From Dehalococcoidia bacterium (lineage in GTDB: Bacteria > Chloroflexota > Dehalococcoidia > Bin125): a stretch of 64,000 bases of DNA. The number at the start of each line of letters is the position of its first letter. Positions within the stretch are counted from its first letter, which is position 1. The position numbers and the translations under genes were made by a program. Where the stretch lies: positions 13,081-77,080 of the forward strand of contig OZ253504.1 in assembly GCA_965262235.1 (NCBI GenBank). Reading direction: 5' to 3'. Below the pieces are notes generated by a model. It had not been told where the DNA came from and made no database searches. It worked only from the letters and a program-made list of their open reading frames with translations. Shown here in pieces: positions 1 to 64,000 of this stretch.

Positions 1-1503
1 CCCGCCGAGCTGCACCTGCTCTCCGCGCGCCACCCGCTGCTCACCGGCGATGTCGTGCCGATCTCGATCACGCTCACGCTCGATCAGCGCTGCGTGCTCG
101 TCACGGGCCCGAACACCGGCGGCAAAACAGTCGCGCTGAAGACGGTCGGCCTGCTGACGCTCATGGCGCAGGCCGGGCTCCCGATCCCGGCCGAGCGCGG
201 CTCGCGTATCCCCGTCTTCCAGAACGTCTTCGCCGACATCGGCGACGAGCAGAGCATCGAGCAGTCGCTCTCGACATTTTCGGGGCATGTGACCAACATC
301 ATCCGAATCCTCGCCGAGGCCGGCCCGCACACGCTGGTGCTGCTCGACGAACTCGGCGCCGGCACCGATCCGACCGAGGGCGCGGCGCTCGCGCGGGCGC
401 TGCTCGAGCAGCTGATCGAACTCGAAGCCACCGTCGTCGCCACGACGCACCACGGCGCGCTCAAAGTCTTCGCCCACGCCACGCCAGGCATCATTAACGC
501 TTCGGCGGAGTTCGACGCCCAGACCCTGCAGCCCACCTATCGCCTGCTGATGGGCTCGCCCGGCCGCTCGAACGCCGTCGCGATCGCCCAGCGGCTGGGC
601 ATGCCCGACGCCGTGCTGGAACGCGCCCGCGCCCACACCGCCCCTGACACGGCTGACATCGAAGGCCTCCTGACGGACCTCCAGCAACAGCGCGACAGCC
701 TCGAAGTGGCCCAGCGCGCTGAGCAGCTCGCGCGCGAGGAGGCCGAGCAGATCCGCCACGGCCTGACGCTGCGGCGCGATCAGATCGAGGTCGAACGCGA
801 CCAGATTCTGGGCAAGGCCGAGCGCGCGATGGAGGACGAGCTCGCGCAGCTGCGGCGCAGCCTGCGCGACGCCAATCGCGAGCTCTCCCAGACCGCCAGT
901 GCGGCCTCCCGCACCGCATACCGCGAGCACGTCGAGCGCGCGGAGACTCGCGCCGATGAGGCCCGTGAACGGCTCGAACGCGTGCGCACCCGCCGACGGC
1001 GCTCGGGCCGACGCCGAAGAGCAGCAACGACCGACGCGCCGCCCGATCCTGAGCGGCTCTCGCCCGGCGATGTGGTCTACCTGCGCGGCCTGCCCGAGCC
1101 CGGCGTGCTGCTGAGCGGGCTCGTCGACGACACGATCGAGGTGCAGCTCGGATCGCTGCGGACGCGTGTCCGCCCCGACCAGATCGAGCGCCTCGGCCGG
1201 ACGTCGCAGACGAACATCGAGCAACCGCGCGCCAAGCGCCCGCCTGCCCCGCCCGACCCCGGCGGGCGCTGCGACATCCGCGGCCGCACGACTGAAGATG
1301 CAATGCCGACCGTCGACGGCTTCCTCGATCACGCCTACCGCGCCGGTCGCCAGCGGCTTGAAATCGTGCACGGCAAGGGCACGGGCGCGCTGCGCAACGC
1401 CGTCCGCACCCTGCTCCGCGACCACCCGCTGATCACCAGCTTCGAAACGGCCCCACCCAAGGAGGGCGGCGACGGCGTCACCATCGTCCACCTCGTCGGC
1501 TAG
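1..1503 (+). CDS. mutS2: Endonuclease MutS2, partial at the 5' end (ATPase core plus C-terminal Smr domain)
   Basis: The frame is open from nt 1. Walker A 'GPNTGGKT', 'DELGAGTDP', and a C-terminal Smr-like 'VHGKGTGALR' are present. TAG stop at 1501. Confidence 0.85.
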   Translation, partial: PAELHLLSARHPLLTGDVVPISITLTLDQRCVLVTGPNTGGKTVALKTVGLLTLMAQAGLPIPAERGSRIPVFQNVFADIGDEQSIEQSLSTFSGHVTNIIRILAEAGPHTLVLLDELGAGTDPTEGAALARALLEQLIELEATVVATTHHGALKVFAHATPGIINASAEFDAQTLQPTYRLLMGSPGRSNAVAIAQRLGMPDAVLERARAHTAPDTADIEGLLTDLQQQRDSLEVAQRAEQLAREEAEQIRHGLTLRRDQIEVERDQILGKAERAMEDELAQLRRSLRDANRELSQTASAASRTAYREHVERAETRADEARERLERVRTRRRRSGRRRRAATTDAPPDPERLSPGDVVYLRGLPEPGVLLSGLVDDTIEVQLGSLRTRVRPDQIERLGRTSQTNIEQPRAKRPPAPPDPGGRCDIRGRTTEDAMPTVDGFLDHAYRAGRQRLEIVHGKGTGALRNAVRTLLRDHPLITSFETAPPKEGGDGVTIVHLVG

Positions 1504-1781
1504 CCACCTGACCAATCCCGACCAACCCTGACCACCCCCTGACCACCCGTCCACCACGCTTCTGCACCTCGTCCGCCACCCCCGCCACCCCACCCGCGCC
1601 TGGCGCGCCTGAAGCGTCGGCCCGAGCGGCACGCGCGATGGCCTGGCCGTCGCTGAACGTTCCCGACCGGCGCTGACCACCCCGACCAGATACGATCCCG
1701 ACGGCATCCGCCGATCTCCTGGAGTGGCTGCGAACAGCCAACCACCCGCGGCCTGCGGGCCGCGATGCTCACCTACACTCG

Positions 1782-2438
1782 ATGCACAGGCACCGAGGAG
1801 CCGCGCTGATGGTCCTCCGCCGCATCGCCGAGGCGATCGACCGACGTCCCCAGACCGGGCGCCAGCGGCGCTCCGTGCTGCAGATCGCCGCCGAAGACTT
1901 CGCCGGCCAGCTGTCTGCGAAGAAGGGCCGCTCCGGTGCAGCCGGCGTGAGCGGCTGGGATGTCTCGAACCTCGCCCACCCCGCCTTCTGGTCGATGCTG
2001 CTGCTCTCGCAGCGCCGCAGCCGCTACACGATGAACCTGCTCGGGCAGATCCACGTCGATGCCGCCGCGGTGCAGCCCTATGTCGAGGAGAAGCGCGCCG
2101 CCACTGAGGTTCTCGAGGCGCTCGGCGGGATCGAGGCCGACTCGCTGATCGGCTTCGTCGATGTCGCCGTGACGCGCTTCCAGCCACCCAACGTCGCCGG
2201 CGCCCCGCTCGTGCCGCCCGACCAGGCGACGGCGATCCTGTGGTCGGCCCTGCTGCGCGGCGCGATGGTCGGCGAGCTGCGCCCGCAAGAGGCGCACGAC
2301 GCCTGGCTCGCAGCGCATCCCGACCAGGTGCAGGAGTACGGCGCGGAGCGCGCCTGGAAGAAGGCCCAGGGCCGCGCCGAGATGCTGCTGGTCGACTGGC
2401 AGGAACAACGGCGCAGCCACGGCCGGCGTCTGCTCTAG
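1782..2438 (+). CDS. Hypothetical protein
   Basis: 218-aa ORF with high GC3. Its TAG stop lies 2 nt before the rarA ATG. No recognisable motif. Confidence 0.4.
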   Translation: MHRHRGAALMVLRRIAEAIDRRPQTGRQRRSVLQIAAEDFAGQLSAKKGRSGAAGVSGWDVSNLAHPAFWSMLLLSQRRSRYTMNLLGQIHVDAAAVQPYVEEKRAATEVLEALGGIEADSLIGFVDVAVTRFQPPNVAGAPLVPPDQATAILWSALLRGAMVGELRPQEAHDAWLAAHPDQVQEYGAERAWKKAQGRAEMLLVDWQEQRRSHGRRLL

Positions 2439-2440
2439 CA

Positions 2441-3751
2441 ATGGCCGCGCGACCCGGCCCCAACCAGCGCTCTCTCTTCACCGTCGTTGACGAGGTCGAC
2501 CCGCGCGCCCCGCTGGCGGCGCGAATGCGGCCGCGCAAGATCGACGAGGTCGTGGGCCAACCCCGACTGGTCGCTCCCGGCTCCCCGCTGCGACGCGCCA
2601 TCGACGCCGACGCTGTGCCTTCCTGCATCCTCTGGGGACCCCCGGGCAGCGGCAAGACGAGTCTTGCGCGGGTCATTGCGCAGCACACGAAGGCCCGCTT
2701 CGCGACGCTCTCCGCCGTGTCGTCGGGCGTGCGCGACCTCCGTCAGGTGATCGCCGACGCCGAGCAGGCCGGCCGCCACGGCGGCGCACGCACGATCCTC
2801 TTCATCGACGAGATTCACCGCTTCAACAAGGCCCAGCAGGACGCGATCCTGCACGCGGTCGAGGACGGCGCGGTCTCGTTGATCGGCGCGACGACCGAGA
2901 ATCCCTCCTTCGAGGTGATCGCCCCGCTGCTCTCGCGCAGCCGCGTCTACAGGCTCGATCCGCTCGATGCCGACGACGTGCGCACGCTGCTCCAGCGCGC
3001 CCTCGAGGACGACGAGCGCGGCCTGGCCGGTGCGGGCGTCACGGTGACGGCCGAAGCGCTCGATGCGCTGGTGCAGCTCTCCGGCGGCGACGCTCGCGTG
3101 GCGCTCAACGCGCTGGAGTTCGCCGTCGCCGATGCGACCGATCTGGTTGACCTCCAGACCGTCGAGCTGACGACGCAGCGCCAGCTGCATCACGACAAGG
3201 CCGGCGACTCCCACTTCGACCTGATCTCGGCGTTGATCAAATCGGTGCGCGGCTCGGACCCCGACGCGGCCGTGTACTGGCTGGCGCGTCTGCTCGAGGC
3301 CGGCGAGGACCCGCTGTTCGTGGCCCGCCGGATTGTGATCCTCGCCGCCGAGGATGTCGGCCTGGCCGATCCGCAGGCGCTGGCGGTTGCCGTCGCAGCG
3401 CAGCAGGCGACCCACTTCATCGGCCTGCCCGAGGCCAAGCTGCCGCTCGCCGAGGCGACGATCTACCTGGCGCTCGCGCCCAAGAGCAACTCTGCGATGT
3501 CGGCCTACTCGAACGCTGCGAAGGCGATCCAGGAACGCGGCCAACTGCCCGTCCCGCTGCATCTGCGCAACGCCGTGACCGGCCTGATGGCCGCGCACGG
3601 CTACGGCAAGAACTATCAATACGCCCACGACTACGACGACGCCCTGCCGCCCGACCAGGCGCATCTCCCCGACGAGCTGGGCGGCAGCCGCTTCTACAAA
3701 GCCACCCAGCACGGAGCCGAGGCCCGGCTCAATGAGCGGCGCGGATCATGA
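2441..3751 (+). CDS. rarA: Replication-associated recombination protein A (AAA+ ATPase RarA/MgsA)
   Basis: '[17 protein letters not shown]' Walker A and '[16 protein letters not shown]' Walker B/sensor. Start reassigned to the ATG at 2441 right after the upstream stop; the ORF track extends it to 2240. Confidence 0.9.
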
Positions 3752-4092
3752 AGGCGACGCCGGTCAGCTTCACCGGGCTGCCTGACACGGCGGTGGCCGA
3801 GATCGCCGCCCTGTTCGGGGCCGAGGCGCAGCTCCAGCTCGCCGACCATCCCACGAGCGGGCCGCTCTGGCGAATCGAGCATCGCAGCGAGAACGGCAAT
3901 CTGCGGCTGCTGCTCTGGCCCGCGATTGCGCGGGTCGACGTGACCTGCGGGCCGCACACCTGGATCGCGCGGGGCGTCAGCGAGACGCACGTGCTCGCGG
4001 GGATCGAAGCGATCTTCCACTTCGGAACGAACGGCCTGCTCACGGTCGCGCCGACCGGTCACGCCACGATGATCGCGCAGGACGGTCCATGA
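3748..4092 (+). CDS. Hypothetical protein
   Basis: 114 aa. Its ATG overlaps the rarA stop (ATGA), suggesting translational coupling. Confidence 0.4.
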   Translation: MKATPVSFTGLPDTAVAEIAALFGAEAQLQLADHPTSGPLWRIEHRSENGNLRLLLWPAIARVDVTCGPHTWIARGVSETHVLAGIEAIFHFGTNGLLTVAPTGHATMIAQDGP

Positions 4093-4422
4093 CCCCGCGC
4101 GCGCGCCGAGCGCTCAGTCGCGGCGCGAACCTCAGCCTTGCGCGCAGCACGTCCGTTCGTATACGCTTCCCGCATGTGCCGCAGATGCCACGTCCAACGA
4201 GAGGTCCAGCTACAGGGACGGGGGGAGCGCGCCGAGCGAGTCCTGGGGCCGCTCGTTCCGATCACCTGCACTTCCCGATCCTCATGCCCACACAACCCCT
4301 CGAACAAGCTGCCCGCGCAGCCCGCGAGGTCATTGAGCGCGCCACCGAACGGCTCCGCGGCAACGACTAACTGCGCAGGCGTCGCAGGGACCGTCAGAGA
4401 GAGGTCTCCCGCGCGACCGGGG

Positions 4423-4821
4423 CTATCCGCCGGCGGCCGCAGCCCCGTGGGAGTACCACTCTTCGGTCTCTTCGCCGGGCTCGGGCAGGACCATGCCGCC
4501 CTCCATCGACCACGACGCCGGGCCTTCATTGATGCGCCCGCCCAGCTGCGCCTCGTCGACGCCGGTGATCTCCGCGAACGCCCCGAGCAGGTCGCTGAGC
4601 AGCGCCTGCTTGACCTCTTCGGCCCGGCCGGCCCGATTGAATGCGTCGAGGTAGTACGGCTCCGCGAAGCGAGTGTCGGGCGCCTCGTCAAATACGACGT
4701 GCACGAAGCTGCGCGGCGCGCCGGTCGAGTCGCAGTGAATGTCCGTAACGGCCCTGGCGACGGCCTGCCGTTGCTCAAGTCCGACCGAATCCGAGGGAAC
4801 GACGAAGCGGTAGTAAGGCAT
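4423..4821 (-). CDS. Tautomerase family protein (4-oxalocrotonate tautomerase-like)
   Basis: 132 aa with an N-terminal Met-Pro (catalytic Pro1 after Met removal), the size typical of the cis-CaaD/tautomerase fold. Confidence 0.5.
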   Translation of the reverse strand: MPYYRFVVPSDSVGLEQRQAVARAVTDIHCDSTGAPRSFVHVVFDEAPDTRFAEPYYLDAFNRAGRAEEVKQALLSDLLGAFAEITGVDEAQLGGRINEGPASWSMEGGMVLPEPGEETEEWYSHGAAAAGG

Positions 4822-4881
4822 CTCAGCTCCTCTTCAGCGCGGGCGACCGTCGCCCGCAGGCCACCGAACCATGTTAACCAA

Positions 4882-5208
4882 TCAGGCGTCGCGAGCCGAC
4901 ACGACGAGATCGTCGACGGTGCAGCCGCTGATCTCCATCCACATGTCGGAGATCGCCATCATCAGCTCAACCCGTACGGGCTGCTCGACCCCGCCCTCGA
5001 TCGAGCTCCGCACCAACGAGGTAGTGGAGAGTTCGCCGCCGCGGAAGCCGTACGTGTGGGGAATGTCCTCGAACTCGACCGAGATGTCGGCGGCGTCCGT
5101 CCCCAACACGTTCGCCGTGACGGCGACCAGCCCGTCGCCCAATCGAGCGCGGACATCGCCCCCGATGACGCCCTCCTGCATCGTGCAATTGAACCGGACC
5201 TGGGCCAT
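4882..5208 (-). CDS. Hypothetical protein
   Basis: 108-aa ORF with high GC3. The overlapping plus-strand ORF is Ser/Thr/Arg-rich mirror-frame junk. Confidence 0.35.
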   Translation of the reverse strand: MAQVRFNCTMQEGVIGGDVRARLGDGLVAVTANVLGTDAADISVEFEDIPHTYGFRGGELSTTSLVRSSIEGGVEQPVRVELMMAISDMWMEISGCTVDDLVVSARDA

Positions 5209-5274
5209 CTTCTGCCTCCGTTGCTGCGCTCGCGAATCCGCCCCGACGGTAGCAAAGCGGCTGGAGCGGTTCGA

Positions 5275-6378
5275 TCATCGCACCTCAAGCTGCCAACTCG
5301 CATCCACATCGAGGAAGCGGCCGATCGCCGCGACCTCCGCTTCGATGCCGGCGCGTTCGTCGACCGAGGGGTCGTCCACCGCGGTGACGCTGATCTTGAT
5401 TCCGCGCGACGTGCGACGACGGGTCCAGGTGCCGATCATCACGCCGTCGCAGACGATCGTCGGCAGAATCATGCCGCCGCCGGGGTGGACCCGGCGGACC
5501 AGATCCGCGCTGACCCCAAGTTCGCGCTTGGCGTAGCCCAGCAGGTAGGGATCGAACGGGCCCAGCATTCGCACGACTGGGGTCGGTTCGGCCAGGACCG
5601 CGTCGATCCGTCCGGCCGCCTCCGCCAACATCCGCATCGAGCGGCCGTCAACGCTCAGCTCCACCAGCTCGTCGGCGATCGCGTCGAATCCGGCCCGCGC
5701 GTCGGCCGCAGCGAGGCCGGTCCAGGTGCGGAAGTCGGATGGCGTGGCCGGGCCGTACGCGCCGAAGTAGCGGCGCGCGAGCTCAGCAGCAGGATTCGGC
5801 GGGTCTGCCGTCCGCTCAGGCAGCCACTCATCGAGCAGCACGTGGGTGTCGTCGCCGTCGGCGAGCGGTCCGAAGCAGATCAAGCCGGTCAGCGAAGCGG
5901 AGCGGAGCAAGTGTGGCACGACCTGCCCCTCCCAGGGCAGCCCGCCCTCACGGAAGCGTTCGATGATCTGCGCGCGCGTGAGCGCCTCGCGGGCGAGCTC
6001 GCGGCCGATCAGGGTCATCGCGTCGGTGTAGATGTCGGGGGTCACGCCGAGGTTGGCCCGCCGCTTGAGCGCCTTCCGATCCATCCGCGTGCCTAGCAGG
6101 TCGAGCATCCAGCCAATGTCGGCCGAGGGCACGAGGTGCAGCGTTCCGCGCATCAGCCAGGTGCGGACGACCGAGCGCGACTCGACCCGCTCACGGTGCA
6201 CGTCCGCAGCGGTGAGATGGTCCGAACGCGCCCGCACCGCCAGCACCTCGCCCATCCCATCCTGCGCCTGCACCCCCCCAATCGACCGCGCCAGCTCAGC
6301 GACGCCGCTCACCCGGCGCACCCCAAGCATCTGCGCCTCAAGCCGCACGCGTCTGCCTTGTTCCGTGGTCAGCTTCAC
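5275..6378 (-). CDS. Winged-helix DNA-binding protein, YcaQ/AlkZ-like (DUF1006) putative DNA glycosylase
   Basis: 367 aa. The N-terminal 'LT..QGRRVRLEAQMLG' and overall layout match the HTH_42/YcaQ family from memory. Confidence 0.6.
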   Translation of the reverse strand: MKLTTEQGRRVRLEAQMLGVRRVSGVAELARSIGGVQAQDGMGEVLAVRARSDHLTAADVHRERVESRSVVRTWLMRGTLHLVPSADIGWMLDLLGTRMDRKALKRRANLGVTPDIYTDAMTLIGRELAREALTRAQIIERFREGGLPWEGQVVPHLLRSASLTGLICFGPLADGDDTHVLLDEWLPERTADPPNPAAELARRYFGAYGPATPSDFRTWTGLAAADARAGFDAIADELVELSVDGRSMRMLAEAAGRIDAVLAEPTPVVRMLGPFDPYLLGYAKRELGVSADLVRRVHPGGGMILPTIVCDGVMIGTWTRRRTSRGIKISVTAVDDPSVDERAGIEAEVAAIGRFLDVDASWQLEVR

Positions 6379-6513
6379 ACGGCGCCTCCCATCATCGCCA
6401 CGGTAGCTTCGCGAATCTTGGGCGCACCCCGCCCCCGCGCCTCAATGAATCGCTCTTCCGGCGCGGCGACCGGCGCCGCAGATACGATTTCACTTGGATG
6501 CGGAGGCCGACCG

Positions 6514-6798
6514 ATGTCACTGCCAACACCGCTTCGCCTGCTGGTCGTCTGTACCGGCAACCGGGCGCGGTCGCAGATGGGCGAGGGGTGGTTGAGGGCG
6601 CTTGGTGGCGAGCGGGTGCAGGTGGCGAGCGCGGGGACGGCGCCGAAGGCTCGGGTCGCCGTCGGCGCAGCACCCGATCTACTCTGTAGATGGTTTCCAG
6701 TTCAGAGAGGGGCCGGGATGCTGCGTTCTCCTCTGCCTCAGCTTGGTCGTCGCCCAGGCTGGCCCTGCGCGCCGAACGATCGGGAGGAGCATGAGTAG
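6514..6798 (+). pseudogene. Truncated arsC-like low-molecular-weight phosphotyrosine phosphatase / arsenate reductase fragment
   Basis: GGAGG RBS followed by 'MSLPTPLRLLVVCTGNRARSQMGEGWLRALGGERVQVASAGT', which carries the CX5R(S) P-loop. Homology is lost after about 45 aa, where the low-GC segment begins. Confidence 0.55.
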
Positions 6799-8473
6799 GA
6801 AACGGAGACGAAACAAGGGCCGCTCGCATCGCGACAATTCGCGCAGATCGAGCGGCTCCGGGCGTTCTCGTGAGAATGCTCCGATGCGGTCGGCGGGAGA
6901 TTCGACCCTGCCGGAGGCGACACGTCTGGACCCGATGTCCGTTGTCTTCTACCGACCAGAGGTCGCGGTGGAGACATTTCGATTGAGTCTGGCCGTTGAT
7001 GGCACACATTCAAGAAGCTCGCCGCTTCCGCCCACCCCCACCTTGGTGAAGGGGTGTGAGGGGCGATTTGCCATCGAGGATTGCGGAACAATCCGGCTCT
7101 GCACGCCCAGCTACTACCGCGAGGACGGGCCATCACTAGTGTGGGATGCGCAAGAGGGTGCGATCGCCGGTCCCCCGCGAGTTACAGAGCGCCGGGACGA
7201 CCCGGCGGACCTCGAGCAACAACTGCACGTCAACGCCGAGCCGGATCGCACGGGTCCCCTGTCCCGGGCATTCGGCGCGATCTCGGCCACGAGCTTGAAA
7301 GTCAAGGAGAGAAAACAGACATCCCTGACGTACGGGGACAACTGTCTGATCTGGTGCACCTCCCTCCGACCCCGTTCCAGAAACGAGTGGTCCTTGTGGC
7401 GAGCTTCGCTGGAGCCGTCCTACGATCACATCTCGACTGTCCGCGATCCGCACAAGTTTGCTCAGGCCTTGGGGGCGATGGCACTCCAACAGCAAGGTCT
7501 GCTGGGCAATGACATCTCCTTCCGCAACCCCCAATCAGGAGATGTGGCTCGATGCGCCAGCCTGCAGGTGGTCTATGGCCCCGTGATCTACACCGATCAG
7601 CGCGGCGCCTACATCGAAGCGTCATCGAGTGACATGGAGTTCGTGCTGCGCAGCATGTTCACCAAAACCAGCGAGCATCGGCAACAGCGCGAGTACCGAT
7701 TCGCTCTGATGACCAACCGCAATCTTGAAGAGGACACGCTGAATCTGATGGTGTCCGAAGAGATGCGTTCGGCTCTCACGCAGCAGCCGCGACCTGCCAG
7801 GGCAGCGCGCGAAGCGCCGTCCCCGGTCGTCAAGGGCTGCTTGCCTTCTCCCCGGATCCTCCGCTGCTTCCCGGCATCGCCGCCAATGCAGCGACGCGGA
7901 GACGACGTTGGGGCCGTATTCACGGCTCAGGCCAGGTCCAGCTTTCACCTGGCCGGCGTGGAGCACAAGGGCATAACCACGACCCGAAGAACGGTGCAAA
8001 CCTTGGAGGACGTTGACGACGAGTCGATCGAGCAGGCGGTCGCAGAGCAGTCCGGGCCGCCTAGCGACGCTCGAATCGTCAAGTTCACCCTGGACGCGGG
8101 TCCAGGGAGCGTTGTCACCCTCTACGATCTCGGCGGACTAACGGCGTCGTTCCGGATTGCCAACAAGTCCGGCCAAGCCATCTTGACCGCCAGTATTCCC
8201 GAACCAACCGGTGAGCGGGGGCCACTTCTCATCACCACCCGTGATTTCGATGGATCGTCTCTGCTCAGCCACCCACCCCAGCGGGTCAGACTCTGCTACA
8301 CGACGGCGAATCCCGCGACAACCGTGGAAGCCGACATATCCGTTGAAGAGGACACGGGCATCACCATCACCGCCACCTCGGAAGATCGCAGCGCCACCTC
8401 GTCGTTCGCGATCGTCCTGGCAAGCAACCTCGGCATGGGCGCCCCCCGCATCGCGCTTGTTGCGGCGAACTAG
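6791..8473 (+). CDS. Hypothetical protein in a low-GC patch (start uncertain)
   Basis: ORF 6602-8473. The ATG at 6791 is preceded by GGGAGGAG. GC is about 60% against a ~68% background. The N-terminus is basic ('MSRKRRRNKGRSHR'). No recognisable domain. Confidence 0.45.
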   Translation: MSRKRRRNKGRSHRDNSRRSSGSGRSRENAPMRSAGDSTLPEATRLDPMSVVFYRPEVAVETFRLSLAVDGTHSRSSPLPPTPTLVKGCEGRFAIEDCGTIRLCTPSYYREDGPSLVWDAQEGAIAGPPRVTERRDDPADLEQQLHVNAEPDRTGPLSRAFGAISATSLKVKERKQTSLTYGDNCLIWCTSLRPRSRNEWSLWRASLEPSYDHISTVRDPHKFAQALGAMALQQQGLLGNDISFRNPQSGDVARCASLQVVYGPVIYTDQRGAYIEASSSDMEFVLRSMFTKTSEHRQQREYRFALMTNRNLEEDTLNLMVSEEMRSALTQQPRPARAAREAPSPVVKGCLPSPRILRCFPASPPMQRRGDDVGAVFTAQARSSFHLAGVEHKGITTTRRTVQTLEDVDDESIEQAVAEQSGPPSDARIVKFTLDAGPGSVVTLYDLGGLTASFRIANKSGQAILTASIPEPTGERGPLLITTRDFDGSSLLSHPPQRVRLCYTTANPATTVEADISVEEDTGITITATSEDRSATSSFAIVLASNLGMGAPRIALVAAN

Positions 8474-9022
8474 CCGACGCCCATCGACAGCGCGGGAAGA
8501 GCTCAGACGGACACGAACTCACATGGCGGCCGGACCGCGGGTCGGGAATCCCGCAGTGAGCACGGCTCTACTCCCGGTACCCCGGACTCACCAGAAGTCA
8601 CGCCGAGTTCCGTTCGTGCGGGTGTGCCGTCATGCCCGTGTGTGTCCCGCGGCGGGGTGATGGACGCCTCGACCGGTTGCCTGGATCGCTGACGCTCGCG
8701 GCGAGACCGGCAGCCTGGCGCGGGTGCGCTACGGGAGCCCGACATGTTCACCAGATCGCGCGCCGGTTGCCGTCGTACGCGTCGGCTAGTGACCAATTCG
8801 GAAACGCACCCTCTCGTCCGGCACTGGCAAGGCCCATGATGGCCGCCCGCTCGGAGGCCGAGATGGCTGACGTCTTCCGGCGGATTCGAGACGAAATCGG
8901 CGAGTTCTGTCGCACGCTGCTCGCGCCCGAACTCGATGGGTTCGACGCGCCGCCGCGCCCCCTGCGGCGCCCTGAGCTAGCGTGCAGCGGATGCGGCGCG
9001 CCGTGAATCTGCGTCGCCGGAG

Positions 9023-10216
9023 GTGAAGATGGCGATCGCTGCGGACGTGCGACGGGGAATGGCGGACAGCTCGTGGATTCGGCGGATGTTCGAGCTGGGC
9101 ATCGCGCTGCGCCAGGAGCGCGGCGCGGAGAACGTGTTCGACCTGTCGCTGGGCAATCCGATCGCCGAGCCGCCCGTCGAGTTCTTCGACGCGCTGCGCG
9201 AACTGGCCGCCGCACCGGCCGCCGGCTCGCACCGCTACATGCCGAATGCGGGATATCCGGACACGCGGCAGGCGGTCGCCGACGCGCTGTCCAACGAGAC
9301 AGGGCTGGCCTACGGCGCCGGGGACATCGTGATGACGGTCGGCGCGGCGGGCGCGCTGAATGTCCTCATCCATTCGCTGTGCGACCGGGGCGACGAGGTG
9401 GTGGTCCTCACGCCGTACTTCGCGGAGTATCTGTTCTATGCGACGAATCACGGCGCCGTGCCGGTGGTGGTCGGCTGCGACAGCGAGTTCATCCCCGACC
9501 TCGCGGAGCTGGCTGAGAAGATCACAGCGCGTACGAAGCTGGTGATCCTCAATTCGCCGAACAATCCCTCCGGCGCGATCTACCCGCAGTCATTCATCGA
9601 AGCGCTGGCAGCGGTGCTCGACCAGAAATGCGAGGAGTTGGGCACAGATATCTTCATCGTCAGCGACGAGCCGTATCGCAAGATTCTGTTCGACGAGCAC
9701 GTCTACCCGTTCCCGCAGCTGGCGTATCAACGGACGATCACAGCGACGTCGCACGCCAAGGACCTCGGGCTCCCGGGCGAGCGGATCGGCTATCTCGCAG
9801 TGCATCCGCAGTATGACGACGGCGGCGAGCTGATGGATGCGCTGATCTTCTGCAACCGCGTGCTGGGCTTCGTCAACGCGCCGGCGATCATGCAGCGCCT
9901 GGTGCGCACGCTGCAGACGGTCACGATCGACATACGCGACTATCAGGCTAAGCGCGACTACCTGTACGAGATGCTGACCTCGATCGGCTACCGCGTGCGC
10001 AAGCCGGAGGGCGCGTTCTACATGTTCCCGGAGTCGCCCGCGGCCGATGAGCTGGAGCTGGTCGCGGCGCTCCAGCGTCACGGCGTCCTGGTCGTACCCG
10101 GTCGAGGATTCGGGATGCCGGGCTACTTCCGCATCTCATACTGCGTCGCCCAGAGCGAGCTCGAGGGTGCGGCGCCGGGCTTTCGCGCGGCGTTCGAGGA
10201 GCTGCAGCCGGCGTAA
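9023..10216 (+). CDS. PLP-dependent aminotransferase, class I/II (aspartate aminotransferase family)
   Basis: 397 aa with 'NSPNNPSGAIY' and 'SHAKDLGLPGERIGY', which contains the PLP-lysine context. Confidence 0.85.
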   Translation: MKMAIAADVRRGMADSSWIRRMFELGIALRQERGAENVFDLSLGNPIAEPPVEFFDALRELAAAPAAGSHRYMPNAGYPDTRQAVADALSNETGLAYGAGDIVMTVGAAGALNVLIHSLCDRGDEVVVLTPYFAEYLFYATNHGAVPVVVGCDSEFIPDLAELAEKITARTKLVILNSPNNPSGAIYPQSFIEALAAVLDQKCEELGTDIFIVSDEPYRKILFDEHVYPFPQLAYQRTITATSHAKDLGLPGERIGYLAVHPQYDDGGELMDALIFCNRVLGFVNAPAIMQRLVRTLQTVTIDIRDYQAKRDYLYEMLTSIGYRVRKPEGAFYMFPESPAADELELVAALQRHGVLVVPGRGFGMPGYFRISYCVAQSELEGAAPGFRAAFEELQPA

Positions 10217-10330
10217 CACGGCGCCGGAGCGCGCTGACTCAGGGCGCCGCCATGCGCCGCCTTGCGCGCTAGAATTGCATCCTCAGCAGACGGACCAGCT
10301 GGAGCGCATTGATTCGCTGGAGGAGGCGCC

Positions 10331-10708
10331 ATGCCATTGCAACTCGATCACACGATCGTGCCGGCCCACGACAAAGTGCGGTCGGCGGAGTTCATCGCCC
10401 GCATGTTCGGGCTGACCTATGAGGGAGCCTGGGGTCACTTCGCGCCGGTCAAGGTCAACGACACGCTCACGCTCGACTTCGACGATGCGGACGAGATTCG
10501 CTCCAATCACTACGCGTTTCTGGCCTCCGACGAGGAGTTCGAGGCCGTGCTGCAGCGCGTCAAGGATGAGGGCATCCCGTTTGGCAGCGGTCCCGGCTCG
10601 CGCACCGACGGCAAGATCAACCACCGGCATCAGGGCCGCGGTTTCTACTTCGACTGCGAGAACGGGCACGTGTGGGAAGTGATCACCCACACCTACATCA
10701 CAGGTTAG
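10331..10708 (+). CDS. VOC family protein (glyoxalase/bleomycin-resistance fold)
   Basis: 125 aa with 'HYAFLASDEEFEAVLQRVKDEGIPF' and 'GRGFYFDCENGHVWEV', typical of a VOC beta-alpha-beta-beta-beta module. Confidence 0.65.
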   Translation: MPLQLDHTIVPAHDKVRSAEFIARMFGLTYEGAWGHFAPVKVNDTLTLDFDDADEIRSNHYAFLASDEEFEAVLQRVKDEGIPFGSGPGSRTDGKINHRHQGRGFYFDCENGHVWEVITHTYITG

Positions 10709-10774
10709 GTCGCGCCGCCGGCGTGTGATCGCGCCGGCGGCTCACGTCCCGCGAACGGGCCTTGCCGCCGCCGA

Positions 10775-11704
10775 TCAGACGCGCAACGCGAGCCACATGC
10801 GGGTTCTGACCACGGTGATGATCAACGCCACCTCGATGGCGCCGCCGAGCCCCAAGAGCAGCATCAGCCACAGTGGGAACGCTTCACCGGCGGCGGCCCC
10901 GAGCGCCGGATTGCTGGACCCAGGACTTCGTGAGATGTCGGCTCGACCGCCCGTCCCAGCAGTCGTCCACACGACCGCCGGCTCCTCATCCTCCTCCGTT
11001 TCGGCGTCTTCGACGGCGCCCTGCGCATCGTCGTCTTCGGTCCCGTCGCCGGCGGACAGCTCACCAGCACCAGTCACCTCACTGTCGTCCTCCGCGCCGT
11101 CCTCGAGCTCGCCGAGCTCAGCCTCGCCCGCTTCACCCTCAGTCTCGACGCCGCCTTCGTCCTCAGTCTCGGCGTCATCTTCGCCCCGGGTATCGCCCTC
11201 ACCGTTGCCCTCACCGTCGGCAACATCGCCGGCAGCACTGTCGGAGGGCTCGGTCTGAGAGTCGGCGTCGCCGAGCACCTCAACGGTGTCCTCGCCGGCG
11301 ACCGTGGATTCGAGCTTGGCCTCATCACGGAATAGGCCCGAAATCGTATGTCGCCCCACCACATGCGACGCATTCATGCTGTAACTGACGGTCCGGCTTG
11401 GTCCGAGCAGGATGATTCGGACCTGCCGGCCCGCTTCGGTGATCTCGAGGGCATTCGCCGGTTGGTCAGACGATACGAAGCTGAAGCCCTCCGGCAGCGT
11501 CTCCATCAGTTCTGCATAGTCGCCGTACTGCGACGCGCTGACCGTAACGGTCAGTCGGCCACCCGGCTCCACGGTCTGATCAGAGAGCGATCGGACCACA
11601 TGGCTGGACGCCTGCGCGGGGTTCGGATGCGCCGGCCCGCCGAGTCCGATCCCTGCACCGATGATCGCCAGAGCCACGAGCGATACCAAGACGCCTCTGA
11701 TCAT
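10775..11704 (-). CDS. Secreted acidic low-complexity protein with a C-terminal membrane anchor
   Basis: N-terminal signal peptide, a D/E/G/T-rich acidic tract, and a C-terminal hydrophobic helix followed by 'VRTRMWLALRV'. Confidence 0.5.
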   Translation of the reverse strand: MIRGVLVSLVALAIIGAGIGLGGPAHPNPAQASSHVVRSLSDQTVEPGGRLTVTVSASQYGDYAELMETLPEGFSFVSSDQPANALEITEAGRQVRIILLGPSRTVSYSMNASHVVGRHTISGLFRDEAKLESTVAGEDTVEVLGDADSQTEPSDSAAGDVADGEGNGEGDTRGEDDAETEDEGGVETEGEAGEAELGELEDGAEDDSEVTGAGELSAGDGTEDDDAQGAVEDAETEEDEEPAVVWTTAGTGGRADISRSPGSSNPALGAAAGEAFPLWLMLLLGLGGAIEVALIITVVRTRMWLALRV

Positions 11705-11786
11705 GCCTCACCTCCAGCGGCCGCGGAGGTCCTGACCTGCCGGAGCGCCGCCTGGTTCATCGCAGTCGTTACGTCCCAGGCGTTCG

Positions 11787-14111
<2,325 letters not shown>

Positions 14112-14767
14112 CCGGGTGTCTCTCGTACGCCGCTCGTCAGCACGAGCCGTCCGCGGTACGATCCAGACGGATGGGCTGCTTCGTACCTCGGGCCTGTCAT
14201 GAGCGGCCGCTACAATTCATGCGCTGGACCCTCCCGGCCTGCGCGCTTGGCCGATGCGATAGTCGAAGGACGCGATCGCCAGCATGCGCATGCCGTCAAT
14301 TGCGACCGTATCAGGGGCCGCCACGTGGACGCTGCGCGGGCGGTCGATGAATCGGTAAAGTCGATCAGGTTGACGGGGCGCTAACGATTCGGATCAGTAT
14401 GTCGCGAAGGTCCGTATAGTGCGATCAATCTCACGGTGCGCAGTCATACCGATCGGCCCGAATGCGATCAACGCCGCGTTCGCGGGACGCTGCGCCGTTG
14501 CTCGGTCCCGTCACCGTGGCTACCAGATACCGCCGGCTTCCGTACGCCGCCGCCGCAGCCCGCACTGAGAGCGGACGATGGCGGGGGCGGCGCAGGCGGC
14601 GCGCAGGGCCGCGGTCGACCGCGGCGCGGCGCAGATCGAGCGTCGTTATCGCTTGTAGGCAACCGATCGCGGCTCCGAGCAGCCCATGCATCGCTCGCCG
14701 GCCCCGCGTCACCCGTCACGCCGCCGATCGGCGCGTCATTCCATCGCGCGCGCGATGCGAACGGGGG

Positions 14768-15688
14768 CTACGCGCCGAGATGCTCGCGGAGGAAGGCGAC
14801 CTCGGCCCGGGCTGATTCCTCAGCGTCGTCGCTCAGCGCGAGAAAATGCCAGCCCTGTTCGACGCGGTGGAGCTCAGCGCCGGCGATCTCGCGCGCCGAG
14901 TTCTCGGCATGGCTGAAGGGCACGTCGCCGTCGTGTGTGCCGTGCGCGACCAACGTGGGGCAGCGCACTTCGGCGAGGGGTAGTTGTTCGATGGCGCCGA
15001 ACTGTTCGATATCATTGTCGAATCCGGCGCGCAGCAGCTCGAAGGGCGGAGCGTCGGCCAGGACCCGTCGCAAGTACGCAAGCTTCTCTGGGCTCGCGAG
15101 AATATCAGCGGTCACGCGGGCCCGGTCCGCCGCATCCAGCGTACTCTCGATCTTCAGTAACTGCCCGACTGCGAGCCGCGGCAGGCGTTCCAGGATCTGG
15201 CCCTGGATCCAACCGATGATCGGATTGGTGAGCAAAGTCATCGTCAGGGCGGAGACTTCGATGGTCCAGGTCTGCGAGATGGCGACTTCGAGTATGAGCG
15301 CGTTCACTCGGTCGGGATGGCGCGCGGCGAACTCGATGCCGCTCGGTCCGCCGCCCGATATCGCGTAGGCAGCGACCTGGTCGATCGCGAGCGAATCGAG
15401 CAACGCCGCCGCGGCGTCGGCTTGCTGCTCAAAGCTGGGCCCCGTTGCGAGCGGCGTGCGCAGGTAGCCGGGCCGCGATGGCGTGATCGTTCCGAAACCC
15501 GCCGCTTCAAACCGCTCGCCGAAGATGCTGGCGTTATGCCCCTGCGGTGTGCCGTGAAAGATGACGACGTACGGCGCCTCGCCGCGGCGCGCGAATTCGA
15601 CGGGGCCGCGCGCGGTCTCGACGACTTCCGAAGCGGCGTTCAGCCGTTCGATCGCCTGCGCGCGACGTTGCTCGATGCCGAATACCAT
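14768..15688 (-). CDS. Alpha/beta-fold hydrolase
   Basis: 306 aa with 'HGTPQGH' and the nucleophile elbow 'AISGGG' (G-x-S-x-G). Confidence 0.75.
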   Translation of the reverse strand: MVFGIEQRRAQAIERLNAASEVVETARGPVEFARRGEAPYVVIFHGTPQGHNASIFGERFEAAGFGTITPSRPGYLRTPLATGPSFEQQADAAAALLDSLAIDQVAAYAISGGGPSGIEFAARHPDRVNALILEVAISQTWTIEVSALTMTLLTNPIIGWIQGQILERLPRLAVGQLLKIESTLDAADRARVTADILASPEKLAYLRRVLADAPPFELLRAGFDNDIEQFGAIEQLPLAEVRCPTLVAHGTHDGDVPFSHAENSAREIAGAELHRVEQGWHFLALSDDAEESARAEVAFLREHLGA

Positions 15689-15987
15689 TCGTGACTCCCC
15701 GACTCTCGCCGGCGGCGTTGGCGGCGTCGAAGCTGGCGGCGCGCGCTGATAGGGCCGGCCCGATTCGCGCGACCGTCAGCCTGGTCAGCCTGGCTTGTCG
15801 CCCGGCTCGCAACCTAGCCGATCGGAACGCTGCGCCGGTTGGGGCGTGCCGTTTGCGCGCGAGTCGGTGTTGGAGGCGCCACCAACTGTCTGTCTCTGAA
15901 GCCAGCTGATTTTCGCTCGGGTTGCCGGGTCGTGGCGGATCGAGGTCGACGTGGCTAGACGGTTCACTGGGGACCTGACGCTAGGGT

Positions 15988-17763
15988 GTGGCTCCGGGGT
16001 GGGCCTGCGATGTTTCCATGACCATGGCGGCGCGTCTGCGCGGGCCCGCTGTGTGGCTGCTGATCGCCGCGTCGGTGTGCATGGCTGGTGGGCTTGCTGC
16101 GCTGCCGAATTCCGTCGCCACCGCTGCGAGCATTCCTGAAGCAACTGGCGCCACCCTGGCCACCACACCGGCTCCCGATGCGGGTGCGGCATTCCTCGGC
16201 TCAGACCCCAAGGAGTGCGTGTGGCGGCACGCGACGCTGGCGACTGTGCCTGACTTGTCCATCGCCGGCAGCGACGTCGTGTCGAAGCGGAAGATCGCGA
16301 GCGCGGTGCTGCCCTGCTCGCGAATGGTCGTGCTCGCGCGCTGGGCGGCGATCACCGATCAGCGGCGCGATGTGCTGGACCTGTATCGCGGCGACGTGCT
16401 GCGCATCCTGCGCGGCGAGGCCAACGACTGGTCCGACTTCGGCGGTAGCCCTCAGCCGATCAGCGTCTACCTGCCAGCGTCGCAGGCCGGCGCGATCGCG
16501 GCCGGGCTCGGCATCCCGCTCAGCGAGCTGGCGGCAGACCTGCTGCCGGACGATGAGGTGACGGACCGCGTCGAATCCACGCCGGGCGCGTTCGCGCTGA
16601 TCGAGCCCGAGCGGCTGCGGCTCGGCGTCCTGGCGCTCACAGTCAGTGGCTACGACCCGTACCGCGACCCGGCGCGGCTGTCACCACTGCGTCTGCTGGG
16701 CTGGGTGCGCGCGCCCACGGCCGCGGACGCCATCGCGCTGCTTGCGGCGGCCGGCATCGAGGTCGCGGCGCCGTTCGACCCGGCGGGAATGGTGGTCACC
16801 GGCGAGTTGATCCCGGTGCGTTGCACCAACCATGTGCTCGCCGCGCTCGATGACTACGGCGCAATGTTCGACGGCGTGCGCGATGCCATCCTCGCAGCCG
16901 ATATCGCCGTCGCGCCGCTCGAGTCGGCGCTGACCGACCTGGGCGGGCCGACGCCATGCGTCGAAACGCTGATGCTGCAGGGCAGCCCGCGGGTCGTGCC
17001 CGCGCTGTCCGACGCAGGCGTGGACGTGGTGCTGACGATCGGCAACCACATGCTGGACTGTTGGGGCGGCTGCTCGGGCGCGGCGGCGTTGTTCGACACG
17101 CTGGCGCGACTGCATGCGGCGGGCATCGCGACCGCCGGCGCCGGGAAGGACCTGCTGTCCGCCCGCAGACCCGCCGTGGTCAGCGTCGAGACGGCGCAGG
17201 GGCCGGTGCGCTTCGCGTTCCTCGGTTACGACTCGATCGCGCCCTGGTACGCGGCGGGGGACGAGAAGCCCGGTACGGCGCCGCTCAGCGCCGAGAGCGT
17301 GCGCGAGGACGTGAGCGCGGCTCGCGCAGTCGCCGATCACGTGGTGGTCGGGGCGGGCTGGGGCGTCGAGTACACCTCCAACCCGATCGCATCTCAGCGC
17401 GAGATCGGCGGGATCGCGATCGAGGCCGGCGCGAGCTTCGTGATGGGCAACCATCCGCACTGGGTGCAGGCCGTCGAGCACTTCGACGGCGAGCACGGAG
17501 CGCAGGGTGCGCTGGTGGCCTACTCGTTCGGCAACTTCGTCTTCGACCAGAAGTGGTCTGTCGCTACGACGCAGGGCATGCTGATGGAGCTGGGCTTCAC
17601 CTCGGAGCGGCTGATCGGCTACCGAATTCGCCCGGTGGTGATCCGGGCCCACAGCAGCCAACTCCCGTGGAGCTATCGGCCCGAGTTCGTCGACCCCGCC
17701 GGCGAAGGCCGCCCAATCCTCAATCGCATCTGGAACGCCCAGGACCGCCTGCCACCGCGGTAG
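15988..17763 (+). CDS. CapA-family metallophosphatase-like protein (poly-gamma-glutamate synthesis CapA/YwtB-like) with an N-terminal extra domain; the start may be 16018
   Basis: C-terminal 'LTIGNHMLD', 'FVMGNHPHWVQ' and 'YSFGNFVFDQ' match CapA. Signal-like 'AVWLLIAASVCMAGGLAA'. Confidence 0.65.
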   Translation: MAPGWACDVSMTMAARLRGPAVWLLIAASVCMAGGLAALPNSVATAASIPEATGATLATTPAPDAGAAFLGSDPKECVWRHATLATVPDLSIAGSDVVSKRKIASAVLPCSRMVVLARWAAITDQRRDVLDLYRGDVLRILRGEANDWSDFGGSPQPISVYLPASQAGAIAAGLGIPLSELAADLLPDDEVTDRVESTPGAFALIEPERLRLGVLALTVSGYDPYRDPARLSPLRLLGWVRAPTAADAIALLAAAGIEVAAPFDPAGMVVTGELIPVRCTNHVLAALDDYGAMFDGVRDAILAADIAVAPLESALTDLGGPTPCVETLMLQGSPRVVPALSDAGVDVVLTIGNHMLDCWGGCSGAAALFDTLARLHAAGIATAGAGKDLLSARRPAVVSVETAQGPVRFAFLGYDSIAPWYAAGDEKPGTAPLSAESVREDVSAARAVADHVVVGAGWGVEYTSNPIASQREIGGIAIEAGASFVMGNHPHWVQAVEHFDGEHGAQGALVAYSFGNFVFDQKWSVATTQGMLMELGFTSERLIGYRIRPVVIRAHSSQLPWSYRPEFVDPAGEGRPILNRIWNAQDRLPPR

Positions 17764-18536
17764 TGCGTCACGATCCCAACCGCGTCGGACATGCTGCCAG
17801 TCAGATCGCGCCAGTGGTCATCATGCACCTCATCGGTTTAGCCGGCGCCGACGATCACGGATAACGTGAGGACGCCGAAGTTCGATCCAGGATCGGGTGT
17901 CGAGCGGGATCGAGTGGCCTTGCACCAAGCGGGTTCCCGGCATTAGGCAGGCCGACGACGAAACCAGCTCAGCGGCGCTGTCGAAAATCCTCGGGGACCG
18001 GACGGCCTCGGGATCTTCGCAACTCATGGCTGCCAGACCGTCCCCTGGCGCGTCTTGCCGCGCCACGACTCGACGGAGGTCACGAAACGCGCAACGTCAG
18101 GAACTGCGTATTCGACCGTCGATTCAGCCAGTCCGCTGAGTCTTCGAGTGGCGGCACGACGCTCGATGGTTTGAAAGGAACCGAATGACCGCTTGGTCAC
18201 CAGTCCGAACATGGGCTTGGCAAATCCCGAGTTGATCTGGCATACCGCAATCTGCTCCACGTATTCACTGACCACGCGGTGAGTGTCCAGCGTCAGGACA
18301 TCGTGGCAATGATCTCGGTACGGCGCCGCATTGAGCATCCGCATGAGGCGATCCTGCGAGAGCCACAGGAACACCTTGCGATTGAGAAACCCATACCACT
18401 GCGTGGTAGACAGGTTGGTCAGGGCGGCTTCCAAGTCGCTCGGCGGCATCGATTTCTGATCGCGGAGGGGATTATAACCCGCAGTTGACAATAGGCGGGA
18501 CTTTCGGTAGCCCGTGATCACACAGGAGAGACCGAA

Positions 18537-19499
18537 ATGGCAACCGCGAAGCAAGCCCCAGGGCGTTCAGACCGCACCGGACTGACCCTGCCGCAACTGT
18601 TCAAGATGTTTCCCGACGACGCCGCTGCTGAGCGCTGGTTCGAGCAGCTGATGTGGCGTGAGCAAGGCCCTATTTGCCCCGATTGCCAGTCTCAGAATCA
18701 CGCGGTCGTGGACGACGCTCACAAGTCAATGCCCTACCACTGCCGCGAATGCCGCTCCTACTACTCAGTTAAGAAGGGAACCGTCATGCACAGTTCCCAA
18801 CTCGGCTACCAGACGTGGGCGATTGCGCTCTACCAGATCATCACCGGACTCAAGGGCGTCTCGGCGATGAAACTGCATCGCCATCTGGGAATCAGCTACA
18901 AGACGGCATGGCACCTGCTGCATCGAATCCGCCAGGCGCTCGAATCGGGCGATCTGGCGATGTTTGACGGCGATGTCGAGGTAGACGAAACCTACGTCGG
19001 CGGTCGTGAAGCCAACAAGCACCAGAGCAAGCGACTCAAGCAAGGTGGCGGAACCTACGGCAAGGCCGCCGTCGCAGGCGCGAAGGATCGCAAGTCGGGC
19101 AAAGTTCACGCAAACGTCGTCAAGTCGGTCGTCAAGGCCACCGACAAGCTGACCTTGCACGGATTCGTGCACGACACCGTTGCCCCAGGCGCCCGCCTGT
19201 TCACAGACGAATGGCCGGCCTACAGGGGTGTCAGGATGCGCCACGCTGCGGTCAAGCACTCGGCAGGCGAGTACGTGGTCGGCGACGCTCACACACAGGG
19301 CATTGAGTCGTTCTGGTCGATGCTCAAGCGCGGGCTGAACGGCGTCTACCACCACGTCAGCGTGAAGCATCTTGACCACTACGTGGGAGAGTTCGCAGGC
19401 CGCCATAACCTGCGCGAATTCGACACTGAGGAACAGATGGCTCTTGTGGCCCGTGGGATGCAGGGCAAGCGCCTGCGCTACAGCGACTTGACCGCCTGA
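18537..19499 (+). CDS. IS1595-family transposase (N-terminal zinc ribbon plus DDE domain)
   Basis: 'CPDCQSQNHAV...YHCRECRSYYS' zinc ribbon and 'VEVDETYVGG' with a DDE core, typical of ISXO2-like/IS1595 transposases. Confidence 0.85.
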   Translation: MATAKQAPGRSDRTGLTLPQLFKMFPDDAAAERWFEQLMWREQGPICPDCQSQNHAVVDDAHKSMPYHCRECRSYYSVKKGTVMHSSQLGYQTWAIALYQIITGLKGVSAMKLHRHLGISYKTAWHLLHRIRQALESGDLAMFDGDVEVDETYVGGREANKHQSKRLKQGGGTYGKAAVAGAKDRKSGKVHANVVKSVVKATDKLTLHGFVHDTVAPGARLFTDEWPAYRGVRMRHAAVKHSAGEYVVGDAHTQGIESFWSMLKRGLNGVYHHVSVKHLDHYVGEFAGRHNLREFDTEEQMALVARGMQGKRLRYSDLTA

Positions 19500-19686
19500 G
19501 GCTTCTCGCCCTTGTTGCCGAGCATCGCTTTCAGCACACGCTTGGGCGCGTCGGGAATCCTCAAGTCCTTTGGCTCAGGCATCGGGACGGACTCTCGGTT
19601 GGCGGCGGATTTCCTTGCAATGCACCACTGTTCGCGTGTTGTCCAGTCGTGGCTAGAATGAGAATCGGCGGGGCAGCCTGGACGCT

Positions 19687-20136
19687 GTGTACCCGCCGAC
19701 TCAAGGCAAATCGCCTATCGTGAATGTATCGCGAGGGGCTGGTCGGGATGTTGATTTGCCCAGCCTTGCAACCATTGTTGAGCGAATCTGGGGCGCAATT
19801 CGGGATCGGACTCCATTCGGAGGCAAGATCGTCAAAGTTGCTCCCATGGCGTTGCTGTTTGTGGCTACCCATTTGGGGCACGTCGCAGCCCGTGAGATTC
19901 ACGAAGGGCACACCGTGCACGAAGCGCTGATTGCCGTTCCCGCCGTCCTTGCCTTTGTTGTTGTCATGTATTGGCTATATCGTCTCGGGCCGGTTGAGCC
20001 GGTAGAGAAAGAGCCAAGTCTGGCTGAGGCGTTTGCGGCGCTTCCGGCCGCAACTGCCGATGCCGTTGATCAGGTGATCGTGCGACGATTGGGACACCTG
20101 ATTGAAGATCTTCAGCCGGAGGAACCTGAACGCTAA
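19687..20136 (+). CDS. IS passenger ORF, small two-helix membrane protein
   Basis: 149-aa ORF lying entirely between the transposase gene and IRR. Contains two hydrophobic helices. Confidence 0.35.
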   Translation: MYPPTQGKSPIVNVSRGAGRDVDLPSLATIVERIWGAIRDRTPFGGKIVKVAPMALLFVATHLGHVAAREIHEGHTVHEALIAVPAVLAFVVVMYWLYRLGPVEPVEKEPSLAEAFAALPAATADAVDQVIVRRLGHLIEDLQPEEPER

Positions 20137-20703
20137 GCTGGCATCAATGTGCAACCAGATTACGTGGGTGCTATCCGATATAAGTCCCGCCTGTTGTCAA
20201 CTGCGGGTTATAATCCCCATCGCCGACCACAGCGCTGCCGTATGAGGGATGTTCGATCGGGATACTCTCCGGCCGCCACTGCGACTCAATGCTGGTTCGC
20301 GTCGCACCGTCGATTTCGAACAGGTCGAGCAACGCGGTCGTGCTGAGCAACCCGCGCTCGCGTATGCTCGGCCAGCTGCCGGACTCAGCCATGTGGTAGA
20401 GGGACGGGTACAGCGCTGCGAATCGCTCCAGCCGGGCGGGCGTCATCGATCCTGACTCCGATCGCTTGAGGAGAGGGGTCCGTTCGAGACGCCGTGCTCA
20501 CGAGGGTTGGATGTCGGAAAGGGCAGAATCCTCGCCGTTGGACAATACGGGCTCAGCGAGCGCTTCGGCCGGTGCGCAGACGAAGCAGTCACCGAAGTTG
20601 AGAGCGTTGCGGCCGAGTCGCTCACGGGAGGGATCGCCGGCTCGACGGAGAGGCGCGACGGCGTCGGCTAATCTCGGGGTCGGCGAGCCTGACCGAGGAT
20701 GGA

Positions 20704-21927
20704 GTGCCCGTGCCTGGAGAACAAACCCAGCCGAAGCCACTGCTGCGGGGGCTCAAGGTGGTCGAGATGGCGACCTGGCTCTTTGCGCCGATGAGCGCTT
20801 GCCTGTTGGGCGAGCTGGGGGCGGATGTGATCAAGGTCGAGGCGCACGGGGGCGATCCGATGCGTGGACTGGTCCATCGCGTCCGCGATCATGTCGACTG
20901 GGTCTACGAGCTGGCCAATCGGAACAAGCGGAGCGTCGCGCTCGACGTGCGCAGCCCTGGGGGCGGCGAGGTGATGCGACGCCTGTTGGCGGACGCGGAC
21001 ATCTTCATCGTCAACCTCCGGCGCGGCGGGCTCGAACGGCTCGGGATTGACTACGAGTCGCTGCGAGAGAGCCACCCGCGACTGATCTACGCGCACGCCA
21101 CGGGCTACGGCACGGAAGGCCCCGACATCAACCGGCCGGCCTTCGACGAGCTGGCCTATTGGGCGCGCGGGGGCTTCATGTCGATCCTCGGCGCGCCGGG
21201 CAACGACCCGGTGCGGCTGGTGGGCGCGATGGGCGACCTGCCCAGCGCGATGAACATCACGGCCGCGATTTTCGCCGCGCTCTACCAGCGCGAACTGACC
21301 GGCGAGGGACAGTTCCTCACGTGCTCGCTCTATGGCGGCGGGATCTGGGCGAACGGCTTCGCCGTGCAGGGCGCGTTGGCCACCGGTCAGAACTTTCCTC
21401 GGGGCGACCGCTACAGCTCCTTCAATTCGCTGTACAACTCATATCGCGCAGCCGACGACAAGTGGCTACAGCTCGCGATGATCCAGGAGGAACGATTCTG
21501 GGCGCCGTTCGCCGAGGCGATCGATCTGCCGATCCTCACGGAGGATGCGCGCTTCGCCGTGACCGTCGAGCGGCGCCGGCACACCCGCGAGGCGGTCGAG
21601 CTGATCGAGCAGCGCATCGCTGAGGAACCTCGCGACCACTGGGCGGCGATCTTTGACGCGCTCGACTTCCCCTGGGCCCCGGCTGCCGATGAGCTGGAGA
21701 TCGCTCAGGATCCGCAAGCCGCGGCCAACGGCTACGTCGGCGTGATGGAGCACCGCTCCGGCATCGAGTTCAAGGTGCTCGGGGCGCCGTTCAAGCTCGA
21801 CCAGGCGCCCACGACCAACTACAGCAGCGCCGCTGAGCTCGGCGAACACACCGAACTCGTCCTCGAAGAGCTGGGCTACGACTGGGACGCCATCGCAGCC
21901 CTCAAGCAGGCCGGCGCGATCCCCTGA
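20704..21927 (+). CDS. CoA-transferase family III protein (CaiB/BaiF)
   Basis: 407 aa. 'LRGLKVVEMATW...GADVIKVE' N-terminus and 'LIYAHATGYGTEGP' match family III. Confidence 0.85.
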   Translation: MPVPGEQTQPKPLLRGLKVVEMATWLFAPMSACLLGELGADVIKVEAHGGDPMRGLVHRVRDHVDWVYELANRNKRSVALDVRSPGGGEVMRRLLADADIFIVNLRRGGLERLGIDYESLRESHPRLIYAHATGYGTEGPDINRPAFDELAYWARGGFMSILGAPGNDPVRLVGAMGDLPSAMNITAAIFAALYQRELTGEGQFLTCSLYGGGIWANGFAVQGALATGQNFPRGDRYSSFNSLYNSYRAADDKWLQLAMIQEERFWAPFAEAIDLPILTEDARFAVTVERRRHTREAVELIEQRIAEEPRDHWAAIFDALDFPWAPAADELEIAQDPQAAANGYVGVMEHRSGIEFKVLGAPFKLDQAPTTNYSSAAELGEHTELVLEELGYDWDAIAALKQAGAIP

Positions 21928-21973
21928 GCGGACCACCCGCCGGCAGTGAACAGCAGCGAAAGGCGGACTGCAC

Positions 21974-22861
21974 ATGCCCGAGATCATCGACTTCAGAGTG
22001 ACGTTGCCGCCGCGTGAATGGATCGACCCCGCCGGCGATGGAGACAACCGCTTCGGGGACAGTAGTTACCTGGCCAACTACAACCGCATCTACACGCGCG
22101 AGCGTGGCGGCGGGCGAGACGCCGACGCGCTGGTCGCGGCGATCGGCGAGGCCGGCATCGACCGGGCGGTGCTGCAGGCCGAATGGGCGGCGGGCGACTA
22201 CCGCGCCATGAACGATGCCGTGCATCGGATCGTCACCGATCATCCCGACGTGCTGACCGGCTACGTCACCGTCAATCCCGGCGTCGGCGATGACATGGCG
22301 GCGGTCGTCGAGCATGAGGTCCGCGAACGCGGGGCACGCGGCGTCAACCTGCAGCCGTTCTCGTACCGCGTGCTGGCCAACGACAAGCGCTTCTACCCGC
22401 TGTATGCGAAGTGCCAGGAGCTCGGCGTTCCGGTCACGATTCACTCGTCGATCAACTTCTCGAACGACCGATCGATCGAGTTCGGCCGCCCGCTCTACCT
22501 CTGCGAGATCGCCTGCGATTTCCCCGAGCTCATCATCGTCGCGAACCACGGCGGCTGGCCCTGGGTCAACGAGCTGGTCGCAGTCGCGTGGAAGCACGCC
22601 AGTGTCTACATCGAGATCGGCGCGGTCGCGCCCAAGTACATCGGAACGCCGGGTACCGGCTGGGAGACGCTGATGCAGTATGGCAACTCGTCGCTGCTCA
22701 GCGACCGGGTGCTGTTCGCCACCGACAACATGATTCCCTTCCAGCGCGCCATCCAGGAGCTGCAGGACTTGCCGCTCAAGGACCACGTCAAGGAGGGCTG
22801 GCTGGGGGAGAACGCCGCGCGACTGCTCGCGCAGGTGGAGGACCGGTTGGCGGCGTTGTAA
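21974..22861 (+). CDS. Amidohydrolase-2 family protein (ACMSD-like metal-dependent hydrolase)
   Basis: 295 aa with 'VTIHSS', 'VANHGGWPW' and 'LFATDNM'. A diverged partial paralog sits at 27734-27919. Confidence 0.75.
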   Translation: MPEIIDFRVTLPPREWIDPAGDGDNRFGDSSYLANYNRIYTRERGGGRDADALVAAIGEAGIDRAVLQAEWAAGDYRAMNDAVHRIVTDHPDVLTGYVTVNPGVGDDMAAVVEHEVRERGARGVNLQPFSYRVLANDKRFYPLYAKCQELGVPVTIHSSINFSNDRSIEFGRPLYLCEIACDFPELIIVANHGGWPWVNELVAVAWKHASVYIEIGAVAPKYIGTPGTGWETLMQYGNSSLLSDRVLFATDNMIPFQRAIQELQDLPLKDHVKEGWLGENAARLLAQVEDRLAAL

Positions 22862-23063
22862 CGCTCTGACGATTGCCAGGTGGAATCACGTCGGCGGACT
22901 CGATGTCGATCGACTCCGCTGGCCGAATCACACCACGTGACTACTGGACGCAGTCAGATCCTCTGCCGTGAAGTCACGCGCGGTGCGGCCTGGATCCACC
23001 GCGGAAGCCATCCGCGCTGGTATCCTCGGCGCAACCCACTGGCGACGGGAGGACCGAACGACG

Positions 23064-24197
23064 ATGACCACCGTGACGCCATCCCTCCACGGCGATGCGG
23101 AGATGGATGAACCCATCGACGATGAGGCGCTGAAAAGCGACGCCGACCAAGAAATCCCGGGCATCGAGCGATACGAAATCGGCTTCTACGGAACCGACTT
23201 TCCCGTCGATGCCCTATACAAGCGGTTGTCGACGAGCGAGGAAAACGCGGAGGGCGACATCTATATCCCCGACTTCCAACGAGGATACGTCTGGACGAAG
23301 AGACAGGCCGACAGATTTATCGAGTCCCTGCTCCTCGGGCTTCCAGTCCCTGGGATTTTCCTATCCACGGATCGTCGGACTAGTCGCCGTTTCGTAATTG
23401 ACGGCGGCCAGCGACTGCGAACGATAAAGGCGTTCATGGACGGCAAGTTCAGGGATTCAGACTACACTCTCGGAAAAGGGGTACACGAGGACTTTGAGGG
23501 CAAGCGCTATACCGATCTCACACCGAGCGATCGTCGTCGATTTGATGACGCGATCATTCACGCCACCATCGTCCGGCAAGACCTACCAGAGCGCGGCGAT
23601 CGCTCTCTCTTTTATTTATTTGAGAGGCTTAACACGGGTGGGACACCGGCAGCCGCACACGAAGTTCGACGAAGCCTCTGGGGCGGTTCGTTAAATGTGC
23701 TGATCACGAAGCTCGCAGATAACCGAAACTGGCGCACTGTTTACGGCCGTCCTTCACCTCGGCTCAAAGATCAAGAGCTCATACTCCGTTTCTTCGCTCT
23801 CTACGTAGACGAAAGCCGTTATGGGAACACCGATCAGCGTACGATGAAGGACTTCCTGTCGTCGTTCATGGCTCGGCACCGAGAAATTGCCGAAGATACA
23901 GCTAAGGGATGGTCGGACGCATTCGAAGAGATCATCAAGTTGATTGATGAAGCGTTCGGACACGAGGCGTTCCGACCGGAGGGTAGGCTGAACGCGGCGG
24001 TGTACGACGCCGTCATGGTTGGGCTGGCGCACGCCCGGGACGGGGAGGGGCTGCCCGAGCTGAACGCGCTTCGCTCGGTATATGGTGGACTCATCGCGAA
24101 CAAGGAATTCCATGCCGCGACCAGTGACCGGACCTCCCATCAACCGAATGTCCAGAAACGGCTTCAGCTCGCACGGGCTGCCTTCCGACCGCGGTGA
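23064..24197 (+). CDS. DUF262 (ParB/GmrSD N-terminal-like) domain protein
   Basis: 'FVIDGGQRLRTI' (DGQQR-like motif). Start set at the ATG at 23064, 10 nt after GGGAGGA. GC is lower than the flanks. No DUF1524/HNH half present. Confidence 0.75.
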   Translation: MTTVTPSLHGDAEMDEPIDDEALKSDADQEIPGIERYEIGFYGTDFPVDALYKRLSTSEENAEGDIYIPDFQRGYVWTKRQADRFIESLLLGLPVPGIFLSTDRRTSRRFVIDGGQRLRTIKAFMDGKFRDSDYTLGKGVHEDFEGKRYTDLTPSDRRRFDDAIIHATIVRQDLPERGDRSLFYLFERLNTGGTPAAAHEVRRSLWGGSLNVLITKLADNRNWRTVYGRPSPRLKDQELILRFFALYVDESRYGNTDQRTMKDFLSSFMARHREIAEDTAKGWSDAFEEIIKLIDEAFGHEAFRPEGRLNAAVYDAVMVGLAHARDGEGLPELNALRSVYGGLIANKEFHAATSDRTSHQPNVQKRLQLARAAFRPR

Positions 24198-24206
24198 CGT
24201 AACTAG

Positions 24207-24671
24207 ATGTCTGCATCCTCAGGGCAGGATCCGCACAGTGCCCGGCTCGGTGAGGCCTTTAACCGCGCCGACAGACTCGCAGGCGAACCGGAAATCCAAG
24301 CCGACTATGCCCGATATCTCTGCGTCCTGGTCACTGGGTACCTCGAGCAGGCGGTTACCTTAGTCATCTTGAAGTACGTCGATGGTGTGGGGGATCAGCG
24401 TATCAGCAGGTATGTAGCCAGCACCCTAAACCGAGAGGGAAGTATGCAAGCCCCTCGAATTTTGGCGCTCGTTGGTCGCCTCGATGAAGGCTGGCACTCG
24501 CAGTTGAACGTAAAGCTCTCGCCGCAGCACCGTGAGGCCATCGGAAGTGCATACGCAAGTCGGAATAAGATCGTGCATGGCGAGGATGTGGACCTTACCT
24601 ATCGGCGGGTTCGCGACTACTACGACTTGGTTCGGGAAGCGGTCGGCTTTCTTGAGGAAGTTGTTCAATAG
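24207..24671 (+). CDS. HEPN-like small protein (R-x4-HG motif) partnered with the DUF262 gene
   Basis: 154 aa, beginning 10 nt after the DUF262 stop. C-terminal 'ASRNKIVHGED' fits the HEPN Rx4-6H signature. Helical composition. Confidence 0.45.
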   Translation: MSASSGQDPHSARLGEAFNRADRLAGEPEIQADYARYLCVLVTGYLEQAVTLVILKYVDGVGDQRISRYVASTLNREGSMQAPRILALVGRLDEGWHSQLNVKLSPQHREAIGSAYASRNKIVHGEDVDLTYRRVRDYYDLVREAVGFLEEVVQ

Positions 24672-24931
24672 ACCACAACCGGCTCAGCACTACCTGACGA
24701 TTCCATAATGATTGAGCTAGTTAGGGTCGGCGGGTGCGCTGTAGGGTCGGTCTAGCTGGGTGACACTGTCCGGCCCTGACCTCGGATCGAGTCCTCGGAC
24801 GCGATCCCAGACGCCATTCACGCGCACGAGTGATCCGACGGCCGACCAGTCAGACATCGTCCGGCAAGGTGGCCCGCCGGAGTCAGGCACCCGACCAACC
24901 CAAAGCATGACTACCCGAGGGAGCATCCCCC

Positions 24932-25363
24932 ATGAGTGAACTCGACCGCGATCTCGATCGAAACGCCGAGTCGACCAATCGTCTGCGAGACGTGGTTGGC
25001 CGACTCGGACAGCAGGACTTGGAACGCTCACTCGGGGACGGCTGGACGGTCGGCTTTGCGCTCGTCCACCTGGCGTTCTGGGATGCGCGCCAACACTTGG
25101 CGTTGCGGAGATTTGCACGAGGTGAGGGATTTCCATCCGAGGATGTGATGACGAACGCCACGTTGGCGTCGCTGACGTCGGTCTTTCGAGCCGACGCAGC
25201 CGGAGATGCGGCTGTCTGGGCAACCGAACAGCTCGACGCGACCGTGCGGAGCCTGACAGACGAGCAGCTCAGCTCCTTGCGTGATGCGGGATTCGAATAC
25301 GCAATCAAGCGCTGGCCGCACCGCGAGGAGCATCTTGCGCAGGTGGAGGCCGTCTTGCCCTGA
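24932..25363 (+). CDS. Hypothetical protein (possibly a DinB/YfiT-like helical bundle)
   Basis: 143-aa ORF with high GC3. The assignment is weak. Confidence 0.3.
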   Translation: MSELDRDLDRNAESTNRLRDVVGRLGQQDLERSLGDGWTVGFALVHLAFWDARQHLALRRFARGEGFPSEDVMTNATLASLTSVFRADAAGDAAVWATEQLDATVRSLTDEQLSSLRDAGFEYAIKRWPHREEHLAQVEAVLP

Positions 25364-25389
25364 GCCGACCTCACCGCCTAGGTGTTAGG

Positions 25390-26178
25390 TCAGGCTGGCG
25401 GTAGGGCAAGGAGCCTAGGCAAGAACGGAAGCGCCCTTGGGAACCGGGTCTCGAAGTACTTCTGGGCACGCTCGGGGAGCCACACTTCATTGAAGTACCT
25501 CCTGAACTCAGGAAGGAGGTCGATGGGGTAGAGCCTAGCTTCCACCGGTATCCTCGATTCGTCCGCGAACTCGTGCTGGTACGTGGGGAACTTGGATGGG
25601 TCGATGCCCTTGCGTCTCAGGAAGTCCGAGAACATACGACCGGCCGAGATGTCGGGCATCATCTTGTCGGGTGGGATGACCCCGGCGTCCTCAAGGGGCG
25701 CGAACAGGTTGAGGTAGATCTCATTGAGCATCGAGAAGTGCGTGTGGGGTATCTTGGCCCGGTTCTTCATGAACCGCTGTACATGGACGGGCATGTAGCC
25801 CTGAACCCGTCCCATCATCCAATCGCCAACCCACCGGCTCACCCTCACTGCAAACACAGGGGAGAGCCACTGCCCCAGATTGATCGCCACCTGAGGATGT
25901 ACCCATGTACCTTGGAGGCGGTTATCTCCGCCCTTGATAATCTGCACGAGTTCCGATGTGGGAATTCCCACATCGGACGAGAGCTCGTTCAGGAACTCCT
26001 TGGTTTCAGCGAGCCGATGGTAGTCACCAAAGCACTTTCCAACCTGCTTGCACAGGTCCGTGGCGTGGATGTAGCCGTCCTTCGCGCGCTGCGGGACGAC
26101 CTCTCCAGCGACGGGGTGTTCGATGAGGAGTTGGGGCTGCACGATGTCGAGCGCTCGGCTGGCGGGGCGCTGTTTCAT
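25390..26178 (-). CDS. KilA-N domain protein (phage-associated APSES-type DNA-binding domain)
   Basis: 'IEHPVAGEVVPQRAKDGYIHATDLCKQVGK...WLSPVFAVRVSRWV' matches KilA-N. Start reassigned to the ATG at 26178, which has a GGAGG 6 nt upstream; the ORF track extends it to 26373. Confidence 0.65.
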   Translation of the reverse strand: MKQRPASRALDIVQPQLLIEHPVAGEVVPQRAKDGYIHATDLCKQVGKCFGDYHRLAETKEFLNELSSDVGIPTSELVQIIKGGDNRLQGTWVHPQVAINLGQWLSPVFAVRVSRWVGDWMMGRVQGYMPVHVQRFMKNRAKIPHTHFSMLNEIYLNLFAPLEDAGVIPPDKMMPDISAGRMFSDFLRRKGIDPSKFPTYQHEFADESRIPVEARLYPIDLLPEFRRYFNEVWLPERAQKYFETRFPRALPFLPRLLALPPA

Positions 26179-26620
26179 GGTTTGCCTCCATGGCGATTCA
26201 GGAGTAGTACGCATCTCAGGCCCAGCATACACAGGGCGGTCGCCCAAGCCGGTCTCGACAACTAACCACAGGGAGCCGAGTGAACGCCCCCTCGTCTCTC
26301 GCCATCGAGGGGGGCAAACATCCTCAGCAGAGCCGGGCAGGACTATAGACCAGTGACCGGACTTGTGGCCCACGGGAGGTCAGTGATGGCGGAATCAGCG
26401 GCCAAGAATCGCAGTCCAAGGCGTCCGCCCTCGCGGGAGTGGCACCCAGACGCGACACCGAAGGAGGTGGCGCGGGCGATGTTCGGGGCGGTGGAGCCGC
26501 CGGACCCGAGCCGTCAGGGGCAGCGTCCGTAGCTCGGCAGGTCTACCTTATGATTCCCCTCGGGAGTTGACAGGGCGCCGTATCGGCTGCCGGAAATCGA
26601 TGGTGCAAGGGAGGCGACGC

Positions 26621-27136
26621 ATGCGTATCGACATTGGCCAGTGGCAGGTCCGGAGCTATCGCGTCGACGATGCTCCGCCTCTGGCCAGGTACGCCGACAA
26701 TCGCAACATCTCGCGGAACCTGCGAGACACGTTTCCTTACCCGTACACGCTGTCCGATGCGGATGACTGGATCAGTCTCGTGATGCAGCAGTCGCCGGAA
26801 GTGAACTTTGCCATCGCTTCACAGGACGAGCTGATTGGCGGCATCGGGCTGACGTTGCAGGACGACATCCATCGACGCTCGGCGGAGATCGGCTACTGGC
26901 TGGGAGAGCCGTTCTGGGGTCGGGGCATCGCCACGGCCGCGTTGCGGGCGCTCACCGACTACGCCTTCGCGAATCACGACATCGTGCGGCTGGACGCGGG
27001 GGTCTTTGAGTGGAACCCGGCCTCGATGCGAGTGCTGGAGAAGGTCGGCTACGTCCTGGAAGGCCGATTGCGCAAGAGCATCACCAAGGATGGTCAGACG
27101 ATCGATCAGTTCCTCTACGGGAGGGTGCTTGATTGA
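26621..27136 (+). CDS. GNAT family N-acetyltransferase (RimJ/RimL-like)
   Basis: 'IGYWLGEPFWGRGIATAALRALTDYAF' is the acetyl-CoA binding motif A. The ATG at 26621 follows AAGGGAGG. Confidence 0.8.
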   Translation: MRIDIGQWQVRSYRVDDAPPLARYADNRNISRNLRDTFPYPYTLSDADDWISLVMQQSPEVNFAIASQDELIGGIGLTLQDDIHRRSAEIGYWLGEPFWGRGIATAALRALTDYAFANHDIVRLDAGVFEWNPASMRVLEKVGYVLEGRLRKSITKDGQTIDQFLYGRVLD

Positions 27137-27222
27137 GTTGGCTCGCGTCGCACGGTCCCGAACTGGACCTGCCCCGCGAGTGAATCCCCCAAAAGACTCG
27201 GCGAGTACCTATCCTCGCGGGA

Positions 27223-27723
27223 ATGAGCGGGGCAGCGATGATCAGCCCTAGTCGTTGGACGACGCGGTTCCCAGTCTTGATCGCGCTGTTGGCGGTCGCT
27301 GTCCTGGTTGGCGCCGCGTGTGGTGGCGACGATGGGAATGGATACGGGGCGAGCGAAGCCCCTGCTGACGAACCCGCGGCTGACCAATCCGTAGCGGTGA
27401 CCGGCGGCGACTCGCCGGAGGCCGAGCTCCCAGGGGAGCAGCTGTTCATTGCCAACTGTTCGATGTGTCATGGCATGAATGCAACGGGGACTGCTCAGGG
27501 ACCGCCGCTCGTCCATGAGATCTACGAGCCGGGTCACCATCCCGATGCCAGCTTCGTTATTGCGGTCGCCCGCGGAGTGCGACAACACCATTGGCAGTTC
27601 GGCAACATGCCGGCCGTGCCCGACCTGTCGATCGACGAGATTCAGGAGGTCATCTGTTTCGTGCGAAATCTCCAGGTGGCCGATGGCATGATCGCCGAGT
27701 TGCCGGCATCAACCCGGTGCTGA
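27223..27723 (+). CDS. c-type cytochrome (mono-haem), probable lipoprotein
   Basis: Haem-binding 'CSMCHG', lipobox-like 'LVGAACGG', and Met 'GNMPA' as the distal ligand. Confidence 0.7.
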   Translation: MSGAAMISPSRWTTRFPVLIALLAVAVLVGAACGGDDGNGYGASEAPADEPAADQSVAVTGGDSPEAELPGEQLFIANCSMCHGMNATGTAQGPPLVHEIYEPGHHPDASFVIAVARGVRQHHWQFGNMPAVPDLSIDEIQEVICFVRNLQVADGMIAELPASTRC

Positions 27724-27733
27724 GCACCACGAA

Positions 27734-27919
27734 GTGCTGCGGCCGCTGTCCCTGCTTGGCGGGGGCGTCCTCCTCGCTACCGACAACATGCTCCCCTTCC
27801 AACGCGGCGTCCAGGAGTTGCAGGATCTGCCGCTGAAGCACCACCTCAAGGAGGGCTGGCTCGGAGAGGACGCGGCGCGACTGTTTGCGCAGGTGCAGGA
27901 ACGAGTAGCGGGGTTGTGA
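27734..27919 (+). pseudogene. 3' remnant of an amidohydrolase-2 paralog (C-terminal about 60 codons only)
   Basis: 'LATDNMLPFQRGVQELQDLPLKHHLKEGWLGEDAARLFAQV' is about 75% identical to the C-terminus of the 21974-22861 product. The N-terminal ~235 codons are absent. Confidence 0.6.
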
Positions 27920-28052
27920 GAGAATGCGTGTCGGCTCGGAGAACGAGCCCTCATAAGGGGCGCATTGGTCGGAGCCATGACAATACTACCTATGATGGAG
28001 TGGGGTGTCGCAATGCCAGATTCGCCGTCGGTAGTGCACGCAGGAGGATTCG

Positions 28053-28274
28053 ATGCCCAAGATGCATCTCGCCTCGATGCTGGTTGTGGCGATGTTCGTC
28101 GGTGCGGCCGGTGTCGGATCGCTTTGGGCTCAGACAACTGAAGAAGCCACACCGCTTGTCCGGATCAACGCCCGTAGTCTTTCGGATGGATTGACGAAGT
28201 TCGGGCTACAACGCCGGGAAAATGGGCATCTGGGGAGAGCGAATCTTACCTACCAGGTGATTTCTTACCGGTAA
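28053..28274 (+). CDS. Small hypothetical secreted protein (low-GC patch)
   Basis: 73 aa with a signal-like 'MLVVAMFVGAAGVGSLWAQT'. The region 27950-28860 is AT-richer than the background. Confidence 0.25.
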   Translation: MPKMHLASMLVVAMFVGAAGVGSLWAQTTEEATPLVRINARSLSDGLTKFGLQRRENGHLGRANLTYQVISYR

Positions 28275-29088
28275 CGCGTCGGTCGGGCGGTGGTTGAACT
28301 CTTTGCCAGCTTCGCTCTCAGACATAGCTGATAGACACGGCAGCTCGGTTGAAGGTGCCACGCTTCGAAACCTATACGCTCGCGAATATGTGGATTCGCT
28401 GATCGTCACAGCGGTGTCGAGTGACCGTCTCTTCGACATTCTCGAACTGCGAATTCAATGTGAGTTCGGCCGACTATCGGCGGACTCCTCTGCGTTTACG
28501 TGCGGACCAGGCTACGCGAATGCGTCTTTGGATCGAGATCATGGTTACGCACTCGGTATTGATGGAGCCGAGTACGCTGAGTCCCACTTCATCGTCGGTC
28601 GCAGAAGCGTGAGGCATTCGGATGCCGAGCCCTCCGTTCAGCGCCTGTCGAAAGCAAAGTGATTGCCGATCGTTATGTACAAATGGGACGGAGGCTACAT
28701 CACCGGAACGCTCCATGTGCAGGACATGTTTAGTGTGGCAGGCACGCATGACGTCCTCGCTTGCGATTAATCTCTTCTGCTGAGTGGCCCGGTTAGCAGT
28801 AGCCACCCTCGTGTGGACTGCGTATGGTAGCCTCGACTCAACTGCTGAAGGAACCTAGTTGCCGGGAGGAAGCACAATGGACGCTGAGTATGTCAAACGC
28901 TACGCACGCCAGCAAGTAGAGATCGAACTCGACGAGCAGCGCATGCGGGAACGACTTGAGCGAATCGTTTCGCTGCGTATCGATCAGATCGTGGCAGAGG
29001 TCGTCGAAGGAGAATTTTCTCCTGGAATCAAGGCGATGGTTCGGACACAGATCTTGTCCCAAGGCGCGGGCAGCGCGGAAGGTGAGTG

Positions 29089-30288
29089 CTAGCCCACGAC
29101 TCCGTCTCGCCTGAGCCTGGCGATCGCCTCGGGGGCACAGCCGATTTCCTGGAGGAGATCGTCCGTGTCCTGGCCGAGTTCGGGGCCGAGGCATTTGACT
29201 TGGCCCTGGACGCCGTTTGCGCGGACTGGGGAACCGACGGTGGTTAGCGTGCCGAAGCGCTCGTCTTCGAACTGGACGATGTACTCGTTGGCGGCGGCTT
29301 GCTCGTCCTCGGCGATCATCGGGTAGTCCTGGATGAGCGTGCTGGGTACCTCTTCGTCGTCGAAGCGGGTCGGCCATTCGGCGGCCGGGCGCGTGCAGAG
29401 AGTGGCCGCGACTTCGCGTCTGAGCTCCTCGCGGTTGGTAATTCGGTCGGCGACCGTGACGAAGCGCGGGTCGGTGACCAGGTCTTCGCGCTCGAGCGCC
29501 CGGCACATCGGCGCCCAGCGGTCGGTGATGTAGCCGACGAACAGCCAGTCGCCGTCGGAGCCCTGCGCTTGCAACGTGAACATGTTGGCGATCGGCATGT
29601 TCCTCGCCATTGGCACCACGTTGCCGTTGGCGATCGCGTTGATCGCCGGCGCCCTGCCCCAGATCTGGCTGCCGTACAGCGATGTCTGCACGAACTGGCC
29701 TTCACCGGTGCGCTCGCGGGCGACCAGCCCGCTGGCGATGGCGAAGGCGAAGATCATGCCGCCGGTCTGGTCGGGATCGGGTGCGGCCACATTCGCGTCC
29801 GGCCTGCCACCGTTCTCGCCGCGGATGCCATTCGGCCACATCCCGCCGCCGGCGGCGCCGGCGACCGAGGCCCACGAAGTCGCTCTGGCGCGCGGCCCCT
29901 GCGGTCCGAAGCCGCTCGCGCTCGCATAGACGAGCTTTGAGTTGCGCGCGCGCAGGTCGTCCCAGCCCAGACCGAGACGATCCATCACGCCCGGCTTGAA
30001 GTTCTCAGTGACCACGTCGACGCGTTTCACGAGTTCGTAGATCAGGTCGCGTCCCTCGGGCGCGCGCAGATCGACGGCGATGCTGCGCTTGCCCCGATGG
30101 TGGGTGTGGAAGTACTGCGAGAACCCGTCCTCGCGCTGAGCCACATGCCGCGACGGATCGCCGACATGCATTCGTTCCACTTTGATCACTTCGGCGCCGA
30201 GGTCGGACATCAGCACCGTCGCCGACGGGCCTTGTTGGAACTGCGTGAAGTCGAGCACTCGGATGCCCTCGAGCAATTGGTCGGTCAT
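29089..30288 (-). CDS. CoA-transferase family III protein (CaiB/BaiF), second paralog
   Basis: 399 aa with 'IRVLDFTQFQQGPSATVLMSDLGAEVIKVE' and 'LVYASASGFGPQGP'. Confidence 0.85.
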   Translation of the reverse strand: MTDQLLEGIRVLDFTQFQQGPSATVLMSDLGAEVIKVERMHVGDPSRHVAQREDGFSQYFHTHHRGKRSIAVDLRAPEGRDLIYELVKRVDVVTENFKPGVMDRLGLGWDDLRARNSKLVYASASGFGPQGPRARATSWASVAGAAGGGMWPNGIRGENGGRPDANVAAPDPDQTGGMIFAFAIASGLVARERTGEGQFVQTSLYGSQIWGRAPAINAIANGNVVPMARNMPIANMFTLQAQGSDGDWLFVGYITDRWAPMCRALEREDLVTDPRFVTVADRITNREELRREVAATLCTRPAAEWPTRFDDEEVPSTLIQDYPMIAEDEQAAANEYIVQFEDERFGTLTTVGSPVRANGVQGQVKCLGPELGQDTDDLLQEIGCAPEAIARLRRDGVVG

Positions 30289-30398
30289 GATTCATCTCTC
30301 CATCAGTTGGGATGAATATACGTCAGGCGAAGCCGGCACGACGGCGGCAGCGCCAACAACGGCGACCACGCTCTGCGCGATGATCCGCTGTCAGCCTG

Positions 30399-33300
30399 TC
30401 AGTTCGGGCTGCCGCCGGTGGGCGTCGTGATCGCTGTGAGATTGCGTTTCGCGACCAGCGACTGGCGAGCTGCCAGTCCCCCCGCGAATCGGTCGAGGAA
30501 GGGTTGGCTGAGGAAGTCGGGATGGTCGGGGAAGAATCCGGTCCAACCGTCCCTCGTGTAGTGGTAGAGCGCGTCGACGGAGAGACTGCGGGCGCACTCC
30601 GCCAGCCCATCGATGCTGCCGCCGGTGTAGATCACGGCGCTGAGCGGCGCCTCGGTGAGACCGGGGAGGCAGCGCGCGCTGCCCTCGGGGGCGCGTTTGG
30701 CGATCAGCGCCTCGCCAGGCGCCGGGCCGTCCGGGAACCGCTCGCGGAAGGGCTGGCTGAGGAAGGTGGCATATCCGGGGAAGAATCCGGTCCAGCCATC
30801 ATCAGTGCGGCTATAGAGCGTGTCGACGGAGAGATCGCGAGCGCAATCCTCGAGCTCAGCCAGGCTGCCGCCGATGTAGGTGACGAGACTGAGGTGCTCA
30901 TCGGTGAGACCCGAGAGGCAGTTCTCGCTGCCGGCGGTCGCGCGCCTGGCGATCAGCGCCTGGCCAGCCACCACACCATTCGCGAAGCGGTCGCGGAAGG
31001 GCTGACTGAGGAACGCGGGGTAGTCGGGGAAGAAGCCGGTCCAGCTGTTGTCTGTGTAGTTGTAGAGCGTGTCCACGGAAAGATCGCGAGCGCAATCCGC
31101 GAGGTCAGCCAGGCTGCCGCCGATGTAGGTGACGAGACTGAGGCCCACCTCGGTCAGACCGGCGAGGCAGTGCCGGAGCCATACCCGGTAGACGCGCTCG
31201 CGGCTGCCGTCCGGAGAGATCACGGTGACAGCGATTACCAGCCCGTCCGACACCGCCACCTGGTGACCGTTGTCGGGGTTGGCGTCAGCGTCGGCCGGCA
31301 CGATCGTGACCGTGGCCTCCTCCTGGATCCCCGTGGCCTCCAGCGTTGTCTCGGTCAGACCACTGCTGAGGATGGCGGCGTATGACTTCCGTGCTGGTGA
31401 GAACTGACCGAACGCGATCCCGCTGAGCGATAGCGTCTCGAGCCGCGCGTCGATCGCGTCGGGCATGTTGTAGGTGTAGACTCTGTCGTCCCCGTCGTCG
31501 ACGACGTAGATCACCCCGCCGTCGGACCAGATGCCGCGCGGGTCGCCGTTGCCGGCGCGCAGCAACTGCTGGAAGTCGAACTCCTCCGCCTCGATTCGAT
31601 CGAGCGTCTCGCCGTTGATGCGGTACGCGAAGATACGATTGGCGCCGTCATCGGAGACCCACAGTGTGACGCCGTCGGACCAGATGCCCCGCGGGTCGGC
31701 GTTGAAGTCGTCGAGTTCGTATTCGGTGATCAGTTCGCCAGTTTCGAGGTCGTAGGCAAAGATCGACTCTCTGCGGTTGTCGAGGACGTAGATCACCTCG
31801 CCGTCGGACCAGATGTCGCGCGGGTCACGGTTGTCCTCATGGAGGTCGATATCGAGCTCGGGCACGCGGTCGCCGGTGACGATGTCGTAGGCGAAGAGCA
31901 CGTCCTGGCCGCTGTCGGAGACCCACATTGTTTGGCCGTCGGACCAGATGCCATGGGAGAATCGGTTTCTCTGGTCGAGTTCGAACTCGAGCTCCTCCAC
32001 GCGCTCGCCGGTGTCGAGGTCGTAGACGAAGATATCGTCGGGGCCGGAGGTCGCGTTCTGGAGGACCCAGAGCATCGCTCCGTTGCCCCAGATTCCTGTG
32101 GGCTCGGTGTGGTCGCCGTGCAGTGAGTCGATGTCGCGGGTGACGTTCCACGTAAAATCGACGTCGGATGGGACCGGTTTGGGCGCTGGACCGCCGCCTC
32201 CGCCTCCGCCTCCTCCGCCTCCGCCTCCTCCGCCACCGCCGCCGCCGCCGCCGCCGCCGGTTCCGCCGGTTCCGTCCGGATCGGCGGGCTCGGTACGGAA
32301 GGTGATTCGTTCCACGCCGCGCGTGAATCCATCGTCGAGCGAGGCTTCGAGGATGTACTCCTGGTCGGGGATCAGGTTGGCGACGGTGATCTCGGCCGTG
32401 TGGTCAGTCGTTTCTCCCATCGCAGTCTTCATCTCCGTCGCCCCTCGGCCCACTGCCCCCTTGGTGGTCGTCCCCACTGCCTCGTCAGACACCGGGCCAT
32501 AGCGGAGGTGCACCGTCTCCTCTGCGGTACCGGGCTCACCGATCTTGACAATCGCCTTAGCGGACTCGTCGGTCACATCCTTGACCGTCACCTCGATCAC
32601 CTTCGGCGTGGAGAAGGTGGCCGCGACCGGGCTGGCGAAGTCGGAACTGAGCGACGCCTGTAGGTCATACGTCGTGCTGACCATGAAGGTCGTGATGTCG
32701 CGCGTTGCAGTTTCCGTACCACTGAGTTCCAGCGGTGGGTCGCTCCATGCGGCGGCGGCGTGCTCCCGATACCGCACGAAGACCGTTTGAACCTGACTCT
32801 CCGCGTCGAGGATGGTGACGGTGACGGTCGCCTTCACGGCGGCGCCGGACCCCGACTGCGTGATATCCGTCACGCTGACGTCGGTGAGCGTGGGATCGAA
32901 CGCCGAGGTGGAGAAGGTGTCCGACACGATCGGCGTCGCGTCGAACGGGGTGCTGAACGCCGCCGTCACCTCGTACTCGGTCGACGGAGACAGGCCGGAG
33001 AGGGTCAGCGTGTGTCTGGACGTGTCGGCGGCGAAGTCGACGGGCGCGCTCCATGAGCCGGACGGCGTGCCCGTCGTGCGATAGCCCACGTAGACGGTGC
33101 TGCCATCCGGGTCATCGACCGTGACCGTAACCGTGGCCTCGGACGACGAATCGCTCGTGGCGGTGACGCTCACGATCTCCGGAACTGGTCCGTCGGTCGT
33201 GAAGGTGGTCTGTTGCGTGCCGATCGTAAACGTCGAGTCGAGCGACGCCTGCACGTCGTACTGGGTGCCGGCAGTCAGAGACGTGAGCTCGATCGTTGCG

Positions 33301-36300
33301 GTGTCTGAGTCGTTTGGGTCGGTATCGGCCTTCAGGTCCGCTGTGCTCCAGGCGCCCGGTGTCTCGCCGGCAGTGCGGTATCGCAAGTGGACCTCATGGG
33401 CGTCCCCACCCGCATTCGCGACAATGATCGTCGCCGTCGCGTCCTCTTGGTTGATGCCGGCCTCGTAGACGAAGACATCCTCGACAATTGGGTCATCGCC
33501 CAGGGTGGAGAAGACAGTCGGCCGTACTCCTGAGGTGAAGTCGCTGGCCAGCGTGGCTTCCACCTTGTACTGCGTCGCGGCGGTCAGACTCGAGAGCGGG
33601 ATCGTCGCGTCTGCGTCAGTGCTGGTCGCCGGCTCGGCGGTAGTCCAGCTTTCTGTCGCCGTGGGGGAGTAGCGCAGCCGGACCGTCTGCGAGTCGCCAT
33701 TCGGCGCGGCGATCTTGATCTTGGCGTTCGCGGTCGTCTTGGTCTTGTCGTCGCCAACGATGACCGAGTACACGCTGGGCGGCAGGGTTGTGAAGGTCGC
33801 CGACAGCGTGACATCGGTGTCGGGGAAGCTGGAATCGTATGAGGCCTGGACCTCGTATTCGCGGTCGGAGGTCAGACCACGCAGCGCGAACACCGCCTCT
33901 GTTTCCTCGGCGATGACGGCCTTTTTCGCCGTGCGCCAAGCGTCGGTTCCGGTGCGATATTGCAGGTGTACGAAGCTCCCGTTGGGCGCCGCAACGCCAA
34001 CAGTGACCGTCGCCGTGGTCTGCTTCTCGTCGCCGGCGCTGATCGATTCAACGCTCGGCGGAAGGGTCGTGAAGCTATCGGAGCGGGTCGCATCCGTGTC
34101 CGGGAACGTGTTGTCGTACGACGCTTCAACCTCGTAGCTCGTGTCCGACGTCAGATCGATCAGGGTGAACTCGTACGGGGACTCGCCGGAGTCGACCTCC
34201 GCCGATTCGGGCTTCCAGGTGTCGGTGGCGCCGGCGCGGTATTGGATGTAGACGCGGCTGCCGTTCGGTTCCGTGACATTCACGGTAATCTTCGCGCCGG
34301 TCTGGCTCTCGTCGCTCGCGACCACCGAATCCACGCTGGGTGGTTCGGTCGCGAACTTCCCGATAGTCGTCTCGTCGGTCGGGAAGGTGTCGTCGAGCGA
34401 GGCTTCAAGCTCGTAGTCGGTCCCGGAGGTGAGGTCGCTCAGTGAGAAGTCTGCGTGTGCGCTGGTTGTGTCCTCCGGCTCGGTTGCCTCCCAGGCCATC
34501 TCGCCCTTGAACCGATAGCGAAGATGGACTTTCTTCGAGTCGCTGTTCGGCGCGCTGATGATGGCCCTGATGGTGGCCGTGGTCTGGGTCTTCTCGATCG
34601 CGCTGACGGACTCGATCGCCGGTGGCAGCGTCGTGAAGCTGGCCGTCTTGGTTCGGGTCGTCGGGAAGCTGCTGTCGAACGACGCCTCCACGGTGTACTC
34701 GCGGTCCGCTGTGAGCCCGGAGAGCAGGAAGTCCACCGTCAACACGCCGACCTCCACCGCAAGCGAGGTCGTCTCCCAGTTCCCGCTGCTCGCCGTCTCC
34801 CGATAACGCAGGTTGACGAGGCCGCCATTGGCCTGGCTGACGGTGACCGTCGCCGTCGCTTCGGTCTGGCTGATCGAGGCCTCGGCCACTTCGACCGACT
34901 CGACGCCAGGAGGTGAGGACCAGCCCGAATACTGGCGGTTGTTGTTCAGGGGGTACGCAAGCAGACTGTCTCTGGTCGAGGCCGAGCCGGTGTTGGAGCT
35001 GACCCAGACGATGTCGCCGTCGGACCAGAAGCCGTTGATTGTGCCATGCCCGGAAGGCAAGGTGATGTCGTGGACGGGGATGTGGTGGGCGTTGGCCAGC
35101 CCACCCGACAGATCAAGCGCAAACAGTTTCTTCGTCGAGCATTGCGTCGCCAGGTACAGCAGGCTCCGCGATGCATCGTGCCAGATGCCTGCGACCTGAT
35201 CATGCTCACACACTGAATCCGGAACGACGATATCCTTGCTGTAGTCCCGCTGGCCGTAGGCGGCATCATATGCAAACAACGTGTCGCGTCCCGACGCGGC
35301 GGCCCAGAATGTCGAGCCGTCGCCGAAGAATGCGTTGGCCTCGGGAATCTGTACACGGTCCACCCCGGGCGGATGGTAATCGGACGCACGCATGTCGCCG
35401 TTCGCCTGCACAAGATCGCTTGAGAGGAATACACCGTCTGATTCCCGGTATGGAACGAACGCGACTTCCTCGGAAGTATTGATCGATTCCAGGTAGTTCG
35501 CGGTCACCGTCCAAAGGCGCGTCTCGTCGCCCCACAGGCCGCCGTCCACATCCGCGTAGTCAGCCGGCGGGACACTGGTGGAGTCACTGTGCGGCGTGAT
35601 GTCATCGTCGGCTTCTGCCGCGCCGGTCGCGAGGTCGTATGCGTAGAGCTTGCTGTCCGATGCGTGCGCGAGCCAGATCGTGTCGCCGTCCGACCAGACG
35701 CCGTGAGCCGAATTCTCAACGATCGTGCCGGCGGTCAGCTCGATATCTCGCAGCGCCGCGCAGCGATCGGTGGCGTAGTAGACGGCGCGCACTCGGTAGC
35801 GGTACGACGCTTGGGGGTCGACGCTGTCATCGAGGTAGCTGGCCGAATCCGCGTCGAGGCAAGTCAGGAAGGCGAAAGCGCCGTCGTCGTCGGCCCGCTC
35901 GATCTCGTACTGATAGACATCTTCGCGCAGGCCGGGAGTGATTGGCGTGGGCGGTGGACTCCAACTGAGCCGCGGGCCGTCGGTCTCGTCGGCGCGAGCG
36001 AAGTTCGTCGGACCTGCACCGCCGTCGGCCACTGTGACCATGACGTCGGGCAGTGTGAGAACGTTATATTCGATCGCGCTGCCGCCGATCGTGTGGGACA
36101 GCTGGAAGCCGATGTTTTGCGTGACGGAGTCGGCGGGTGCGCTGACGATCACGTACTGCGGCGTCTCCCAGTTCGACGGCGTGAAGCTGAGCCTGGAGGC
36201 GCTCGTGGTCAAGCCCGGGGTCACGTCCGGGGCAGTTGAGATGGAGATGGTGACAGAACCTGAGGGCTCTGAGATAATCGCAGCCTTGTAGTAGTCCCGG

Positions 36301-37715
36301 CCACCCTCAGGAACGGTGATGACAGTTGGGTTGATGATTCCACCGGTGTCATCGTCGATCACGGTCGTCACCACGTCGACGGATGACCCCACGTATATGC
36401 TGTCGGTACCGCCGGCGCCGGAGATTCGGATCGTCACCTCGTCGTTGGCGCCGTCGTCGTCATCGCCAGCGGTGACGGTCACCGTGTGACCTGAAGCCCA
36501 GTTCGACTCGGTGAACTGGAACCGCGCCGGAACGGCCGTCAGATCGCCGCCGACGTCGACGCGGAACTCGACCTCGGGCGTGTCGCTCCCTCTGGCAGTG
36601 GGCGGGGTGCACAGCGCGACCGTGATCGTGACTGTCCCACTCTCGGGAATGTAGAGACGCCGGGGGTCGACTCTTACGCATCCCCCAGCCCCTTCGTCGT
36701 CCGCGATCTCAACGTTCACGCGGGGTCCTGCGAGGCCGTTGTAGTTGGCGTCGCTGCTGGAACTGGCGAAGCTAACACTGATTGGGCCATCCACGTCCCA
36801 TCTACCACGCTCCGCGTTATCCGTGCCTGAGACAGTGAACGGTTGCGGCGTGCCCCAATCGGTGCTGGTAAACGTCAATGACGATGGATCGACCATGACG
36901 TTTGCGTTGCCGTTGCGGGTCGCGGTCACCGTCACATCCGCCGTCGGTGGAGCTTCCAGCATCACCTGAATAGTCCCCGAGTCGCCCTCGGCGATCCGCA
37001 TCCGAGCCGGCGACGCGCTGATCCCCGCGTCGTCGTCGTCTTCGATCACCACCTGCACGTCCCGCACATCCAGGCTCAGGTACTCCGACGCGCTGCCTGT
37101 CTTGACTTCGTGAGTGATGATGGCCCTGCCGTCGTCCGAGTCCGCGTCATCCAGGCCGGTGACGGTGATGATCTGCGGGCTGCGCCAGGCCGTGGGCGTG
37201 AACTTGACCTCCGTTGGGTAGGCCGTGACGCCCGCACCGGCGCTGATCACGACGGTTACGTTGGCGCTCGGCGCGCTTCGCAGGTAAATCCAATACCTGC
37301 CGCTGCCGCCCTCGTCGATCTTCAGATAGGTCGGGGTGACGAGCACCTCAGGCTGCAGCGTCTGAGTGGGTGCGAAGCCACCGCTTGTGCTGGTATCGGC
37401 AACAGACGAGAAGACAGCGCGTAGCTGCCCTGACGTGGGTACTCTGCTCACGCCGTTGGAGGCGCGGTCTGGGTCCAGCGGCGAATTCGTAGCTGTCGCG
37501 GTCCCTGGATGTGCAACGGCGTGGTCGATCGAGAGTGAGCCGGCGTCTAGGGACGCCGTGTCGAGGTCTTGGCCATGGGCGGACCAGGAGCTGGACAACA
37601 AGGCGCCAAGCAGGGCAACTCCTGCGACTCCGAGGAGCAGCAACGTGTGGCGACTGCGGACAATGCCGACGACCGCGGCGCATACAATCCGCGTGCGCCG
37701 CGTGAGTTCGCGCAT
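30399..37715 (-). CDS. Giant secreted multi-repeat surface protein (about 2440 aa): beta-sandwich repeats, beta-propeller blades, about 9 FN3-like repeats, a poly-Gly hinge and three C-terminal ~83-aa modules
   Basis: Signal peptide 'TLLLLGVAGVALLGALLSSSWSAHG'. Repeated 'HLRYR...W...TSDREYEVQASYDSSFP' units. 'DPRGIWSDG..LWVSD' blades. 'CLxGLTE...WTGFFPD' occurs three times. The authentic start is probably the ATG at 37715 (MRELTRR), because the first 5 codons of the tracked ORF lie inside the IS5 inverted repeat. Confidence 0.7.
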   Translation of the reverse strand: MRELTRRTRIVCAAVVGIVRSRHTLLLLGVAGVALLGALLSSSWSAHGQDLDTASLDAGSLSIDHAVAHPGTATATNSPLDPDRASNGVSRVPTSGQLRAVFSSVADTSTSGGFAPTQTLQPEVLVTPTYLKIDEGGSGRYWIYLRSAPSANVTVVISAGAGVTAYPTEVKFTPTAWRSPQIITVTGLDDADSDDGRAIITHEVKTGSASEYLSLDVRDVQVVIEDDDDAGISASPARMRIAEGDSGTIQVMLEAPPTADVTVTATRNGNANVMVDPSSLTFTSTDWGTPQPFTVSGTDNAERGRWDVDGPISVSFASSSSDANYNGLAGPRVNVEIADDEGAGGCVRVDPRRLYIPESGTVTITVALCTPPTARGSDTPEVEFRVDVGGDLTAVPARFQFTESNWASGHTVTVTAGDDDDGANDEVTIRISGAGGTDSIYVGSSVDVVTTVIDDDTGGIINPTVITVPEGGRDYYKAAIISEPSGSVTISISTAPDVTPGLTTSASRLSFTPSNWETPQYVIVSAPADSVTQNIGFQLSHTIGGSAIEYNVLTLPDVMVTVADGGAGPTNFARADETDGPRLSWSPPPTPITPGLREDVYQYEIERADDDGAFAFLTCLDADSASYLDDSVDPQASYRYRVRAVYYATDRCAALRDIELTAGTIVENSAHGVWSDGDTIWLAHASDSKLYAYDLATGAAEADDDITPHSDSTSVPPADYADVDGGLWGDETRLWTVTANYLESINTSEEVAFVPYRESDGVFLSSDLVQANGDMRASDYHPPGVDRVQIPEANAFFGDGSTFWAAASGRDTLFAYDAAYGQRDYSKDIVVPDSVCEHDQVAGIWHDASRSLLYLATQCSTKKLFALDLSGGLANAHHIPVHDITLPSGHGTINGFWSDGDIVWVSSNTGSASTRDSLLAYPLNNNRQYSGWSSPPGVESVEVAEASISQTEATATVTVSQANGGLVNLRYRETASSGNWETTSLAVEVGVLTVDFLLSGLTADREYTVEASFDSSFPTTRTKTASFTTLPPAIESVSAIEKTQTTATIRAIISAPNSDSKKVHLRYRFKGEMAWEATEPEDTTSAHADFSLSDLTSGTDYELEASLDDTFPTDETTIGKFATEPPSVDSVVASDESQTGAKITVNVTEPNGSRVYIQYRAGATDTWKPESAEVDSGESPYEFTLIDLTSDTSYEVEASYDNTFPDTDATRSDSFTTLPPSVESISAGDEKQTTATVTVGVAAPNGSFVHLQYRTGTDAWRTAKKAVIAEETEAVFALRGLTSDREYEVQASYDSSFPDTDVTLSATFTTLPPSVYSVIVGDDKTKTTANAKIKIAAPNGDSQTVRLRYSPTATESWTTAEPATSTDADATIPLSSLTAATQYKVEATLASDFTSGVRPTVFSTLGDDPIVEDVFVYEAGINQEDATATIIVANAGGDAHEVHLRYRTAGETPGAWSTADLKADTDPNDSDTATIELTSLTAGTQYDVQASLDSTFTIGTQQTTFTTDGPVPEIVSVTATSDSSSEATVTVTVDDPDGSTVYVGYRTTGTPSGSWSAPVDFAADTSRHTLTLSGLSPSTEYEVTAAFSTPFDATPIVSDTFSTSAFDPTLTDVSVTDITQSGSGAAVKATVTVTILDAESQVQTVFVRYREHAAAAWSDPPLELSGTETATRDITTFMVSTTYDLQASLSSDFASPVAATFSTPKVIEVTVKDVTDESAKAIVKIGEPGTAEETVHLRYGPVSDEAVGTTTKGAVGRGATEMKTAMGETTDHTAEITVANLIPDQEYILEASLDDGFTRGVERITFRTEPADPDGTGGTGGGGGGGGGGGGGGGGGGGGGGGPAPKPVPSDVDFTWNVTRDIDSLHGDHTEPTGIWGNGAMLWVLQNATSGPDDIFVYDLDTGERVEELEFELDQRNRFSHGIWSDGQTMWVSDSGQDVLFAYDIVTGDRVPELDIDLHEDNRDPRDIWSDGEVIYVLDNRRESIFAYDLETGELITEYELDDFNADPRGIWSDGVTLWVSDDGANRIFAYRINGETLDRIEAEEFDFQQLLRAGNGDPRGIWSDGGVIYVVDDGDDRVYTYNMPDAIDARLETLSLSGIAFGQFSPARKSYAAILSSGLTETTLEATGIQEEATVTIVPADADANPDNGHQVAVSDGLVIAVTVISPDGSRERVYRVWLRHCLAGLTEVGLSLVTYIGGSLADLADCARDLSVDTLYNYTDNSWTGFFPDYPAFLSQPFRDRFANGVVAGQALIARRATAGSENCLSGLTDEHLSLVTYIGGSLAELEDCARDLSVDTLYSRTDDGWTGFFPGYATFLSQPFRERFPDGPAPGEALIAKRAPEGSARCLPGLTEAPLSAVIYTGGSIDGLAECARSLSVDALYHYTRDGWTGFFPDHPDFLSQPFLDRFAGGLAARQSLVAKRNLTAITTPTGGSPN
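30402..31169. repeat. Three tandem ~249-270-bp coding repeats (C-terminal triplicated module of the giant protein)
   Basis: Protein units CLAGLTE.., CLSGLTD.., CLPGLTE.. have near-identical DNA blocks, for example 'cggtccagc..atc..gtgtagt..tagagcgtgtcgacggagag' recurring. Confidence 0.8.
32192..32270. repeat. Poly-(GGN)/(ccgcctcc)n coding tract for about 26 consecutive Gly
   Basis: Direct reading of 'ccgcctccgcctccgcctcctccgcc...gccgccgccgccgcc'. Confidence 0.8.
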
Positions 37716-37760
37716 GAATCGCCTGCTTCCGTGCACGTGCTCACTCCGATGATCACTTAG

Positions 37761-38947
37761 GAACGCTCTGAACAAGGCAGGGATGTGGGCTGGTTACGAT
37801 CGGGGCAGCGACCGCCGAAGGGAGCGCCTCGATGCAGGAACCGACGTTTGGCAGCCTGGAGTTTGCGCACAAGAAGCGGAAGACCCGGCGTGAGCGGTTC
37901 CTGGAGCGGCTCGAGTCGCTGGTGCCCTGGGCCGCGTTGGAGGCGCGCGTCGAACCGGTCTATCCCAAGCCGGGGCGCGGACGGCGGCCCTACCGCCTGG
38001 CCGTGATGCTGCGCGTTCACTGCGTGCAGCTCTGCTACAACCTCAGCGACCCGGCGCTCGAGGACTTGCTCTACGAGGCCGAGTCGGTACGCCGCTTCTG
38101 CGGACTGAACCTCAGTGGGCCGATCCCTGACGAGTCGACGATCCTGCACTTTCGTCATCTCTTGGAGCGGCATCAGCTGGGCGAGGCGCTGCTGCAGACG
38201 ATCAACGCGCACCTGGCAGGCCAGGGTCTGCGGCTGCAGGCCGGCACGATCGTGGACGCGAGCATCATCGCGGCGCCGTCCTCGACCAAGAACCAGCGTC
38301 GCCAGCGCGACCCGGAGATGCATCAGACCAAGAAGGGCAACCAGTGGCACTTCGGGATGAAGCTGCATATCGGGGTGGACGCGGACCTGGGCCTGACCCA
38401 CAGCCTGAGCACGACCGCGGCGAACAGCGCCGATGTGACCGAGGCGCATCGGCTCTTGCACGGCGGCGAACGAGCGGCCTGGGGCGACGCCGGCTACCAG
38501 GGCGCGGAGCGGCGTCCCGAACTGGCCGACTCGGCGGTCGAGTGGCGGGTCGCGATGCGTCCCGGCCGCAGGCGCATGCTGCCGCCGGACAGCCCACTCG
38601 CCCAGCGCGAGCGTGAGCGGGCTTCGCTGCGGGCCAAGGTCGAGCATCCCTTCCTCTACATCAAACGGCGCTTCGGCTACGACAAAGTGCGCTATCGCGG
38701 CCTGGCCAAGAATCACCAGCGGCTGGCGCTGTTGCTCGGCTTCGCCAATCTGTTGATCGCCGAGTCGCAACTGGCCTGAACCGGGGCGGACTGCGCCCCT
38801 CGCCCGGCTCGGCCCCACACATGCGGCCAACCGGACCCTCAGCACCGCCCCAACCCATCGCCCCGCTCGCCCACTCACCGCAGTGACCCAACCGCCCGCG
38901 CCCAGTCAGCACGAAGTCCGCTCAATCGCCTCTTGTTCAGAGCGTTC
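37761..38947. mobile_element. IS5-family insertion sequence (1187 bp) with imperfect terminal inverted repeats and a 4-bp TTAG target duplication
   Basis: Left end 'gaacgctctgaacaagg' against the reverse complement of the right end 'gaacgctctgaacaaga'. TTAG at 37757-37760 and 38948-38951, consistent with the YTAR target of IS5. Confidence 0.75.
37832..38779 (+). CDS. IS5-family DDE transposase
   Basis: 315 aa with 'HFGMKLHIGVDADLGLTHSLSTTAANSADV...GDAGYQG', the DDE motif region of IS5/ISL2-like transposases. Confidence 0.85.
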   Translation: MQEPTFGSLEFAHKKRKTRRERFLERLESLVPWAALEARVEPVYPKPGRGRRPYRLAVMLRVHCVQLCYNLSDPALEDLLYEAESVRRFCGLNLSGPIPDESTILHFRHLLERHQLGEALLQTINAHLAGQGLRLQAGTIVDASIIAAPSSTKNQRRQRDPEMHQTKKGNQWHFGMKLHIGVDADLGLTHSLSTTAANSADVTEAHRLLHGGERAAWGDAGYQGAERRPELADSAVEWRVAMRPGRRRMLPPDSPLAQRERERASLRAKVEHPFLYIKRRFGYDKVRYRGLAKNHQRLALLLGFANLLIAESQLA

Positions 38948-39413
38948 TTAGAACCAATTATGGACGACAGGAGCGCCTACGGGTGCTGGTCGTTATGTCC
39001 CGCACCGGGGAGTCACGGGTGCAGCGCAGCGCATGAGGCCGAGTCGCTGTGGAAAACTGTCCGAAATGGGCCGGCACGCGGGGCGGAAGCGGGCGCGGGT
39101 GTCCGATCGCGGGTCTGCCGCTCTGCAGCTCGGGGCGCCGCAAAAGTCAGAGTGGCCGACCATGCCCAGGCCGGAGGGCCGTCCGGTCGCCCATCACCGA
39201 GCTCTCAACTACGTCCTCGCCGCCCCCGTCCGACCGAGATGGGTGAGCGCTGCAGCCGTGGTTGACAGCAGAGCGTGAGCGACCGTGCCCGCAATCAGCG
39301 CCGTGGCCAGGGGCGCGAGCGGGTGAAGTCTGAGTCGCGCGCTCTTGCGGAACAGATTCCGGCTTGCGGTTCCGGGTGATGCTTCCTGGTAGCCGGGTGA
39401 TTCCTTGCCGGTT

Positions 39414-41069
39414 CTACGGACTGATTTCCGGAAGGAGTTGGCGGGCCAGCGCTTTGGCCTCTTCCAGTGTTTCGACACGACGATCTCTCGGGATCGTGTC
39501 GAGCGCACCGATCGACTCCAGGGCATTGGCCGAGGCTCCGGAGAGGCCCGCGATAATGCTGGGAGTGTTGTTCTCCTCGGCGCGATGGAAGAGCTGCTCC
39601 AGCACACGAACCGCGCTGTCGTCGAACTCCGAGCTGCGGGTAAAGTCGAAGATCACCACCTCGTGCTCTTCGATGTCGTCGGTGATCACTCGCACGAGCG
39701 CATTCGATGAGGCGACGGTGAATCGCCCCCGCAACTGCACCAGGCCGACGCGGGCGAGGAAGGGGTCTTCCAGCGACCCCTCCAATAGCGGCACCGAGAT
39801 GACGTCGCTCAACTCGATGCGCTCAAGTCGAGCGGCGTTGGCCATCCCGGCCAGGATCAGCCCGATCGCAACGGCGGTGATGACATCCGTAAAGATCATC
39901 ACGATCAATGTCATCGCCATCACCGCGACATGGCCGCGAGGCAGCTGACGGACGCGCCTGAGGAAGCGCCAGTCGATAACATCCCAACCGATCTTGACCA
40001 GGATGCCGGCGAGCACGGCCTGAGGGATCGGCTCCATCAGTGCGCCGGCGCCCAGGGCCACGGCCAACATCAGCAGCGCGACGATCACTCCGGCGACGGG
40101 CGAGCGACCGCCGGCGCGGATGTTGACCACCGTGGTCAGCACGGTCGCCCCACCGGGGAGTCCGCCGATCAGGCCGGAGACCGTGTTGCCCAGTCCCTGC
40201 CCGATCAGCTCGCGATTGGGGTCATGCACCTCTCGCGTCATGGAATCGGCGACCGGCGAACTGAGCAGGCTGGCGAACGCGCCAATCAAGGCCACAATCA
40301 GAGCCGACTGCAGGGCGCTAACCAGGAAACCGCCTGAGAAGGCCGGCCAATCGAGGCTGGGAAAGCCGGAAGGGATATCGCCGATCACCGACGCATCGGA
40401 GAGCAAGAGGACCCCGATCAGCGCGCCAACGATCAGCGCCGCGAGGGTTGGCGGGACGAACTGGCGCAATCTGACCGGCCAGAAGATCGCGACCAACAGC
40501 GTCACCGCGCCGAGGATGAACGCCTCGATGTCGATATCGCGCAGGACAGCGGGCCAGGCTGCGAACTGCCGGAGGAGACCTCCCGACTCCAGCTCCGAGC
40601 CGAAGAAGGGCGCGACATGCAGGACAACGATGATCACGCCTACGCCCGAAACCAGACCTGAAATCACGGAATACGGCGTGTAGCCGATGAACCGTCCCGA
40701 TCGCAGGGCGCCCATCGCGATCTGGATCAGTCCGGCCAGCACCACGACCGCGAATGCCTCGGCCAGGCTGTATTGACTGACGACGGCGGTCATCGCCACG
40801 GTCATCGGCACCGATGGACCCGACATCAGCCCACGGGTCCCGCCGAACACCGCGGCGAAGAATCCCACCGAAACCGCGCCCCAGAGCCCGGCCTACGCGC
40901 CGACGCCTGGGTCGTCGCCCGAGGTCGCGGCAACCGCCACACCCAGCGCCAGTGCCATCGGCAGGGCAACCACTGCCGTGGCGACCCCACCGAGCACATC
41001 GCCGCGCAATCCCTGCCATCCGTAGCCGGTGAGGATCGCGACGATTCGGTCCTGGCGCGCGGAGGGCAT
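39414..41069 (-). pseudogene. SulP-family anion (sulfate) permease with STAS domain, interrupted by an in-frame TAG at 40893-40895
   Basis: N-terminal 59 codons 'MPSARQDRIV...ATSGDDPGVGA', then TAG, then 'AGLWGAVSVGFFAAVFGGTRGLMSGP...'. The whole is 552 codons, a typical SulP length. Confidence 0.6.
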
Positions 41070-41112
41070 CAGATCACTGCCGATTTCGTCGGCTGCTCGT
41101 CAAGGGCGGCGG

Positions 41113-42546
41113 TCAGTTTCGCAGATCGGATCGAAAGTCGGAATGCGCAATGGCGCGGAGGGCGTAACCGCGCCGATCAAGCGTGCGGTCCCGGAGATCA
41201 GCCGCGCCGTGCGTTGTGGCCACGATGTCGGCGAAATATGGCGGCGTCGTCACAGCCGCACGCCGCGGCAGCTCCTTGACGATTCGTGACACGCGTCCGC
41301 GCGCCGCGGTCGACGGCAAGGCGATGACATACAGGCCGCCGTGGATCACCGCCGATGCGGCGAAGTCGGGCTGACCGCCCGGCCCGGAGATCCTGCGACC
41401 GCGCACCGTTTCGGCATTGACGGTTCCGTCCAGCGCGACTTCGATCGCGGAGTTGATGGCGACAAGCTGGTGTTGCTGCGACAGCACGATCGGTGAGTGG
41501 GTGTAGCTCGCGGGAGCGAAGAGGACCTGTTCGTTGTAGGCCAGCCAGCGGTAGAGGTGGGCCGTGCCGATGGCTTCCGTGACGACCACTACGCCGACGG
41601 CGGTGCCCTTTCGCGCGCCCGTGATCGCTCCGCTCTCGAGCAGGTCGATCAGGCCGTCGCTGAACAGGCCCGAGTGAATGCCGAGGTCGGAGCGTCTGGA
41701 GAGCAGGCCCATGATCGCCTCGGGCACAGCGCCGATCCCGAACTGCAGAGTTGCGCCGTCTGGGATCAACGAGACAACGTGCTCCGCGATTTGATGCTCC
41801 ATCGGGCCCGGCTGCGGTCGGTTGAGCTACGGAATCCGACCATCGAGCTCGACCAGCCAATCGAAGTCTTCGGCGAGTAGCTCCGACGCGCCGTAGGTAT
41901 ACGGGACGCGGGGACTGACCTGTCCGATTACGAGTGGGGCCGTTTGAAGCGCATTGAGTGTACCGCCGACCGAGGCGCCCAGCGAGTACTCGCCCTCCTG
42001 GCTGGGTGAGCTGACCTGGACCAGGACCGCATCGGCGGGCAACGCGCTGTGGGGTTCGAACAGCTCCGAGACCTGAACGTAGAACGTCGGGATGTGGTCG
42101 AGCACTCCCGCTTCCGCCGCCGGGCGCTATGCAGCGCTGGTTTGATACGTGATGAATCTGAATGGGTCGCCGGGATGGTCCAGCGGCGCGATCGGCTCCA
42201 GCAGCAGTCCGCTGGCCAGCTCGAGCTGCGTCCAGCCGTGACGAAGGCTGTCCAGCTCCGCAAGCAGGCCAAGGGGAGTCCCGCCAAGCGGCGGGATGAC
42301 AACTCGCGCGCCGTCCGGGATTTCGCGCAACGCAGCTTCGGGCGTCCCCCGTCTCGCCGCGCGTGTGCTGCTACGGAGCGGGACGGACAGCAATAACTCG
42401 GGCTCTGGAGAGCGGCCTGTCATCAGGCTCTGCTCTCGCTGATCCCCAGTGACCGAAGCGTCAAGGCTCATTACGTGTGCTCCCGGCCGTACGGATCCGG
42501 CGGCGCTCAAGTCGTCGATTGCAAGGCAACCGGTGGCACGATACAT
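41113..42546 (-). pseudogene. Acetyl-CoA hydrolase/transferase family (4-hydroxybutyrate CoA-transferase-like) gene interrupted by two in-frame TAG codons (42127-42129, 41827-41829); start uncertain
   Basis: Three ORFs in one frame separated only by TAG plus 7 or 8 sense codons. 'VLVQVSSPSQEGEYSLGASVG', 'LVIGQVSPRVPYTYG' and the C-terminal 'IPDGATLQFGIGAVPEAI' match the family. Confidence 0.6.
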
Positions 42547-42590
42547 TTCCTGAGCGGACAGTACCGGTTCAGACCAGAGAGAGGCCCGGT

Positions 42591-42878
42591 GTGGCAGCCT
42601 ACATCACAGTGCTGGAGTTGACGGACGACTCGGCCTACGCAGACGCGCGGGCGAGGCTGGTCGCCAGGGCGCCGGAGCATGGCGGGGTGTATCGCGTCCA
42701 ACACGCTCCTGCTGAGGTCATCGAGGGCAGCTTGACTCCTCAGCGCGTGGCCGTAATCGAGTTTGAGAACGTCGAGGGCGCGAGGGCGTTCCTGGCGACG
42801 CCCGAATATGACGAAGTGAATGCGATCCGGGCGGCCTCGGGGGCCGATGTGAGTGTGATCCTGGTAGAAGGCGCGTAG
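42591..42878 (+). CDS. DUF1330 family protein
   Basis: 95 aa from a GTG preceded by GAGAGAGG. 'AAYITVLELTD...HGGVY...VIEG..TPQRVAVIEF.NVE.ARAF..PEY' matches DUF1330. Confidence 0.65.
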   Translation: MAAYITVLELTDDSAYADARARLVARAPEHGGVYRVQHAPAEVIEGSLTPQRVAVIEFENVEGARAFLATPEYDEVNAIRAASGADVSVILVEGA

Positions 42879-43310
42879 CCTCTCCTCGTTGCAAGCCGCA
42901 CCCGATCCATCCGCCGCAACACCGTCCCACGAGCGGTGACCGCTTCTTGCTCGACTTCTGGGTATGCCTTCTCACGCATCCGGGACGAGCCACATCTGAT
43001 CCGCGCCGTTCGCGCCGGGCCACCCGTCGCAAGCGACGATGCGGTATCGCATGCGGAAATTCACGATCCCGTTCCACGTCCCCCCCAAAGGCGACGCACT
43101 TGTACCGACATCTGCCCCGTACTGTCGATTGCGACTGTGGATCGCGGTACCTGTTAGCGCGCCCGGCCTCACGTCGCTGCTGACGACGAACTGCCCCACG
43201 GCGACCACCAGCACCTCCCCGGATGAGGGCCGCGGGCCGCCCGATCGAGCTGACCGGTGTGCTAGGTTGCCGCCACATGCGGTGACCAGTCGGCCGGAAG
43301 GCGGTGCGGG

Positions 43311-44249
43311 ATGCGTGTTGCAGTACTCGGTGGGAGCGGCTTCATCGGCCCGCGCGTGATGCGTGGGCTGGTCGAGCACGGACACGAGGTCCATTGCATG
43401 GACATCGCTCCGGACGCTCCAGCGCTCGATCCGCTACGTGACCGGATTCAGATCATCCGCGGCGACATCACCCTGATGGACGATGTCGTCGAGGCGCTCA
43501 CGCTGAGCAAGCCCGACCGCGTGCTCAACCTCGCGTACGCCCTGGGTGCGTCTGAGCGCGACCCCCACCCCCAGGTGCGGCTGAACATCCTCGGCATGGA
43601 TAACTGCTTTGAAGCGGCTCGTATGCTCGACATTCGGCGTGTGGTCTACGCGAGTTCGCTTGCCGTCTACGGTCCGCAGCGCCTGCACGGCGACCGCGCG
43701 GTGACCGAGGCGGATCTGCGGCTCGGCACCGGCATCTACGCGGTTTCGAAGACCTTCAACGAGCACCAGGCCGACTGGTACAACCGCGCGTTCGACATGG
43801 CGATCACCGGCGTCAGGCCCGCGAATATCACGGGTCCGGACAAGGTGCGCGGTTCGATGAACCACGTCCAGTGCCAGGTGCTACCGGCACGCAACGAGCC
43901 CGTCAGCTTCCCGTATCGCGACACCATGACCCTGCCCCTCCACGTCGAGGATATCGCCGAAGTATTTCTGCGTGTAACGCTCGCCGAGGAGACGCACTAC
44001 TCGATCTACAACTCGGGCGGAAACCCGACGAGCATGGGCGACCTCGCAGCTACCGTACGCGAATTCCTGCCCGATGCAGAGATCACGTTCGACGCGGACG
44101 AGGGCGGGCACGAGGGCTCGGGACTCTATCTGATGGACAACTCGCGTCTCGTCGAGGAGTTCGAAATCCAGTACGCCCCGTTCCCCCAGCGCGTGATGGA
44201 AACCATCAACGAAGTCCGCCGCGCCGGAGGCCTCCCCGCAGTCGGCTAG
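43311..44249 (+). CDS. NAD-dependent epimerase/dehydratase (extended SDR)
   Basis: 'VAVLGGSGFIG' Rossmann motif and 'YAVSK' catalytic Y-x3-K. Confidence 0.8.
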   Translation: MRVAVLGGSGFIGPRVMRGLVEHGHEVHCMDIAPDAPALDPLRDRIQIIRGDITLMDDVVEALTLSKPDRVLNLAYALGASERDPHPQVRLNILGMDNCFEAARMLDIRRVVYASSLAVYGPQRLHGDRAVTEADLRLGTGIYAVSKTFNEHQADWYNRAFDMAITGVRPANITGPDKVRGSMNHVQCQVLPARNEPVSFPYRDTMTLPLHVEDIAEVFLRVTLAEETHYSIYNSGGNPTSMGDLAATVREFLPDAEITFDADEGGHEGSGLYLMDNSRLVEEFEIQYAPFPQRVMETINEVRRAGGLPAVG

Positions 44250-44370
44250 CACGGTGCGCTGAACAACGGCCCGATCGGGATGTGGCGGCTGCTGGGGTAG
44301 TCGGAGTATCCTCGCCCTGCGACAACCCTCACACGACTTCCTGGTACCGAGGAAGCGCAGGCAGACCAAC

Positions 44371-45945
<1,575 letters not shown>

Positions 45946-45957
45946 TGAGCCACAGTC

Positions 45958-46380
45958 ATGCCGCTCCAACTGGACCACCTCAGAGACTCCATCAAGGCGC
46001 TGGTCGACTTGCTGGCAGTCACCGAGAACGAAGCGCGCATGGCGCAATTCACGGAAGTCGAACGCAACGGCATTCGCGCCGGCGTCATCCAGAATTTCGA
46101 GGTCACCTACGAACTCGCTTGGAAGCTGATCGCGCGTTGGCTGGAGACCAACATCAGCACCGATATCGTGCGCGACGCCACGAGACGCGAATTCTTCCGT
46201 ATCGCCGCCCGATATCTCCTGATCGCTGACGTAGCTGACTGGATGCGCTACCACGAAGCGAGGAACACGACCTCCCACAGATACAACAAGAAAATGGCGG
46301 AGATCGTCTATCTGGCCGCCAGGGACTTCGCCCATGACGCGCAGCGACTCCTCACAACACTGGAAGCGCGCAATGATTGA
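45958..46380 (+). CDS. HEPN-type nucleotidyltransferase substrate-binding protein (HI0074 family), HEPN half of an MNT-HEPN pair
   Basis: 'VIQNFEVTYELAWKLI' and 'HEARNTTSHRY' (Rx4H) match HI0074/NTase_sub_bind. The stop overlaps the next ATG. Confidence 0.8.
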   Translation: MPLQLDHLRDSIKALVDLLAVTENEARMAQFTEVERNGIRAGVIQNFEVTYELAWKLIARWLETNISTDIVRDATRREFFRIAARYLLIADVADWMRYHEARNTTSHRYNKKMAEIVYLAARDFAHDAQRLLTTLEARND

Positions 46381-47881
46381 CCTCAACCCGCATCACCTCG
46401 AGACGGTCAAGCGCATCCTCGCCGAGCATGTGCCCGACTGCGAGGTGCGCGCCTTCGGCTCGCGCGCCACCTGGACCGCGTGGGAGTACTCGGACCTCGA
46501 TCTGGCCGTCGTCAGTCACGAGCCGCTCGATCGGCGAACCAGCGCCAACCTGCGCGAAGCGTTCGAGGAGTCGGACCTCCCAATCCGCGTCGATGTCGTG
46601 GATTGGGCAACGCTGACAGATGGATTCCGGCAGGCAATCGAGGGAGACCTCGTCGTACTGAAAGAAGCAGCGACATCGAGCGACTGGCGCGAAACCACAC
46701 TCGGCGACGTGATCGAGCTGAAGCGTGGCTATGACCTTCCTCAACGCGAACGTGTGCCCGGTCCCGTGCCTCTCGTCTCCTCGTCTGGAATCAGCGACCA
46801 TCACTCGGAGGCCAAAGTCAAGGGTCCCGGAGTGGTGACAGGACGTTACGGCACGCTTGGACAGGTTTACTACATCCAGGACGACTTCTGGCCCTTGAAC
46901 ACGACACTCTATGTCCGTGATTTCAAGGGCAATGATCCGAGGTTCATCAGCTACTTTCTGCAGGGTCTCGATTTTTTCGCGTACTCTGATAAAGCTGCGG
47001 TGCCGGGCTTGAATCGAAACCATCTCCACACGGCGATCGTGCACCTCCCCCCACTCGACGAACAACGACGTATCGCCGGCATCCTCGGCGCCCTCGACGA
47101 CAAGATCGAGCTCAACCGACGCATGAGCCAGACCCTCGAAGCCATGGCCCAAGCCCTCTTCAAGTCCTGGTTCGTCGACTTCGACCCCGTCCACGCCAAG
47201 GCCGAGGGACGGTCAAGCGGCCTCCCGCCGAACCTAGACGCGCTCTTCCCCCACTCGTTCCAAGAGTCGGAGTTGGGCGAGATCCCGTCGGGCTGGGAGC
47301 TAGGGTCACTGGGCGATGTGGCGACGGAGCGAAGGCGCACGGCGAAACCGAGAGACGTTGATCCTGCAACGCCATACATCGCTCTGGCGCATATGCCGCA
47401 ACGGAGCATCGCCCTCAATCAATGGGCCGTCGCAGAGGGAATCGAAAGCGGCAAGTTCGCCTTCAAACGTGGGGAACTCCTATTCGGCAAGCTCCGCCCC
47501 TATTTCCACAAAGTTGGCGTCGCGCCGCTGGACGGGGTGTGCTCCACCGACATCGTGGTGGCAGCTCCCAAGTTGCCGGGCTGGTTTGGATTCGTCCTGG
47601 GCCACATGGCCAGTGCGGCGTTCGTCGACTACACCGACGCGGGATCAACGGGCACGCGAATGCCGCGCACAAGCTGGACACGAATGGCGCAGTACCAGAT
47701 TGTGATGCCGCCCGACGAGGTGGCAGCGGCATTCTCCGCGAGCATCCGCCCGAGCATTGACGGCATGATCTGCACTACCCATAAGTCACGCACGCTTGGC
47801 GTTCTGCGTGATACGCTGATGCCACGCTTGATCGAGGGGGCGTTCAGGAACGATACGTACAGGTCCGGAGGACATGGGTGA
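46373..47881 (+). CDS. hsdS: Minimal nucleotidyltransferase (MNT, HI0073-like) domain fused in frame to the Type I R-M specificity subunit HsdS
   Basis: Residues 1-100 carry 'RAFGSRATWTAWEYSDLDLAV' (NTase fold). From 'WRETTLGDVIELKRG' on there are two TRDs and the central 'PPLDEQRRIAGILGALDDKIELNRRMSQTLEAMAQALFKSWFVDFDPV'. No stop or ATG separates the two parts. Confidence 0.7.
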   Translation: MIDLNPHHLETVKRILAEHVPDCEVRAFGSRATWTAWEYSDLDLAVVSHEPLDRRTSANLREAFEESDLPIRVDVVDWATLTDGFRQAIEGDLVVLKEAATSSDWRETTLGDVIELKRGYDLPQRERVPGPVPLVSSSGISDHHSEAKVKGPGVVTGRYGTLGQVYYIQDDFWPLNTTLYVRDFKGNDPRFISYFLQGLDFFAYSDKAAVPGLNRNHLHTAIVHLPPLDEQRRIAGILGALDDKIELNRRMSQTLEAMAQALFKSWFVDFDPVHAKAEGRSSGLPPNLDALFPHSFQESELGEIPSGWELGSLGDVATERRRTAKPRDVDPATPYIALAHMPQRSIALNQWAVAEGIESGKFAFKRGELLFGKLRPYFHKVGVAPLDGVCSTDIVVAAPKLPGWFGFVLGHMASAAFVDYTDAGSTGTRMPRTSWTRMAQYQIVMPPDEVAAAFSASIRPSIDGMICTTHKSRTLGVLRDTLMPRLIEGAFRNDTYRSGGHG

Positions 47882-49311
47882 ACTCACAGTATCATTCGCG
47901 CATTAGCCGTCTTGAAAGGGAAATCGCGGGGCATGACAAAACTATAGGAACACTTGCCAAACAAGAGGCCGATTCGGTAGCCAAGATAAACAAGGCGCAA
48001 TCCGCCATGAATAAGGCCGCTAGTATCTCCACGCGCAACTCCAAGGCACGCGAACACGAACGGGAGACCAAACGCCTTGCAGAAACCAAGAAAAAGCAGT
48101 CCGACATCTCAACGAAGCGTGCGAACGCGACGAAAACACTTCGCGACTACCAGAAGCGCCAAGCCGGTGCGGACGAATCCGCGCGGAAGCGGGAAGCGCG
48201 GGAACAACGAAAGTTGATGCAGGAACGCGAATCCCATCAACGGCGCATGAATCAAGCAGCCACAGAATCCTCGTGGCGTTTTGAGGCTCAGCCCCAATCC
48301 GATAACACGACTGATGTTTTACAGCTAGAAGAGGATCCGATGGCAGACGTAGCGAAGCAAAACCCAACAGCCTTCGTTTCCTACTCGTGGGACAACGAGG
48401 AGCACAAATCGTGGGTTCGTGATCTGGCCCGCCGGCTAAGGCGTGACGGCATTGACGTCAAGCTTGACCAGTGGGAGACCGCTCCAGGTGACCAACTGAC
48501 AGCGTTCATGGAGCGTGGCGTTCGCGAGCATGATTTTGTCGCGATCATATGCACGCGTAAGTACAAGGAACGGTCGGACTCTCGCGCCGGTGGCGTCGGG
48601 TATGAGGGCGACATTATGACCGCAGAGGTCTCACGGGAGCAGAATCATCGCAAGTTCATCCCGATCTTGAGGAGCGGAACTTGGGAGACAGCGGCCCCCT
48701 TCTGGGTGGAAGGCAAGTACTACATCGATCTTCGCGGGAATCCGTACGATCAAAGGGCATACCATGATTTGCTCCTAACGCTGCGAGGAGAGCGCTCAAC
48801 GGCGCCACCTCTTGGACAACGTCAGACCAGAGATGCAGAACCGGCGAGAGGCACCGAACCCGACCGACGCAAGGAGAGCGAAGAGGCGGGCGGAGCAGAC
48901 CCAGAAGAAATACGTATTACTGGAGTCATTGTCGACGAGGTAACGGAACCCACCAACGACGGCAGGCCTGGCAGTGCCTTGTACACTGTCCCACTCAGGC
49001 TTTCCGCAACTCCCTCAAGCGTTTGGTCGCAACTCTTTGTCAGAAATTGGAATAGCCCGCCGACGTGGACGCCAATGCACCGCCCCGGCATCGCTCGCGT
49101 TAGCGGAAGTAAGGTCCTGCTTGAAGGGACGATGATTGAGGAAGTGGAGAAAGTACACCGCGACACTCTCCAGGCAGTGGTTAGTGCCACCAATCGGGAC
49201 TACGGGATCTACGTGGCTGACTTGGAACGCAAACGCCGCTCGAGGGAAGAGGAGCGAGAGCAGCACCACCGGACCGTGGGCGATGTCGCGGGCAGAATCA
49301 CATTCGAGTGA
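47878..49311 (+). CDS. Coiled-coil / TIR-like (TIR_2 or SEFIR-type) domain protein with an unknown C-terminal domain
   Basis: GTG start overlaps the hsdS TGA, with GGAGGA 6 nt upstream. Residues about 155-290 read 'AFVSYSWDNEEHKSWVRDLARRLRRDGIDVKLDQWETAPGDQLTAFMERGVREHDFVAIICTRKYKERSDS'. GC is about 55%. Confidence 0.6.
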   Translation: MNSQYHSRISRLEREIAGHDKTIGTLAKQEADSVAKINKAQSAMNKAASISTRNSKAREHERETKRLAETKKKQSDISTKRANATKTLRDYQKRQAGADESARKREAREQRKLMQERESHQRRMNQAATESSWRFEAQPQSDNTTDVLQLEEDPMADVAKQNPTAFVSYSWDNEEHKSWVRDLARRLRRDGIDVKLDQWETAPGDQLTAFMERGVREHDFVAIICTRKYKERSDSRAGGVGYEGDIMTAEVSREQNHRKFIPILRSGTWETAAPFWVEGKYYIDLRGNPYDQRAYHDLLLTLRGERSTAPPLGQRQTRDAEPARGTEPDRRKESEEAGGADPEEIRITGVIVDEVTEPTNDGRPGSALYTVPLRLSATPSSVWSQLFVRNWNSPPTWTPMHRPGIARVSGSKVLLEGTMIEEVEKVHRDTLQAVVSATNRDYGIYVADLERKRRSREEEREQHHRTVGDVAGRITFE

Positions 49312-49328
49312 TCGCAAGTGTGTAATCG

Positions 49329-52463
<3,135 letters not shown>

Positions 52464-52661
52464 CGGCGCAGGCAGCGCGGTTGCAGGTCCCCGCACGGTG
52501 ATGACCGGCCGGTGCGCCACGCCGAACCGAGTCGAAAAACCCAGTGACTCAGTTCGCACTGACCTATATTCCGGCGCCTGTCCACTCGTCAGCCAACGCT
52601 CGCCACCGACACGGTTCCAGACGAAGGCTCCCTGCGCTCCACCGTGTCGGGAACTCGGCGA

Positions 52662-55600
52662 TCACCGGGTGTTGCCACAGTGTCTGAGCTTCGGGTTGCT
52701 GAAATCGCGGATACCGAAGCTGAATCGCTCCAGCCCCCCCGGAATGCACCCCTCGAGTCTGTTGCCGCCCAGATACAGAAGGGTCAGGCGCGGCAACGTC
52801 CCGAACCCTGTCGGGATCTCGCCGGTCAATTCGTTGCCCGACAACCCGATGGTCTGCAGCTTGCTCAGCCCGGCCAACTCCACCGGGATCTCGCCGCTGA
52901 GCTGGTTGCTGCTCAAACCAAGGTGTCGGATCTCCGAGAGCCGGCCGAATTCCGGAGGGATGGGGCCGGTCAGTTCGTTGCCGCTGAGCTCGAGCACTTG
53001 CAGGTCCAACAGCCTGCTCAGGGCGAGCGGGATCCGGCCGCCCAACGCTCGCCTCGACAGGTTGACGGCGATGACTCGACCGGACCACGGATCGACCGTC
53101 ACTCCGTCCCACTGGCCCAAGGCGAGATCAGCGCTCCAGTTCAGCCGGGCGTCAACAGCCAGCACCTGAGCAGCTTCGAGCAATGCCGCGCAATCGGCGG
53201 CGCTCGCGGGCGAGTCGCACGAACTGATCAGGTGCGGCGGTTCCTGTCTACGAATCGAGGCCGCAACGGAATCGAGCAGGAGTGGGACGTTTCGGCCGCG
53301 GGAGTCTCTAATCAGCTCGCGTCCCAGTTCCGCTCCGCTGACGGCGTCAATCTCGATCAACGAACCGCTCGACTCATCACGCAGCAGAATGCTGCGGTAG
53401 CAGTCGCCTTCTCTTGCGCAGATCGTCTCGGCCCGTTCCAGCGTCAGCCGCATTCCGCGCGGCACGTCCGCGATGAGGTAGTCCGAATACCCGATGTTGT
53501 AAGTCCTCCCACCATCAACAGGCTGAAGGATGTACATCCAGGGGAAGCCGTTGCCTGCGAGCGGAAGGTCGAGCGGTTGCACGCGCGCAGACTCGACGAT
53601 GCGATCGAACAATGCTGAGACGCTGACCTCGCATTCATGAGGACCTTCGGTGACCGAGCGAGCGAACTCGTCACCCTTGAACGGATCGATCACCACGTGA
53701 GAGTCACTTCTCTTTTCCACGATCTGAACGAGAATCTGCCCGTTGTCGTCGCGGTACATCTCACCGAGACTGAACTCCCCTTGCTCTGGAAGATCGACCA
53801 CGAGCTGGAACGTGACTCGGTAGGCGCCCGACCGCTCGGTGGAATCGCGGGGCATATACGGAATGTCGTCCTCGCCAAACGAAAGAGTCGATTCGATCGA
53901 GGAGCCGTCATCCCACGTTGCCGGACACTCGCAGTAGCGGAGCCCCGCCTCTTCGCGGTCGAACACTGAGTCCTTGAGCGCGATCGGCATGCAACCATCG
54001 AATTGGTTGCCGCCCAGCCACAGATACCAGTCCCATACCGCATAGATCTCCGTGAACTCGTGCGGAATCGAGCCGGTCAACCGGTTCCCGCTCAGATCCA
54101 GCCAGCCCCCGTCGAGGCGCGCCAGGTCCGCGGGAATCTCGCCGCTCAGCCGGTTATTCGCCAGCCTCAGCTCACGCAGGTTCTCAAGTGCACCGAGCGT
54201 GGCGGGTATTGCCCCGCTCAGCCGGTTATCGGTCAGCCATAGCTCTCGAAGTTCAGTGAGTGCGCCGAGTTCCGCCGGGATCGCTCCGCTGAGCTGGTTC
54301 GAATCCAGGATCAGATGGGTGAGGTTGCGGAGATGCCCGAGTTCGGCGGGAATCTCGCCGGTCATTCGGTTGCCGCTCAGCGACAGCCACGCGAGGCTGG
54401 TCAGGTTTGCCAGGACCGCCGGAATCCGGCCGCTGATCCCTTGACCAGAAAGTCCAAGAGCCCGAACTCGTCCTGTCGATGCGTCCAACCCGACACCGAT
54501 CCAATCCGCGAGCGGGGTGGCGGCGCTCCAGTTCAAGATCTCGGAATCGCCGGCCAGAATTTCCTTTGACTCGAGCAGAGCGGCACAGTCGTTGATCAGC
54601 TCTTGGCTCTGCTCGAAATCGGCCAGGGCGGGGCCGCTCGCGCAGGCTTCGACCAGCAATGGATTGAGCGGGGGCGCCGACACGAGCACCTGGACGGCGT
54701 CGCACCAGGGCAAATCGATGGTCCCGATCGGCGTGCCGTCGTCCCTCACGGGCACCGACAACTTGGACCACAACGCCGTCGGAATGCAGCCGGTCAATCG
54801 ATTGTTGACGAATCCGAAATGGTTCAGGTTCGGCAAGTCGGCGACTTCTTGCGGGATCGGTCCCGTCAATTGATTGGTGTCCACCGACAAATCCCACAGA
54901 TTCGTGAGGTTGCCCAGCTCGGATGGGATCTGGCCTGTCAGCCGGTTGCCACCCAAGCGCAGGAAGTTCAGGTCCTTGAGCGAACCGAGCTCGGGCGGGA
55001 TCTCGCCCGTCAGCATGTTGCCGCTGAGGATCAATGCCTGAAGGAAAACGGCTGCGGCGAGTTCGCGAGGGATCTCACCGCTCAGGCGATTGCCTCCCAG
55101 ATACAGGATCCCCAGCCCGGCCCTACCGAACTCAGCCGGGATCTCTCCGCTGAGCTGATTACCCCTGAAGTCCACAAACCAGAGGTACGGCAGCGCAGCA
55201 ATCTCCACCGGGATCTCACCTTCAAGCTGATTTTCGAGCAGCCACAGCTCTCGCAGTCTTGTGATCTGGCCCAACTCGGCTGGGATCCGGCCGGTTAGCT
55301 TCGAACCGGTGATATGGATGACGCTCAAACCCGAGAGCAGACCGAGTTCTCGCGGGATCTCTCCCGTTAGCTCGTTGCGACGGAACTTCAGTATCCGCAG
55401 GCGATCGAGTCTGGCCAGTCCCGGCGGAATCCGTCCACGCAGGGCGGACTCGATGGAGATCTCGGTGACGCGCGGCGGCCGCCCGCTCACCGTGATCCCC
55501 AGCCACTCTTCGATGGGTCGTTCGGCGCTCCAGTTCAGTTCCTCCGCGCCGCCGCTGAGGGTGTCTCGCTCCTGAAGCAGAACGGCGCAGTCGCGAACGA

Positions 55601-56111
55601 GTTCGGTGTTGCGCTCTGGATTGGCGACGGCCGTCCCATTCGAGCAGTCCGCCAGCGCGCTATCGTCCGTCGGCGGGACATACAGCTCAATGTTCCCGTA
55701 GCGGTAGCGACCCGTCGAACTGAACCCGTCGTCCAGGGCCAATGGGATCATCCCCAGCCTGAGCCACGATTCCCCTTCGGCTCGAGCGCTGATGAAGATG
55801 CTCCGACCATCGGCAACCGCCTGCGAGACTCGCAACTCGACGGTTGTGGCGTCATCGTCCTGCGCAGCAGCGTCAAACGCGATGTCGCCGTAGCGGTACC
55901 GCCCCGAAAAGCTAAACCCGTCGTCCAGCGGCAGCGCCACAGTGCCCAGCGTCAGCCAGGCGCCACCCGCCGGCCGTGCGCTGATATAGAGATTCCGCTC
56001 GTCTCGCTCGTCCTGCCAGACGCGAACCTCGACCGTTGCCCTGTACTGGCTGTAAGCCGTCGGCGTGACGCCGAGGAGCAGGAGTGTCGTCAGGGCCAGG
56101 ATCACGTGCAT
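52662..56111 (-). CDS. Secreted leucine-rich-repeat protein with three plant-type LRR modules, each preceded by an LRRNT-like cap
   Basis: Signal peptide. Repeated 24-residue units 'LxxLxxLxLxxNxLTGxIPxxLGxL'. Three 'LNWSA...W.GV...GRV..L.LS' caps. Duplicated N-terminal ~130-aa domain. Confidence 0.75.
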   Translation of the reverse strand: MHVILALTTLLLLGVTPTAYSQYRATVEVRVWQDERDERNLYISARPAGGAWLTLGTVALPLDDGFSFSGRYRYGDIAFDAAAQDDDATTVELRVSQAVADGRSIFISARAEGESWLRLGMIPLALDDGFSSTGRYRYGNIELYVPPTDDSALADCSNGTAVANPERNTELVRDCAVLLQERDTLSGGAEELNWSAERPIEEWLGITVSGRPPRVTEISIESALRGRIPPGLARLDRLRILKFRRNELTGEIPRELGLLSGLSVIHITGSKLTGRIPAELGQITRLRELWLLENQLEGEIPVEIAALPYLWFVDFRGNQLSGEIPAEFGRAGLGILYLGGNRLSGEIPRELAAAVFLQALILSGNMLTGEIPPELGSLKDLNFLRLGGNRLTGQIPSELGNLTNLWDLSVDTNQLTGPIPQEVADLPNLNHFGFVNNRLTGCIPTALWSKLSVPVRDDGTPIGTIDLPWCDAVQVLVSAPPLNPLLVEACASGPALADFEQSQELINDCAALLESKEILAGDSEILNWSAATPLADWIGVGLDASTGRVRALGLSGQGISGRIPAVLANLTSLAWLSLSGNRMTGEIPAELGHLRNLTHLILDSNQLSGAIPAELGALTELRELWLTDNRLSGAIPATLGALENLRELRLANNRLSGEIPADLARLDGGWLDLSGNRLTGSIPHEFTEIYAVWDWYLWLGGNQFDGCMPIALKDSVFDREEAGLRYCECPATWDDGSSIESTLSFGEDDIPYMPRDSTERSGAYRVTFQLVVDLPEQGEFSLGEMYRDDNGQILVQIVEKRSDSHVVIDPFKGDEFARSVTEGPHECEVSVSALFDRIVESARVQPLDLPLAGNGFPWMYILQPVDGGRTYNIGYSDYLIADVPRGMRLTLERAETICAREGDCYRSILLRDESSGSLIEIDAVSGAELGRELIRDSRGRNVPLLLDSVAASIRRQEPPHLISSCDSPASAADCAALLEAAQVLAVDARLNWSADLALGQWDGVTVDPWSGRVIAVNLSRRALGGRIPLALSRLLDLQVLELSGNELTGPIPPEFGRLSEIRHLGLSSNQLSGEIPVELAGLSKLQTIGLSGNELTGEIPTGFGTLPRLTLLYLGGNRLEGCIPGGLERFSFGIRDFSNPKLRHCGNTR

Positions 56112-56874
56112 CTACGCGCACTCCCACTGAATTCTCGACACGCACCGTGCGGACTAGCGGCGAACATCCAAAGGGTGCTAACCGATGCCGCACACGAACA
56201 TGTGGCGCATGTCACTTGCCGCCCCGGTCCTCTTGGCAACTGTACCCGCGTTTGGGAGTTCGACCATTCTGAGACCCGCGATAGTCGCCGCAGAGCAGCG
56301 GCGAAGTCGGCTCCAGAAACCGGCGGGCGATCGCTGCCCGCGGAGAGCGTTGCTCAAGCGCCGCGAGGGCAGGCCGACTTCCGGTCCTCCAGATCCAGCG
56401 GGGAGGTCAACTCGAAGCTTCTTGATTCTGTCCAGCTTGGTGGCCCATCGCCGGCGCATCAACGAGCCTTTCGCCTGACGGTGTCACTCACCCCTCCCTG
56501 AGCGCTACGAGGCGGTCAAGCAACGGCGACCATCCGCCGACTGAGCGTGCGGCGTGCTACACGGGGGACGACGGGCGGCGCGGCGTGATCGGCTCCGGCA
56601 GCGCGCCCGGCGACGCGCGATCGTTTGAGATGACCTGCGATCCGGTCGGACGTCGCGGCTCCTGATTGGCTGACCGCCGCCGGGAGGCCAACATCTCGGC
56701 AGCTCCGCCGAGCTCCGCTGCGTGCCGTGGGGACACCACTCTCGCTCGAGCGGCTGAACGACCACGTCCGGCCAGGGTGGCTGGGCTGGGCGCGGGCGCG
56801 CGCGGGACGGCGCGCGTTCGTTGACAACGTGCGAGCGGAGGCTGCTGTGTACAGCCGAACTTGCGCATGCGGGA

Positions 56875-57438
56875 TGACGCTGCCGGCCCTGATCGCTGCG
56901 GCATTGGTCGGGTCGGTGTCGGCGAAGGAACCGCCGCAACGCGCAGCGTCGGGCGTGGAGAGCACTGAGGAGGCCAGCGTCGACGTCAGCGGCCGCGTAC
57001 GCGAGCCGGCCGACGGCCGTCTGGAGTTCTGCTTCCAGCCGACTGGTCAAGCGATGGTCTGCCCCGACACCCCGCTTCGTGGACGGGAGCCGTCTGCGAC
57101 CCGATCGGCGGCTGCACATCAGCGAGATCACTTGGACTGCGCCACCTGACGCGGAAGCCGTGCACCCGCTGCAGCGGCGCGATGCCAACGGCTCGTGCAT
57201 CCCCAACTTCGAGCGCCTGTTCGCCGCCACCTGGCGGGTCCACACCACGGCCACGGTCGGCACGGCGTTTCACGTCGGCGATGGCCGATTCGTGACCGCA
57301 CACCATGTGACTGACAACGCGCCGCCGGTTGTGACGCTGACGTTCGATGACCGGACCGTGGCCGCGGCTGTGCTGGGGCTCATGGACGACGACGGGGCAG
57401 CGCTGCCAGCGTTGCGCGTTCGCTCGCTCGACGCCTAA
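56875..57438 (+). pseudogene. Possible frameshifted remnant of a secreted trypsin-like (S1) peptidase
   Basis: Signal-peptide ORF 'MTLPALIAAALVGSVSAKE...' loses coding character near 57075. A +1 shifted frame continues with high GC3 to 'TGTAFHVGDGRFVTAHHV' (His active-site context) and stops about 40 codons later. Confidence 0.25.
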
Positions 57439-57448
57439 CATTCGCGCC

Positions 57449-58396
57449 ATGAAGGCAACCGATATCCGCCAGATCGGGCGCACCTCGCTGCACGTCACCC
57501 GCCTCGGGCTCGGTGGCGTCTTTCTCGCCAGCGATGCGCCCCGCGCCGAAGCCGAAGCGCTGATCGAACGCGCCGCCGAACTCGGCGTGCGCTACTTCGA
57601 CACCGCTCCCATGTACGGCGTCGGCGAAAGCGAGCGCCGCTACCGCGAGCCCCTCGCCGGCCTCGAACGCTCCGGCTTCGTGCTCTCGACCAAGGTCGGA
57701 CGCGTCCTACGGGAGGACGTCGGCGGCGCCGAGCCCTGGCACTTCGACTTCTCCCGCGATGGCGTCCTGCGCAGCTTCGAGACCAGCCTCCAGCGCCTCG
57801 GCCTCGAGCGCGTCGACATCCTGCTCGTGCACGATCCCGACGACCACGCCGACCAGGCCCTCCGCGAGGCCTTCCCCGCCCTCATCGAGCTGCGCGAGCA
57901 GGGCCTCGTCCGCGCCATCGGCGCCGGCATGAACCAATGGGAGCTCGAACTGCGCTTCGCGCGCGAGCTGCCACTCGATTGCTTCCTGCTCGCCGGCCGC
58001 TACACCCTGCTCGAACAGGGCGCGCTCGACGAGTTCCTTCCCTATTGCGAGGCCAACGGCATCAGCGTGATCGGCGGCGGCCCCTACAACAGCGGCATCC
58101 TCGCCTCCGATCTTGACGCCGACGCCAGCTACAACTACCGCGCCGCGCCAGCCGACATGCTCGACCGCGCCCGCGCCATCAAGGCCGTCTGCGATCGCCA
58201 CGAGGTGCCGCTCAAGGCCGCTGCCCTGCAGTTCATCCTCGCCCACCCCGCCTTCGCCGCCGTCATCCCCGGCGCCGCCAGCGTCGCCGAGGTCGAAGAG
58301 AACGCGCGCATGATTGAGACCCCGATTCCAGCCGACCTCTGGCCAGACCTGCGATCAGCCGGCCTCCTCCACCCCGCCGCGCCCGTCCCCAGCTAA
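57449..58396 (+). CDS. Aldo/keto reductase
   Basis: 'YFDTAPMYG', 'LSTKVG', 'LERVDILLVHDPD' (the catalytic D-Y-K-H context) and 'IGGGPYNSGILA'. Start at the ATG at 57449. Confidence 0.85.
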   Translation: MKATDIRQIGRTSLHVTRLGLGGVFLASDAPRAEAEALIERAAELGVRYFDTAPMYGVGESERRYREPLAGLERSGFVLSTKVGRVLREDVGGAEPWHFDFSRDGVLRSFETSLQRLGLERVDILLVHDPDDHADQALREAFPALIELREQGLVRAIGAGMNQWELELRFARELPLDCFLLAGRYTLLEQGALDEFLPYCEANGISVIGGGPYNSGILASDLDADASYNYRAAPADMLDRARAIKAVCDRHEVPLKAAALQFILAHPAFAAVIPGAASVAEVEENARMIETPIPADLWPDLRSAGLLHPAAPVPS

Positions 58397-58564
58397 CCCC
58401 CCGCCCTCCCGAACATCCCCCCACAGACCCTCGCAAAACCGCCCGCCCAAGGGCTCCCGCTCCCACGGGGAGCTGCGCGTAAGTCCCACTGCTCCGACCT
58501 TCCCTGCCGGTGGCGGTGTCACGAAGTGACGGTGAGGAGCTTCCGCTATCTGGTGAGGGCGCGC

Positions 58565-58616
58565 CCGAAGCCCCCCTCTGCCTACGGCATCTCCCCCCGC
58601 TCCGCGGGGGGAGATG
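58565..58616. repeat. Partial copy of a structured REP/MITE-like element (palindrome tctccccccgc-NNN-gcggggggaga)
   Basis: 'cccccctctgcctacggcatctccccccgctccgcggggggagatgg' shares the terminal hairpin and the 'cccccctctg' block with the copies at 61548 and 62850. Confidence 0.5.
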
Positions 58617-58957
58617 GGAAATGGAGATTACGCACAGGTCTCACACGGGGAGCTGTTACGGCAGGTGACTGTGGGGGTCGGCCCAGCGCATTAGCGTGAG
58701 TCGACGCCGGATCTGCAGGCACTGCTCTGTCCGGACTCGATATTCCGGTGACGCTGCCTCACGCTGCGCCAACGCATGCGATACTGTCGCGAGCCGCGGA
58801 GGATTGGGAGTCCGGGCTGCGGGCGGGCGATTCCACTGCGGCAGGCCTCGTTTGACCGTCTTCGAGGCGACCGATCGCTCACTGCTCCGCCGCTGCCTGT
58901 ATTCTGCAGCAACGCCGCGGGCGGTCGAGCAGCGCTGCGCGGCGACAGGGGGAACCG

Positions 58958-59371
58958 ATGACCAAGCAAGGCGTCGTGCCGGACAGCTTCAGTCAGCCGT
59001 TCTGGGATGCGGCGAACGAAGAGCGCCTCGTGATCCAGAACTGCCGCGCCTGCGATCGGTTGCAGCATCCGCCGGCGGAAGCCTGCCGCGAGTGCGGCGC
59101 CACCGATCCGCTCGAGTGGAAGCCCGTGAGCGGGCGTGGCACGATCTACAACTACGGCGTCGTGCATGACTGTCCCGTGCGGCTGCTGCAAGAGAATCAG
59201 CCCTTCAACGTTGCCGTGATCATGCTGGAGGACGACCCGGGGATCCAGATGTTCTCGCACCTGCCCGGCACGCCGGTGGACGACGTGCCTGTCGGCGGGG
59301 CCGTCGAGGTGATCTTCGAGCCCACGGCGAACGGCCAGCTCGTGCCCGAGTGGCGCGTGATTGCTGGCTGA
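58958..59371 (+). CDS. Zn-ribbon OB-fold protein (DUF35)
   Basis: 'CRACDRLQHPPAEACRECG' rubredoxin-like zinc ribbon plus an OB fold. Typical partner of SCP-x type thiolases. Confidence 0.8.
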   Translation: MTKQGVVPDSFSQPFWDAANEERLVIQNCRACDRLQHPPAEACRECGATDPLEWKPVSGRGTIYNYGVVHDCPVRLLQENQPFNVAVIMLEDDPGIQMFSHLPGTPVDDVPVGGAVEVIFEPTANGQLVPEWRVIAG

Positions 59372-59424
59372 TCCCGATCCACCTGACAGCCCACCTGACT
59401 GCCCAAGGGCAAGGAGTACGCGTA

Positions 59425-60747
59425 ATGACGACACCAACTGCACCGGATGCGATGTACCGCAACGACGAAGGGCTTGGTATTTGGGAGCACCGCGGCCAGG
59501 TCGCCGCCGTCGGCGTCGGCCACGCGCCGACCAACCGGCGCTGGGACGGCCGCGCCGAGACGTGCGTCGGCGCGATCAGCATTCAGGCGCTGCGGCAGGC
59601 GATCGCCGACGCCGGCGTGGCGCCCGAGCAGATCGATGGTCTGGTGGTCGTCCCCCACACCACGACCGGCGCGTTCTGGGAGGAGGGCAAGCCGCTTCCG
59701 ATGGACGTGATCCAGAGCTTCCAGCAGACGGAGGACCCGCTAGACGGCGTCGCGAAGATCAGTACCGAGTGGCTGCTGGCGAACATGCCGGAGCTGACCA
59801 ACGTGCAGTTCACGATGTACGGCCCGACCTGCATGTCGAACGCGCTGAATGTGACGGCTCAGGCCGTGGGCGACGGTCTGACCCACACCTGCCTCGTGGT
59901 CAAGAGCTGGCACAACTTCGAGGGCCGCTACTACCAGGGTGGGGCCAACGCCGGGGAGGCCCTGCCCGGCACCGCCGCCATGACCCAACTATGGGGCGGT
60001 CCCGCCTCGTATAGCACGGCCCTGCAATTCGCGGAGTATTGCCGGAAGTACGGCAAGACGCACGAAATGATGGCGCCGTTCATGGAGAATTCCCGGCGCA
60101 ACGGGCTGATGTTCCCTGAGGGCTACTGGGCGCAGCACCGGCCCGAGGAACTTGGAGCAGAGGACTATCTCGCGTCGCGCTGGATCGCGAAGCCGGCCAA
60201 CCTGTTCGACAACGACATTCCGATCATGATGTCGGGCGCCTACCTCTTTTCCACGGCGGAGCGCGCGGCGGACATGAACCAGAAGCCGGTCTACATCCTC
60301 AATCACGCGTCCAGTAACACCCGGTCGCGCAGCCTGGTTCCCACGCTCGATGAGGTGGAAGCCGACACCGCGCGCACCGGTCGGAAGATCTACGAGGGCG
60401 CGGGGATCAGCGCGGACGATCTCTCCTTCGAGAACATGTACGACGGCTTCTCGCTGTTCCATCAGTTCCACCTGGAAGGGCTGGGCTATCGCGGGATCAA
60501 GTTCGGGGAAGCACTGGACTTCTACCAGACCGACATCAGCATCGAAGGGCCCAACCCGGTCTCGCCCAGCGGGGGCAACGTCGGCAGTGGCCGCAGCCGG
60601 GTCTGGATGCACACGGACTGCATTCAACAGCTGCAAGGCCGCGCCGGCGCGCGACAGGTCACTGGCGTCAAGCCGGAAGTGGCGGTCTCGGGTGGGCCGA
60701 TGCCGCTCGGGGGGAACTACACCGTGTGGAGCGCCAGCCCCGACTAG
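59425..60747 (+). CDS. Thiolase-like protein (SCP-x/non-specific lipid-transfer thiolase type, DUF35 partner)
   Basis: ATG at 59425 preceded by AAGGAG. 440 aa with thiolase-like N- and C-terminal halves 'GPTCMSNALNVTAQAV' and 'SPSGGNVGSGRS'. Confidence 0.7.
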   Translation: MTTPTAPDAMYRNDEGLGIWEHRGQVAAVGVGHAPTNRRWDGRAETCVGAISIQALRQAIADAGVAPEQIDGLVVVPHTTTGAFWEEGKPLPMDVIQSFQQTEDPLDGVAKISTEWLLANMPELTNVQFTMYGPTCMSNALNVTAQAVGDGLTHTCLVVKSWHNFEGRYYQGGANAGEALPGTAAMTQLWGGPASYSTALQFAEYCRKYGKTHEMMAPFMENSRRNGLMFPEGYWAQHRPEELGAEDYLASRWIAKPANLFDNDIPIMMSGAYLFSTAERAADMNQKPVYILNHASSNTRSRSLVPTLDEVEADTARTGRKIYEGAGISADDLSFENMYDGFSLFHQFHLEGLGYRGIKFGEALDFYQTDISIEGPNPVSPSGGNVGSGRSRVWMHTDCIQQLQGRAGARQVTGVKPEVAVSGGPMPLGGNYTVWSASPD

Positions 60748-60773
60748 TCACGGTCGAGGACGAGGAGTAGCCC

Positions 60774-61127
60774 GTGGTGGTTCTGATCAGCTTCGACATC
60801 GACGGCACGTTAGAAGTCGGCGATCCGCCGGGCGTCTTGACGATGGACATGGTCCGCCTGGTACGCGAAAAGGGCTTCCTGATCGGCAGCTGTTCCGATC
60901 GCACGCTGAGCGGTCAACGCGCCCTCTGGGCCGCGCACGAAATCGAGGTCGACTTTGTTGTCTCGAAGCACATGTTGCCCGACGTGAAAGCCAAGTTTGA
61001 GGCGGACGTGTATCTGCACATCGGCGACCGTGAGGACCTTGACCGCCAATACGCCCTCAAGGCGGGATTCGAGTTCCTTTGGCCGCATGAGGCTGTGGTT
61101 CACCCCCACTTCGATCCGGAGCCCTGA
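60774..61127 (+). CDS. Small HAD-superfamily-like protein
   Basis: GTG start. 'LISFDIDGTLEV' is HAD motif I (DxDGT). 117 aa. Confidence 0.5.
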   Translation: MVVLISFDIDGTLEVGDPPGVLTMDMVRLVREKGFLIGSCSDRTLSGQRALWAAHEIEVDFVVSKHMLPDVKAKFEADVYLHIGDREDLDRQYALKAGFEFLWPHEAVVHPHFDPEP

Positions 61128-61547
61128 CCGGTCGGCCGGCCGCGGCTCTGGGAGGCCGACGGCCCGAAGCGGAGTCGCCGAATCGAGGCTGGGTTGGCTG
61201 ACTTGGTTGGCCGAGTTGGTTTGTTAAGGCTTACTCGGAATCGGATAGTCCCAATTGACGCCACATTGCGAGCACCATCGCCTCAGCCAGACATCTCCGC
61301 TCGCGCTCTTGTCTCCGACCTCCGCGTGGATCTGTCCTCCGCATCGACACGGCCGGGGAAACGCCTTCAAGCAGCCACCGCAGCCCGGATCGAGCTGATG
61401 TGTCTGGAGGAACTGTGGGTGCATAGACAGGCTCATCCGCGATCACCTCTCCGGCCACGGCGCGTGCAGGGTGCACAGTTTAGTACGCCGCCTGCGGCGC
61501 TCATGTTCCCAGCAGGCTGCTGAAAAAATCGGTGCGCTGGCGCTCTC

Positions 61548-61698
61548 TGCTCTCCCCCCGCAGAGCGGGGGGAGATGCCGAAGGCAGAGGGGGGCCGCGT
61601 CCCAAGCTCAGCAGTGTGGTGGTACCTGGTCAGACGGGGCCGGGGCCCCCCTCTGTCACTCCGTGACATCTCCCCCCGCAAAGCGGGGGGAGAGGGGA
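61548..61698. repeat. REP/MITE-like structured intergenic element, full copy A (about 150 bp, nested inverted repeats)
   Basis: Terminal hairpins 'tctccccccgcagagcggggggaga' and 'tctccccccgcaaagcggggggaga'. Inner inverted pair 'cagaggggggcc' and 'ggcccccctctg'. Shared 'gatgccgaag' and 'ctctgtcactccg' blocks. Confidence 0.55.
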
Positions 61699-61823
61699 TC
61701 CGACTTGTTCAGATGGTTCTTAGCGACGGCGCGGCCGGCAGCCTCTGCCGCCCGACCACAACAGATCCCCTTTCCCCCACGATCCCGCCATCGTGTGCGA
61801 ATTCGTCTGCCTACGCGACACCG

Positions 61824-62789
61824 CTAATTGCGCGGCGCGGGGCGCTCGACCAGGGGTGCCTCGCGGAGCCGCAACTCGAAGCTCAGCGAGTCTGGCAACA
61901 GGCACTCCGTGGCCGTGCAGGCCTGTAGTGTGACGCGTCCACGCACGACCAATTCGCCGGCGTCCACGGTCATGAACGTGACCGGCACGGAGACGCGGAT
62001 CTCGCCGCTGTACACGTGCAACTGCTCGTCGAGCCCCTCCACGTGGAACGGCTTCGGCGTCGGCCAGCGCGGGGCGCCGACCGTCACCCGATCCGGGGGG
62101 TCGATCTCGATGTCCAGCGGCACGTAACCGACGGGGATGGGACGCCCGTTGACGTGGTAGCCGGGAGCGATGGTCAAACTGACGGTCAGCCAGAGCCGCT
62201 GCCCCCACGTATAGCTGGATGCGTCGAATTGGGCCTGGAGCTGGACCACATCGGACGCCACCTGCGTCTGGGGCCCGTCGTGCGTGGCGGCGATCCCGAG
62301 GACCTGTTGCAGGAGTCCCGCGCCGGTGTCTCGCTCCCGGTAGCTCTCGTAGAAGTGTTTCGCGGCCACCGTGCCGTCCGAGTCGAGGACGAACACGCCG
62401 GGATGCGGGATGCCCTCGACGCGCCCACCCGCCGCCTCGTTGAGGATGCCCAGCTCGCGAATCAGTCCGCTGCCCGCATCGCTGAGCAGGGGATAGGTGA
62501 TGCCATGCCGCTCGGCGAAACCCGCAAGCACGTCCGGAGGGTCGTAGCTGATCGCATACAGGGCGATCCCCTCGGACTCCAGGTCCGCCGCCACTTTTTG
62601 CAGCTCCACGAGCTGCGTCTTACAAAACGGTCACCAGGCAGCACTGCGATGGAACACGACCAGCGCGCCCCGGCCAGCCCGATCCGCGATCAGATCGATC
62701 ACCTGCCCTGCCTGATCTCGAAGCTCCCACGACGGGAATGCCGCTCCCGTCGGGGGCCCAATCCCCATCTCCACCTGAATGTCAGCCAT
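61824..62789 (-). CDS. Candidate selenoprotein: Prx-like thiol:disulfide oxidoreductase (AhpC/TSA_2-type) fused to a DsbD-alpha/DsbC-like domain, with in-frame TGA (62631-62633) at the first CxxC position
   Basis: 'ALVVFHRSAAW-[TGA]-PFCKTQLVELQKVAADLESEGIALYAIS' is the W-C-P-F-C motif with TGA in the Cys slot. The frame continues unbroken into the tracked ORF 61824-62609. The C-terminal domain carries 'IAPGYHVNG' and 'LQACTATEC'. Confidence 0.5.
62600..62616 (-). promoter_or_regulatory. SECIS-like hairpin immediately downstream of the in-frame UGA
   Basis: On the mRNA: UGA, then 14 nt, then GCAGCUC-GUG-GAGCUGC (7-bp perfect stem with apical loop GUG, loop G about +24 from the UGA). A possible lower UUUU/AAAA stem with a 7-nt bulge. 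Confidence 0.35.
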
Positions 62790-62849
62790 GCCAGAGCCTC
62801 CAGAATTCTGCGGCAACTCTAGCAGTGTGCTGGAAAAGTCCGCCTGTTG

Positions 62850-63025
62850 GCGCTCGCCGCGCTCCGCCCGCTTTGCACGGGGAGATGCCGAAGCCTGCCC
62901 TTGCGCAGGCAGGGGGCAGAGGGGGGCTGCAGCGCGCATCCCGGTGGGAATTCGCATCTGCCAGTACGGAGACGGCCCCCCTCTGTCACTCCGCAACATC
63001 TCCCCCCGCCGAGCGGGGGGAGAGT
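62850..63025. repeat. REP/MITE-like structured intergenic element, copy B (left hairpin degenerate)
   Basis: 'ggagatgccgaagcc...cagaggggggc...ggcccccctctgtcactccgcaacatctccccccgccgagcggggggaga', aligned to copy A. Confidence 0.55.
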
Positions 63026-63145
63026 CTTTCAGAGCTTCCCTGGCGGAGGTTGTTGCGCAAGCTCTTGAGCGCCCCTCCTCGTGCACTGACCCTGGCGCCC
63101 GCTGGTATGCTCCGCCGCCACCTGAACGAGGAGCGAGGATTGCCG

Positions 63146-63922
63146 ATGGCAGACCGATTCGAGGGTAGGGTCGTCGTGATTACGGGGGCCGCCGGGGGCA
63201 TCGGCCGGGCGACGGCCGTCCGCTTCGCATCAGAGGGCGCCCGCATCCTGGCCGTTGATTTGCCGGACTCTGAACTGGACGAGACGGTGGCAGCGGTACA
63301 CCGGGCCGGCGGCCAAATCGCGACCCATCCAGCCGATGTCACCGTCGCCAGCGAGGTCGACGGGTATGTCCAGGCGGCACTCGACCAATTCGGGCAGATC
63401 GATGTGTTCTTCAACAACGCGGGGATCGAGGGCTGGGTTGGACCGCTGCTGGATTACCCGGAAGCCGAATTCGATCGGGTCTTCGCTGTCAACGTCAAGG
63501 GCGTCTTTTTCGGCTTGCAGGCTGTGGGACGAGTGATGCAGGGAACAGGCGGCGGAGCGATCATCAACACGGCCTCGGTCGCGGGGCTCCAAGCCAGTTC
63601 CCAAGCGGCGGCATACGGGGCCACCAAGAGTGCGGTCGTGAGTTTGACGAAGTCCGCGGCCATTGCCCTGGTCGGCGACGGCATCCGCGTCAATGCCGTC
63701 TGTCCCGGTCCCATTGAGACGCGCATGATGCGTGCGATGGAGCGAGGCGTGAACCCGGATGACCCGGAGGCCGTACACAGGAATCTCGCCGCGTCGACGC
63801 CGATGGGACGCTACGGCGAAGCCGATGAGATCGCAGCGATGGTGGCCTTCCTCGCCAGCGAAGACGCCTCGTACATCACGGGCGGCATTTACCCCGTCGA
63901 CGGCGGGACTCGCGCACGCTAG
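63146..63922 (+). CDS. SDR family oxidoreductase (classical short-chain dehydrogenase)
   Basis: 'VVVITGAAGGIGRA' (TGxxxGxG), 'NNAG', catalytic 'YGATKSAV' (Y-x3-K) and 'PGPIET'. ATG at 63146 after GAGGAGCGAGGA. Confidence 0.9.
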   Translation: MADRFEGRVVVITGAAGGIGRATAVRFASEGARILAVDLPDSELDETVAAVHRAGGQIATHPADVTVASEVDGYVQAALDQFGQIDVFFNNAGIEGWVGPLLDYPEAEFDRVFAVNVKGVFFGLQAVGRVMQGTGGGAIINTASVAGLQASSQAAAYGATKSAVVSLTKSAAIALVGDGIRVNAVCPGPIETRMMRAMERGVNPDDPEAVHRNLAASTPMGRYGEADEIAAMVAFLASEDASYITGGIYPVDGGTRAR

Positions 63923-64000
63923 TCTGGCGCCGCGGCGCCCTGATGCTGCGGCATGGGCGCCAACACGGGGCCCGGCGAGCAGGCCAGTGGCGCGGGTAGC

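What the first reader, a model, noticed from the sequence alone, without database searches (positions are those of the whole stretch)
18024..20446. IS1595-family element with a passenger ORF inserted in frame into a DarT-like (DUF4433) gene that lacks a DarG partner
The IS has 36/37-matching 37-bp inverted repeats and 8-bp flanking direct repeats (atcgcgga/atcgccga). When the IS and one TSD copy are removed, the flanking ORF halves join in frame into a 220-aa protein starting MTPARLERFAALYPSLYHMAESGSWPSIRERGLLS. This resembles the DarT N-terminal motif LYHFTH..NLPSIL..GLL of ssDNA thymidine ADP-ribosyltransferase toxins, but with the second His replaced. No macrodomain (DarG-like) gene is adjacent. 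One reading is that an orphan toxin-like gene was inactivated by IS insertion. The IS also carries a 149-aa two-helix membrane passenger ORF (19687-20136), which is uncommon cargo for this family.
Basis: partly seen in the sequence, partly recalled or inferred. Interest (0 to 1): 0.55.

Follow-up and report, generated by a model that had tools for sequence, protein, structure and literature searches.

The report
Cargo-carrying IS1595 element disrupting an ART-like gene
A 1.75-kb mobile element that carries its own small membrane-protein gene has jumped into and split a gene for a predicted ADP-ribosyltransferase; this is an ordinary gene knock-out, but the broken gene's family and the element's swappable cargo are mildly interesting.

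Summary
A 1,752-bp IS1595-family element (18467-20218) has 36/37-matching 37-bp inverted repeats and 8-bp target duplications matching 7/8. It splits a 220-aa gene on the minus strand, and removing it restores an intact ORF.

The gene is not DarT/DUF4433. It is Pfam DUF7002 (E 2.4e-53). No DUF4433 hit appears at any threshold, and the profile-profile match to DarT is not significant. A pLDDT-96 model does find only ADP-ribosyltransferases, with DarT1 on top. DUF7002 also matches the published 'Lmac_3114' DarT-like family in motifs (H / FFW / E) and in its adenylosuccinate-synthetase neighbour.

In at least 34 of 80 other genomes, DUF7002 ends an operon. That operon encodes an M78 peptidase fused to an ALC1/SCO6735-type macrodomain, and a kinase fused to a PurA-like domain.

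The window's lineage lacks these partners. Intact partner-less orthologues sit in the same synteny under purifying selection (omega 0.25). 'Orphan' is therefore ancestral, and selection for toxin inactivation is not needed to explain the insertion.

Passenger genes are a hallmark of IS1595 'transporter IS', not an oddity. The passenger is real (dN/dS 0.17). Sister elements carry other cargo: a Panacea antitoxin plus a membrane protein, or a methylase-HNH protein.

Verdict: ordinary insertional pseudogenisation, and a new member of known kinds.

The parts
18024..18466 (-). 3' part of the disrupted DUF7002 gene (codons 74/75-220 plus stop). It carries predicted ART motifs II (F106-L-W108) and III (E188). 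The source genome annotates a 141-aa fragment here (P0043).
18459..18466 (.). Left copy of the 8-bp target-site duplication, ATCGCGGA. It keeps the ancestral CGC codon for the invariant R75.
18467..20218 (+). 1,752-bp IS1595-family transporter IS (tIS), made of transposase plus one passenger gene. GC is 59% against 65% for the window.
18467..18503 (+). Left terminal inverted repeat (37 bp), GGGGATTATAACCCGCAGTTGACAATAGGCGGGACTT.
   Evidence: the outer 23-24 nt are identical in sister elements L121 and L090
18537..19499 (+). Intact 320-aa IS1595-family DDE transposase with an N-terminal zinc ribbon.
19687..20136 (+). Passenger gene for a small two-TM protein: 149 aa from GTG 19687, or more likely 126 aa from TTG 19756, where its only homologue starts. 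No family assignment.
   Evidence: omega 0.17 in frame; the homologue is cargo of another tIS
20182..20218 (-). Right terminal inverted repeat (37 bp, 36/37 to the left one).
20219..20226 (.). Right copy of the target-site duplication, ATCGCCGA. It has one substitution after insertion, which would give G75.
20219..20446 (-). 5' part of the disrupted DUF7002 gene (codons 1-76) with predicted ART motif I (Y17-H18). It runs on into the IS as a 91-aa ORF (20171-20446), which the source annotates as P0395.

Best explanation
An IS1595-family transporter IS transposed into codons 74-76 of a chromosomal 220-aa DUF7002 gene and duplicated the 8-bp target ATCGCGGA. The IS has 37-bp inverted repeats, an intact Zn-ribbon/DDE transposase and one small two-TM passenger gene. 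It lies in the opposite orientation to the target gene. The insertion separates predicted NAD-binding motif I (H18) from motifs II (F106-x-W108) and III (E188), so the allele is null. All of this is shown directly by the sequence.

The target is the orthologue of intact genes at the same chromosomal position in related Dehalococcoidia. That position lies between a PGA_cap gene and a divergent CoA-transferase III / amidohydrolase-2 pair.

DUF7002 is inferred to be an H-Y-E-clade ADP-ribosyltransferase, distantly DarT/Tpt1-like, and most probably acts on nucleic acid. In many other lineages it is the last gene of an operon. That operon encodes a P-loop-kinase/adenylosuccinate-synthetase-like protein and an IrrE/CapP-type M78 peptidase fused to an ALC1/SCO6735-type macrodomain. 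This macrodomain subclass is shown to remove thymidine-linked ADP-ribose from DNA.

The window's lineage carries the gene solo. The insertion is most simply a neutral or mildly deleterious knock-out that is recent relative to the divergence from the nearest intact orthologue (dS 0.37), not a selected detoxification.
For: Anatomy of the insertion:
- The inverted repeats, target duplication and in-frame reconstruction are confirmed.
- The transposase matches IS1595 models.

Family of the target gene:
- DUF7002 scores E 2.4e-53 over the full length of the model.
- There are 743 homologues, mostly 220 aa, and 1,856 clusters at 50% identity.

Synteny with intact orthologues:
- L001 (83% identity) has the same Abhydrolase, PGA_cap, DUF7002, CoA_transf_3 and Amidohydro_2 neighbourhood.
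- L002 and 13 GTDB loci have the same upstream genes.

Little decay since insertion:
- omega is 0.25 and dS is 0.37 against L001.
- Only 1 of 61 columns conserved at >=90% deviates (P79S).
- There is one mismatch in the target duplication and one in the inverted repeats.

Evidence for an ART fold:
- The AF2 model has pLDDT 96 and pTM 0.90.
- The top 36 Foldseek PDB hits are all ARTs or Tpt1: DarT1 8baq at E 2e-4 and probability 1.0, Mtb DarT, cholera, LT and pertussis toxins, Thermus DarT, Rhs TreX and Tpt1/KptA.
- H18, F106, W108 and E188 are invariant or nearly so, and each lies on a beta-strand, in that order along the sequence.
- The published Lmac_3114 family has motifs Hxx/FFW/xxE, is a 'distant homologue of DarT', and has an adenylosuccinate synthetase neighbour in 60% of cases (PMC12522546).
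- Plasmid homologues abut genes annotated as adenylosuccinate synthetase.

Evidence for the operon:
- At least 34 of 80 loci have M78-macro, then kinase-PurA, then DUF7002.
- The macrodomain hits PDB 2afc/2fg1 at 3e-50, SCO6735 at 4.5e-45, TARG1 at 3e-11, and Pfam Macro in 23 of 33 members.
- SCO6735 removes thymidine-linked ADP-ribose from DNA (PMC9411070).
Against: - The DUF7002 profile against the DarT profile is not significant, and no PDB sequence hit was found.
- No ART activity has been shown for any DUF7002 protein. The Lmac_3114 paper reports an atypical NAD docking pose.
- The identity of DUF7002 with Lmac_3114 rests on shared motifs, neighbours and taxa. It was not checked by direct sequence comparison.
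- The rest of the 3.43-Mb source chromosome could not be searched. A distal macrodomain partner, a second intact copy or further IS copies therefore cannot be excluded.
Confidence: 0.8

Rival explanations
1. One reading: the solo DUF7002 is a self-toxic orphan ART toxin, and the IS insertion was selected because it removed the toxicity.
For: DUF7002 has an ART fold closest to DarT toxins. In other lineages it is paired with a macrodomain protein that could act as a reversing or antitoxin partner. No such partner is found in the window.
Against: Intact solo orthologues at 65-83% identity persist at the same locus in at least 15 related genomes without any adjacent partner. They evolve under purifying selection (omega 0.25). 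That is not expected of an unneutralised lethal toxin. The window copy had kept 60 of 61 conserved positions up to the insertion.
Confidence: 0.12
2. DUF7002 has an ART-like fold but is not a nucleic-acid ADP-ribosyltransferase. It could be a Tpt1-like 2'-phosphotransferase, a small-molecule or protein ART, or an NAD/nucleotide-binding regulator working with the PurA-like kinase.
For: Tpt1/KptA and protein-targeting toxins are among the fold hits with similar scores. The authors of the Lmac_3114 family could not place it cleanly between the HYE and HHh clades and saw atypical NAD docking. The constant partner is a nucleotide-metabolism-like enzyme.
Against: The best hits are DarT1 and DarT. 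A conserved Glu lies in motif III. The associated macrodomain belongs to the SCO6735/Bt_1257 subclass, whose shown activity is removal of thymidine-linked ADP-ribose from DNA, although it also acts on proteins.
Confidence: 0.2
3. The 149-aa 'passenger' is a chance ORF in non-coding IS sequence and not a gene.
For: GC3 is only 0.55, against 0.77 for the transposase and 0.87-0.89 for host genes. No family hit was found. Neither tested version of this ORF (149 aa from GTG 19687, 126 aa from TTG 19756) is in the protein collection, so it was probably not called in the source annotation. Only one homologue exists among 5.8 billion clusters.
Against: Against its homologue P0121, dN/dS is 0.17 in this frame but 1.4 and 2.0 in the shifted frames, over 78 codons with dS of about 1.2. 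The homologue lies inside another IS1595-type element, 5.9 kb long, with perfect 8-bp target duplications.
Confidence: 0.07

Closest known systems
DarT (DUF4433, PF14487), the ssDNA ADP-ribosyltransferase toxin of the DarTG systems
   Same: DarT is the best solved-structure match to the ART fold (8baq, 7yk3, 7omy). Both share an N-terminal beta1 'YH' motif followed by a G-L-L turn. Both have a conserved Glu on a late strand in an 'AE-hydrophobic-x-V' context (A1 and A2 consensus). Both are about 210-220 aa. Other family members are associated with an ALC1/TARG1/DarG-class macrodomain.
   Different: No Pfam DUF4433 hit exists for any member. The profile-profile comparison is not significant. 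DarT's second His (H16) is replaced by Glu21, and motif II is FFW rather than DarT's Y/F-rich strand. In family members that have the macrodomain partner, it is fused to an M78 peptidase rather than to DarG's C-terminal domain. A kinase-PurA-like gene is the constant neighbour. The window's copy and its orthologues have no partner at all.
Lmac_3114 ART-like family (BMC Genomics 2025, PMC12522546)
   Same: The motif set is the same: Hxx / FFW / xxE. Both are described as distantly DarT- and Tpt1-like. Both have an adenylosuccinate-synthetase (+AAA) neighbour. The taxa overlap (Rhizobium, Burkholderia, Acidobacteria, PVC).
   Different: Identity with DUF7002 was not checked by direct sequence comparison. 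The paper reports the family in bacteria only and does not mention the M78-macrodomain partner. Here homologues are also seen in archaea (Nitrosopumilus, Bathyarchaeia, Thermoplasmata), along with a solo, syntenic Dehalococcoidia subfamily.
IS1595-family transporter IS (tIS), probably the ISNwi1-like group
   Same: It has a single Zn-ribbon plus DDE_Tnp_IS1595 transposase, terminal inverted repeats and an 8-bp target duplication. The passenger gene sits between the transposase and the right inverted repeat. The GGGGATTAT ends fit the ISNwi1 consensus 'ggnnatTAT', and the 1.75-kb size fits the passenger-carrying class. Both of those points are recalled from ISfinder tables and were not verified here.
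   Different: The transposase is at most 41% identical to anything in the plasmid collection. The cargo is a two-TM protein with no family. Sister elements (transposase DNA 87-88% identical; protein 89% in L090, at least 90% in L121; the outer 23-24 nt of the ends identical or nearly so) carry a SocA/Panacea antitoxin plus a TM protein (L090) or an N6_N4-methylase-HNH protein (L121) in the same slot.

Membership tests
DarT / DUF4433 (PF14487) | Significant match to the DUF4433 profile | tested here: not met
   No hit at E<=1 for the reconstructed protein. No hit at E<=10 for any of 88 family members. hhalign of DUF7002 against 45 DarT sequences gives E 0.25, probability 0.2%, 23 columns.
DarT / DUF4433 (PF14487) | ART fold with DarT-type active-site residues (H13, R51, E160 in Thermus DarT) | tested here: inconclusive
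   The fold match is met: DarT1 is the top hit at E 2e-4, but with TM of about 0.37. H18 and E188 are conserved and plausibly equivalent. An equivalent of R51 cannot be assigned without a structural alignment.
DarT / DUF4433 (PF14487) | Adjacent DarG (macrodomain) or NADAR antitoxin gene | tested here: not met
   No ALC1-like macrodomain is found in the window's six-frame translation. The neighbours are PGA_cap and CoA_transf_3. The orthologues are also solo. NADAR was not specifically searched.
DarT / DUF4433 (PF14487) | Sequence-specific ADP-ribosylation of thymidine or guanosine in ssDNA | not testable with these tools
   A biochemical assay is needed.
DUF7002 (PF22531) | Match above the Pfam gathering threshold over the full model | tested here: met
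   181.1 bits against a cut-off of 27, profile positions 1-195 of 195. All family-invariant residues are present in the reconstruction.
Lmac_3114 ART-like family | Motifs Hxx / FFW / xxE and an adenylosuccinate-synthetase neighbour | tested here: inconclusive
   The motifs are met: H18; TFFW in the consensus and FLW in the window; E188. The neighbour criterion is met for the family but not for the window's gene. No direct comparison with the Lmac_3114 sequence was possible.
IS1595 family insertion sequence | DDE_Tnp_IS1595 transposase with N-terminal zinc ribbon | tested here: met
   PF12762 at 1.1e-36, PF12760 at 2.8e-5, NF033547 at 5.6e-56.
IS1595 family insertion sequence | Terminal inverted repeats and an 8-bp target-site duplication | tested here: met
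   The 37-bp inverted repeats match 36/37 and the target duplication matches 7/8. Sister element L121 has a perfect 8/8 duplication with the same ends. The more distant 5.9-kb IS1595-type element in L008, with similar ends (GGGAATTATCACC), also has a perfect 8/8 duplication.
Transporter IS (tIS) | Non-transposition passenger gene(s) inside the inverted repeats of an otherwise IS-like element | tested here: met
   The passenger at 19687/19756-20136 is under purifying selection. The definition and the restriction to the IS1595 and IS66 families come from bioRxiv 10.1101/2021.05.26.445724.
ISNwi1 subgroup of IS1595 | End consensus, catalytic-motif variant and ISfinder similarity | not testable with these tools
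   ISfinder is not available. The GGGGATTAT ends fit the remembered consensus only.

The most novel reading that the evidence does not exclude
DUF7002 may be the effector of an undescribed, horizontally mobile conflict system with three genes. The first is an IrrE/CapP-like M78 peptidase fused to an SCO6735-type ADP-ribosyl-DNA hydrolase macrodomain. The second is a P-loop kinase fused to an adenylosuccinate-synthetase-like enzyme. The third is the DarT-like ART itself. The system is found in defence islands of bacteria and archaea. The Dehalococcoidia solo copy broken here would then be a domesticated remnant. Separately, this IS1595 lineage may act as a shuttle that swaps small conflict modules (a Panacea TA pair, a methylase-HNH protein, a two-TM protein) in a fixed cargo slot.
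Probability: 0.4. Interest if true: 0.6.

Novelty: new member of a known kind. Interest (0 to 1): 0.3.

Why it matters
The event in the window is a routine insertional pseudogenisation and changes little. Three points from the follow-up could matter more.

First, DUF7002 is a family of about 1,900 clusters with no experimental data. Fold, motifs and a tightly linked DNA-ADP-ribose-hydrolase-type macrodomain all tie it to reversible nucleic-acid ADP-ribosylation. That widens the DarTG-like repertoire to archaea and adds an unexplained purine-enzyme partner.

Second, a solo ART-like gene is conserved without a neutraliser. This suggests either that the enzyme is not toxic on its own or that an unknown control exists.

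Third, a single IS1595 lineage with near-identical ends carries at least three unrelated conflict-type cargoes. This is a compact example of how transporter IS spread small defence or TA modules.

Tried and rejected
- **DUF4433 membership:** rejected.
- **PDB sequence search with the DUF7002 profile:** only a spurious hit at E 0.89.
- **PADLOC:** no model for DUF7002.
- **Literature search for 'DUF7002':** no papers.
- **Locating the source genome by exact-protein look-up:** failed. IS copy number, paralogues and distal partners could therefore not be examined.
- **Exact inverted-repeat scan of JGI metagenomes:** no hits.
- **A 60-aa ORF overlapping the DUF7002 start by ATGA (20443-20625, minus strand), considered as a possible antitoxin:** rejected. 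It is not conserved beyond nucleotide-level similarity to L001, with 60% amino-acid identity against 76% nucleotide identity.
- **The 143-aa ORF downstream of the orthologues:** looks like an amidohydrolase or transposase remnant, not a partner.
- **The passenger compared with the TM protein of L090:** no similarity.
- **A spurious-passenger explanation:** rejected by dN/dS.
- **Two apparent 'middle gene' hits in the window:** these were antisense ORFs of the CoA-transferase.
Full report
**1. Observation.**

An element spans 18467-20218 (1,752 bp). Its 37-bp terminal inverted repeats match at 36 of 37 positions (GGGGATTATAACCCGCAGTTGACAA[T/C]AGGCGGGACTT). The 25-nt end occurs only at these two places in the window, against 0 expected by chance.

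The element is flanked by ATCGCGGA (18459-18466) and ATCGCCGA (20219-20226). Deleting the element plus either repeat copy fuses the two flanking minus-strand ORFs into one 220-aa ORF.

The element encodes an intact 320-aa transposase at 18537-19499. It matches Pfam DDE_Tnp_IS1595 (1e-36), the IS1595 zinc ribbon, and NCBIfam transpos_IS1595 (5.6e-56). Its relatives in the plasmid collection, at 41% identity or less, are annotated as IS1595-family transposases.

The family alignment shows that R75 and D76, the residues encoded by the duplicated target, are invariant. The left copy encodes R75 and the right copy would encode G75. The one mismatch is therefore a substitution in the right copy after insertion.

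**2. What the interrupted gene is.**

The reconstructed protein matches Pfam DUF7002 (PF22531) end to end, at E 2.4e-53 and 181 bits against a cut-off of 27. It does not match DUF4433/DarT. Three further tests agree:
- None of 88 aligned family members hits DUF4433 even at E<=10.
- A DUF7002 profile finds no PDB sequence.
- hhalign of the DUF7002 alignment against an alignment of 45 genuine DarT proteins aligns only 23 N-terminal columns, at E 0.25.

The 23 aligned columns are LYHMAEsGSW..GLL against IYHITHidNL..GGL. It is real but not statistically significant on its own.

**3. Fold.**

An AlphaFold2 model built from the 88-sequence alignment is very confident, with pLDDT 96 and pTM 0.90. Foldseek against the PDB returns only ADP-ribosyltransferase-superfamily proteins in the first 36 ranks:
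- E. coli DarT1 (8baq, E 2e-4, probability 1.0)
- M. tuberculosis DarT
- cholera, LT and pertussis toxin A subunits
- Thermus DarT
- Rhs TreX/TreTu
- Tpt1/KptA

TM-scores are low (0.36-0.39), so this is a distant ART-fold relationship. The viral library gives the same picture more weakly, with Tpt1-like, DarT and PARP hits.

H18, F106/W108 and E188 are invariant or nearly so, and each lies on a beta-strand (15-21, 104-108, 188-192), in that order along the sequence.

A 2025 survey describes an 'Lmac_3114' family as a distant DarT homologue of the HYE clade. It has motifs Hxx / FFW / xxE, a predicted DNA target, and an adenylosuccinate-synthetase (+AAA) gene in 60% of neighbourhoods (PMC12522546). 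DUF7002 has the same motifs and the same neighbour. It also occurs in the same proteobacterial taxa, for example on Rhizobium, Agrobacterium, Ralstonia and Burkholderia plasmids next to genes annotated 'adenylosuccinate synthetase'. I infer that the two are the same family. I could not compare the sequences directly.

**4. Genomic context elsewhere.**

I clustered ORFs from 80 GTDB-representative loci. At least 34 of them have a conserved three-gene operon:
- A protein of about 455 aa with an IrrE/CapP-type M78 metallopeptidase domain and a C-terminal macrodomain.
- A protein of about 535 aa with a P-loop kinase domain (AAA_18/AAA_33) and an adenylosuccinate-synthetase-like domain (PF00709, 2.6e-59).
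- DUF7002.

The loci span Dehalococcoidia, Acidobacteriota, Verrucomicrobiota, Planctomycetota, Alphaproteobacteria, Nitrosopumilus, Bathyarchaeia and Thermoplasmata.

The macrodomain assignment is strong. A profile of 33 partner proteins hits Bt_1257 (2afc/2fg1, 3e-50), SCO6735 (5e3b, 4.5e-45), the ALC1 macrodomain (3e-20) and TARG1 (3e-11). Pfam Macro is found in 23 of 33 members, and the PADLOC DarG model scores 4e-5.

SCO6735 is an ALC1-like macrodomain shown to remove DarT-made thymidine-linked ADP-ribose from DNA and to rescue cells from DarT (PMC9411070).

In several genomes the operon sits between Mrr and N6_N4-methylase genes on one side and a Kiwa system (KwaA/KwaB) on the other, or next to a type I HsdR gene. 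These are defence islands. PADLOC has no model for DUF7002.

This context is the best argument that DUF7002 proteins catalyse a reversible ADP-ribosylation, probably of nucleic acid.

**5. The window's own lineage.**

The closest intact homologues have no such partners. These are P0001 at 83% identity, P0004 at 71%, and 13 GTDB loci at 65-71%, all Dehalococcoidia or Chloroflexota MAGs. Instead they lie in the same chromosomal synteny as the window: Abhydrolase, PGA_cap, DUF7002, then a divergent CoA_transf_3 and Amidohydro_2 pair.

The window contains no M78, macrodomain or kinase-PurA gene. A 60-aa ORF overlaps the start codon but is not conserved as protein.

Against L001, the reconstructed gene shows dN/dS 0.25 with dS 0.37. 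It deviates from the family at only 1 of 61 highly conserved columns (P79S).

So the gene was a functional, vertically inherited, partner-less ART-like gene until the IS arrived. Little decay has accumulated since. 'Orphan' is ancestral for the lineage. A lethal unneutralised toxin would not be conserved this way. The adaptive 'toxin inactivation' reading is therefore possible but unnecessary, and I give it about 0.12.

The source annotation calls the two halves as separate proteins of 91 aa and 141 aa.

**6. The IS and its passenger.**

Passenger-carrying IS ('transporter IS', tIS) are described as restricted to the IS1595 and IS66 families (bioRxiv 10.1101/2021.05.26.445724). Cargo is therefore typical for this family, not unusual.

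On its face the passenger ORF is a weak gene candidate:
- GC3 is 0.55.
- It has no family hit.
- Neither version tested (from GTG 19687 or TTG 19756) is in the protein collection.
- Only one homologue exists among 5.8 billion clusters (P0121).

However, over the 78 aligned codons that cover both hydrophobic helices, dN/dS is 0.17 in this frame against 1.4 and 2.0 in the other frames. It is a real gene. It probably starts at TTG 19756, where the homologue starts.

The homologue itself lies inside a 5,924-bp element (L008:140-6063). That element has IS1595-like ends (GGGAATTATCACC...), 22-nt inverted repeats and a perfect 8-bp duplication AAAATCTT. It also contains a degenerate IS1595 transposase.

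Two closer sister elements have transposase DNA 87-88% identical to the window's (protein 89% for L090, at least 90% for L121). The outer 23-24 nt of their ends are identical (L121) or nearly identical (L090) to the window's. They carry different genes in the same slot, between the transposase stop codon and the last 24 nt or so of the right inverted repeat:
- L090 carries a SocA/Panacea-domain antitoxin (PF13274, 7e-18) with an overlapping 129-aa TM protein.
- L121 carries a 427-aa N6_N4-methylase-HNH protein, and the element has a perfect 8-bp duplication ACCCGAAT.

The lineage is thus a modular tIS with conflict-type cargo. The function of the two-TM passenger is unknown. A small membrane toxin or effector is a guess only; the PADLOC 2TM-effector hit at E 0.049 is not significant.

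**7. Verdict.**

- Right: it is an IS1595 element, the insertion can be cleanly reversed in silico, the target shows DarT-like chemistry at the level of fold, and no partner is adjacent.
- Wrong: the family is DUF7002, not DUF4433; cargo is not unusual for IS1595; and 'toxin' status is not shown.

The event is an ordinary insertional pseudogenisation. I rate novelty as a new member of known kinds and interest at about 0.3. The more novel material lies outside the window: the M78-macrodomain / kinase-PurA / DUF7002 operon and the cargo-swapping tIS lineage.

Noticed in passing
L003:2015-5642; L004-L006:2017-5672; at least 34 of loci L010-L089: A conserved three-gene operon occurs in bacteria and archaea, often in defence islands next to Kiwa, Mrr plus a methylase, or HsdR. 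Its genes are an IrrE/CapP-like M78 peptidase fused to an SCO6735/ALC1-type macrodomain, a P-loop kinase fused to an adenylosuccinate-synthetase-like domain, and DUF7002. PADLOC has no DUF7002 model, and the macrodomain partner is not mentioned in the Lmac_3114 paper.
   Followed up: partly
L090:3-1943, L121:3431-5823, L008:140-6063: Relatives of the window's IS carry different cargo between the transposase and the right end. L090 has a SocA/Panacea antitoxin plus a 129-aa TM protein. L121 has an N6_N4-methylase-HNH fusion and the target duplication ACCCGAAT. The 5.9-kb element in L008 has several ORFs, including the only homologue of the window's passenger, and the target duplication AAAATCTT.
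   Followed up: partly
window 22968-24197 (+) and 25390-26373 (-): A GmrSD_N (DUF262) protein and a KilA-N domain protein follow the CoA-transferase/amidohydrolase pair. The syntenic locus L001 has other genes at this position, so it looks like a small variable or mobile region next to the finding.
   Followed up: no
window 20578-20602: A 25-nt stretch (agacgaagcagtcaccgaagttgag) lies in the divergent intergenic region between DUF7002 and the CoA-transferase gene. It is 92-96% conserved in orthologous loci (L010, L016, L019) whose surrounding intergenic sequence has otherwise diverged. It may be a shared operator or promoter element.
   Followed up: no
window 18024-18554 (-): A 176-aa ORF starts at a TTG inside the left end of the IS and reads in frame into the 3' part of DUF7002. 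Read-out from the IS could in principle express a hybrid C-terminal fragment.
   Followed up: no
L001:6685-8326 compared with window 17764-18023: The closest orthologous locus has two extra genes between DUF7002 and PGA_cap that are absent from the window. One is a 143-aa ORF with DUF772/Amidohydro_3-remnant hits, and the other is a 340-aa ORF with no family.
   Followed up: no
window 30399-37775 (-): A very long ORF of 2,458 aa lies about 10 kb downstream of the finding. A 774-aa protein with SWM_repeat and cadherin domains lies at 11787-14111. Both are large surface-type proteins and neither was examined further.
   Followed up: no

Follow-up and report, generated by a model that had tools for sequence, protein, structure and literature searches.

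A probable Chloroflexota copy of the PD-T4-2 anti-phage module, a DUF262-HEPN gene pair

A gene for a DUF262 protein that lacks the usual DUF1524 nuclease half, followed at once by a gene for a small helical protein, raises the question of whether the two form a defence module, which of them would act as the nuclease and whether such a module would be new. The initial annotation had proposed a candidate minimal defence module at this locus. Our analysis of the window (the whole stretch of 64,000 nucleotides of a Dehalococcoidia contig) supports this proposal through the domains of both proteins, their conserved pairing and the absence of DUF1524, but the module has the composition of PD-T4-2 and is thus not new. 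We consider it very probable that the two genes make up an anti-phage module of the PD-T4-2 type, and that this module is cargo which a Chloroflexota (Dehalococcoidia/Tepidiformaceae-like) chromosome has acquired horizontally.

Two intact genes in a low-GC segment

The upstream gene, ORF-A (23064..24197, + strand), encodes 377 aa from an ATG start and the downstream gene, ORF-B (24207..24671, + strand), encodes 154 aa; both are intact and lie where they had first been placed, and Pfam matches together with many conserved homologues for each mark them as real genes rather than chance ORFs. The ORF-A TGA and the ORF-B ATG are separated by a 9-nt spacer, CGTAACTAG (24198..24206, + strand), a tight operon junction. 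A longer ORF-A from a GTG at 22968 was rejected, because the homologues share the N-terminus of the version that starts at 23064.

ORF-A consists of a ParB-like DUF262 (GmrSD_N) NTPase domain and, at the C-terminus, a helical domain of DNA-binding type, which in NsnA-like proteins is called ‘ParBDB’. Pfam matched it to GmrSD_N (PF03235, E 1.5e-26), in keeping with its first assignment to DUF262, and found no further domain and thus no nuclease domain of its own. The three motifs of the family, QRxxxW, DGxQR and FxxxN as defined in PMC12065111, are all present and were compared across sets of 28 and 33 homologues: (i) motif I, QRGYVW (residues 72-77; 23277..23294, + strand), in which Q72, R73 and W77 are invariant; (ii) motif II, DGGQR (residues 113-117; 23400..23414, + strand), in which D113, G114, Q116 and R117 are invariant and the middle residue varies (G/Q/S/L/A/Y); and (iii) motif III, FERLN (residues 186-190; 23619..23633, + strand), in which N190 is invariant and F186 nearly so. 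Motif II, the predicted nucleotide-binding centre, is the DGQQR-type motif that had been noticed in FVIDGGQRLRTI. An AF2 model (pLDDT 82) has a helical C-terminus and finds its best Foldseek matches in SspE (7drs, 6jiv), BrxU (7p9m) and ParB-CTP; a sequence search of the PDB returned no match. We predict that ORF-A is the sensor and regulator subunit, the counterpart of PD-T4-2_A.

ORF-B is an all-helical HEPN protein of the RiboL-PSP type, matching HEPN_RiboL-PSP (PF18735) at E 2.4e-11, with 44.3 bits where the Pfam gathering score is 28.4, and Swt1 more weakly. The HEPN catalytic motif R-x4-H, read initially within SRNKIVHGED, is RNKIVH (residues 119-124; 24561..24578, + strand), and its near-invariance in the family, together with the Pfam matches, bears out the HEPN assignment: R119, N120 and H124 are kept in at least 90% of 25 family members, and of the 150 best representatives of 50% clusters, 141 retain R-x4-H, with the consensus R[NH]xIAHG. 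The family, which forms about 1,600 clusters at a 50% identity cut-off, is related by profile-profile comparison to the HEPN partners of four plasmid DUF262 genes (hhalign 98.6%, E 8.9e-16), and the R-x4-H of ORF-B aligns with the ERNSFAHG motif of these plasmid partners. In an AF2 model (pLDDT 85) ORF-B forms seven helices; its top Foldseek matches in the PDB are HEPN proteins, albeit weak ones (2hsb, probability 0.98, E 0.1; TM about 0.45-0.53). A PDB sequence search gave only chance matches (E above 0.3), and NCBIfam assigned no family to either protein. The 154-aa partner of the Chloroflexota clade is divergent and has an invariant RYLC...G..E motif at its N-terminus. ORF-B is the predicted RNase effector, the counterpart of PD-T4-2_B.

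Base composition sets the pair apart, as had been noted at the outset: both genes have a GC content of 0.57 versus 0.652 for the window, and their GC3 of 0.63-0.65 compares with 0.87-0.89 in the flanking CoA-transferase and amidohydrolase genes. These values point to a foreign origin. Among three close relatives the segment differs, with the DUF262-HEPN pair itself kept. The KilA-N gene described as a neighbour is present (25390-26373, minus strand), but it lies one gene away from the pair, with a DinB-like ORF (24932-25363; no PADLOC match) in between; a BstA-like gene is found one gene downstream of the pair. The DUF1524 half is indeed missing: a DUF1524/HNH domain is absent from ORF-A and from all ORFs that were scanned from 11.8 to 37.8 kb. 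A split GmrSD was rejected. Nor did Pfam find a nucleotidyltransferase domain near the pair. Simple scans of 22700-25000 yielded no sigma-70 promoter; for intrinsic terminators they gave two similar sites, both within ORF-A and at chance level. Rfam had no match over the whole window, and a tRNA scan was empty, hence no tRNA-linked integration site.

Conservation of the pairing in other loci

Do the two genes belong together? The search for co-occurrence proposed with the initial annotation supports this: every related locus examined has members of the DUF262 and HEPN families side by side, amid flanking genes that are unlike each time. A profile of ORF-B, applied to genome contigs, retrieved nine loci, and all nine have an ORF-A homologue directly upstream (40-77% identity); ORF-A homologues at 46-54% identity precede PF18735 genes in a cyanobacterium (L006) and in metagenome or MAG contigs (L007-L009). 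On plasmids, a HEPN gene comes next in 9 of 10 sampled homologues of ORF-A (E. coli IncX1, IncF and small plasmids; Kocuria, Arthrobacter, Rhodococcus, Hymenobacter, Exiguobacterium and Polaromonas), and Akkermansia phage Chambord and Moraxella phages provide phage- or prophage-borne examples of the pair. The loci that carry the pair cover six phyla (Chloroflexota, Cyanobacteria, Actinomycetota, Bacteroidota, Bacillota and Pseudomonadota).

Spacing and divergence are constrained as well. Both genes read through in 19 of the related loci, and in 18 of these the distance from A to B is -4 to +9 nt; the remaining one (L015) computes as -50, probably a matter of start-codon choice. The third gene after the pair varies from locus to locus, and the identities of the two proteins rise and fall together (Spearman 0.94, n=17). 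ORF-A and ORF-B are co-inherited and co-evolving across phyla.

Identity of the pair and alternative readings

PD-T4-2 is described as ‘DUF262, HEPN’, with two CDS in 1540 bp, and HHpred assigned its A protein to PF03235 (99.7%) and its B protein to PF18735 (97.8%) (PMC9519451 Tables S1-S3). Operon association of RiboL-PSP HEPN with ParB-like genes had already been tabulated in 2013; our literature search found no paper combining the terms ‘RiboL-PSP’ and ‘DUF262’. The locus is a new Chloroflexota copy of this known system rather than a new system. ORF-A fits the PADLOC model PD-T4-2_A nearly end to end (2e-50, model positions 56-361 of 363). It scores higher on NsnA (6.8e-62, positions 39-377 of 385), an ordering that is uninformative between the two systems because E. 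coli plasmid DUF262 proteins with HEPN partners show it too. For ORF-B, the 168-position PD-T4-2_B model gave no match at E 0.1 or E 10, so that the link to the E. coli B protein rests on the Pfam family, the architecture and the profile-profile homology to other partners. The same model, run on six HEPN partners of ORF-A homologues, produced two weak matches (E. coli L019, 4.4e-4; Kocuria L022, 7.9e-3) and missed four, two E. coli plasmid partners among them. Automatic tools would therefore probably not call the system here, and, with a B-subunit model this narrow, it is probably under-counted.

The pair might instead be mainly a toxin-antitoxin or addiction module, in which a HEPN toxin (ORF-B) held by a protein antitoxin or regulator (ORF-A) would serve to stabilize a mobile element or island rather than to fend off phage. 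Homologous pairs do reside on very small plasmids, such as pLR-27_3 of E. coli, whose 3.9 kb contain the pair, replication genes, a VbhA-family antitoxin and little else; on one IncF plasmid such a pair adjoins the PemIK toxin-antitoxin genes; and the closest structural matches of ORF-B by Foldseek are HEPN-MNT systems, where the HEPN proteins are toxins. We nevertheless regard this reading as unlikely, since the homologous E. coli system stops T4, natively in ECOR65 as well as after transfer to K-12 (Vassallo et al. 2022, PMC9519451), and since the partner here is an NTPase of 377 aa whose sensor architecture matches that of SspE and BrxU, as opposed to an MNT-type or small labile antitoxin. 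Toxin-antitoxin and defence roles are mutually compatible.

More improbable still is type IV, modification-dependent DNA restriction, in which the DUF262 domain or a distant DUF1524 nuclease would cut DNA and the HEPN protein would be an accessory. Membership of ORF-A in the GmrSD_N family and its BrxU- and SspE-like fold would suit such a role, ParB-like domains have historically been annotated as nucleases (PMC3710099), and a DNA methyltransferase gene lies just upstream in some related loci (cyanobacterial L006, Rhodococcus pROB02 and Akkermansia phage Chambord). Against it stand the lack of DUF1524/HNH in ORF-A and its scanned neighbours, the lack of a methyltransferase beside the pair in the window, and the nature of the conserved partner, in every case a HEPN protein whose RNase dyad is intact. 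The least credible reading, to which we give hardly any weight, makes ORF-A the orphan NsnA of a decayed Menshen (NsnABC) system and ORF-B an unrelated neighbour: NsnA is the best PADLOC match, and on a Photobacterium plasmid a homologue (29% identity) precedes an AAA_15/DUF3696 ATPase gene and then a third gene, in the Menshen layout, but neither an NsnB-like ATPase nor NsnC adjoins ORF-A, the A+B pairing is conserved, closely spaced and co-evolving, and E. coli DUF262 proteins with HEPN partners likewise score best on NsnA.

Proposed mechanism and comparison with known systems

In light of work on SspE, BrxU and ParB, in which the DUF262 domain senses DNA and drives the effector (PMC12065111, PMC10952713), the PD-T4-2-type module may be pictured as follows. 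Without infection, ORF-A would keep ORF-B inactive. Upon infection, ORF-A would bind DNA, and its NTP-dependent, ParB-like switch would recognize a feature of the invader DNA, as in GmrSD, BrxU and SspE, candidate triggers being its modification state or replication intermediates; ORF-A would then release or activate its HEPN partner. Rx4H HEPN effectors of abortive-infection and HEPN-MNT systems probably dimerize and cleave tRNA or mRNA once activated (bioRxiv 10.64898/2026.02.22.705581), and ORF-B, likewise probably a dimer with a composite active site, could cut cellular and/or phage RNA (tRNA, mRNA or rRNA), which would halt translation and abort the infection. We infer that, here as in PD-T4-2, nuclease activity comes in trans from the HEPN protein. 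A bolder version would have the DUF262 clamp or sensor directly license the separate HEPN RNase, so that DNA recognition leads to RNA cleavage and abortive infection, and would take the Chloroflexota clade missed by the PADLOC B model as an unrecognized branch of a system far more widespread than catalogued; we entertain it tentatively, at slightly less than an even chance.

The mechanism of PD-T4-2 was called largely uncharacterized in 2025 (PMC12065111). The present locus extends a system that is validated in E. coli, but mechanistically unsolved, to uncultured high-GC Chloroflexota; how a ParB-like NTPase controls an RNase will be easier to address in E. coli than at this locus.

With Menshen (NsnABC; Millman et al. 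2022; Li et al. 2025, PMC12065111) the locus shares an A protein composed of a ParB-DUF262 domain with the three motifs and a helical, ParBDB-like C-terminal domain. The genes that follow are different: in place of the NsnB ATPase transducer, which is missing from the segment, a 154-aa HEPN gene lies downstream, and in place of the inPIN-nuclease effector NsnC the third gene is the DinB-like ORF, so that the effector here is a stand-alone HEPN protein. Among the related loci, a Menshen-type neighbour (AAA_15/DUF3696) was seen only on the Photobacterium plasmid.

GmrSD, BrxU and SspE, DUF262-DUF1524 enzymes of type IV restriction and phosphorothioate sensing, have in common with ORF-A an N-terminal DUF262 NTPase followed by a helical middle domain, and likely also the coupling of DNA sensing to effector activation. 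Their DUF1524 HNH DNA nuclease has no equivalent here; the effector is a separate predicted RNase, and the expected target is therefore RNA rather than DNA. Stand-alone HEPN RNases of abortive infection (DARNA/PD-T7-3, ApeA, HepS, AbiF/AbiD) and HEPN-MNT toxin-antitoxin systems share the Rx4H HEPN effector, and HEPN toxins provide the nearest solved folds to ORF-B. As opposed to DARNA, however, the sensor is a separate ParB-like NTPase and not a fused C-terminal domain, and, unlike in HEPN-MNT, the partner is a DUF262 protein and not an MNT nucleotidyltransferase antitoxin.

PD-T4-2 itself shares its layout with the locus: two co-oriented genes of about 1.5-1.6 kb in all, with B directly following A as a conserved unit; an A protein of about 360-380 aa from the DUF262/GmrSD_N family without DUF1524; and, as B, a small RiboL-PSP-type HEPN protein with Rx4H. 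There are differences as well. ORF-A shares only about 31-33% identity with its E. coli plasmid counterparts, which serve in this comparison as proxies for the ECOR65 PD-T4-2 proteins (type locus QOYX01000002), and carries at its N-terminus an extension of about 35 aa that is acidic and disordered; ORF-B escapes the PADLOC B model; and the host is an uncultured high-GC member of the Chloroflexota instead of a proteobacterium.

Gene content and setting of the DUF262-HEPN pair

The initial annotation had proposed a minimal defence module of two genes, and both were present as described: ORF-A, the DUF262 gene (23064-24197, + strand, 377 aa), and ORF-B, the HEPN gene (24207-24671, + strand, 154 aa), which span 1,608 bp and are separated by nine bases (CGTAACTAG) between the TGA of the first and the ATG of the second. 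A Shine-Dalgarno-like GGGAGGA lies upstream of the ORF-A ATG at 23064; a GTG at 22968 was rejected as the start, since the N-termini of homologues line up with the ATG instead.

ORF-A matches Pfam GmrSD_N/DUF262 (E 1.5e-26), and Pfam found no second domain in it. Three DUF262 motifs have been defined (PMC12065111), and in homologue alignments QRGYVW, DGGQR and FERLN of ORF-A all fall on invariant columns. The confident AlphaFold model (pLDDT 82) has structural matches to SspE, BrxU, ParB-CTP, Noc and sulfiredoxin. ORF-B is a HEPN_RiboL-PSP protein (PF18735; E 2.4e-11, 44.3 bits versus a gathering score of 28.4; its Swt1-HEPN match in Pfam is sub-threshold) with an R-x4-H dyad (RNKIVH), bearing out the HEPN assignment first made from the sequence alone. 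This dyad is kept in at least 90% of 25 close homologues and in 141 of the best 150 of the 50%-identity cluster representatives. The ORF-B model, also confident (pLDDT 85), is a seven-helix bundle whose best PDB matches are HEPN proteins, albeit weak ones (2hsb, probability 0.98, E 0.1), the HEPN toxins 7ae9 and 7bxo being among them; a PDB sequence search found no close relative of either protein with a solved structure. All 43 close homologues of ORF-B belong to PF18735, and an exhaustive profile search gave 1,620 cluster representatives at E <=1e-3, nearly all of them stand-alone proteins of about 150-165 aa.

The AT-richer islet noted earlier is real: both genes have a GC content of 0.57 (GC3 0.63-0.65) as opposed to a window mean of 0.652 and a GC3 of 0.87-0.89 in the flanking CoA-transferase and amidohydrolase genes, which suggests a foreign origin for the pair. 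It sits in a 4.9-kb variable segment, carrying defence genes, flanked on one side by the amidohydrolase gene (21974-22861) and on the other by a second copy of its 3' end; the segment is bracketed by a 144-nt direct repeat (+ strand, 83% identity) at 22716-22859, within the amidohydrolase 3' end, and at 27774-27917, within a 61-codon remnant ORF (27734-27919) closely following a cytochrome c gene. Searches for an integrase, a tRNA or an Rfam element gave nothing. Besides the cytochrome c gene the segment holds a GNAT acetyltransferase, a DinB-like ORF and a KilA-N gene. The KilA-N gene (25390-26373, - strand; Pfam 4.7e-23, residues 90-186), one ORF downstream of the pair, is likely a BstA-like defence gene, as the PADLOC BstA abortive-infection model hits the C-terminal half of its product (5.2e-18, residues 196-310); the listed GTG probably lies upstream of the true start, with an ATG (MKQRPAS...) about 65 codons in. 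The similarity of the DinB-like ORF (24932-25363, + strand, 143 aa) to DinB_2 and MDMPI_N is sub-threshold only. In L005 and L031, the two closest relatives, it likewise comes immediately after the pair (145 aa), which is not so in more distant loci, and it probably lies outside the DUF262-HEPN system. In L005 and L031 the pair occupies the same site, ORF-A being 96% identical in one and 99% in the other; the BstA-like gene is missing from both, and the GNAT gene from one as well. The pair is therefore a stable resident of a segment whose other genes turn over. Relatives are metagenome-assembled genomes classed as Tepidiformaceae, Dehalococcoidia and Chloroflexota.

Elsewhere in the window, a DUF7002 gene (- strand) is in two pieces, at 20171-20446 (profile positions 1-63) and 18024-18554 (positions 61-195). 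Separating them are an IS1595/ISXO2-like transposase gene (18537-19499, + strand) and a further 0.7 kb or so of DNA, suggesting an IS insertion; at the corresponding position L031 lacks both the DUF7002 gene and the IS. A giant 2,458-aa ORF (30399-37775, - strand) with fn3, cadherin-like and Ig-like repeats is probably a surface or adhesin protein, and a second repeat protein (SWM_repeat/cadherin) is encoded at 11787-14111 (- strand).

Conservation across genomes, plasmids and phages

The two families also neighbour each other elsewhere, a co-occurrence that the initial annotation had suggested checking. An ORF-A homologue lies directly upstream in every locus reached via ORF-B homologues (9/9 genome contig loci, and the metagenome loci). 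In the opposite direction, ORF-A homologues with 46-54% identity, in a cyanobacterial genome (L006) and on metagenome or MAG contigs (L007-L009), have a PF18735 gene after them. On nine of ten sampled plasmids (from E. coli (small, IncF and IncX1), Kocuria, Arthrobacter, Rhodococcus, Hymenobacter, Exiguobacterium and Polaromonas), the ORF-A homologue (28-37% identity) is followed by a HEPN gene, usually already labelled 'HEPN domain-containing protein' in RefSeq, and the ORF-B family aligns to these partners with the Rx4H motifs in register (hhalign probability 98.6%, E 8.9e-16). On the tenth, from Photobacterium (29% identity), two genes come after the homologue, the first of them for an AAA_15/DUF3696 ATPase, and this locus is of Menshen type. 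Among phages, Akkermansia phage Chambord encodes a methyltransferase, DUF262 and PF18735, and Moraxella phages pair DUF262 with a MAE_28990 HEPN.

The flanking genes are unlike each other in every related locus. The distance from the ORF-A stop to the ORF-B start is -4 to +9 nt in 18 of the 19 loci where both genes read through; L015 computes as -50, which probably reflects start-codon choice. Identities of the two proteins to those of the window co-vary (Spearman 0.94, n=17), ORF-B evolving faster. To judge from these sequence comparisons, the DUF262-HEPN pair is a conserved mobile unit. In two relatives one gene appears frameshifted or truncated: ORF-A is broken into 260 and 117 aa in L005 (8859-9991; a 9x long-read contig), and only 60 aa of ORF-B can be read in L011 (about 5001-5456); these may be assembly errors or true decay.

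Proposed mechanism

In the window the two genes are intact and co-inherited, with complete catalytic motifs. DUF262 of GmrSD, BrxU and SspE senses modified DNA and, by NTP hydrolysis, turns on the attached nuclease (PMC10952713, PMC12065111), and HEPN domains are metal-independent RNases, usually dimers, often cleaving tRNA or mRNA in abortive infection (bioRxiv 10.64898/2026.02.22.705581). In light of this literature, ORF-A may be a DNA-sensing NTPase switch and ORF-B an RNase effector under its control, such that phage DNA would activate the system, RNA would be cleaved and infection arrested. Less probable roles are addiction or toxin-antitoxin activity of the pair and DNA restriction by the ParB-like domain.

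A DNA methyltransferase gene lies directly upstream of the pair in three loci: a Dam-type enzyme in the cyanobacterial locus (L006, 2833-3636), a cytosine methyltransferase in Rhodococcus pROB02 (L025, 739-2025) and a methyltransferase in phage Chambord (L029, 369-1484). These genes fit DNA-modification status as the signal for the switch, and hint that some versions act like restriction-modification with an RNase effector. No methyltransferase is found beside the pair in the window locus, nor in the two-gene E. coli system.

Relation to known defence systems

No DUF1524 was found in ORF-A or in the neighbouring ORFs scanned, as had been remarked at the outset, and membership of GmrSD/BrxU/SspE was rejected for that reason. 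A decayed Menshen (NsnA/NsnB/NsnC) system would be another reading: ORF-A scores higher on the PADLOC NsnA model than on PD-T4-2_A. E. coli DUF262 proteins with HEPN partners do likewise, and Menshen membership was rejected because neither the NsnB ATPase nor NsnC was found at the window pair.

PD-T4-2, from E. coli ECOR65 (Vassallo et al. 2022, PMC9519451), is composed of 'DUF262, HEPN' (Table S1), with HHpred assigning A to PF03235 (99.7%) and B to PF18735 HEPN_RiboL-PSP (97.8%; Table S3). Its deletion restores T4 plaquing in ECOR65, and it is protective in K-12 (PMC9519451). A review also lists DUF262 and PF18735 under PD-T4-2 (PMC10952713), whose mechanism was 'largely uncharacterised' as of 2025 (PMC12065111). 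The window pair shares both Pfam families and their order with PD-T4-2, over 1,608 bp versus two CDS over 1,540 bp (Table S2, PMC9519451). ORF-A aligns to almost the whole of the PADLOC PD-T4-2_A model (2e-50). The PD-T4-2_B model gave no match to ORF-B; with the HEPN partners from E. coli plasmids it likewise scores weakly or not at all, so the model is narrow. The value of the locus lies mainly in annotation, where it can help to widen B-subunit models and shows how broad the family is, and the mechanism of DUF262-HEPN systems is better addressed in E. coli. The shared families and order, the PD-T4-2_A match and a 2013 HEPN survey tabulating 'Ribo L-PSP-HEPN ... operon with ParB' (PMC3710099) place the pair with a known, validated kind of system. 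The reading as a minimal defence module is supported, although the module is already known, its composition being that of PD-T4-2, and the locus is best described as a predicted Chloroflexota member of the PD-T4-2-type DUF262-HEPN defence family.

Follow-up and report, generated by a model that had tools for sequence, protein, structure and literature searches.

A putative type VII antitoxin domain fused to the specificity subunit of a type I restriction-modification operon

Type VII toxin-antitoxin systems of the HepT/MntA kind pair a HEPN toxin with a minimal nucleotidyltransferase (MNT) antitoxin. Two motifs, RX4HXY in the toxin and GSX10DXD in the antitoxin, have been found by experiment to mediate RNase activity, AMPylation of a tyrosine and neutralisation in HepT/MntA (PMC7641770, PMC11586414). 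RX4HXY is the catalytic motif of the RNase, and it is its tyrosine that accepts AMP in homologues (PMC7641770, PMC11586414). In nearly all reported dyads the MNT gene lies upstream of the HEPN gene (PMC3710099, PMC7641770). A HEPN RNase may also be held by a restriction-modification (R-M) system, as in the case of PrrC, which is latent through its association with Hsd proteins and is unleashed upon phage attack on the R-M system (PMC3506569, PMC3710099).

Here we describe a locus in a 64,000-nucleotide stretch of DNA from a Dehalococcoidia bacterium (the window, within which all positions below are numbered) where an MNT domain forms the N-terminal part of HsdS, directly downstream of a HEPN gene. 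Two questions meet in this locus, namely how a type VII HEPN toxin is released from a catalytic antitoxin and how a toxin embedded in an R-M operon is coupled to immunity. A full-text search of the literature found no description of an MNT-HsdS fusion, several apparent matches being strain genotypes that name 'hsdS'.

The operon and its fused gene

The genes form one tightly packed, co-directional cluster on the forward strand in the order hsdM, HEPN, MNT::hsdS, bSEFIR and hsdR. The first, hsdM (44371–45945, stop codon 45943–45945), encodes a type I methyltransferase subunit of 524 aa with an HsdM_N domain (PF12161, 4e-26) and an N6 adenine methyltransferase domain (PF02384, 1e-104). The last, hsdR (49329–52463), encodes a type I restriction subunit of 1044 aa that scores 589 bits against TIGR00348 (cutoff 285), matches PF04313, PF18766 and PF11867, and has the N-terminal nuclease, SF2 motor and C-terminal domain. 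Between hsdS and hsdR, in a slot for cargo, lies a bSEFIR/TIR-domain defence gene (47878–49311; PADLOC bSEFIR 3.9e-66, PF13676 1e-20, PF08357 9e-15), which starts at a GTG and shares 4 nt with the end of hsdS, stop codon included. The GC content dips over 46000–49500 of the window. A scan of the operon for promoters and terminators gave nothing that exceeded background.

The preliminary description, made from the sequence alone, placed a HEPN(HI0074)-MNT pair between hsdM and hsdS and had its MNT joined covalently, in frame, to HsdS; this anatomy is correct. The HEPN gene (45958–46380) follows hsdM after a spacer of 12 nt (45946–45957), just as had been reported. It encodes a protein of 140 aa, of the HI0074 or NTase_sub_bind family, in which PF08780 is the only domain (9e-30) and which scores 76.6 bits against TIGR01987 (HI0074), above the cutoff of 55.8. 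It matches the PDB entries of HI0074 itself (1JOG, 1.6e-15) and of a Legionella HEPN toxin (8XDJ, 3e-09). The RX4HXY motif of type VII toxins is present as RNTTSHRY, R102 to Y109 (R102-N-T-T-S-H107-R-Y109, codons 46261–46284). The HEPN gene shares 8 nt, ATGATTGA (46373–46380), with the next gene, whose ATG (46373) falls within the final codons of the HEPN frame, which ends in TGA (46378–46380). This overlap, which the preliminary description had also noted, suggests that toxin and antitoxin-HsdS are translationally coupled.

The fused gene runs from this ATG to its stop codon at 47879–47881 (46373–47881) and encodes 502 aa. Two sizes had been put forward for it. That of 515 aa is indeed the longest ORF (ATG 46334), and the other, 503, counts codons including the stop rather than residues. 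The start at 46334 is disfavoured, as the relatives begin 'MIDLNP' with the overlap conserved, which corresponds to the ATG at 46373. Residues 1–97 (46373–46663) are an MNT of the HI0073 type (PF18765, PF01909). They are matched by HI0073 (PDB 1NO5) at 2.4e-23 over residues 2–100 with 50% identity, and 1NO5 and the AF2 model align structurally with a TM score of 0.95 and an rmsd of 0.9 Å. The GSX10DXD motif of type VII antitoxins, as defined in PMC7641770, is found at G29-S30...D41-L-D43 (codons 46457–46501). The domain is nearer to HI0073 than to Shewanella MntA, and at 34.1 bits it does not reach the NCBIfam MntA_antitoxin equivalog cutoff of 60.

The junction is short. From the junction alignment, three residues, E-A-A (98–100; 46664–46672), link the last MNT strand to the position at which unfused HsdS proteins start. 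In the AF2 model of the window protein the linker has a pLDDT of ~76–77 and is not predicted to be disordered. Measured from the last MNT strand to a conserved Trp, the distance is 7 aa here and 5–37 aa in relatives. The HsdS part follows (residues 101–502 and stop; 46673–47881; PF01420, PADLOC Specificity_I) and comprises TRD1, a central conserved helix (residues 228–268, including LDDKIE...FKSWFVDFDPV), TRD2 and a C-terminal helix (residues 448–488) according to AF2; it has the two TRDs and two long conserved helices of a type I specificity subunit. Foldseek matches of the model include 1YF2, 7VRU and 1YDX. An alignment to HsdS proteins had been proposed as a way of finding where homology begins: the PF01420 and Specificity_I (1.5e-84) alignments begin at residues 101–104, and unfused HsdS homologues of 405 aa with 60–71% identity begin at the position of T101.

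The MNT frame continues into this complete HsdS with neither a stop nor an ATG, as originally observed. A separate HsdS made from an internal start was considered and judged unlikely. After M1 the fusion has no ATG until about M250, and the only nearby in-frame alternatives are a CTG at codon 96 and a GTG at codon 113; the GTG falls within the conserved HsdS N-terminus and is not preceded by a Shine-Dalgarno-like sequence. Among the 72 fused relatives described below, which carry more than 15 TRD1 types, a Met is kept at the old HsdS start in only five, which argues that HsdS is made solely as the fusion and that independent initiation at an internal codon is unlikely. Proteolytic cleavage of the linker may nevertheless yield free MNT and HsdS.

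Occurrence of the fusion among relatives

The 80 best MNT relatives in species-representative genomes were obtained by a scan with an alignment of MNT subgroup A, a 35-sequence alignment across all MNT subgroups having yielded no conserved stretch. MNT and HsdS form one ORF in 72 of the 80, and four more are degraded fusions. A search for HsdS proteins with an N-terminal nucleotidyltransferase extension had been suggested at the outset, and they proved to be numerous. With 72 of these 80 loci sharing it, the architecture is more than chance. The fused relatives are spread over Chloroflexota, Poribacteria, Actinomycetota, Acidobacteriota, Proteobacteria and other phyla, with linkers of 5–37 aa. 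Every one of them has the GS...DXD motif. An intact HEPN gene lies just upstream in 65, of which 60 retain RX4HXY, and among the 72 the HEPN/MNT overlap is 8 nt in 48 and 4 nt in 15. In an unbiased search with this MNT, 72 of the 150 top-ranking cluster representatives were proteins of at least 450 aa. A word-indexed search with the MNT as query returned only short proteins, many of which turned out on inspection to be frameshifted or truncated fusions. The fusion also occurs in two further MNT subgroups, and as MNT-MNT-HsdS. In all, the covalent joining of antitoxin and HsdS is a conserved feature of hundreds of genomes; searched viral contigs held no relatives.

The HEPN partner is less constant than the MNT. 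One fused gene follows hsdM directly (L044), in four Poribacteria loci a Schlafen-AlbA_2 protein replaces the HEPN, and the HEPN is absent from an example each of subgroups B (L090) and C (L089). These loci suggest that the MNT domain can outlast its HEPN partner or can have another target. A single metagenomic triple fusion, HEPN-MNT-HsdS (P0067, L088), has a HEPN that lacks the acceptor Tyr and was given no weight. Unfused arrangements are also seen. Free HEPN-then-MNT pairs of the same subfamily have the identical 8-nt overlap (L082–L085), and an Acetobacter plasmid carries MNT, a TAA stop, four codons and hsdS, all in the same frame. In related loci the gap between hsdS and hsdR holds cargo of the abortive-infection type, including PARIS-like AAA_15/21 with DUF4276, TIR/SEFIR and Fic. 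The closest relative of the window locus (L081) has a 1-nt deletion near the junction which parts MNT from HsdS and spares the MNT, so that an MNT can survive on its own; this relative diverges from the window between 47296 and 49342. Comparison of the two gives pN/pS of 0.39 for HEPN and 0.19 for MNT, indicating purifying selection. Frameshifted or degraded fusions are present in four other assemblies as well (L025, L047, L053, L059).

These comparisons bear on whether the fusion in the window could be false, a missing stop or an indel in the assembly, or a pseudogene. The frame-breaking indel in the closest relative lies near the junction, and many short 'MNT' proteins in the databases are frameshifted versions, which would both fit such an error. 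Against it, the window shares its frame with L001, L003 and 70 other loci, the closest relative being the exception; the junction residues align with those of fused homologues at 77–78% identity over 97% of the length; and the fused gene is present in finished Zymomonas plasmids in RefSeq. With 72 of 80 loci fused, in many phyla and with varied TRDs and linkers, we reject sequencing error and regard an artefact or pseudogene as highly improbable. The same distribution, including cultured Zymomonas, refutes for this lineage the idea, offered as an alternative in the preliminary description, that a stop codon was lost very recently. Stop-codon loss is instead the likely ancient origin of the fusion, because on the Acetobacter plasmid MNT and hsdS still stand in one frame, divided by a TAA and four codons.

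The cultured example, on plasmid pZMOB01 of Zymomonas mobilis, bears no annotation other than "restriction endonuclease subunit S"; this tractable organism offers a direct experimental handle. The locus on this plasmid is represented by the proteins WP_014466388 and WP_014466389. Fusions in general are labelled 'restriction endonuclease subunit S' and absorbed into S-subunit HMMs, e.g. PADLOC PDLC03138, and for this reason the putative embedded toxin-antitoxin function is invisible in censuses of defence systems and toxin-antitoxin systems.

Possible roles of the fusion

The most likely function is that of a type VII toxin-antitoxin system whose antitoxin lies within the R-M specificity subunit. 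Our preferred reading, held tentatively, is that a type I R-M operon absorbed a HepT/MntA-like pair and that MNT::HsdS serves as the antitoxin and possibly as a guard of the R-M system. The HEPN would be a small RX4HXY RNase toxin and its cognate antitoxin the GSX10DXD nucleotidyltransferase, carried on a short linker as the N-terminal domain of HsdS rather than as a free protein. By analogy with homologues, the MNT would AMPylate Tyr109 of the HEPN and the RNase would stay off. The architecture implies that newly made HEPN would be neutralised only in cells still producing intact MNT::HsdS. If the specificity subunit or the operon were lost or shut off, through loss of the locus, phage shut-off or attack on the R-M system, the RNase would be freed, leading to growth arrest or abortive infection. 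The R-M system would then carry its own backup or guard, in a logic akin to that of PrrC with EcoprrI. The coupling of the R-M complex to a HEPN RNase that was originally suggested is plausible, being in keeping with the overlap of the two genes and with catalytic motifs that are conserved; RNase release may, by analogy with PrrC, depend on R-M status. In favour of the preferred reading are the intact catalytic motifs of both partners, the conservation of the fusion and of the upstream HEPN, and the abortive-infection-type cargo nearby. Against it are the MNT score below the NCBIfam MntA cutoff and the fused loci that have no HEPN. Moreover, type VII antitoxins are catalytic, and a HEPN that is already AMPylated would not obviously be reactivated by loss of the MNT. 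A stronger form, which we consider unlikely, takes the R-M complex itself to be the antitoxin, neutralisation of the HEPN needing an intact, assembled M2S1 or R2M2S1 that carries the MNT. Phage anti-restriction, by Ocr-like DNA mimics or by inactivation or shut-off of HsdS/HsdM, would then stop AMPylation and release the RNase. If true, the R-M system would guard itself, acting in many phyla as a compact enzymatic counterpart of PrrC or PARIS, and the exchange of Schlafen for HEPN in Poribacteria would suggest that the HsdS-borne MNT can control RNase effectors of several types.

The fusion might instead be mainly a device of addiction, penalising loss of hsdS or of the locus by post-segregational killing with no sensing of phage and so stabilising a type I system that would otherwise be readily lost. 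Type I loci are known to harbour toxin-antitoxin pairs, phd-doc in the tvr locus of pneumococcus among them (PMC6265443), the module here sits exactly at the site of TRD recombination and cargo exchange (as marked by the divergence from L081 at 47296–49342 and the GC dip at 46000–49500), and the toxin-first order with translational coupling fits tight co-expression. On the other hand, the closest relative and the four other assemblies named above tolerate breaks downstream of the MNT, and experiments on the tvr phd-doc pair gave no addiction phenotype (PMC6265443). We think it improbable that addiction is the main role, and the addiction and defence readings are compatible rather than mutually exclusive. 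A similarly low probability is given to a neutral ratchet, in which the MNT stop was lost beside hsdS and the MNT became a harmless, flexible appendage, MNT and HsdS working independently with no coupling; the state would persist as reversion takes two changes. The unfused Acetobacter intermediate, with its one TAA stop in the same frame, the variable linker length (5–37 aa), the standalone HEPN-then-MNT pairs with the same 8-nt overlap, the fusions without HEPN, and a tree of the MNTs with at least 39 changes between fused and short states are all consistent with this, although the tree is too noisy for fusion events to be counted, being built on short sequences with a 'short' class contaminated by broken fusions. 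The predominance of the fusion in the closest relatives across many phyla, its presence in three MNT subgroups including the tandem MNT-MNT-HsdS, and the retention of catalytic motifs in both partners argue the other way, as does the AF2 linker of the window protein, which is short, has a pLDDT of about 76 and is not predicted to be disordered. Conservation of the fusion is not proof of adaptive coupling; a ratchet may maintain it, because once the HsdS start codon is lost, the gene can be split only if a stop and a fresh start both arise.

Comparison with described systems

The pair resembles HepT/MntA in having a small RX4HXY HEPN RNase gene beside a GSX10DXD MNT, the two adjacent and overlapping (PMC7641770, PMC11586414), and structures of such pairs are available from HI0074/HI0073 (1JOG/1NO5), Shewanella (5YEP/7AER), Aphanizomenon (7AE2) and Legionella (8XDJ/8XEH). 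It differs in that the HepT/MntA antitoxin is a free protein of about 100–140 aa, whereas the MNT of this locus makes up the N-terminal domain of an HsdS of 502 aa. The usual dyad consists of two small neighbouring genes, antitoxin before toxin; here the HEPN comes first and the pair lies within an R-M operon.

With PrrC of EcoprrI (type Ic R-M) the locus shares a HEPN-superfamily RNase gene inside the hsd cluster, here between hsdM and hsdS and likewise in 65 of the 72 related loci. PrrC, however, is a large ABC-ATPase-HEPN protein, with an N-terminal ABC-type NTPase and a C-terminal HEPN anticodon-nuclease, and is kept silent by binding the R-M complex non-covalently, whereas the protein here is a HEPN of 140 aa with PF08780 and no ATPase, and its presumed silencer is an enzymatic MNT covalently attached to HsdS. 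Homology between the two is limited to the HEPN fold.

Covalent joining itself, which fixes the stoichiometry, has precedents. In the single-chain MNT-HEPN systems (FhepTA; PMC13000451) the MNT is fused to its own toxin, and HEPN domains are also fused to R, helicase or ATPase subunits, among them helicase or nuclease subunits of R-M systems (PMC3710099). In these cases the HEPN or toxin partner takes part in the fusion; here it is the antitoxin that is fused, and to the specificity subunit. Accessory modules such as the phd-doc tvrAT genes of pneumococcus (PMC6265443) and the PARIS-like, Fic and TIR genes between hsdS and hsdR are likewise inserted among hsd genes and transcribed together with these, and the loci described here carry such cargo too, but all of these modules are separate genes. 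None of them has been reported to be covalently part of an Hsd subunit, as the MNT domain is here.

Organisation of the operon and the junction of the two domains

The genes hsdM, HEPN, MNT::hsdS, bSEFIR and hsdR form a co-directional, tightly packed series on the forward strand, as judged from the ORF map and the sequence. hsdM (44371–45945; HsdM_N and N6_Mtase in Pfam and NCBIfam) is separated by a 12-nt spacer from a 140-residue HEPN gene of the HI0074 family (45958–46380; PF08780 at 9e-30, TIGR01987 at 76.6 bits, above its cutoff). The TGA of the latter (46378–46380) overlaps by 8 nt the start of MNT::hsdS (46373–47881), which runs from a conserved ATG at 46373 through an N-terminal Pol-beta-type nucleotidyltransferase (PF18765, PF01909) into Methylase_S. 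The ORF map, Pfam and NCBIfam thus bear out the preliminary description of a HEPN–MNT pair lying between hsdM and hsdS with the MNT in frame with HsdS. The sequence likewise agrees with it that the MNT frame reaches HsdS uninterrupted, no stop or ATG being found between the two in the window ORF. Of the two lengths proposed, 515 residues holds as the longest ORF only, and 503 should read 502, counted from the ATG at 46373. The motifs RNTTSHRY (R102–Y109) in HEPN and G29-S-X10-D41-L-D43 in the MNT fit RX4HXY and GSX10DXD, respectively.

Downstream, the GTG start of a 477-residue bSEFIR-type defence gene (47878–49311; PADLOC bSEFIR at 3.9e-66, Pfam TIR_2 and SEFIR) shares 4 nt with the hsdS stop, so that it is probably part of one transcript with the R-M genes; its N-terminal ~160 residues are a predicted coiled coil and match the PADLOC candidate PDC-S66. 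A complete hsdR follows (49329–52463; Pfam, NCBIfam). The locus is flanked, on the minus strand in both cases, by a gene for a 1149-residue leucine-rich-repeat protein whose N-terminus is signal-like (52662–56111) and by a 2458-residue ORF (30399–37775); these, with the sponge-symbiont-type taxa of the relatives, suggest a host-associated (sponge-microbiome), Chloroflexota-like source.

The point at which HsdS homology begins could be located closely. Unfused homologues (~405 residues, 60–71% identity) begin M-x-x-E-W-R-E-x-x-L-G-E-V-I-E-L-K-R-G-Y-D-L-P, and their starting Met aligns with T101 of the fusion (..VVLKE-AA-TSSDWRETTLGDVIELKRGYDLP); the alignments of the PADLOC Specificity_I models begin at residues 101–104. 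The preceding residues, 2–100, match HI0073 (1NO5, 2.4e-23) in a search of PDB sequences, in which the HEPN protein matches HI0074 (1JOG, 1.6e-15) and a Legionella HEPN toxin. AlphaFold2, drawing on 51 fused homologues, models the fusion with confidence (pLDDT 88.3, pTM 0.69) as an MNT fold (1–97), a short linker with pLDDT ~76, and an HsdS of canonical form that has two TRDs and long helices (228–268, 448–488). In Foldseek the MNT part superposes on 1NO5 with a TM score of 0.95 (rmsd 0.9 Å, 50% identity) and the remainder on the HsdS structures 1YF2, 7VRU and 1YDX.

Conservation of the fusion and of its toxin partner

N-terminally extended HsdS proteins with a nucleotidyltransferase domain, for which the preliminary description had proposed a database search, are found in dozens: matches to the whole fusion are 487–547 residues long, with 43–78% identity over 97–99% of the query, and bear the NTase and Methylase_S domains together. 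When one genome per GTDB species was scanned with the N-terminus of subgroup A, the MNT subgroup of the window protein, 581 relatives were obtained, of which the best 80 were analysed as loci. In a phmmer comparison of the window proteins with six-frame ORFs, nearly all of these have the order hsdM, HEPN, MNT-HsdS, variable cargo, hsdR, and in 72 of the 80 MNT and HsdS lie within one stop-to-stop ORF. The other eight comprise four degraded fusions, in which TRD1 sequence runs on past the MNT before breaking off, three apparently standalone pairs and one locus truncated at a contig edge. The hosts, mostly MAGs, include Dehalococcoidia, other Chloroflexota, Caldilineaceae, Poribacteria, Acidimicrobiia, Latescibacterota, Rhodothermales, Acidobacteriota, Nitrospirae, Gamma- and Deltaproteobacteria, Phycisphaera and Victivallales.

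Among the 72 fused loci there are more than 15 unrelated TRD1 types, and the Met at the old HsdS start is kept in only five, indicating that TRDs are exchanged inside a persistent fused frame and that HsdS can be translated only as a fusion. The linker in the broad sense, from the last MNT strand to the conserved Trp with which HsdS homology opens, varies from 5 to 37 residues (7 in the window). An index-free search with the MNT domain alone against 1.84 billion cluster representatives matched 1411 clusters at E ≤ 1e-10; the best 150 of these include 72 of at least 450 residues (68 with the HsdS central motif), 37 of intermediate length, mostly partial, and 41 of less than 200. Fusion to HsdS also occurs in two more MNT subgroups, and tandem MNT-MNT-HsdS proteins of ~600–640 residues recur (P0024, P0280, P0299). 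One metagenomic case has HEPN, MNT and HsdS in a single 658-residue ORF (P0067, at 412–2388 of locus L088), followed by PARIS-like genes; its HEPN has RX4H and lacks the acceptor Tyr. The alignment of the PADLOC S-subunit model PDLC03138 (485 positions) with the fusion starts at residue 1 of the latter, so curated S-subunit sets already contain such proteins unrecognised. We hold with great confidence that the architecture is real and widespread.

An intact HEPN gene lies immediately upstream in 65 of the 72 fused loci, overlapping the MNT by 8 nt in 48 and by 4 nt in 15. RX4HXY is retained in 60 of these 65 and GS...DXD in all 72 MNT domains. Among the seven exceptions, two have split HEPN remnants (L029, L046) and in one (L044) hsdM abuts MNT::hsdS directly. 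The remaining four, from Poribacteria, have in the HEPN position, directly upstream of MNT::hsdS, a Schlafen AlbA_2 and HATPase_c_4 protein of 426–586 residues (L045, 6180–7934; L050, 6181–7935; L075, 6181–7941; L077, 6728–8008), overlapping it in L077 by 8 nt as HEPN does, which hints at another possible effector partner for the HsdS-borne MNT. HEPN is absent from a subgroup-B locus (L090; hsdM, Fic, ..., MNT::HsdS) and from an orphan subgroup-C locus (L089). Between Fic and MNT::hsdS, L090 has repeats (4800–6000) with several ORFs that encode near-identical peptides in different frames.

Both fused and split forms occur on plasmids, the fused one in a cultured bacterium. On plasmid pZMOB01 of Zymomonas mobilis ATCC 10988 (PLSDB) an 'HI0074 family nucleotidyltransferase substrate-binding subunit' (3–392) overlaps by 4 nt a 527-residue 'restriction endonuclease subunit S' (389–1972) that is an MNT::HsdS fusion, and hsdR is next downstream. 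On an Acetobacter ascendens plasmid HEPN is followed by a 100-residue MNT that stops at a TAA, and hsdS, in frame with the MNT, starts four codons later from an ATG of its own; fused and split forms thus differ essentially by one stop codon, and the split form is plausibly ancestral or reverted. In defence islands the same subfamily also occurs as standalone HEPN-then-MNT pairs, which again overlap by 8 nt (L082–L085). Standalone 110-residue MNTs of this subfamily, from a 63-member cluster, also lie without a HEPN neighbour shortly upstream of a large SIR2_2-domain protein (L086, 7001–7333; L087, 1742–2074), which may be a different MNT–effector pairing.

The closest relative and the exchanged segment

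The closest relative, L081 (metagenome ERZ25071132), is syntenic with the window at 92–97% DNA identity. A single-base deletion (GAGGG-GA vs GAGGGAGA) interrupts its MNT-hsdS frame, which marks either a pseudogene or an assembly error. The frame is intact in the window and in L001 and L003, which makes the window the majority state and L081 the exception. An assembly artefact as the source of the window fusion is thus very unlikely, and so is the sequencing error raised in the preliminary description, given the frame shared with L001 and L003 and the 72 fused loci of 80.

The window and L081 lose all similarity over the stretch that begins exactly with TRD2 and ends where hsdR begins (47296–49342; 7930–10516 in L081), with 92–97% nucleotide identity on both sides; as judged from this alignment, TRD2 and the cargo gene(s) are swapped as a block between close relatives. 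L081 has three or four unannotated ORFs in place of bSEFIR. At the protein level HEPN has only 67% identity between the two, most of the differences falling in its catalytic C-terminal half (46138–46377; RNTTSHRY in the window, RNDTAHLY in L081), whereas MNT and HsdR are 97% and 98% identical, which suggests local recombination or accelerated toxin evolution. GC content is 0.57–0.61 across HEPN, MNT::hsdS and bSEFIR (46000–49500) against 0.65–0.68 in hsdM, hsdR and the flanks, consistent with the operon middle being the horizontally exchanged part.

Of 62 related loci among L001–L080, 57 have a cargo slot of 0.7–6.3 kb (median ~2.3 kb) between MNT::hsdS and hsdR. The commonest cargo families are AAA_15/AAA_21 with DUF4276 (PARIS/AriAB-like, PADLOC HEC-01), TIR/SEFIR/ThsB_TIR, DUF1828, 8xMP, DUF433, Fic, Mrr_cat and PIN. 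Abortive-infection-type cargo, which includes the PARIS-like, TIR/SEFIR, Fic, Mrr and PIN genes, gathers between hsdS and hsdR in fused loci, bSEFIR being the example in the window.

Proposed working and relation to known systems

In the HepT/MntA type VII system the MNT (GSX10DXD) adds one to three AMP to the Tyr of RX4HXY and so blocks the HEPN RNase (PMC7641770, PMC11586414). Both motifs are intact and conserved here, and by homology the MNT domain quite probably AMPylates Tyr109 of HEPN. The antitoxin domain is covalently built into the specificity subunit, and the toxin gene comes first; this order and the stop/start overlap suggest translational coupling. Newly made HEPN would then stay silent only while synthesis and integrity of MNT::HsdS continue, and the RNase would be released by interruption, whether through locus loss, phage shut-off or attack on the complex. 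We advance this scheme as a whole tentatively, rating its chances a little below even. A role purely in addiction or stabilisation and a neutral fusion ratchet are both serious alternatives; fused loci without HEPN occur and frameshifts just past the MNT are tolerated, so tight coupling is not to be assumed.

The module would work like a type VII pair, whose HEPN and MNT motifs it has. It differs in that HEPN precedes MNT, the reverse of almost all dyads (PMC3710099, PMC7641770), in that the antitoxin does not exist as a small protein of its own, and in that the score of the MNT, which is HI0073-type, falls short of the NCBIfam MntA equivalog cutoff. The anticodon nuclease PrrC, which belongs to the HEPN superfamily and is encoded within an hsd cluster, is kept inactive by the R-M proteins and freed upon phage attack on them (PMC3506569, PMC3710099); the present locus has no ABC ATPase and is therefore not PrrC. 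Anantharaman et al. (PMC3710099) describe fusions of HEPN to R-M subunits of the endonuclease, helicase and other ATPase kinds and not to methylases, and no mention of an S-subunit fusion was found there; in the present locus the fused component is the antitoxin, joined to the S subunit. No description of an MNT-HsdS fusion was found in the searchable full-text literature, key comparative-genomics papers among it; an earlier mention elsewhere, for instance in REBASE notes or subscription journals, may exist. The architecture is thus apparently undescribed, and assembled from two well-known systems. It involves no new biochemical principle; what it adds is that the off-switch of a toxin is covalently tied, in a conserved manner, to an immune complex. 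It has a tractable cultured example and makes the coupling of R-M to abortive infection and type VII toxin release directly testable.

Follow-up and report, generated by a model that had tools for sequence, protein, structure and literature searches.

Predicted SEFIR effector as exchangeable cargo between hsdS and hsdR of a type I restriction-modification operon

The type I restriction-modification (RM) operon in the window analyzed here (a 64,000-nt stretch of a Dehalococcoidia bacterium contig, OZ253504.1) carries between hsdS and hsdR a gene for a 477-aa protein that combines a coiled coil, a SEFIR domain, and a conserved C-terminal domain (CTD) (47878..49311, + strand). By analogy with characterized SEFIR systems, we consider it probable (around 70%) that this protein is a single-protein, abortive-infection-type anti-phage effector and exchangeable cargo of a hotspot at the hsdS–hsdR junction.

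Results

A foreign gene inside a genuine hsd operon

Judging by profile matches, the operon has genuine hsdM, hsdS, and hsdR genes and is arranged as hsdM / (HEPN-like) / MNT-hsdS / X / hsdR, with the SEFIR gene in position X. The first gene encodes the methyltransferase subunit HsdM (44371..45945, +; Pfam N6_Mtase 1.2e-104 and HsdM_N 4.4e-26; PADLOC MTase_I 1.1e-209), and the restriction subunit HsdR is encoded at the far end (49344..52463, +; Pfam HSDR_N, SWI2_SNF2, and T1RH-like_C; PADLOC REase_I, E=0). Between hsdM and hsdS lies an NTase_sub_bind gene (HEPN-like, HI0074-type; 45958..46380, +; Pfam PF08780, 9.1e-30), which is found in the same place at loci L002, L133, L148, and L169 and represents a second embedded cargo of the operon. 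It is followed by an in-frame fusion of an MNT nucleotidyltransferase to hsdS (46334..47881, +) in which Pfam Polbeta/NTP_transf_2 and Methylase_S match within one ORF (MNT domain aa 13-107, hsdS aa 116-505; PADLOC Specificity_I 1.6e-84) and which was found again in five loci. By comparison with L169, the fusion likely starts at ATG 46373, overlapping the upstream stop by 8 nt. Besides the SEFIR gene, the operon contains only hsd genes and this HEPN-like/MNT pair.

The GTG start of the SEFIR gene at 47878 overlaps the hsdS stop (TGA, 47879-81) as GTGA, just as originally predicted from the sequence, and the start of a 72%-identical homologue of the same 477-aa length (P0002) likewise overlaps its hsdS stop. 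The Shine-Dalgarno-like GGAGGA that had been pointed out upstream is present (47867..47872, +; read from the sequence), though with a spacer of 5 nt and not 6 nt. The stop codon occupies 49309-11, and the 17-nt gap to hsdR given in the original prediction holds for the first possible start of this ORF, which is open from TTG 49329. However, the start called for hsdR in L169 (13473) is equivalent to 49344 of the window, and nucleotide homology resumes at 49345 (L169 13474); because of this orthology we place the hsdR start at GTG 49344, so that the real gap is 32 nt. No terminator-like or promoter-like sites were found on the + strand within the operon, which agrees with the proposed co-transcription.

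The base composition of the gene (GC 0.567, GC3 0.62) departs from that of hsdM (0.658/0.89) and hsdR (0.665/0.88) in the direction described before, with figures close to the earlier estimates of ca. 55% versus ca. 68%, and only 0.2% of same-size windows across the 64 kb are as low in GC. This low, foreign GC is kept in all five hosts. The intact gene evolves under purifying selection, with dN/dS of 0.11-0.16 in its three folded parts and ca. 0.9 in the linkers.

Domain architecture

For the N-terminal part (aa 1-135; 47878..48282, +), AlphaFold2 predicts a helical hairpin or coiled coil with helices at residues 2-46 and 50-132 (pLDDT 82-93), in line with the coiled coil first proposed for the initial ca. 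140 residues. This region is 38% identical to the N terminus of a coiled-coil-TIR protein encoded at L169, and the PADLOC model PDC-S66, a non-validated defense candidate, matches the 477-aa protein at aa 3-232 (profile positions 4-216, 2.6e-30). Both this protein and PDC-S66 thus have a homologous coiled coil (profile positions 4-135) followed by a STIR-clan domain, and both are found directly after hsdS, embedded in type I RM operons; L169 and L171 hold full PDC-S66 proteins there. Unlike the 477-aa protein with its SEFIR domain and CTD, PDC-S66 members are ca. 285 aa long and have a canonical ThsB-like TIR domain (profile positions ca. 136-282) with no further domain. The match of the 477-aa protein stops at profile position 216, while PDC-S66 scores 313 bits for L169, 378 bits for L173, and 187 bits for L171, with matches spanning positions 1-280 in L169 and L173 and reaching 209 in the IS-truncated L171. 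Relatives without the coiled coil match PDC-S66 only at positions ca. 136-217 or further.

The putative NADase effector is the central SEFIR domain (aa ca. 161-315; 48358..48822, +), which is recognized by Pfam, PADLOC, PDB profile, and Foldseek searches. In hmmscan, both Pfam TIR_2 (1e-20, 74.9 bits, aa 166-298) and Pfam SEFIR (PF08357; 8.6e-15, 55.7 bits, cut-off 23) score above their curated cut-offs, which bears out the TIR_2/SEFIR-like signature noted in the original prediction. A PADLOC search, also proposed there, returned bSEFIR (PDLC03957; 3.9e-66, 222.5 bits), if only for profile positions 34-203 of 412, besides the embedding-derived candidate PDC-S66. Millman et al. (2022, preprint) had recognized SEFIR proteins by a SEFIR match stronger than the TIR match; that rule used HHsearch, whereas here hmmscan favors TIR_2 (74.9 versus 55.7 bits) and the structures favor SEFIR, with a profile match to the Bacillus cereus SEFIR crystal structure 5y8e (1.3e-32) of 116.7 bits as compared to 28.5 bits for the best TIR structure. 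Foldseek also places 5y8e on top, ahead of the NADase TIRs BtTir, AbTir, and SPARTA, and BLASTP aligns a SEFIR protein from Bacillus velezensis over the whole domain at 38% identity, with only aa 159-314 included. On these profile and structure matches, the protein is a STIR-clan effector with a true prokaryotic SEFIR domain.

With bSEFIR (Bacillus sp. NIO-1130; B. cereus 5y8e) the domain shares FxSYxW, LDxW, FME, and RxGGVGxE...KFIP motifs, but it is internal here, with an extra coiled coil in front of it. The proteins also differ behind the domain, where the Bacillus proteins, which cover bSEFIR profile positions 37-385 and are taken as bSEFIR-type, have a C-terminal region of ca. 300 aa as opposed to an unrelated CTD of ca. 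140 aa in the 477-aa protein. This CTD (aa ca. 341-477; 48898..49308, +) comprises a small alpha/beta unit and a ca. 50-aa helix and is conserved in 435 representatives of 50%-identity clusters. As the original prediction had said of the last ca. 150 residues, it matched no known family in Pfam; no solved fold matched, nothing significant was found in BFVD, and hhalign gave a probability of 0.2%, i.e., no homology, for its profile against the Bacillus SEFIR C-terminal region. Sensing and regulation may therefore not be the same as in the validated SEFIR system. In its modular composition, the protein reads as a chimera of a PDC-S66 N-terminal module and a SEFIR+CTD core.

The predicted structure resembles the TIR NADases AbTir, BtTir, SPARTA TIR-APAZ, and SARM1 in its flavodoxin-like STIR fold (Foldseek probability 1.00, TM 0.65-0.75 on the target). 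As TIR NADases need oligomerization, the flanking helical domains are plausible oligomerization or regulatory elements. However, sequence identity to these enzymes is only 16-23%, SEFIR forms an outgroup to TIR, and the canonical catalytic motif W-x-x-x-E is not evident in a part of the alignment that is ambiguous. Invariant SEFIR columns include D197, W199, G204, E212, R236, the G238-G244 motif with E243, and E250. A profile alignment to the canonical TIR domain of L169, ambiguous at 51% probability, assigns the TIR catalytic Glu to a gap next to R236, not to E243.

Given that the catalytic Glu is not mapped with confidence, the protein could conceivably act non-enzymatically, either as a SEFIR-SEFIR adaptor or scaffold in the manner of IL-17R/Act1 or as a toxin-like addiction module that stabilizes the hsd locus or the mobile cassette without phage sensing. 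Eukaryotic SEFIR domains are adaptors, mutation of the SEFIR-SEFIR interface abolishes bacterial defense, and the HEPN-like/MNT pair of the operon is of toxin-antitoxin type. We nevertheless regard such a role as very unlikely, since NAD+ depletion has been reported for bacterial SEFIR, acidic and basic residues are invariant in the part equivalent to the active site of TIR, and clustering of neighboring genes at 83 loci revealed no cognate antitoxin gene.

The hsdS–hsdR junction as a cargo hotspot

In 40 of 45 related operons with HsdM proteins 66-79% identical, hsdS and hsdR are separated by cargo, including SIR2, GajA/UvrD, AbiEii, DarT, AriA, AbiL, Mrr, PDC-S19/S06, and HEC-01, and much of this cargo matches known or candidate defense families. 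Orthologous loci with flanks of 91-95% identity differ in content: L169 encodes the coiled-coil-TIR protein (PDC-S66) in this slot and L170 a DUF6978+DUF1828 pair. According to blastn break-points against L169, the exchangeable segment (47212..49343, +) comprises the second target-recognition domain of hsdS together with the cargo gene; it shows no nucleotide homology to L169 and 83% identity to L083.

The synteny comparison suggested earlier thus speaks against an ancestral hsd accessory subunit, which we reject because the gene was found in none of 80 operons with HsdM 66-79% identical (0/80) and orthologous loci differ. Together with the foreign base composition, the other cargo at L169 and L170 marks the gene as strain-variable and exchangeable, as expected from the horizontally acquired insertion originally postulated. 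Compared with the remainder of the gene, the coiled coil has a lower dS, suggesting that effectors are exchanged behind an N-terminal module that remains in the operon.

A widespread SEFIR+CTD core with few hsd-embedded members

Homologues of the protein number more than 1,500, come from more than 20 phyla, and are mostly SEFIR+CTD proteins of ca. 313 aa. About 60 of 80 of these core-only relatives have the SEFIR domain at the N terminus; in the 477-aa protein it is internal (from aa ca. 161). In this SEFIR subfamily, the domain is always paired with the family-specific CTD. A general linkage of the SEFIR+CTD family to hsd genes was rejected, as no hsd gene lay closer than 10 kb at 77 of 80 genome loci. 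Instead, core-only relatives adjoin genes for an integrase, SMODS, SNF2, helicases, and transposases or, on Enterococcus megaplasmids, AbiJ-NTD4 and Doc genes. Single-gene organization in defense-island or mobile-element contexts is shared with bSEFIR, and NAD+ depletion is expected by analogy.

All-against-all clustering of neighboring ORFs at 83 loci found no conserved partner gene, with no family present at more than five of them (5/83). Apart from antisense shadow ORFs within the SEFIR gene itself, no cluster was recurrent. Had the protein been a signaling TIR like ThsB of Thoeris, whose cyclic-ADPR-type or other NAD-derived messenger activates an effector encoded elsewhere, a ThsA-like gene might have appeared, but there was neither a ThsA-type gene adjacent to the SEFIR gene nor a ThsA-like or other conserved partner at any of the 83 loci. 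Membership in the STIR clan, weak PADLOC ThsB matches (0.013), and the ThsB-like TIR of the L169 slot-mate (PADLOC ThsB1 9.6e-37) are consistent with signaling. Yet the match of the domain to SEFIR is far stronger than that to ThsB, and published SEFIR systems are single-gene NAD+ depleters, which makes such a messenger-producing role extremely improbable in our eyes.

The immediate relatives behave differently from the family at large: all five closest ones (61-100% identity) lie directly after hsdS with starts that overlap or nearly do so, and four of five proteins carrying this coiled coil are hsd-embedded. These counts go beyond simple chance insertion and leave room for functional coupling. 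However, the embedded relatives at L001, L002, and L084 lack the coiled coil and begin with unrelated N-terminal domains instead, and a full PDC-S66 homologue (coiled-coil-TIR) is encoded on a Niallia plasmid outside any annotated hsd operon. Further coiled-coil carriers were sought in a set of 5.8 billion proteins, but no more than one passed, probably owing to low-complexity filtering.

Discussion

The anticodon nuclease gene prrC occupies the slot between hsdS and hsdR, and the original prediction had drawn an analogy to PrrC/RloC as nucleases embedded in hsd loci. The 477-aa protein shares with them the position and, as predicted here, the role of an abortive-infection effector co-transcribed with restriction genes. 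It differs in that no ABC-ATPase or anticodon-nuclease domain was matched in Pfam or PADLOC searches and in its predicted target, which is NAD+ and not tRNA. While PrrC is almost exclusively embedded in type I systems (Payne et al. 2024), the SEFIR+CTD core is mostly not hsd-linked, with only the closest clade (5/5) and the coiled-coil carriers (4/5) being embedded.

A PrrC-like guard would have the coiled coil dock a latent SEFIR NADase on the HsdM/HsdS/HsdR complex until a phage anti-restriction protein disables the restriction enzyme, whereupon the NADase is set free and the cell dies. The slot shared with prrC, the translational coupling to hsdS, the embedding of all five closest relatives, and the lower dS of a coiled coil that may be kept with the operon would all fit, as would the finding that orthologous operons hold, in this slot, two distinct STIR effectors with one and the same coiled coil, which recurs in L171. 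Nonetheless, we consider a guard unlikely and the proposed PrrC/RloC-like coupling unsupported in view of a core without hsd context at most loci (77/80), unrelated N-terminal domains in embedded relatives, a coiled-coil-TIR protein outside hsd operons, and dozens of unrelated cargos in the slot of related operons, which mean that position alone does not imply interaction with Hsd proteins. It is distinctly unlikely, too, that the coiled coil serves as an hsd-slot adaptor that tethers interchangeable STIR NADases (TIR or SEFIR+CTD) to the restriction complex and lets them fire when a phage inhibits restriction. If this were true, the locus would hold a natural allelic series of a PrrC-like sensor of restriction alleviation that works via NAD+ depletion.

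The exchangeable single-protein effector that we favor would function as follows. Phage infection would switch the SEFIR protein on, as suggested by the Bacillus and Streptococcus systems, probably through sensor-driven oligomerization via the CTD and/or the coiled coil. The SEFIR domain would then hydrolyze NAD+ to ADP-ribose and nicotinamide, and the loss of NAD+ would starve the infected cell and the phage. The hsdS–hsdR junction would act as a recombination-driven hotspot at which a defense cassette and the adjacent hsdS target-recognition domain are exchanged between conserved parts of hsdS and hsdR. Co-transcription and co-transfer with restriction would follow from the slot, and a mechanistic dependence on restriction would not be needed.

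The abortive-infection-type activity originally proposed is thus probable by analogy with NAD+-depleting SEFIR defenses. A SEFIR protein defends Bacillus subtilis against phi29 (Millman et al. 2022, preprint), and published work has further shown that NAD+ depletion by SEFIR is brought about by its SEFIR domain and that the NARP1 pathway of phages overcomes the system, lists SEFIR among NAD+-degrading immune domains, and reports activity against streptococcal phages. Defense genes embedded in type I RM loci have been explored systematically by "guilt-by-embedding", from which the PDC models, for genes lying within type I RM, BREX, or DISARM systems, were built (Payne et al. 2024); the available portion of that study's supplementary text makes no mention of PDC-S66 or SEFIR. 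The novelty first ascribed to a TIR effector inside an hsd operon does not hold up, given that SEFIR single-gene defense is validated, type I embedding has been described, and PADLOC models exist. The finding is an example of two known things, i.e., NAD+-depleting SEFIR defense and the hsdS–hsdR junction hotspot, and not a new kind of system.

What the locus adds concerns the modules around the SEFIR domain. The CTD of this subfamily differs from the bSEFIR-type region of Bacillus, so the presumed trigger-sensing part of most SEFIR defense proteins would be distinct from that of the Bacillus proteins. Coiled-coil-TIR versus coiled-coil-SEFIR-CTD proteins at one locus in close strains constitute a natural module swap that could help to reveal the role of the coiled coil and would allow PDC-S66 to be tested functionally for the first time. 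Should the coiled coil contact the restriction complex, this would represent a new guard mechanism that links restriction to NAD+ depletion.

A SEFIR gene inside a Type I restriction-modification operon

The genes surrounding the 477-aa ORF form a clear Type I restriction-modification (R-M) system with hsdM (Pfam N6_Mtase, 1.2e-104), hsdS (Methylase_S; PADLOC Specificity_I, 1.6e-84) and hsdR (HSDR_N, SWI2_SNF2 and T1RH-like_C; PADLOC REase_I, E = 0). The ORF itself lies between hsdS and hsdR on the forward strand (47878-49311, stop codon at 49309-49311) and encodes a coiled coil, a SEFIR domain and a C-terminal domain (CTD). The original prediction had located it correctly, including a GTG start that shares bases with the hsdS TGA (GTGA), and only small corrections were needed elsewhere. 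The GGAGGA upstream (47867-47872, forward strand) is present, albeit 5 rather than 6 bases ahead of the GTG, and the proposed distance of 17 nt to hsdR holds for the first possible start of that ORF, a TTG at 49329. Judging from the orthologous locus L169, where nucleotide homology to the window picks up again immediately behind the start codon of hsdR, the GTG at 49344 (MTTI.EAD...) is a more likely hsdR start than this TTG; because the L169 start codon corresponds to GTG 49344, the real gap would be 32 nt. In L169, the stop codon of the gene preceding hsdR overlaps the hsdR ATG (ATGA). No terminator-like or sigma-70-like sites were found on the forward strand inside the operon.

The composition of the SEFIR gene is foreign, and the low GC content noted earlier was confirmed at 0.567 (GC3 0.62) versus 0.658 (0.89) for hsdM and 0.665 (0.88) for hsdR. 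Only 0.2% of equal-sized segments across the 64 kb have a GC content this low, and the gene stays at 0.55-0.59 in hosts with hsdM values anywhere between 0.63 and 0.71.

Domain architecture and probable mosaic history

An AlphaFold2 model based on a 46-sequence alignment (mean pLDDT 81) predicts two long helices (residues 2-46 and 50-132), a flavodoxin-like domain (160-302) and a small alpha/beta unit that leads into a helix of ~50 residues (345-473). Disordered linkers separate the three, the second of them at residues 316-339. The middle domain is a SEFIR domain, and the TIR_2/SEFIR-like signature read from the sequence was a good call: Pfam TIR_2 (1e-20) and SEFIR (8.6e-15) each score above their cut-offs, the PADLOC model of SEFIR defense (bSEFIR) matches at 3.9e-66, and a family profile reaches 1.3e-32 against 5y8e, the crystal structure of a B. 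cereus SEFIR, but only 7e-6 against the best TIR structure. The motifs FISYSW, LDRW, FME and R-GGVG-E...KFIP are common to the family profile and 5y8e, which also heads the Foldseek ranking, with the TIR NADases BtTir, SPARTA and AbTir coming next. Residues invariant among 46 homologues include D197, W199, G204, E212, R236, the G238-G244 motif with E243, and E250. E243, a residue also conserved in Bacillus SEFIRs and located where the helix after strand C makes its first turn, may be the catalytic glutamate, though this placement is unreliable; the profile alignment to a canonical TIR (only 51% probable) leaves the catalytic glutamate in a gap beside R236.

Sequence searches show that the CTD (residues ~341-477) is a real, conserved domain, with 435 matches at E ≤ 0.001 among 1.84 billion cluster representatives. 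It is nearly always C-terminal among the 150 matches listed. Of 85 proteins sampled, at least 61 have it behind a TIR_2/SEFIR domain, and some carry added N-terminal modules such as EAD7, AbiJ_NTD3 or a protein kinase.

The N-terminal coiled coil aligns with positions 4-135 of the PADLOC phage-defense candidate PDC-S66, and in relatives lacking this coiled coil the match to the PDC-S66 profile is confined to the TIR part. When compared with its relative in locus L083 (1693-3126 of that locus), the gene shows a dN/dS of about 0.9 in the linkers as opposed to 0.11-0.16 across its three folded parts. At the same time, dS rises from 0.42 (coiled coil) to 1.37 (SEFIR domain) and 2.0 (CTD), and this unevenness suggests that the coiled-coil module and the effector differ in history. 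The pattern points to a mosaic origin with recombination within the SEFIR gene near the first linker, and the most fitting description of the protein is a three-part mosaic that combines the N-terminal module of PDC-S66 with a SEFIR domain of bSEFIR type and with the CTD typical of the large SEFIR+CTD subfamily.

Relation to known defense systems

SEFIR homologues were reported by Millman et al. from 460 genomes in more than 20 phyla. Later work describes SEFIR as a single-protein system whose SEFIR domain depletes NAD+ to ADPR and nicotinamide, and shows that it is defeated by the phage NARP1 pathway; a SEFIR system also acts against streptococcal phages, with narrow specificity. Regarding genomic location, Payne et al. 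found embedded genes to be frequent in BREX, DISARM and Type I R-M systems (the anticodon nuclease PrrC almost exclusively in the latter) and drew from them 145 candidate systems (PDC) that were added to PADLOC. Embedded genes in Type I loci of Campylobacter had been noted earlier, as mentioned by Makarova et al. citing Miller et al. 2005. The view that a TIR effector in an hsd operon is undescribed was therefore not correct in substance, since SEFIR defense and Type I embedding have both been reported. Our literature search found no discussion of this particular 477-aa protein, and PDC-S66 appeared only in genome-annotation lists, so we regard the latter as not validated.

Annotation tools would probably file the protein under bSEFIR. 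The Bacillus SEFIR proteins that span this profile (positions 37-385 covered) share the SEFIR domain with 38% identity across it, but carry it at the N-terminus and continue into a C-terminal region of ~300 aa that is unrelated to the CTD.

We consider it about 70% probable that the protein is an autonomous abortive-infection NADase and that its operon position results from cassette exchange at a hotspot. In this reading, a phage cue sensed via the coiled coil and/or the CTD would lead to oligomerization, as is known for TIR-type NADases, and then to destruction of NAD+ by the SEFIR domain. The data establish the identity of the domain, its conservation, its single-gene status, the variable slot and the foreign composition, whereas the NADase activity, its trigger, the oligomerization and what the two flanking domains do are inferred. 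Compared with such an NADase, non-enzymatic or addiction roles seem quite improbable, and a TIR that produces a signal even more so.

Family contexts and turnover of the hsdS-hsdR slot

The family comprises more than 1,500 homologues and is typified by a SEFIR+CTD protein of ~313 aa spanning query residues ~160-477. Among 80 genome loci sampled from more than 20 phyla, about 60 encode this core alone and about 18 have unrelated N-terminal extensions; an hsd gene lies within 10 kb in only three of the 80, none of which is embedded, and no conserved neighboring gene family was found around these loci. Core-only relatives with ~60% identity adjoin an integrase, a SMODS protein, an SNF2 helicase and an AAA ATPase in one setting, large helicases and transposases in a second, and an hsdR remnant in a third. 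Enterococcus megaplasmids also carry family members, here alongside AbiJ-NTD4 and Doc genes, and phage and prophage records hold more distant SEFIR-domain genes. This is the behavior of a mobile, single-gene defense module.

A guard function resembling that of PrrC would fit the finding that each of the four closest relatives recovered, at 61-72% identity, directly follows hsdS in a Type I operon, with a start that overlaps hsdS or nearly does so. It would also fit the pairing of one coiled coil with two different effectors in this slot. However, the core family occurs for the most part independently of hsd, the N-terminal regions of these four embedded relatives are of three unrelated kinds, and a PDC-S66 copy lies on a Niallia plasmid outside any annotated hsd operon, so that we consider such a guard unlikely.

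Among 80 metagenomic operons whose HsdM shares 66-79% identity with that of the window, 45 contain both hsdS and hsdR. Cargo of 0.3-7 kb, mostly co-directional, separates these two genes in 40 of the 45, none of it a SEFIR gene. It includes SIR2, GajA with a UvrD helicase, AbiEii, DarT, AriA, AbiL, Abi_C and Mrr-type nucleases, matches to the PADLOC candidates PDC-S19, PDC-S06, HEC-01, PDC-M41 and PDC-M30, and IS200 transposases.

The original prediction had read the gene as an insertion, and synteny bears this out in that two orthologous loci, L169 and L170, hold different cargo. Their flanks are 91-95% nucleotide-identical to the window and share the upstream epimerase, with L170 additionally sharing the sulfate permease, acetyl-CoA hydrolase and downstream leucine-rich-repeat (LRR) genes. 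The L169 slot encodes a 295-aa protein of coiled coil and canonical TIR domain, a full PDC-S66 member (313 bits) whose coiled coil is 38% identical to that of the window protein (31% over a wider BLAST alignment); the L170 slot contains a 208-aa ORF, DUF6978 and DUF1828. Homology between the window and L169 breaks off within hsdS, in its central conserved region, and restarts at the hsdR start, implying that the exchanged unit is the second hsdS target-recognition domain together with the cargo. This same unit is common to the window and L083 at 83% identity. Locus L171 (8001-10172 of that locus) is a further example of turnover in this slot: a PDC-S66-type coiled-coil-TIR gene behind hsdS has been cut short at 208 aa by insertion of an IS3-family element (HTH_Tnp_1 and rve fragments), and a GmrSD_C gene follows hsdR.

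An MNT-HsdS fusion and other features of the window

A second embedded module lies between hsdM and hsdS (45958-47881) and consists of an NTase_sub_bind (HEPN-like) gene and, behind it, a single ORF in which an MNT nucleotidyltransferase domain (NTP_transf_2/Polbeta, residues 13-107) is fused in frame to HsdS (Methylase_S, residues 116-505). The fusion recurs in four of the compared loci (L002, L133, L148 and L169), always with the HEPN-like gene ahead and with MNT domains 60-92% identical. We found no description of it in the literature searched, and the SEFIR gene itself may be less unusual than this covalent joining of an antitoxin domain of toxin-antitoxin type to a specificity subunit.

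Elsewhere, a 409-aa ORF (22968-24197) with a GmrSD_N (DUF262) domain (1.9e-26) in another low-GC patch (~0.57) is probably a horizontally acquired Type IV restriction-like defense gene. The ~1.2 kb at 37758-38951 are 97% identical to three L169 copies bearing DDE_Tnp_1/DUF772 transposase genes and are an active IS element shared with this close relative. In L169, copies occur on either side of the hsd operon, about 3 kb ahead of it and right behind it, and the window copy lies ~5.4 kb upstream of the epimerase gene preceding hsdM. Directly downstream of hsdR, a 1,149-aa LRR protein is encoded on the opposite strand (52662-56111, reverse strand); L170 has a shorter LRR gene at the corresponding place.

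Implications

The protein is a mosaic-architecture member of the known SEFIR defense class in a known embedding hotspot. Three features merit follow-up: the uncharacterized CTD carried by most SEFIR-type proteins of the subfamily, the recurrent in-frame MNT-HsdS fusion, and the natural swap of coiled-coil-TIR and coiled-coil-SEFIR-CTD proteins at one locus. Cassette exchange at this hotspot would set the position of the gene and give it co-expression and co-transfer with restriction.

Follow-up and report, generated by a model that had tools for sequence, protein, structure and literature searches.

A predicted selenoprotein of Dehalococcoidia joining a UxxC redoxin domain to a DsbD-alpha-like domain

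Frame translation of the minus strand of the window, by which we mean the whole 64-kb stretch of Dehalococcoidia DNA analyzed here, gave a reading frame that runs from an ATG at 62789 to a TAG at 61826..61824 and is uninterrupted except for one internal stop. The translation reads MADIQVEMGIG...HRSAAW, a stop, PFCKTQLVELQKV...PAPRN and the terminal stop, and the sole internal stop is the TGA of codon 53 (62633..62631, minus strand). Based on the sequence and on the conservation of its column, this TGA was taken as a selenocysteine (Sec) codon, U53 of a W-U-P-F-C motif. The frame is then a complete predicted selenoprotein coding sequence of 321 codons (61824..62789, minus strand, TAG included). 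The codon of Cys56, the putative resolving Cys of the U-x-x-C motif, is located at 62624..62622 on the same strand. A Shine-Dalgarno-like GGAGG, read from the sequence, was found 8 nt 5' of the ATG (62801..62797, minus strand). The start position is common to the window and four of its closest relatives (L001-L004), and the codon at this position is GTG in these four.

The codon-53 column was examined in 80 species-representative loci, which cover more than 10 phyla and protein identities down to 33%. TGA was present at 76 of the 80 loci and TGC, encoding Cys, at the other four (L043, L056, L075, and L079). The taxa conserving the TGA include Dehalococcoidia, Thermomicrobiales, Methylomirabilia, Rokuibacteriota, Latescibacterota, Bryobacteraceae/Terriglobia, Binataceae, and Gammaproteobacteria, as well as others. 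Among database proteins, P0089, P0092, P0094, and P0116 have WCPYC at the Sec motif, and the Cys homologues are full-length single chains. The TGA is thus aligned with the Cys of Cys-containing homologues, at the first Cys of the C-x-x-C motif, where the sequence-only reading had placed it.

Among close relatives, dN/dS was 0.11-0.17 for codons 1-52 and 0.18-0.21 for the region after the TGA, and the purifying selection on codons 1-52 matches that on the remainder of the gene. These values bear on the reading of the gene as a dead one, in which a TGC or TGT codon was mutated to TGA or misread in sequencing. In its favor, the gene is everywhere broken up or shortened in automatic calls, and the window is without sel genes. 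However, the TGA is kept in close relatives and in 76 of the 80 loci, whose protein identities go down to 33%, the 52 codons upstream of it are under purifying selection, and a hairpin downstream of it covaries (see below). The probability of a pseudogene or a sequencing error is therefore negligible, and we regard this reading as already refuted by the comparative data.

A second reading assumes two products, i.e. a 52-residue peptide ending at the TGA and a separate 261-residue protein initiated at GTG 62609. An open reading frame with this GTG start does exist (61824..62609) and matches the database entries P0001-P0049. On the other hand, the 261-residue form would begin beyond the first beta strands of the redoxin fold and have none of the U/C-x-x-C active site, and the database entries begin variably, with M or V at differing residues, as artefacts would. 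In addition, the full-length Cys homologues are single chains, and dN/dS is alike on both sides of the TGA. Two separate products are accordingly very improbable, and a single chain read through codon 53 is preferred.

Downstream of the TGA, folding predicted a hairpin, GCAGCUC-GUG-GAGCUGC, with a 7-bp stem (62616..62600, minus strand) and the apical loop GUG (62609..62607, minus strand). Counted from the UGA, the hairpin begins at 14 nt and its loop at 21 nt, and the sequence of the hairpin encodes part of T-Q-L-V-E-L-Q. Published constraints on bacterial SECIS elements specify a loop of 3-9 nt that has a G within its first two positions and then G or U, a stem of 4-16 bp, a spacing of 16-37 nt to the UGA, and an energy of -7.5 kcal/mol or lower. 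The window hairpin agrees with all of them (GUG loop, 7 bp, 21 nt, and -10.1 kcal/mol for the hairpin core folded alone). Across orthologues, the 17-nt core folded alone was weaker than -7.5 kcal/mol in 18 of 76, and the 71-nt stretch round the window hairpin was not more stable than its shuffles (z = -0.23). Single-sequence folding energy was therefore dropped as evidence for a SECIS element, being not significant against shuffles, and covariation and comparative data were relied on instead.

In the alignment of 76 sequences, 93.8% of the stem cells were paired, compared with 12-43% when the partners were slid. Compensatory changes on both sides were observed in five of the seven stem pairs, e.g. 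CAG/CUG to CAA/UUG at synonymous sites; the covariation score was reached by none of 500 shuffles, and G25 of the loop was invariant. The peptide Q-L-V-E-L-Q is kept in the Sec forms and not in the Cys forms, from which the complete 7-bp stem with its G-U loop is also absent. A search of Rfam returned no match to the hairpin, neither with the gathering threshold nor with E values up to 10 allowed, and Rfam may hold no such bacterial SECIS model. The hairpin of bacterial SECIS geometry noticed 14 nt after the UGA in the sequence-only reading is thus real, fits the published model, and covaries. Together with the conservation of the TGA and the coding constraint, this bears out every testable element of the proposal that the gene encodes a Sec-containing redoxin.

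The machinery for Sec insertion was searched for by tblastn with E. coli SelA, SelB, and SelD sequences as queries against the window and all loci, and only two loci, L060 and L072, gave matches. In L072 the orthologue adjoins selB, selA, and selD, with a tRNA-Sec at 140 nt; in L060 it adjoins selA and selB, with a tRNA-Sec at 3 kb. The two loci are unrelated and belong to two phyla other than that of the window. ARAGORN detected no tRNA in the 64-kb window, and tRNA-Sec, selA, selB, and selD were found neither in the window nor in the 20-kb loci of its closest relatives (L001-L008). Three of these relatives (L001, L003, and L004) are chromosomes of Dehalococcoidia MAGs that are syntenic with the window, and their redoxin proteins are 91-95% identical to that of the window. 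They carry genes of two further known selenoproteins, an AhpD-like CxxU gene (PF02627) and a UGSC gene (PF24696, 4.5e-41), both with conserved TGAs, which begin 63 nt past the position matching the end of the window. These two genes, like the linkage in L060 and L072, lend indirect support to the presence of a Sec machinery in the source genome.

The linkage in L060 and L072 also bears on a reading in which selenium plays no part in readthrough of the UGA, the codon being Trp in a 4/25-like code or being suppressed by a near-cognate tRNA or by Sec machinery charged with Cys. Gene callers did assign W to the codon in the full-length entries P0050, P0051, and P0054. However, the homologous position is the Cys of a C-x-x-C redox motif in the Cys forms, the loci span many phyla in which TGA is a stop, and only the TGA forms have kept a hairpin of the SECIS type with its conserved G-U loop. 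The tRNA-Sec and selAB(D) genes beside the gene in the two loci point in the same direction. Other coding regions interrupted by TGA were sought in the window in two scans, neither of which gave a convincing candidate; the first is a weak negative, since its GC3 filter missed the true gene. Readthrough without selenium is hence highly unlikely, and reading of the UGA as Sec remains the preferred interpretation.

The domain content of the protein was analyzed with Cys placed at codon 53 for the Pfam search. Residues 15-143 (62361..62747, minus strand), which include W-U-P-F-C and the invariant Pro130, matched AhpC-TSA (PF00578) with an E value of 4.5e-26 and 91.7 bits against a cut-off of 26; the Redoxin family was matched at 1.3e-15. 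AhpC-TSA_2, the family named in the sequence-only reading, scored 17.3 bits, well short of its cut-off of 27, and has to be replaced by AhpC-TSA as the best family. Among solved relatives, AhpE was the best sequence match (3.4e-13), and ResA, DsbE, and StoA were also sequence matches of the redoxin domain. The AlphaFold model of a natural Cys orthologue, P0094, is a confident two-domain unit (pLDDT 89.6, pTM 0.85). Foldseek matched its N-terminal domain to BCP/PrxQ (1e-11), and in the PDB it returned single-domain peroxiredoxins only, with no two-domain precedent.

U53 aligns with the Thr of the peroxiredoxin TxxC motif and with Cys74 of ResA, C56 with the peroxidatic Cys45 of AhpE and Cys77 of ResA, and the invariant P130 with the peroxiredoxin catalytic Arg and the cis-Pro of ResA. 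When aligned to AhpE, the protein retains nothing but the Cys of the peroxiredoxin signature P-x-x-x-T/S-x-x-C and the catalytic Arg; the motif Pro corresponds to Arg48, the Thr to Sec53, and Arg116 to the invariant Pro130. Selenols react fast with peroxides, and the best N-terminal matches, in sequence and in fold, are the peroxiredoxins AhpE and BCP/PrxQ. The selenoprotein could thus be a true peroxiredoxin, that is, a peroxidase, for which the second domain would serve only in docking or regeneration. In contrast to AhpE and BCP, however, whose peroxidatic Cys position is occupied by C56, the window protein has Sec, Pro, and Arg in place of the catalytic Thr, the catalytic Arg, and the motif Pro, respectively, and its Pro lies at the cis-Pro position. 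Moreover, the W-C/U-x-x-C motif is of the ResA, TlpA, and CcmG type. A peroxidase is on these grounds unlikely, and a thiol/selenol-disulfide oxidoreductase is favored. The window protein shares with ResA/TlpA/CcmG the place of the W-C-x-x-C motif and the cis-Pro before the same strand; it differs from them in having Sec for the attacking Cys, a scaffold nearer to the peroxiredoxins, and a fused second redox domain, and in having neither signal peptide nor membrane anchor.

This second domain, at residues 183-305 (61875..62243, minus strand), is a DsbD-alpha-like Ig-fold domain that matched DsbD_N (PF11412; 9.5e-14, 51.9 bits against a cut-off of 25) and the N-terminal domain of ScsB (6c29). 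Its Cys pair lies in Q-A-C291-T-A-T-E-C296 (61902..61919, minus strand); C291 and C296 are invariant in an alignment of 58 sequences, and ScsB-alpha has its Cys pair at the aligned positions. The fusion had been called unusual, but it is the norm in the subfamily. DsbD-alpha exchanges disulfides with thioredoxin-fold partners such as DsbD-gamma, DsbC, and CcmG. The window domain resembles DsbD-alpha and ScsB-alpha in its Pfam match above the cut-off and its aligned Cys pair, whereas it is attached not to a DsbD/CcdA membrane domain but to a putative thioredoxin-fold partner.

Inspection by eye revealed no signal peptide or hydrophobic N-terminus in the Chloroflexota forms, that of the window included, and signal-peptide-like N-termini in the forms of Acidobacteriota and Binatia. 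The window protein thus lacks the extracytoplasmic setting and the DsbD/CcdA membrane linkage that are typical of DsbD_N, and a DsbD-alpha-type domain without a signal peptide represents a non-classical setting. Since it has no signal peptide, the protein would act in the cytoplasm in this Dehalococcoidia lineage, unlike DsbD and ScsB, whereas the orthologues with signal peptides (Acidobacteriota, Binatia, and others) would act outside it. Clustering of the open reading frames within 5 kb at the 80 loci yielded no conserved partner gene, no conserved CcdA or DsbD gene nearby, and no pointer to an electron donor or substrate; the largest cluster was made up of open reading frames antisense to the gene, and the next largest of generic SDR paralogues. 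The neighbors in L081 were a luciferase-like monooxygenase, a thiolase, and others.

The Prx-like thiol:disulfide oxidoreductases are defined in the literature by pfam00578 and a UxxC motif (PMC9312934, PMC13188914). The window protein has PF00578 above the gathering score and its predicted Sec in U-x-x-C, and it is 36% identical (E 3e-44) to JCVI_READ_900765, a "Prx-like 1" sequence of GOS Dataset S1. This read carries RSADWUPYCKAQLVELQ and the start of a DsbD_N domain, so that a member of the redoxin-DsbD_N subfamily from an ocean metagenome had already been listed as a selenoprotein in 2008. The suggestion that the gene belongs to a known bacterial selenoprotein class was therefore confirmed by the PF00578 domain, the U-x-x-C motif, and homology to a published member. 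Judging from these features, the gene is a member of the described Prx-like thiol:disulfide oxidoreductase or "Prx-like 1" family (UxxC/UxxU), with which it has in common the PF00578 domain, the Sec position, and the prediction of a redox protein. The type sequence of the family is WP_010940744.1. As published, the family is broad and defined by domain and motif only. The DsbD_N domain is absent from the published accounts consulted here, in which a text search for "DsbD" returned one unrelated TsoB entry only, and no NCBIfam model reached its cut-off for the window protein.

Taken together, the best explanation is very probably that the gene encodes a 321-residue selenoprotein in which UGA 53 is read as Sec by way of the SECIS element, and which acts as a thiol/selenol-disulfide oxidoreductase with two redox domains. 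Sec would be inserted in the source organism by the standard bacterial route, in which the hairpin within the coding sequence, as its features suggest, would recruit SelB and Sec-tRNA(Sec) to the ribosome at the UGA. The N-terminal domain would combine a peroxiredoxin-type fold with an active site of the thioredoxin/ResA/CcmG type (W-U-x-x-C and the cis-Pro position), Sec replacing the exposed, attacking Cys, and the C-terminal Ig-fold domain would contribute its own conserved C-x4-C pair. Most likely, a disulfide (selenenylsulfide) passes between the two centers of the single chain. The fusion would thereby join partners that act in trans in the relay from DsbD-alpha to CcmG/DsbC; the direction in which electrons flow through the fusion protein, and its substrates, are presumptive.

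A wider reading, which we offer tentatively and consider somewhat doubtful as a whole, is that the redoxin-DsbD_N proteins form a distinct, undescribed subfamily marked by three features. These would be a highly conserved SECIS element of its own in the codons for T-Q-L-V-E-L-Q; a self-contained selenol/thiol relay between the fused redox centers; and two topologies, cytoplasmic in Chloroflexota and exported in Acidobacteriota, Binatia, and others. In this Dehalococcoidia lineage, the gene would in addition be part of a small cluster of three selenoprotein genes, in which the redoxin, AhpD-like CxxU, and UGSC genes would serve one redox pathway.

Most database proteins of the subfamily are gene calls of 255-272 amino acids beginning just past the TGA, and in a few full-length ones the TGA was translated as W (WWPFC). 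Essentially all public entries are thus truncated at the Sec codon or carry a false Trp, and because no NCBIfam model covers the protein either, the active site of a widespread redox enzyme of soil and groundwater is missing from the databases. The gene is real and routinely misannotated. The find is sound but not surprising, because the family has already been described as a selenoprotein family, and it leaves the existing picture of Sec decoding unchanged. It provides a natural one-chain fusion of a DsbD-alpha-type relay domain and a thioredoxin-fold partner, with Sec and Cys variants available as controls. Dehalococcoidia MAGs have been reported to be among those with the richest selenoproteomes (PMC13326102), and the protein is a well-supported addition to the selenoproteome of this class. 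The sequence OZ250140.1 is the chromosome of a MAG that is approximately 93% identical in nucleotide sequence.

The gene occupies 62789..61824 on the minus strand as one continuous frame of 321 codons, in which an in-frame TGA (codon 53, read from the sequence at 62633..62631) is the sole interruption. A GGAGG sequence lies 8 nt 5' of the ATG, and the residues around the TGA are H-R-S-A-A-W-[TGA]-P-F-C-K-T-Q-L-V-E-L-Q. In a Pfam run on the protein with Cys put at codon 53, AhpC-TSA (residues 15-143, E 4.5e-26), Redoxin (E 1.3e-15), and DsbD_N (residues 183-305, E 9.5e-14) scored above their curated cut-offs, whereas AhpC-TSA_2, to which the redoxin had been assigned in the sequence-only reading, scored under its own.

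A search of 5.8 billion proteins yielded 239 relatives at E <= 0.001. Most of the 120 relatives listed had 255-272 residues and covered about 80% of the query, and the short ones were gene calls starting directly 3' of the TGA. The full-length relatives P0050, P0051, and P0054 read W-W-P-F/Y-C (WWPFC/WWPYC); this Trp is the gene caller's translation of TGA, as under an assumed alternative genetic code. The public gene calls for this subfamily (P0001-P0120) are systematically wrong, most of them beginning past the Sec codon. A scan with one genome per species gave 229 encoded relatives, from which 80 loci were kept. TGA was found at the Sec column in 76 of the 80 loci and TGC in the other four (L043, L056, L075, and L079), and more remote full-length database entries carried W-C-P-Y-C. 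These results confirm the earlier placement of the TGA at the first Cys of the motif. The TGA forms, whose identity to the window protein ranged from 95% down to 33%, were distributed among Dehalococcoidia, Thermomicrobiales, other Chloroflexota, Methylomirabilia, Rokuibacteriota, Latescibacterota, Terriglobia/Bryobacteraceae, Binataceae, Gammaproteobacteria, Myxococcota, and others. The window is syntenic with a Dehalococcoidia MAG chromosome (OZ250140.1, L001) at a nucleotide identity of about 93%. Among the window gene and its six closest relatives, dN/dS was 0.11-0.17 (informative pairs) for the 52 codons 5' of the TGA and 0.18-0.21 for the 268 codons 3' of it. Both parts are therefore under selection as translated sequence, and this rules out a pseudogene as well as two genes split at the TGA.

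The hairpin GCAGCUC-GUG-GAGCUGC was located at 62616..62600 (minus strand) by sequence reading and folding. In the window sequence alone, the 71-nt stretch around it showed no extra stability over shuffled sequence (z = -0.23); a single sequence therefore proves nothing about the hairpin. Covariation was examined in an ungapped alignment of the 76 TGA-containing sequences, with columns 18-24 and 28-34 as the stem. Pairing was seen in 93.8% of the stem cells, compared with 12-43% when the 3' partners were slid by 1-3 columns. Both sides changed in five of the seven stem pairs, and the observed covariation score was reached by none of 500 column shuffles. Several of the compensatory changes were synonymous, CAG (Gln) with CUG (Leu) becoming CAA with UUG, and CUN (Leu) with GAG (Glu) becoming UUG with GAA. 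Protein conservation alone cannot account for these changes. The loop was GUC, GUG, or GUU in 75 of the 76 sequences, and G25 was invariant. The published bacterial SECIS model has a loop of 3-9 nt with G within the first two positions and then usually G or U, a stem of 4-16 bp, a UGA-loop distance of 16-37 nt, and an energy no higher than -7.5 kcal/mol (PMC13188914). The 7-bp window hairpin, which had been described only as SECIS-like, agrees with this model (3-nt GUG loop, spacing of 21 nt, -10.1 kcal/mol) and covaries across the 76 sequences. All four Cys forms lacked Q-L-V-E-L-Q and the full hairpin, as is expected where a SECIS lies inside a coding sequence. The sequence evidence indicates that the initial proposal was right in substance: the selenoprotein gene is real, it has been mis-annotated, and its SECIS is of the canonical bacterial type. 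We infer with high confidence that Sec would be inserted by SelB at the SECIS-marked UGA.

No tRNA-Sec or sel genes were found in the 64-kb window or the closest loci. Indirect evidence comes from two sides. On the one side, the selenoprotein gene is physically linked to Sec-insertion genes in two unrelated phyla. In a Terriglobia MAG (L072, 11066-15706), the orthologue is followed by tRNA-Sec, selB, selA, and selD, all within 5 kb, and in a gammaproteobacterial MAG (L060, 3669-7061), selA, selB, and tRNA-Sec lie 3 kb upstream of the orthologue. On the other side, three complete Dehalococcoidia chromosomes syntenic with the window (L001, L003, and L004), whose redoxin proteins are 91-95% identical to that of the window, contain two more TGA-interrupted genes, starting 63 nt past the window end and adjoining the SDR gene beside the redoxin gene. 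They are located at 8770-8288 and 8263-7736 in L001 (minus in the locus, plus in window orientation; window 64000 = L001 8836), at 8217-7183 in L003, and at 6953-5920 in L004. The first is AhpD-like/CMD with C-S-V-U (PF02627, 1.9e-13), and the second belongs to the UGSC family with W-G-H-U-G-G-C (PF24696, 4.5e-41), scoring 105 bits against the NCBIfam 'UGSC family (seleno)protein' model, under its 125-bit cut-off. Selenoprotein families of both kinds, AhpD-like/CMD CxxU and UGSC, are known, and the TGAs of the two genes are kept in all three loci. Within about 3 kb, then, this lineage has retained no fewer than three Sec-type genes. The redoxin, AhpD-like, and UGSC genes form a small three-selenoprotein-gene cluster. 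In the literature, the largest bacterial selenoproteomes include those of Dehalococcoidia MAGs (PMC13326102).

The N-terminal domain was nearest to peroxiredoxins (M. tuberculosis AhpE, 3.4e-13; BCP/PrxQ by Foldseek). In the AhpE alignment, Cys56 fell at the peroxidatic Cys position, but Sec53 replaced the conserved Thr of T-x-x-C, Arg48 the conserved Pro, and the invariant Pro130 the catalytic Arg. Thus, although peroxiredoxins are nearest in both sequence and fold, their catalytic signature is absent, and without the Thr and Arg that peroxide activation requires, action as a peroxidase is less likely. Against B. subtilis ResA, which was also an independent PDB match, Sec53 and Cys56 aligned with C-x-x-C and Pro130 with the cis-Pro. 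The two alignments thus point to a peroxiredoxin fold with a thioredoxin-type W-U-x-x-C/cis-Pro active site, in which Sec is predicted to occupy the attacking-Cys position. The C-terminal domain matched DsbD_N and carries an invariant Q-A-C-x4-C pair, with which the Cys pair of the ScsB N-terminal domain (6c29) aligns. For P0094, a natural Cys orthologue, AlphaFold gave a confident model of each domain and of the full chain (pLDDT 89.6, pTM 0.85). DsbD-alpha domains swap disulfides with thioredoxin-fold partners such as DsbD-gamma, DsbC, and CcmG, and the simplest interpretation of the function would therefore be a fused two-centre redox relay. In it, the redoxin (U-x-x-C) and the Ig-fold domain (C-x4-C) would exchange a disulfide or selenenylsulfide, which would be handed on to a substrate or received from a donor. 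Judged by eye, signal peptides were absent from the window protein and other Chloroflexota forms (window and L001-L045), and signal-peptide-like N-termini were present in Acidobacteriota, Binatia, and several other forms (L046, L052, L056-L059, L061, L063, L065, L068, and L070-L078). By this inspection, the subfamily has two topological versions.

In the 2008 study of the GOS ocean metagenomes, a family of 225 selenoprotein sequences was named 'Prx-like 1'. One read in its Dataset S1, JCVI_READ_900765 (...RSADWUPYCKAQLVELQ...), extends into the DsbD_N start (...TPGPNMHVYAPG...) and shares 36% identity with the window protein (E 3e-44); the subfamily is therefore already on record as selenoproteins. 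Both the selenoprotein family of the window gene and the use of Sec in its lineage were already known. No mention of the DsbD_N fusion was found in the papers examined on the Prx-like selenoprotein family, and no NCBIfam model captures the window protein. The fusion had been considered unusual; it is instead the normal architecture of the subfamily, PF11412 being present in nearly all of the 120 listed relatives (239 matched). The gene is of value for putting the annotation right and as a ready-made natural fusion in which a DsbD-alpha/redoxin relay can be studied.

The neighbouring plus-strand genes are a divergently transcribed SDR-like ORF (62738-63922, named by eye from the sequence) and, from the Pfam list of the syntenic L081, a 117-residue ORF without a Pfam match (60774-61127) and a thiolase-like gene (59350-60747). 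No neighbour was conserved across the loci, and none of these three is kept beside the orthologues of other phyla. Two direct copies of an element of about 190 nt, a long G+C-rich palindrome, bracket the gene at 61511-61697 and 62821-63024. They have a common stretch of 51 nt with 92% identity and an identical 20-mer (chance expectation 0). Several close relatives among the nearest do not align over the repeat stretches, a pattern suggestive of a small mobile element of the MITE/REP-like type.
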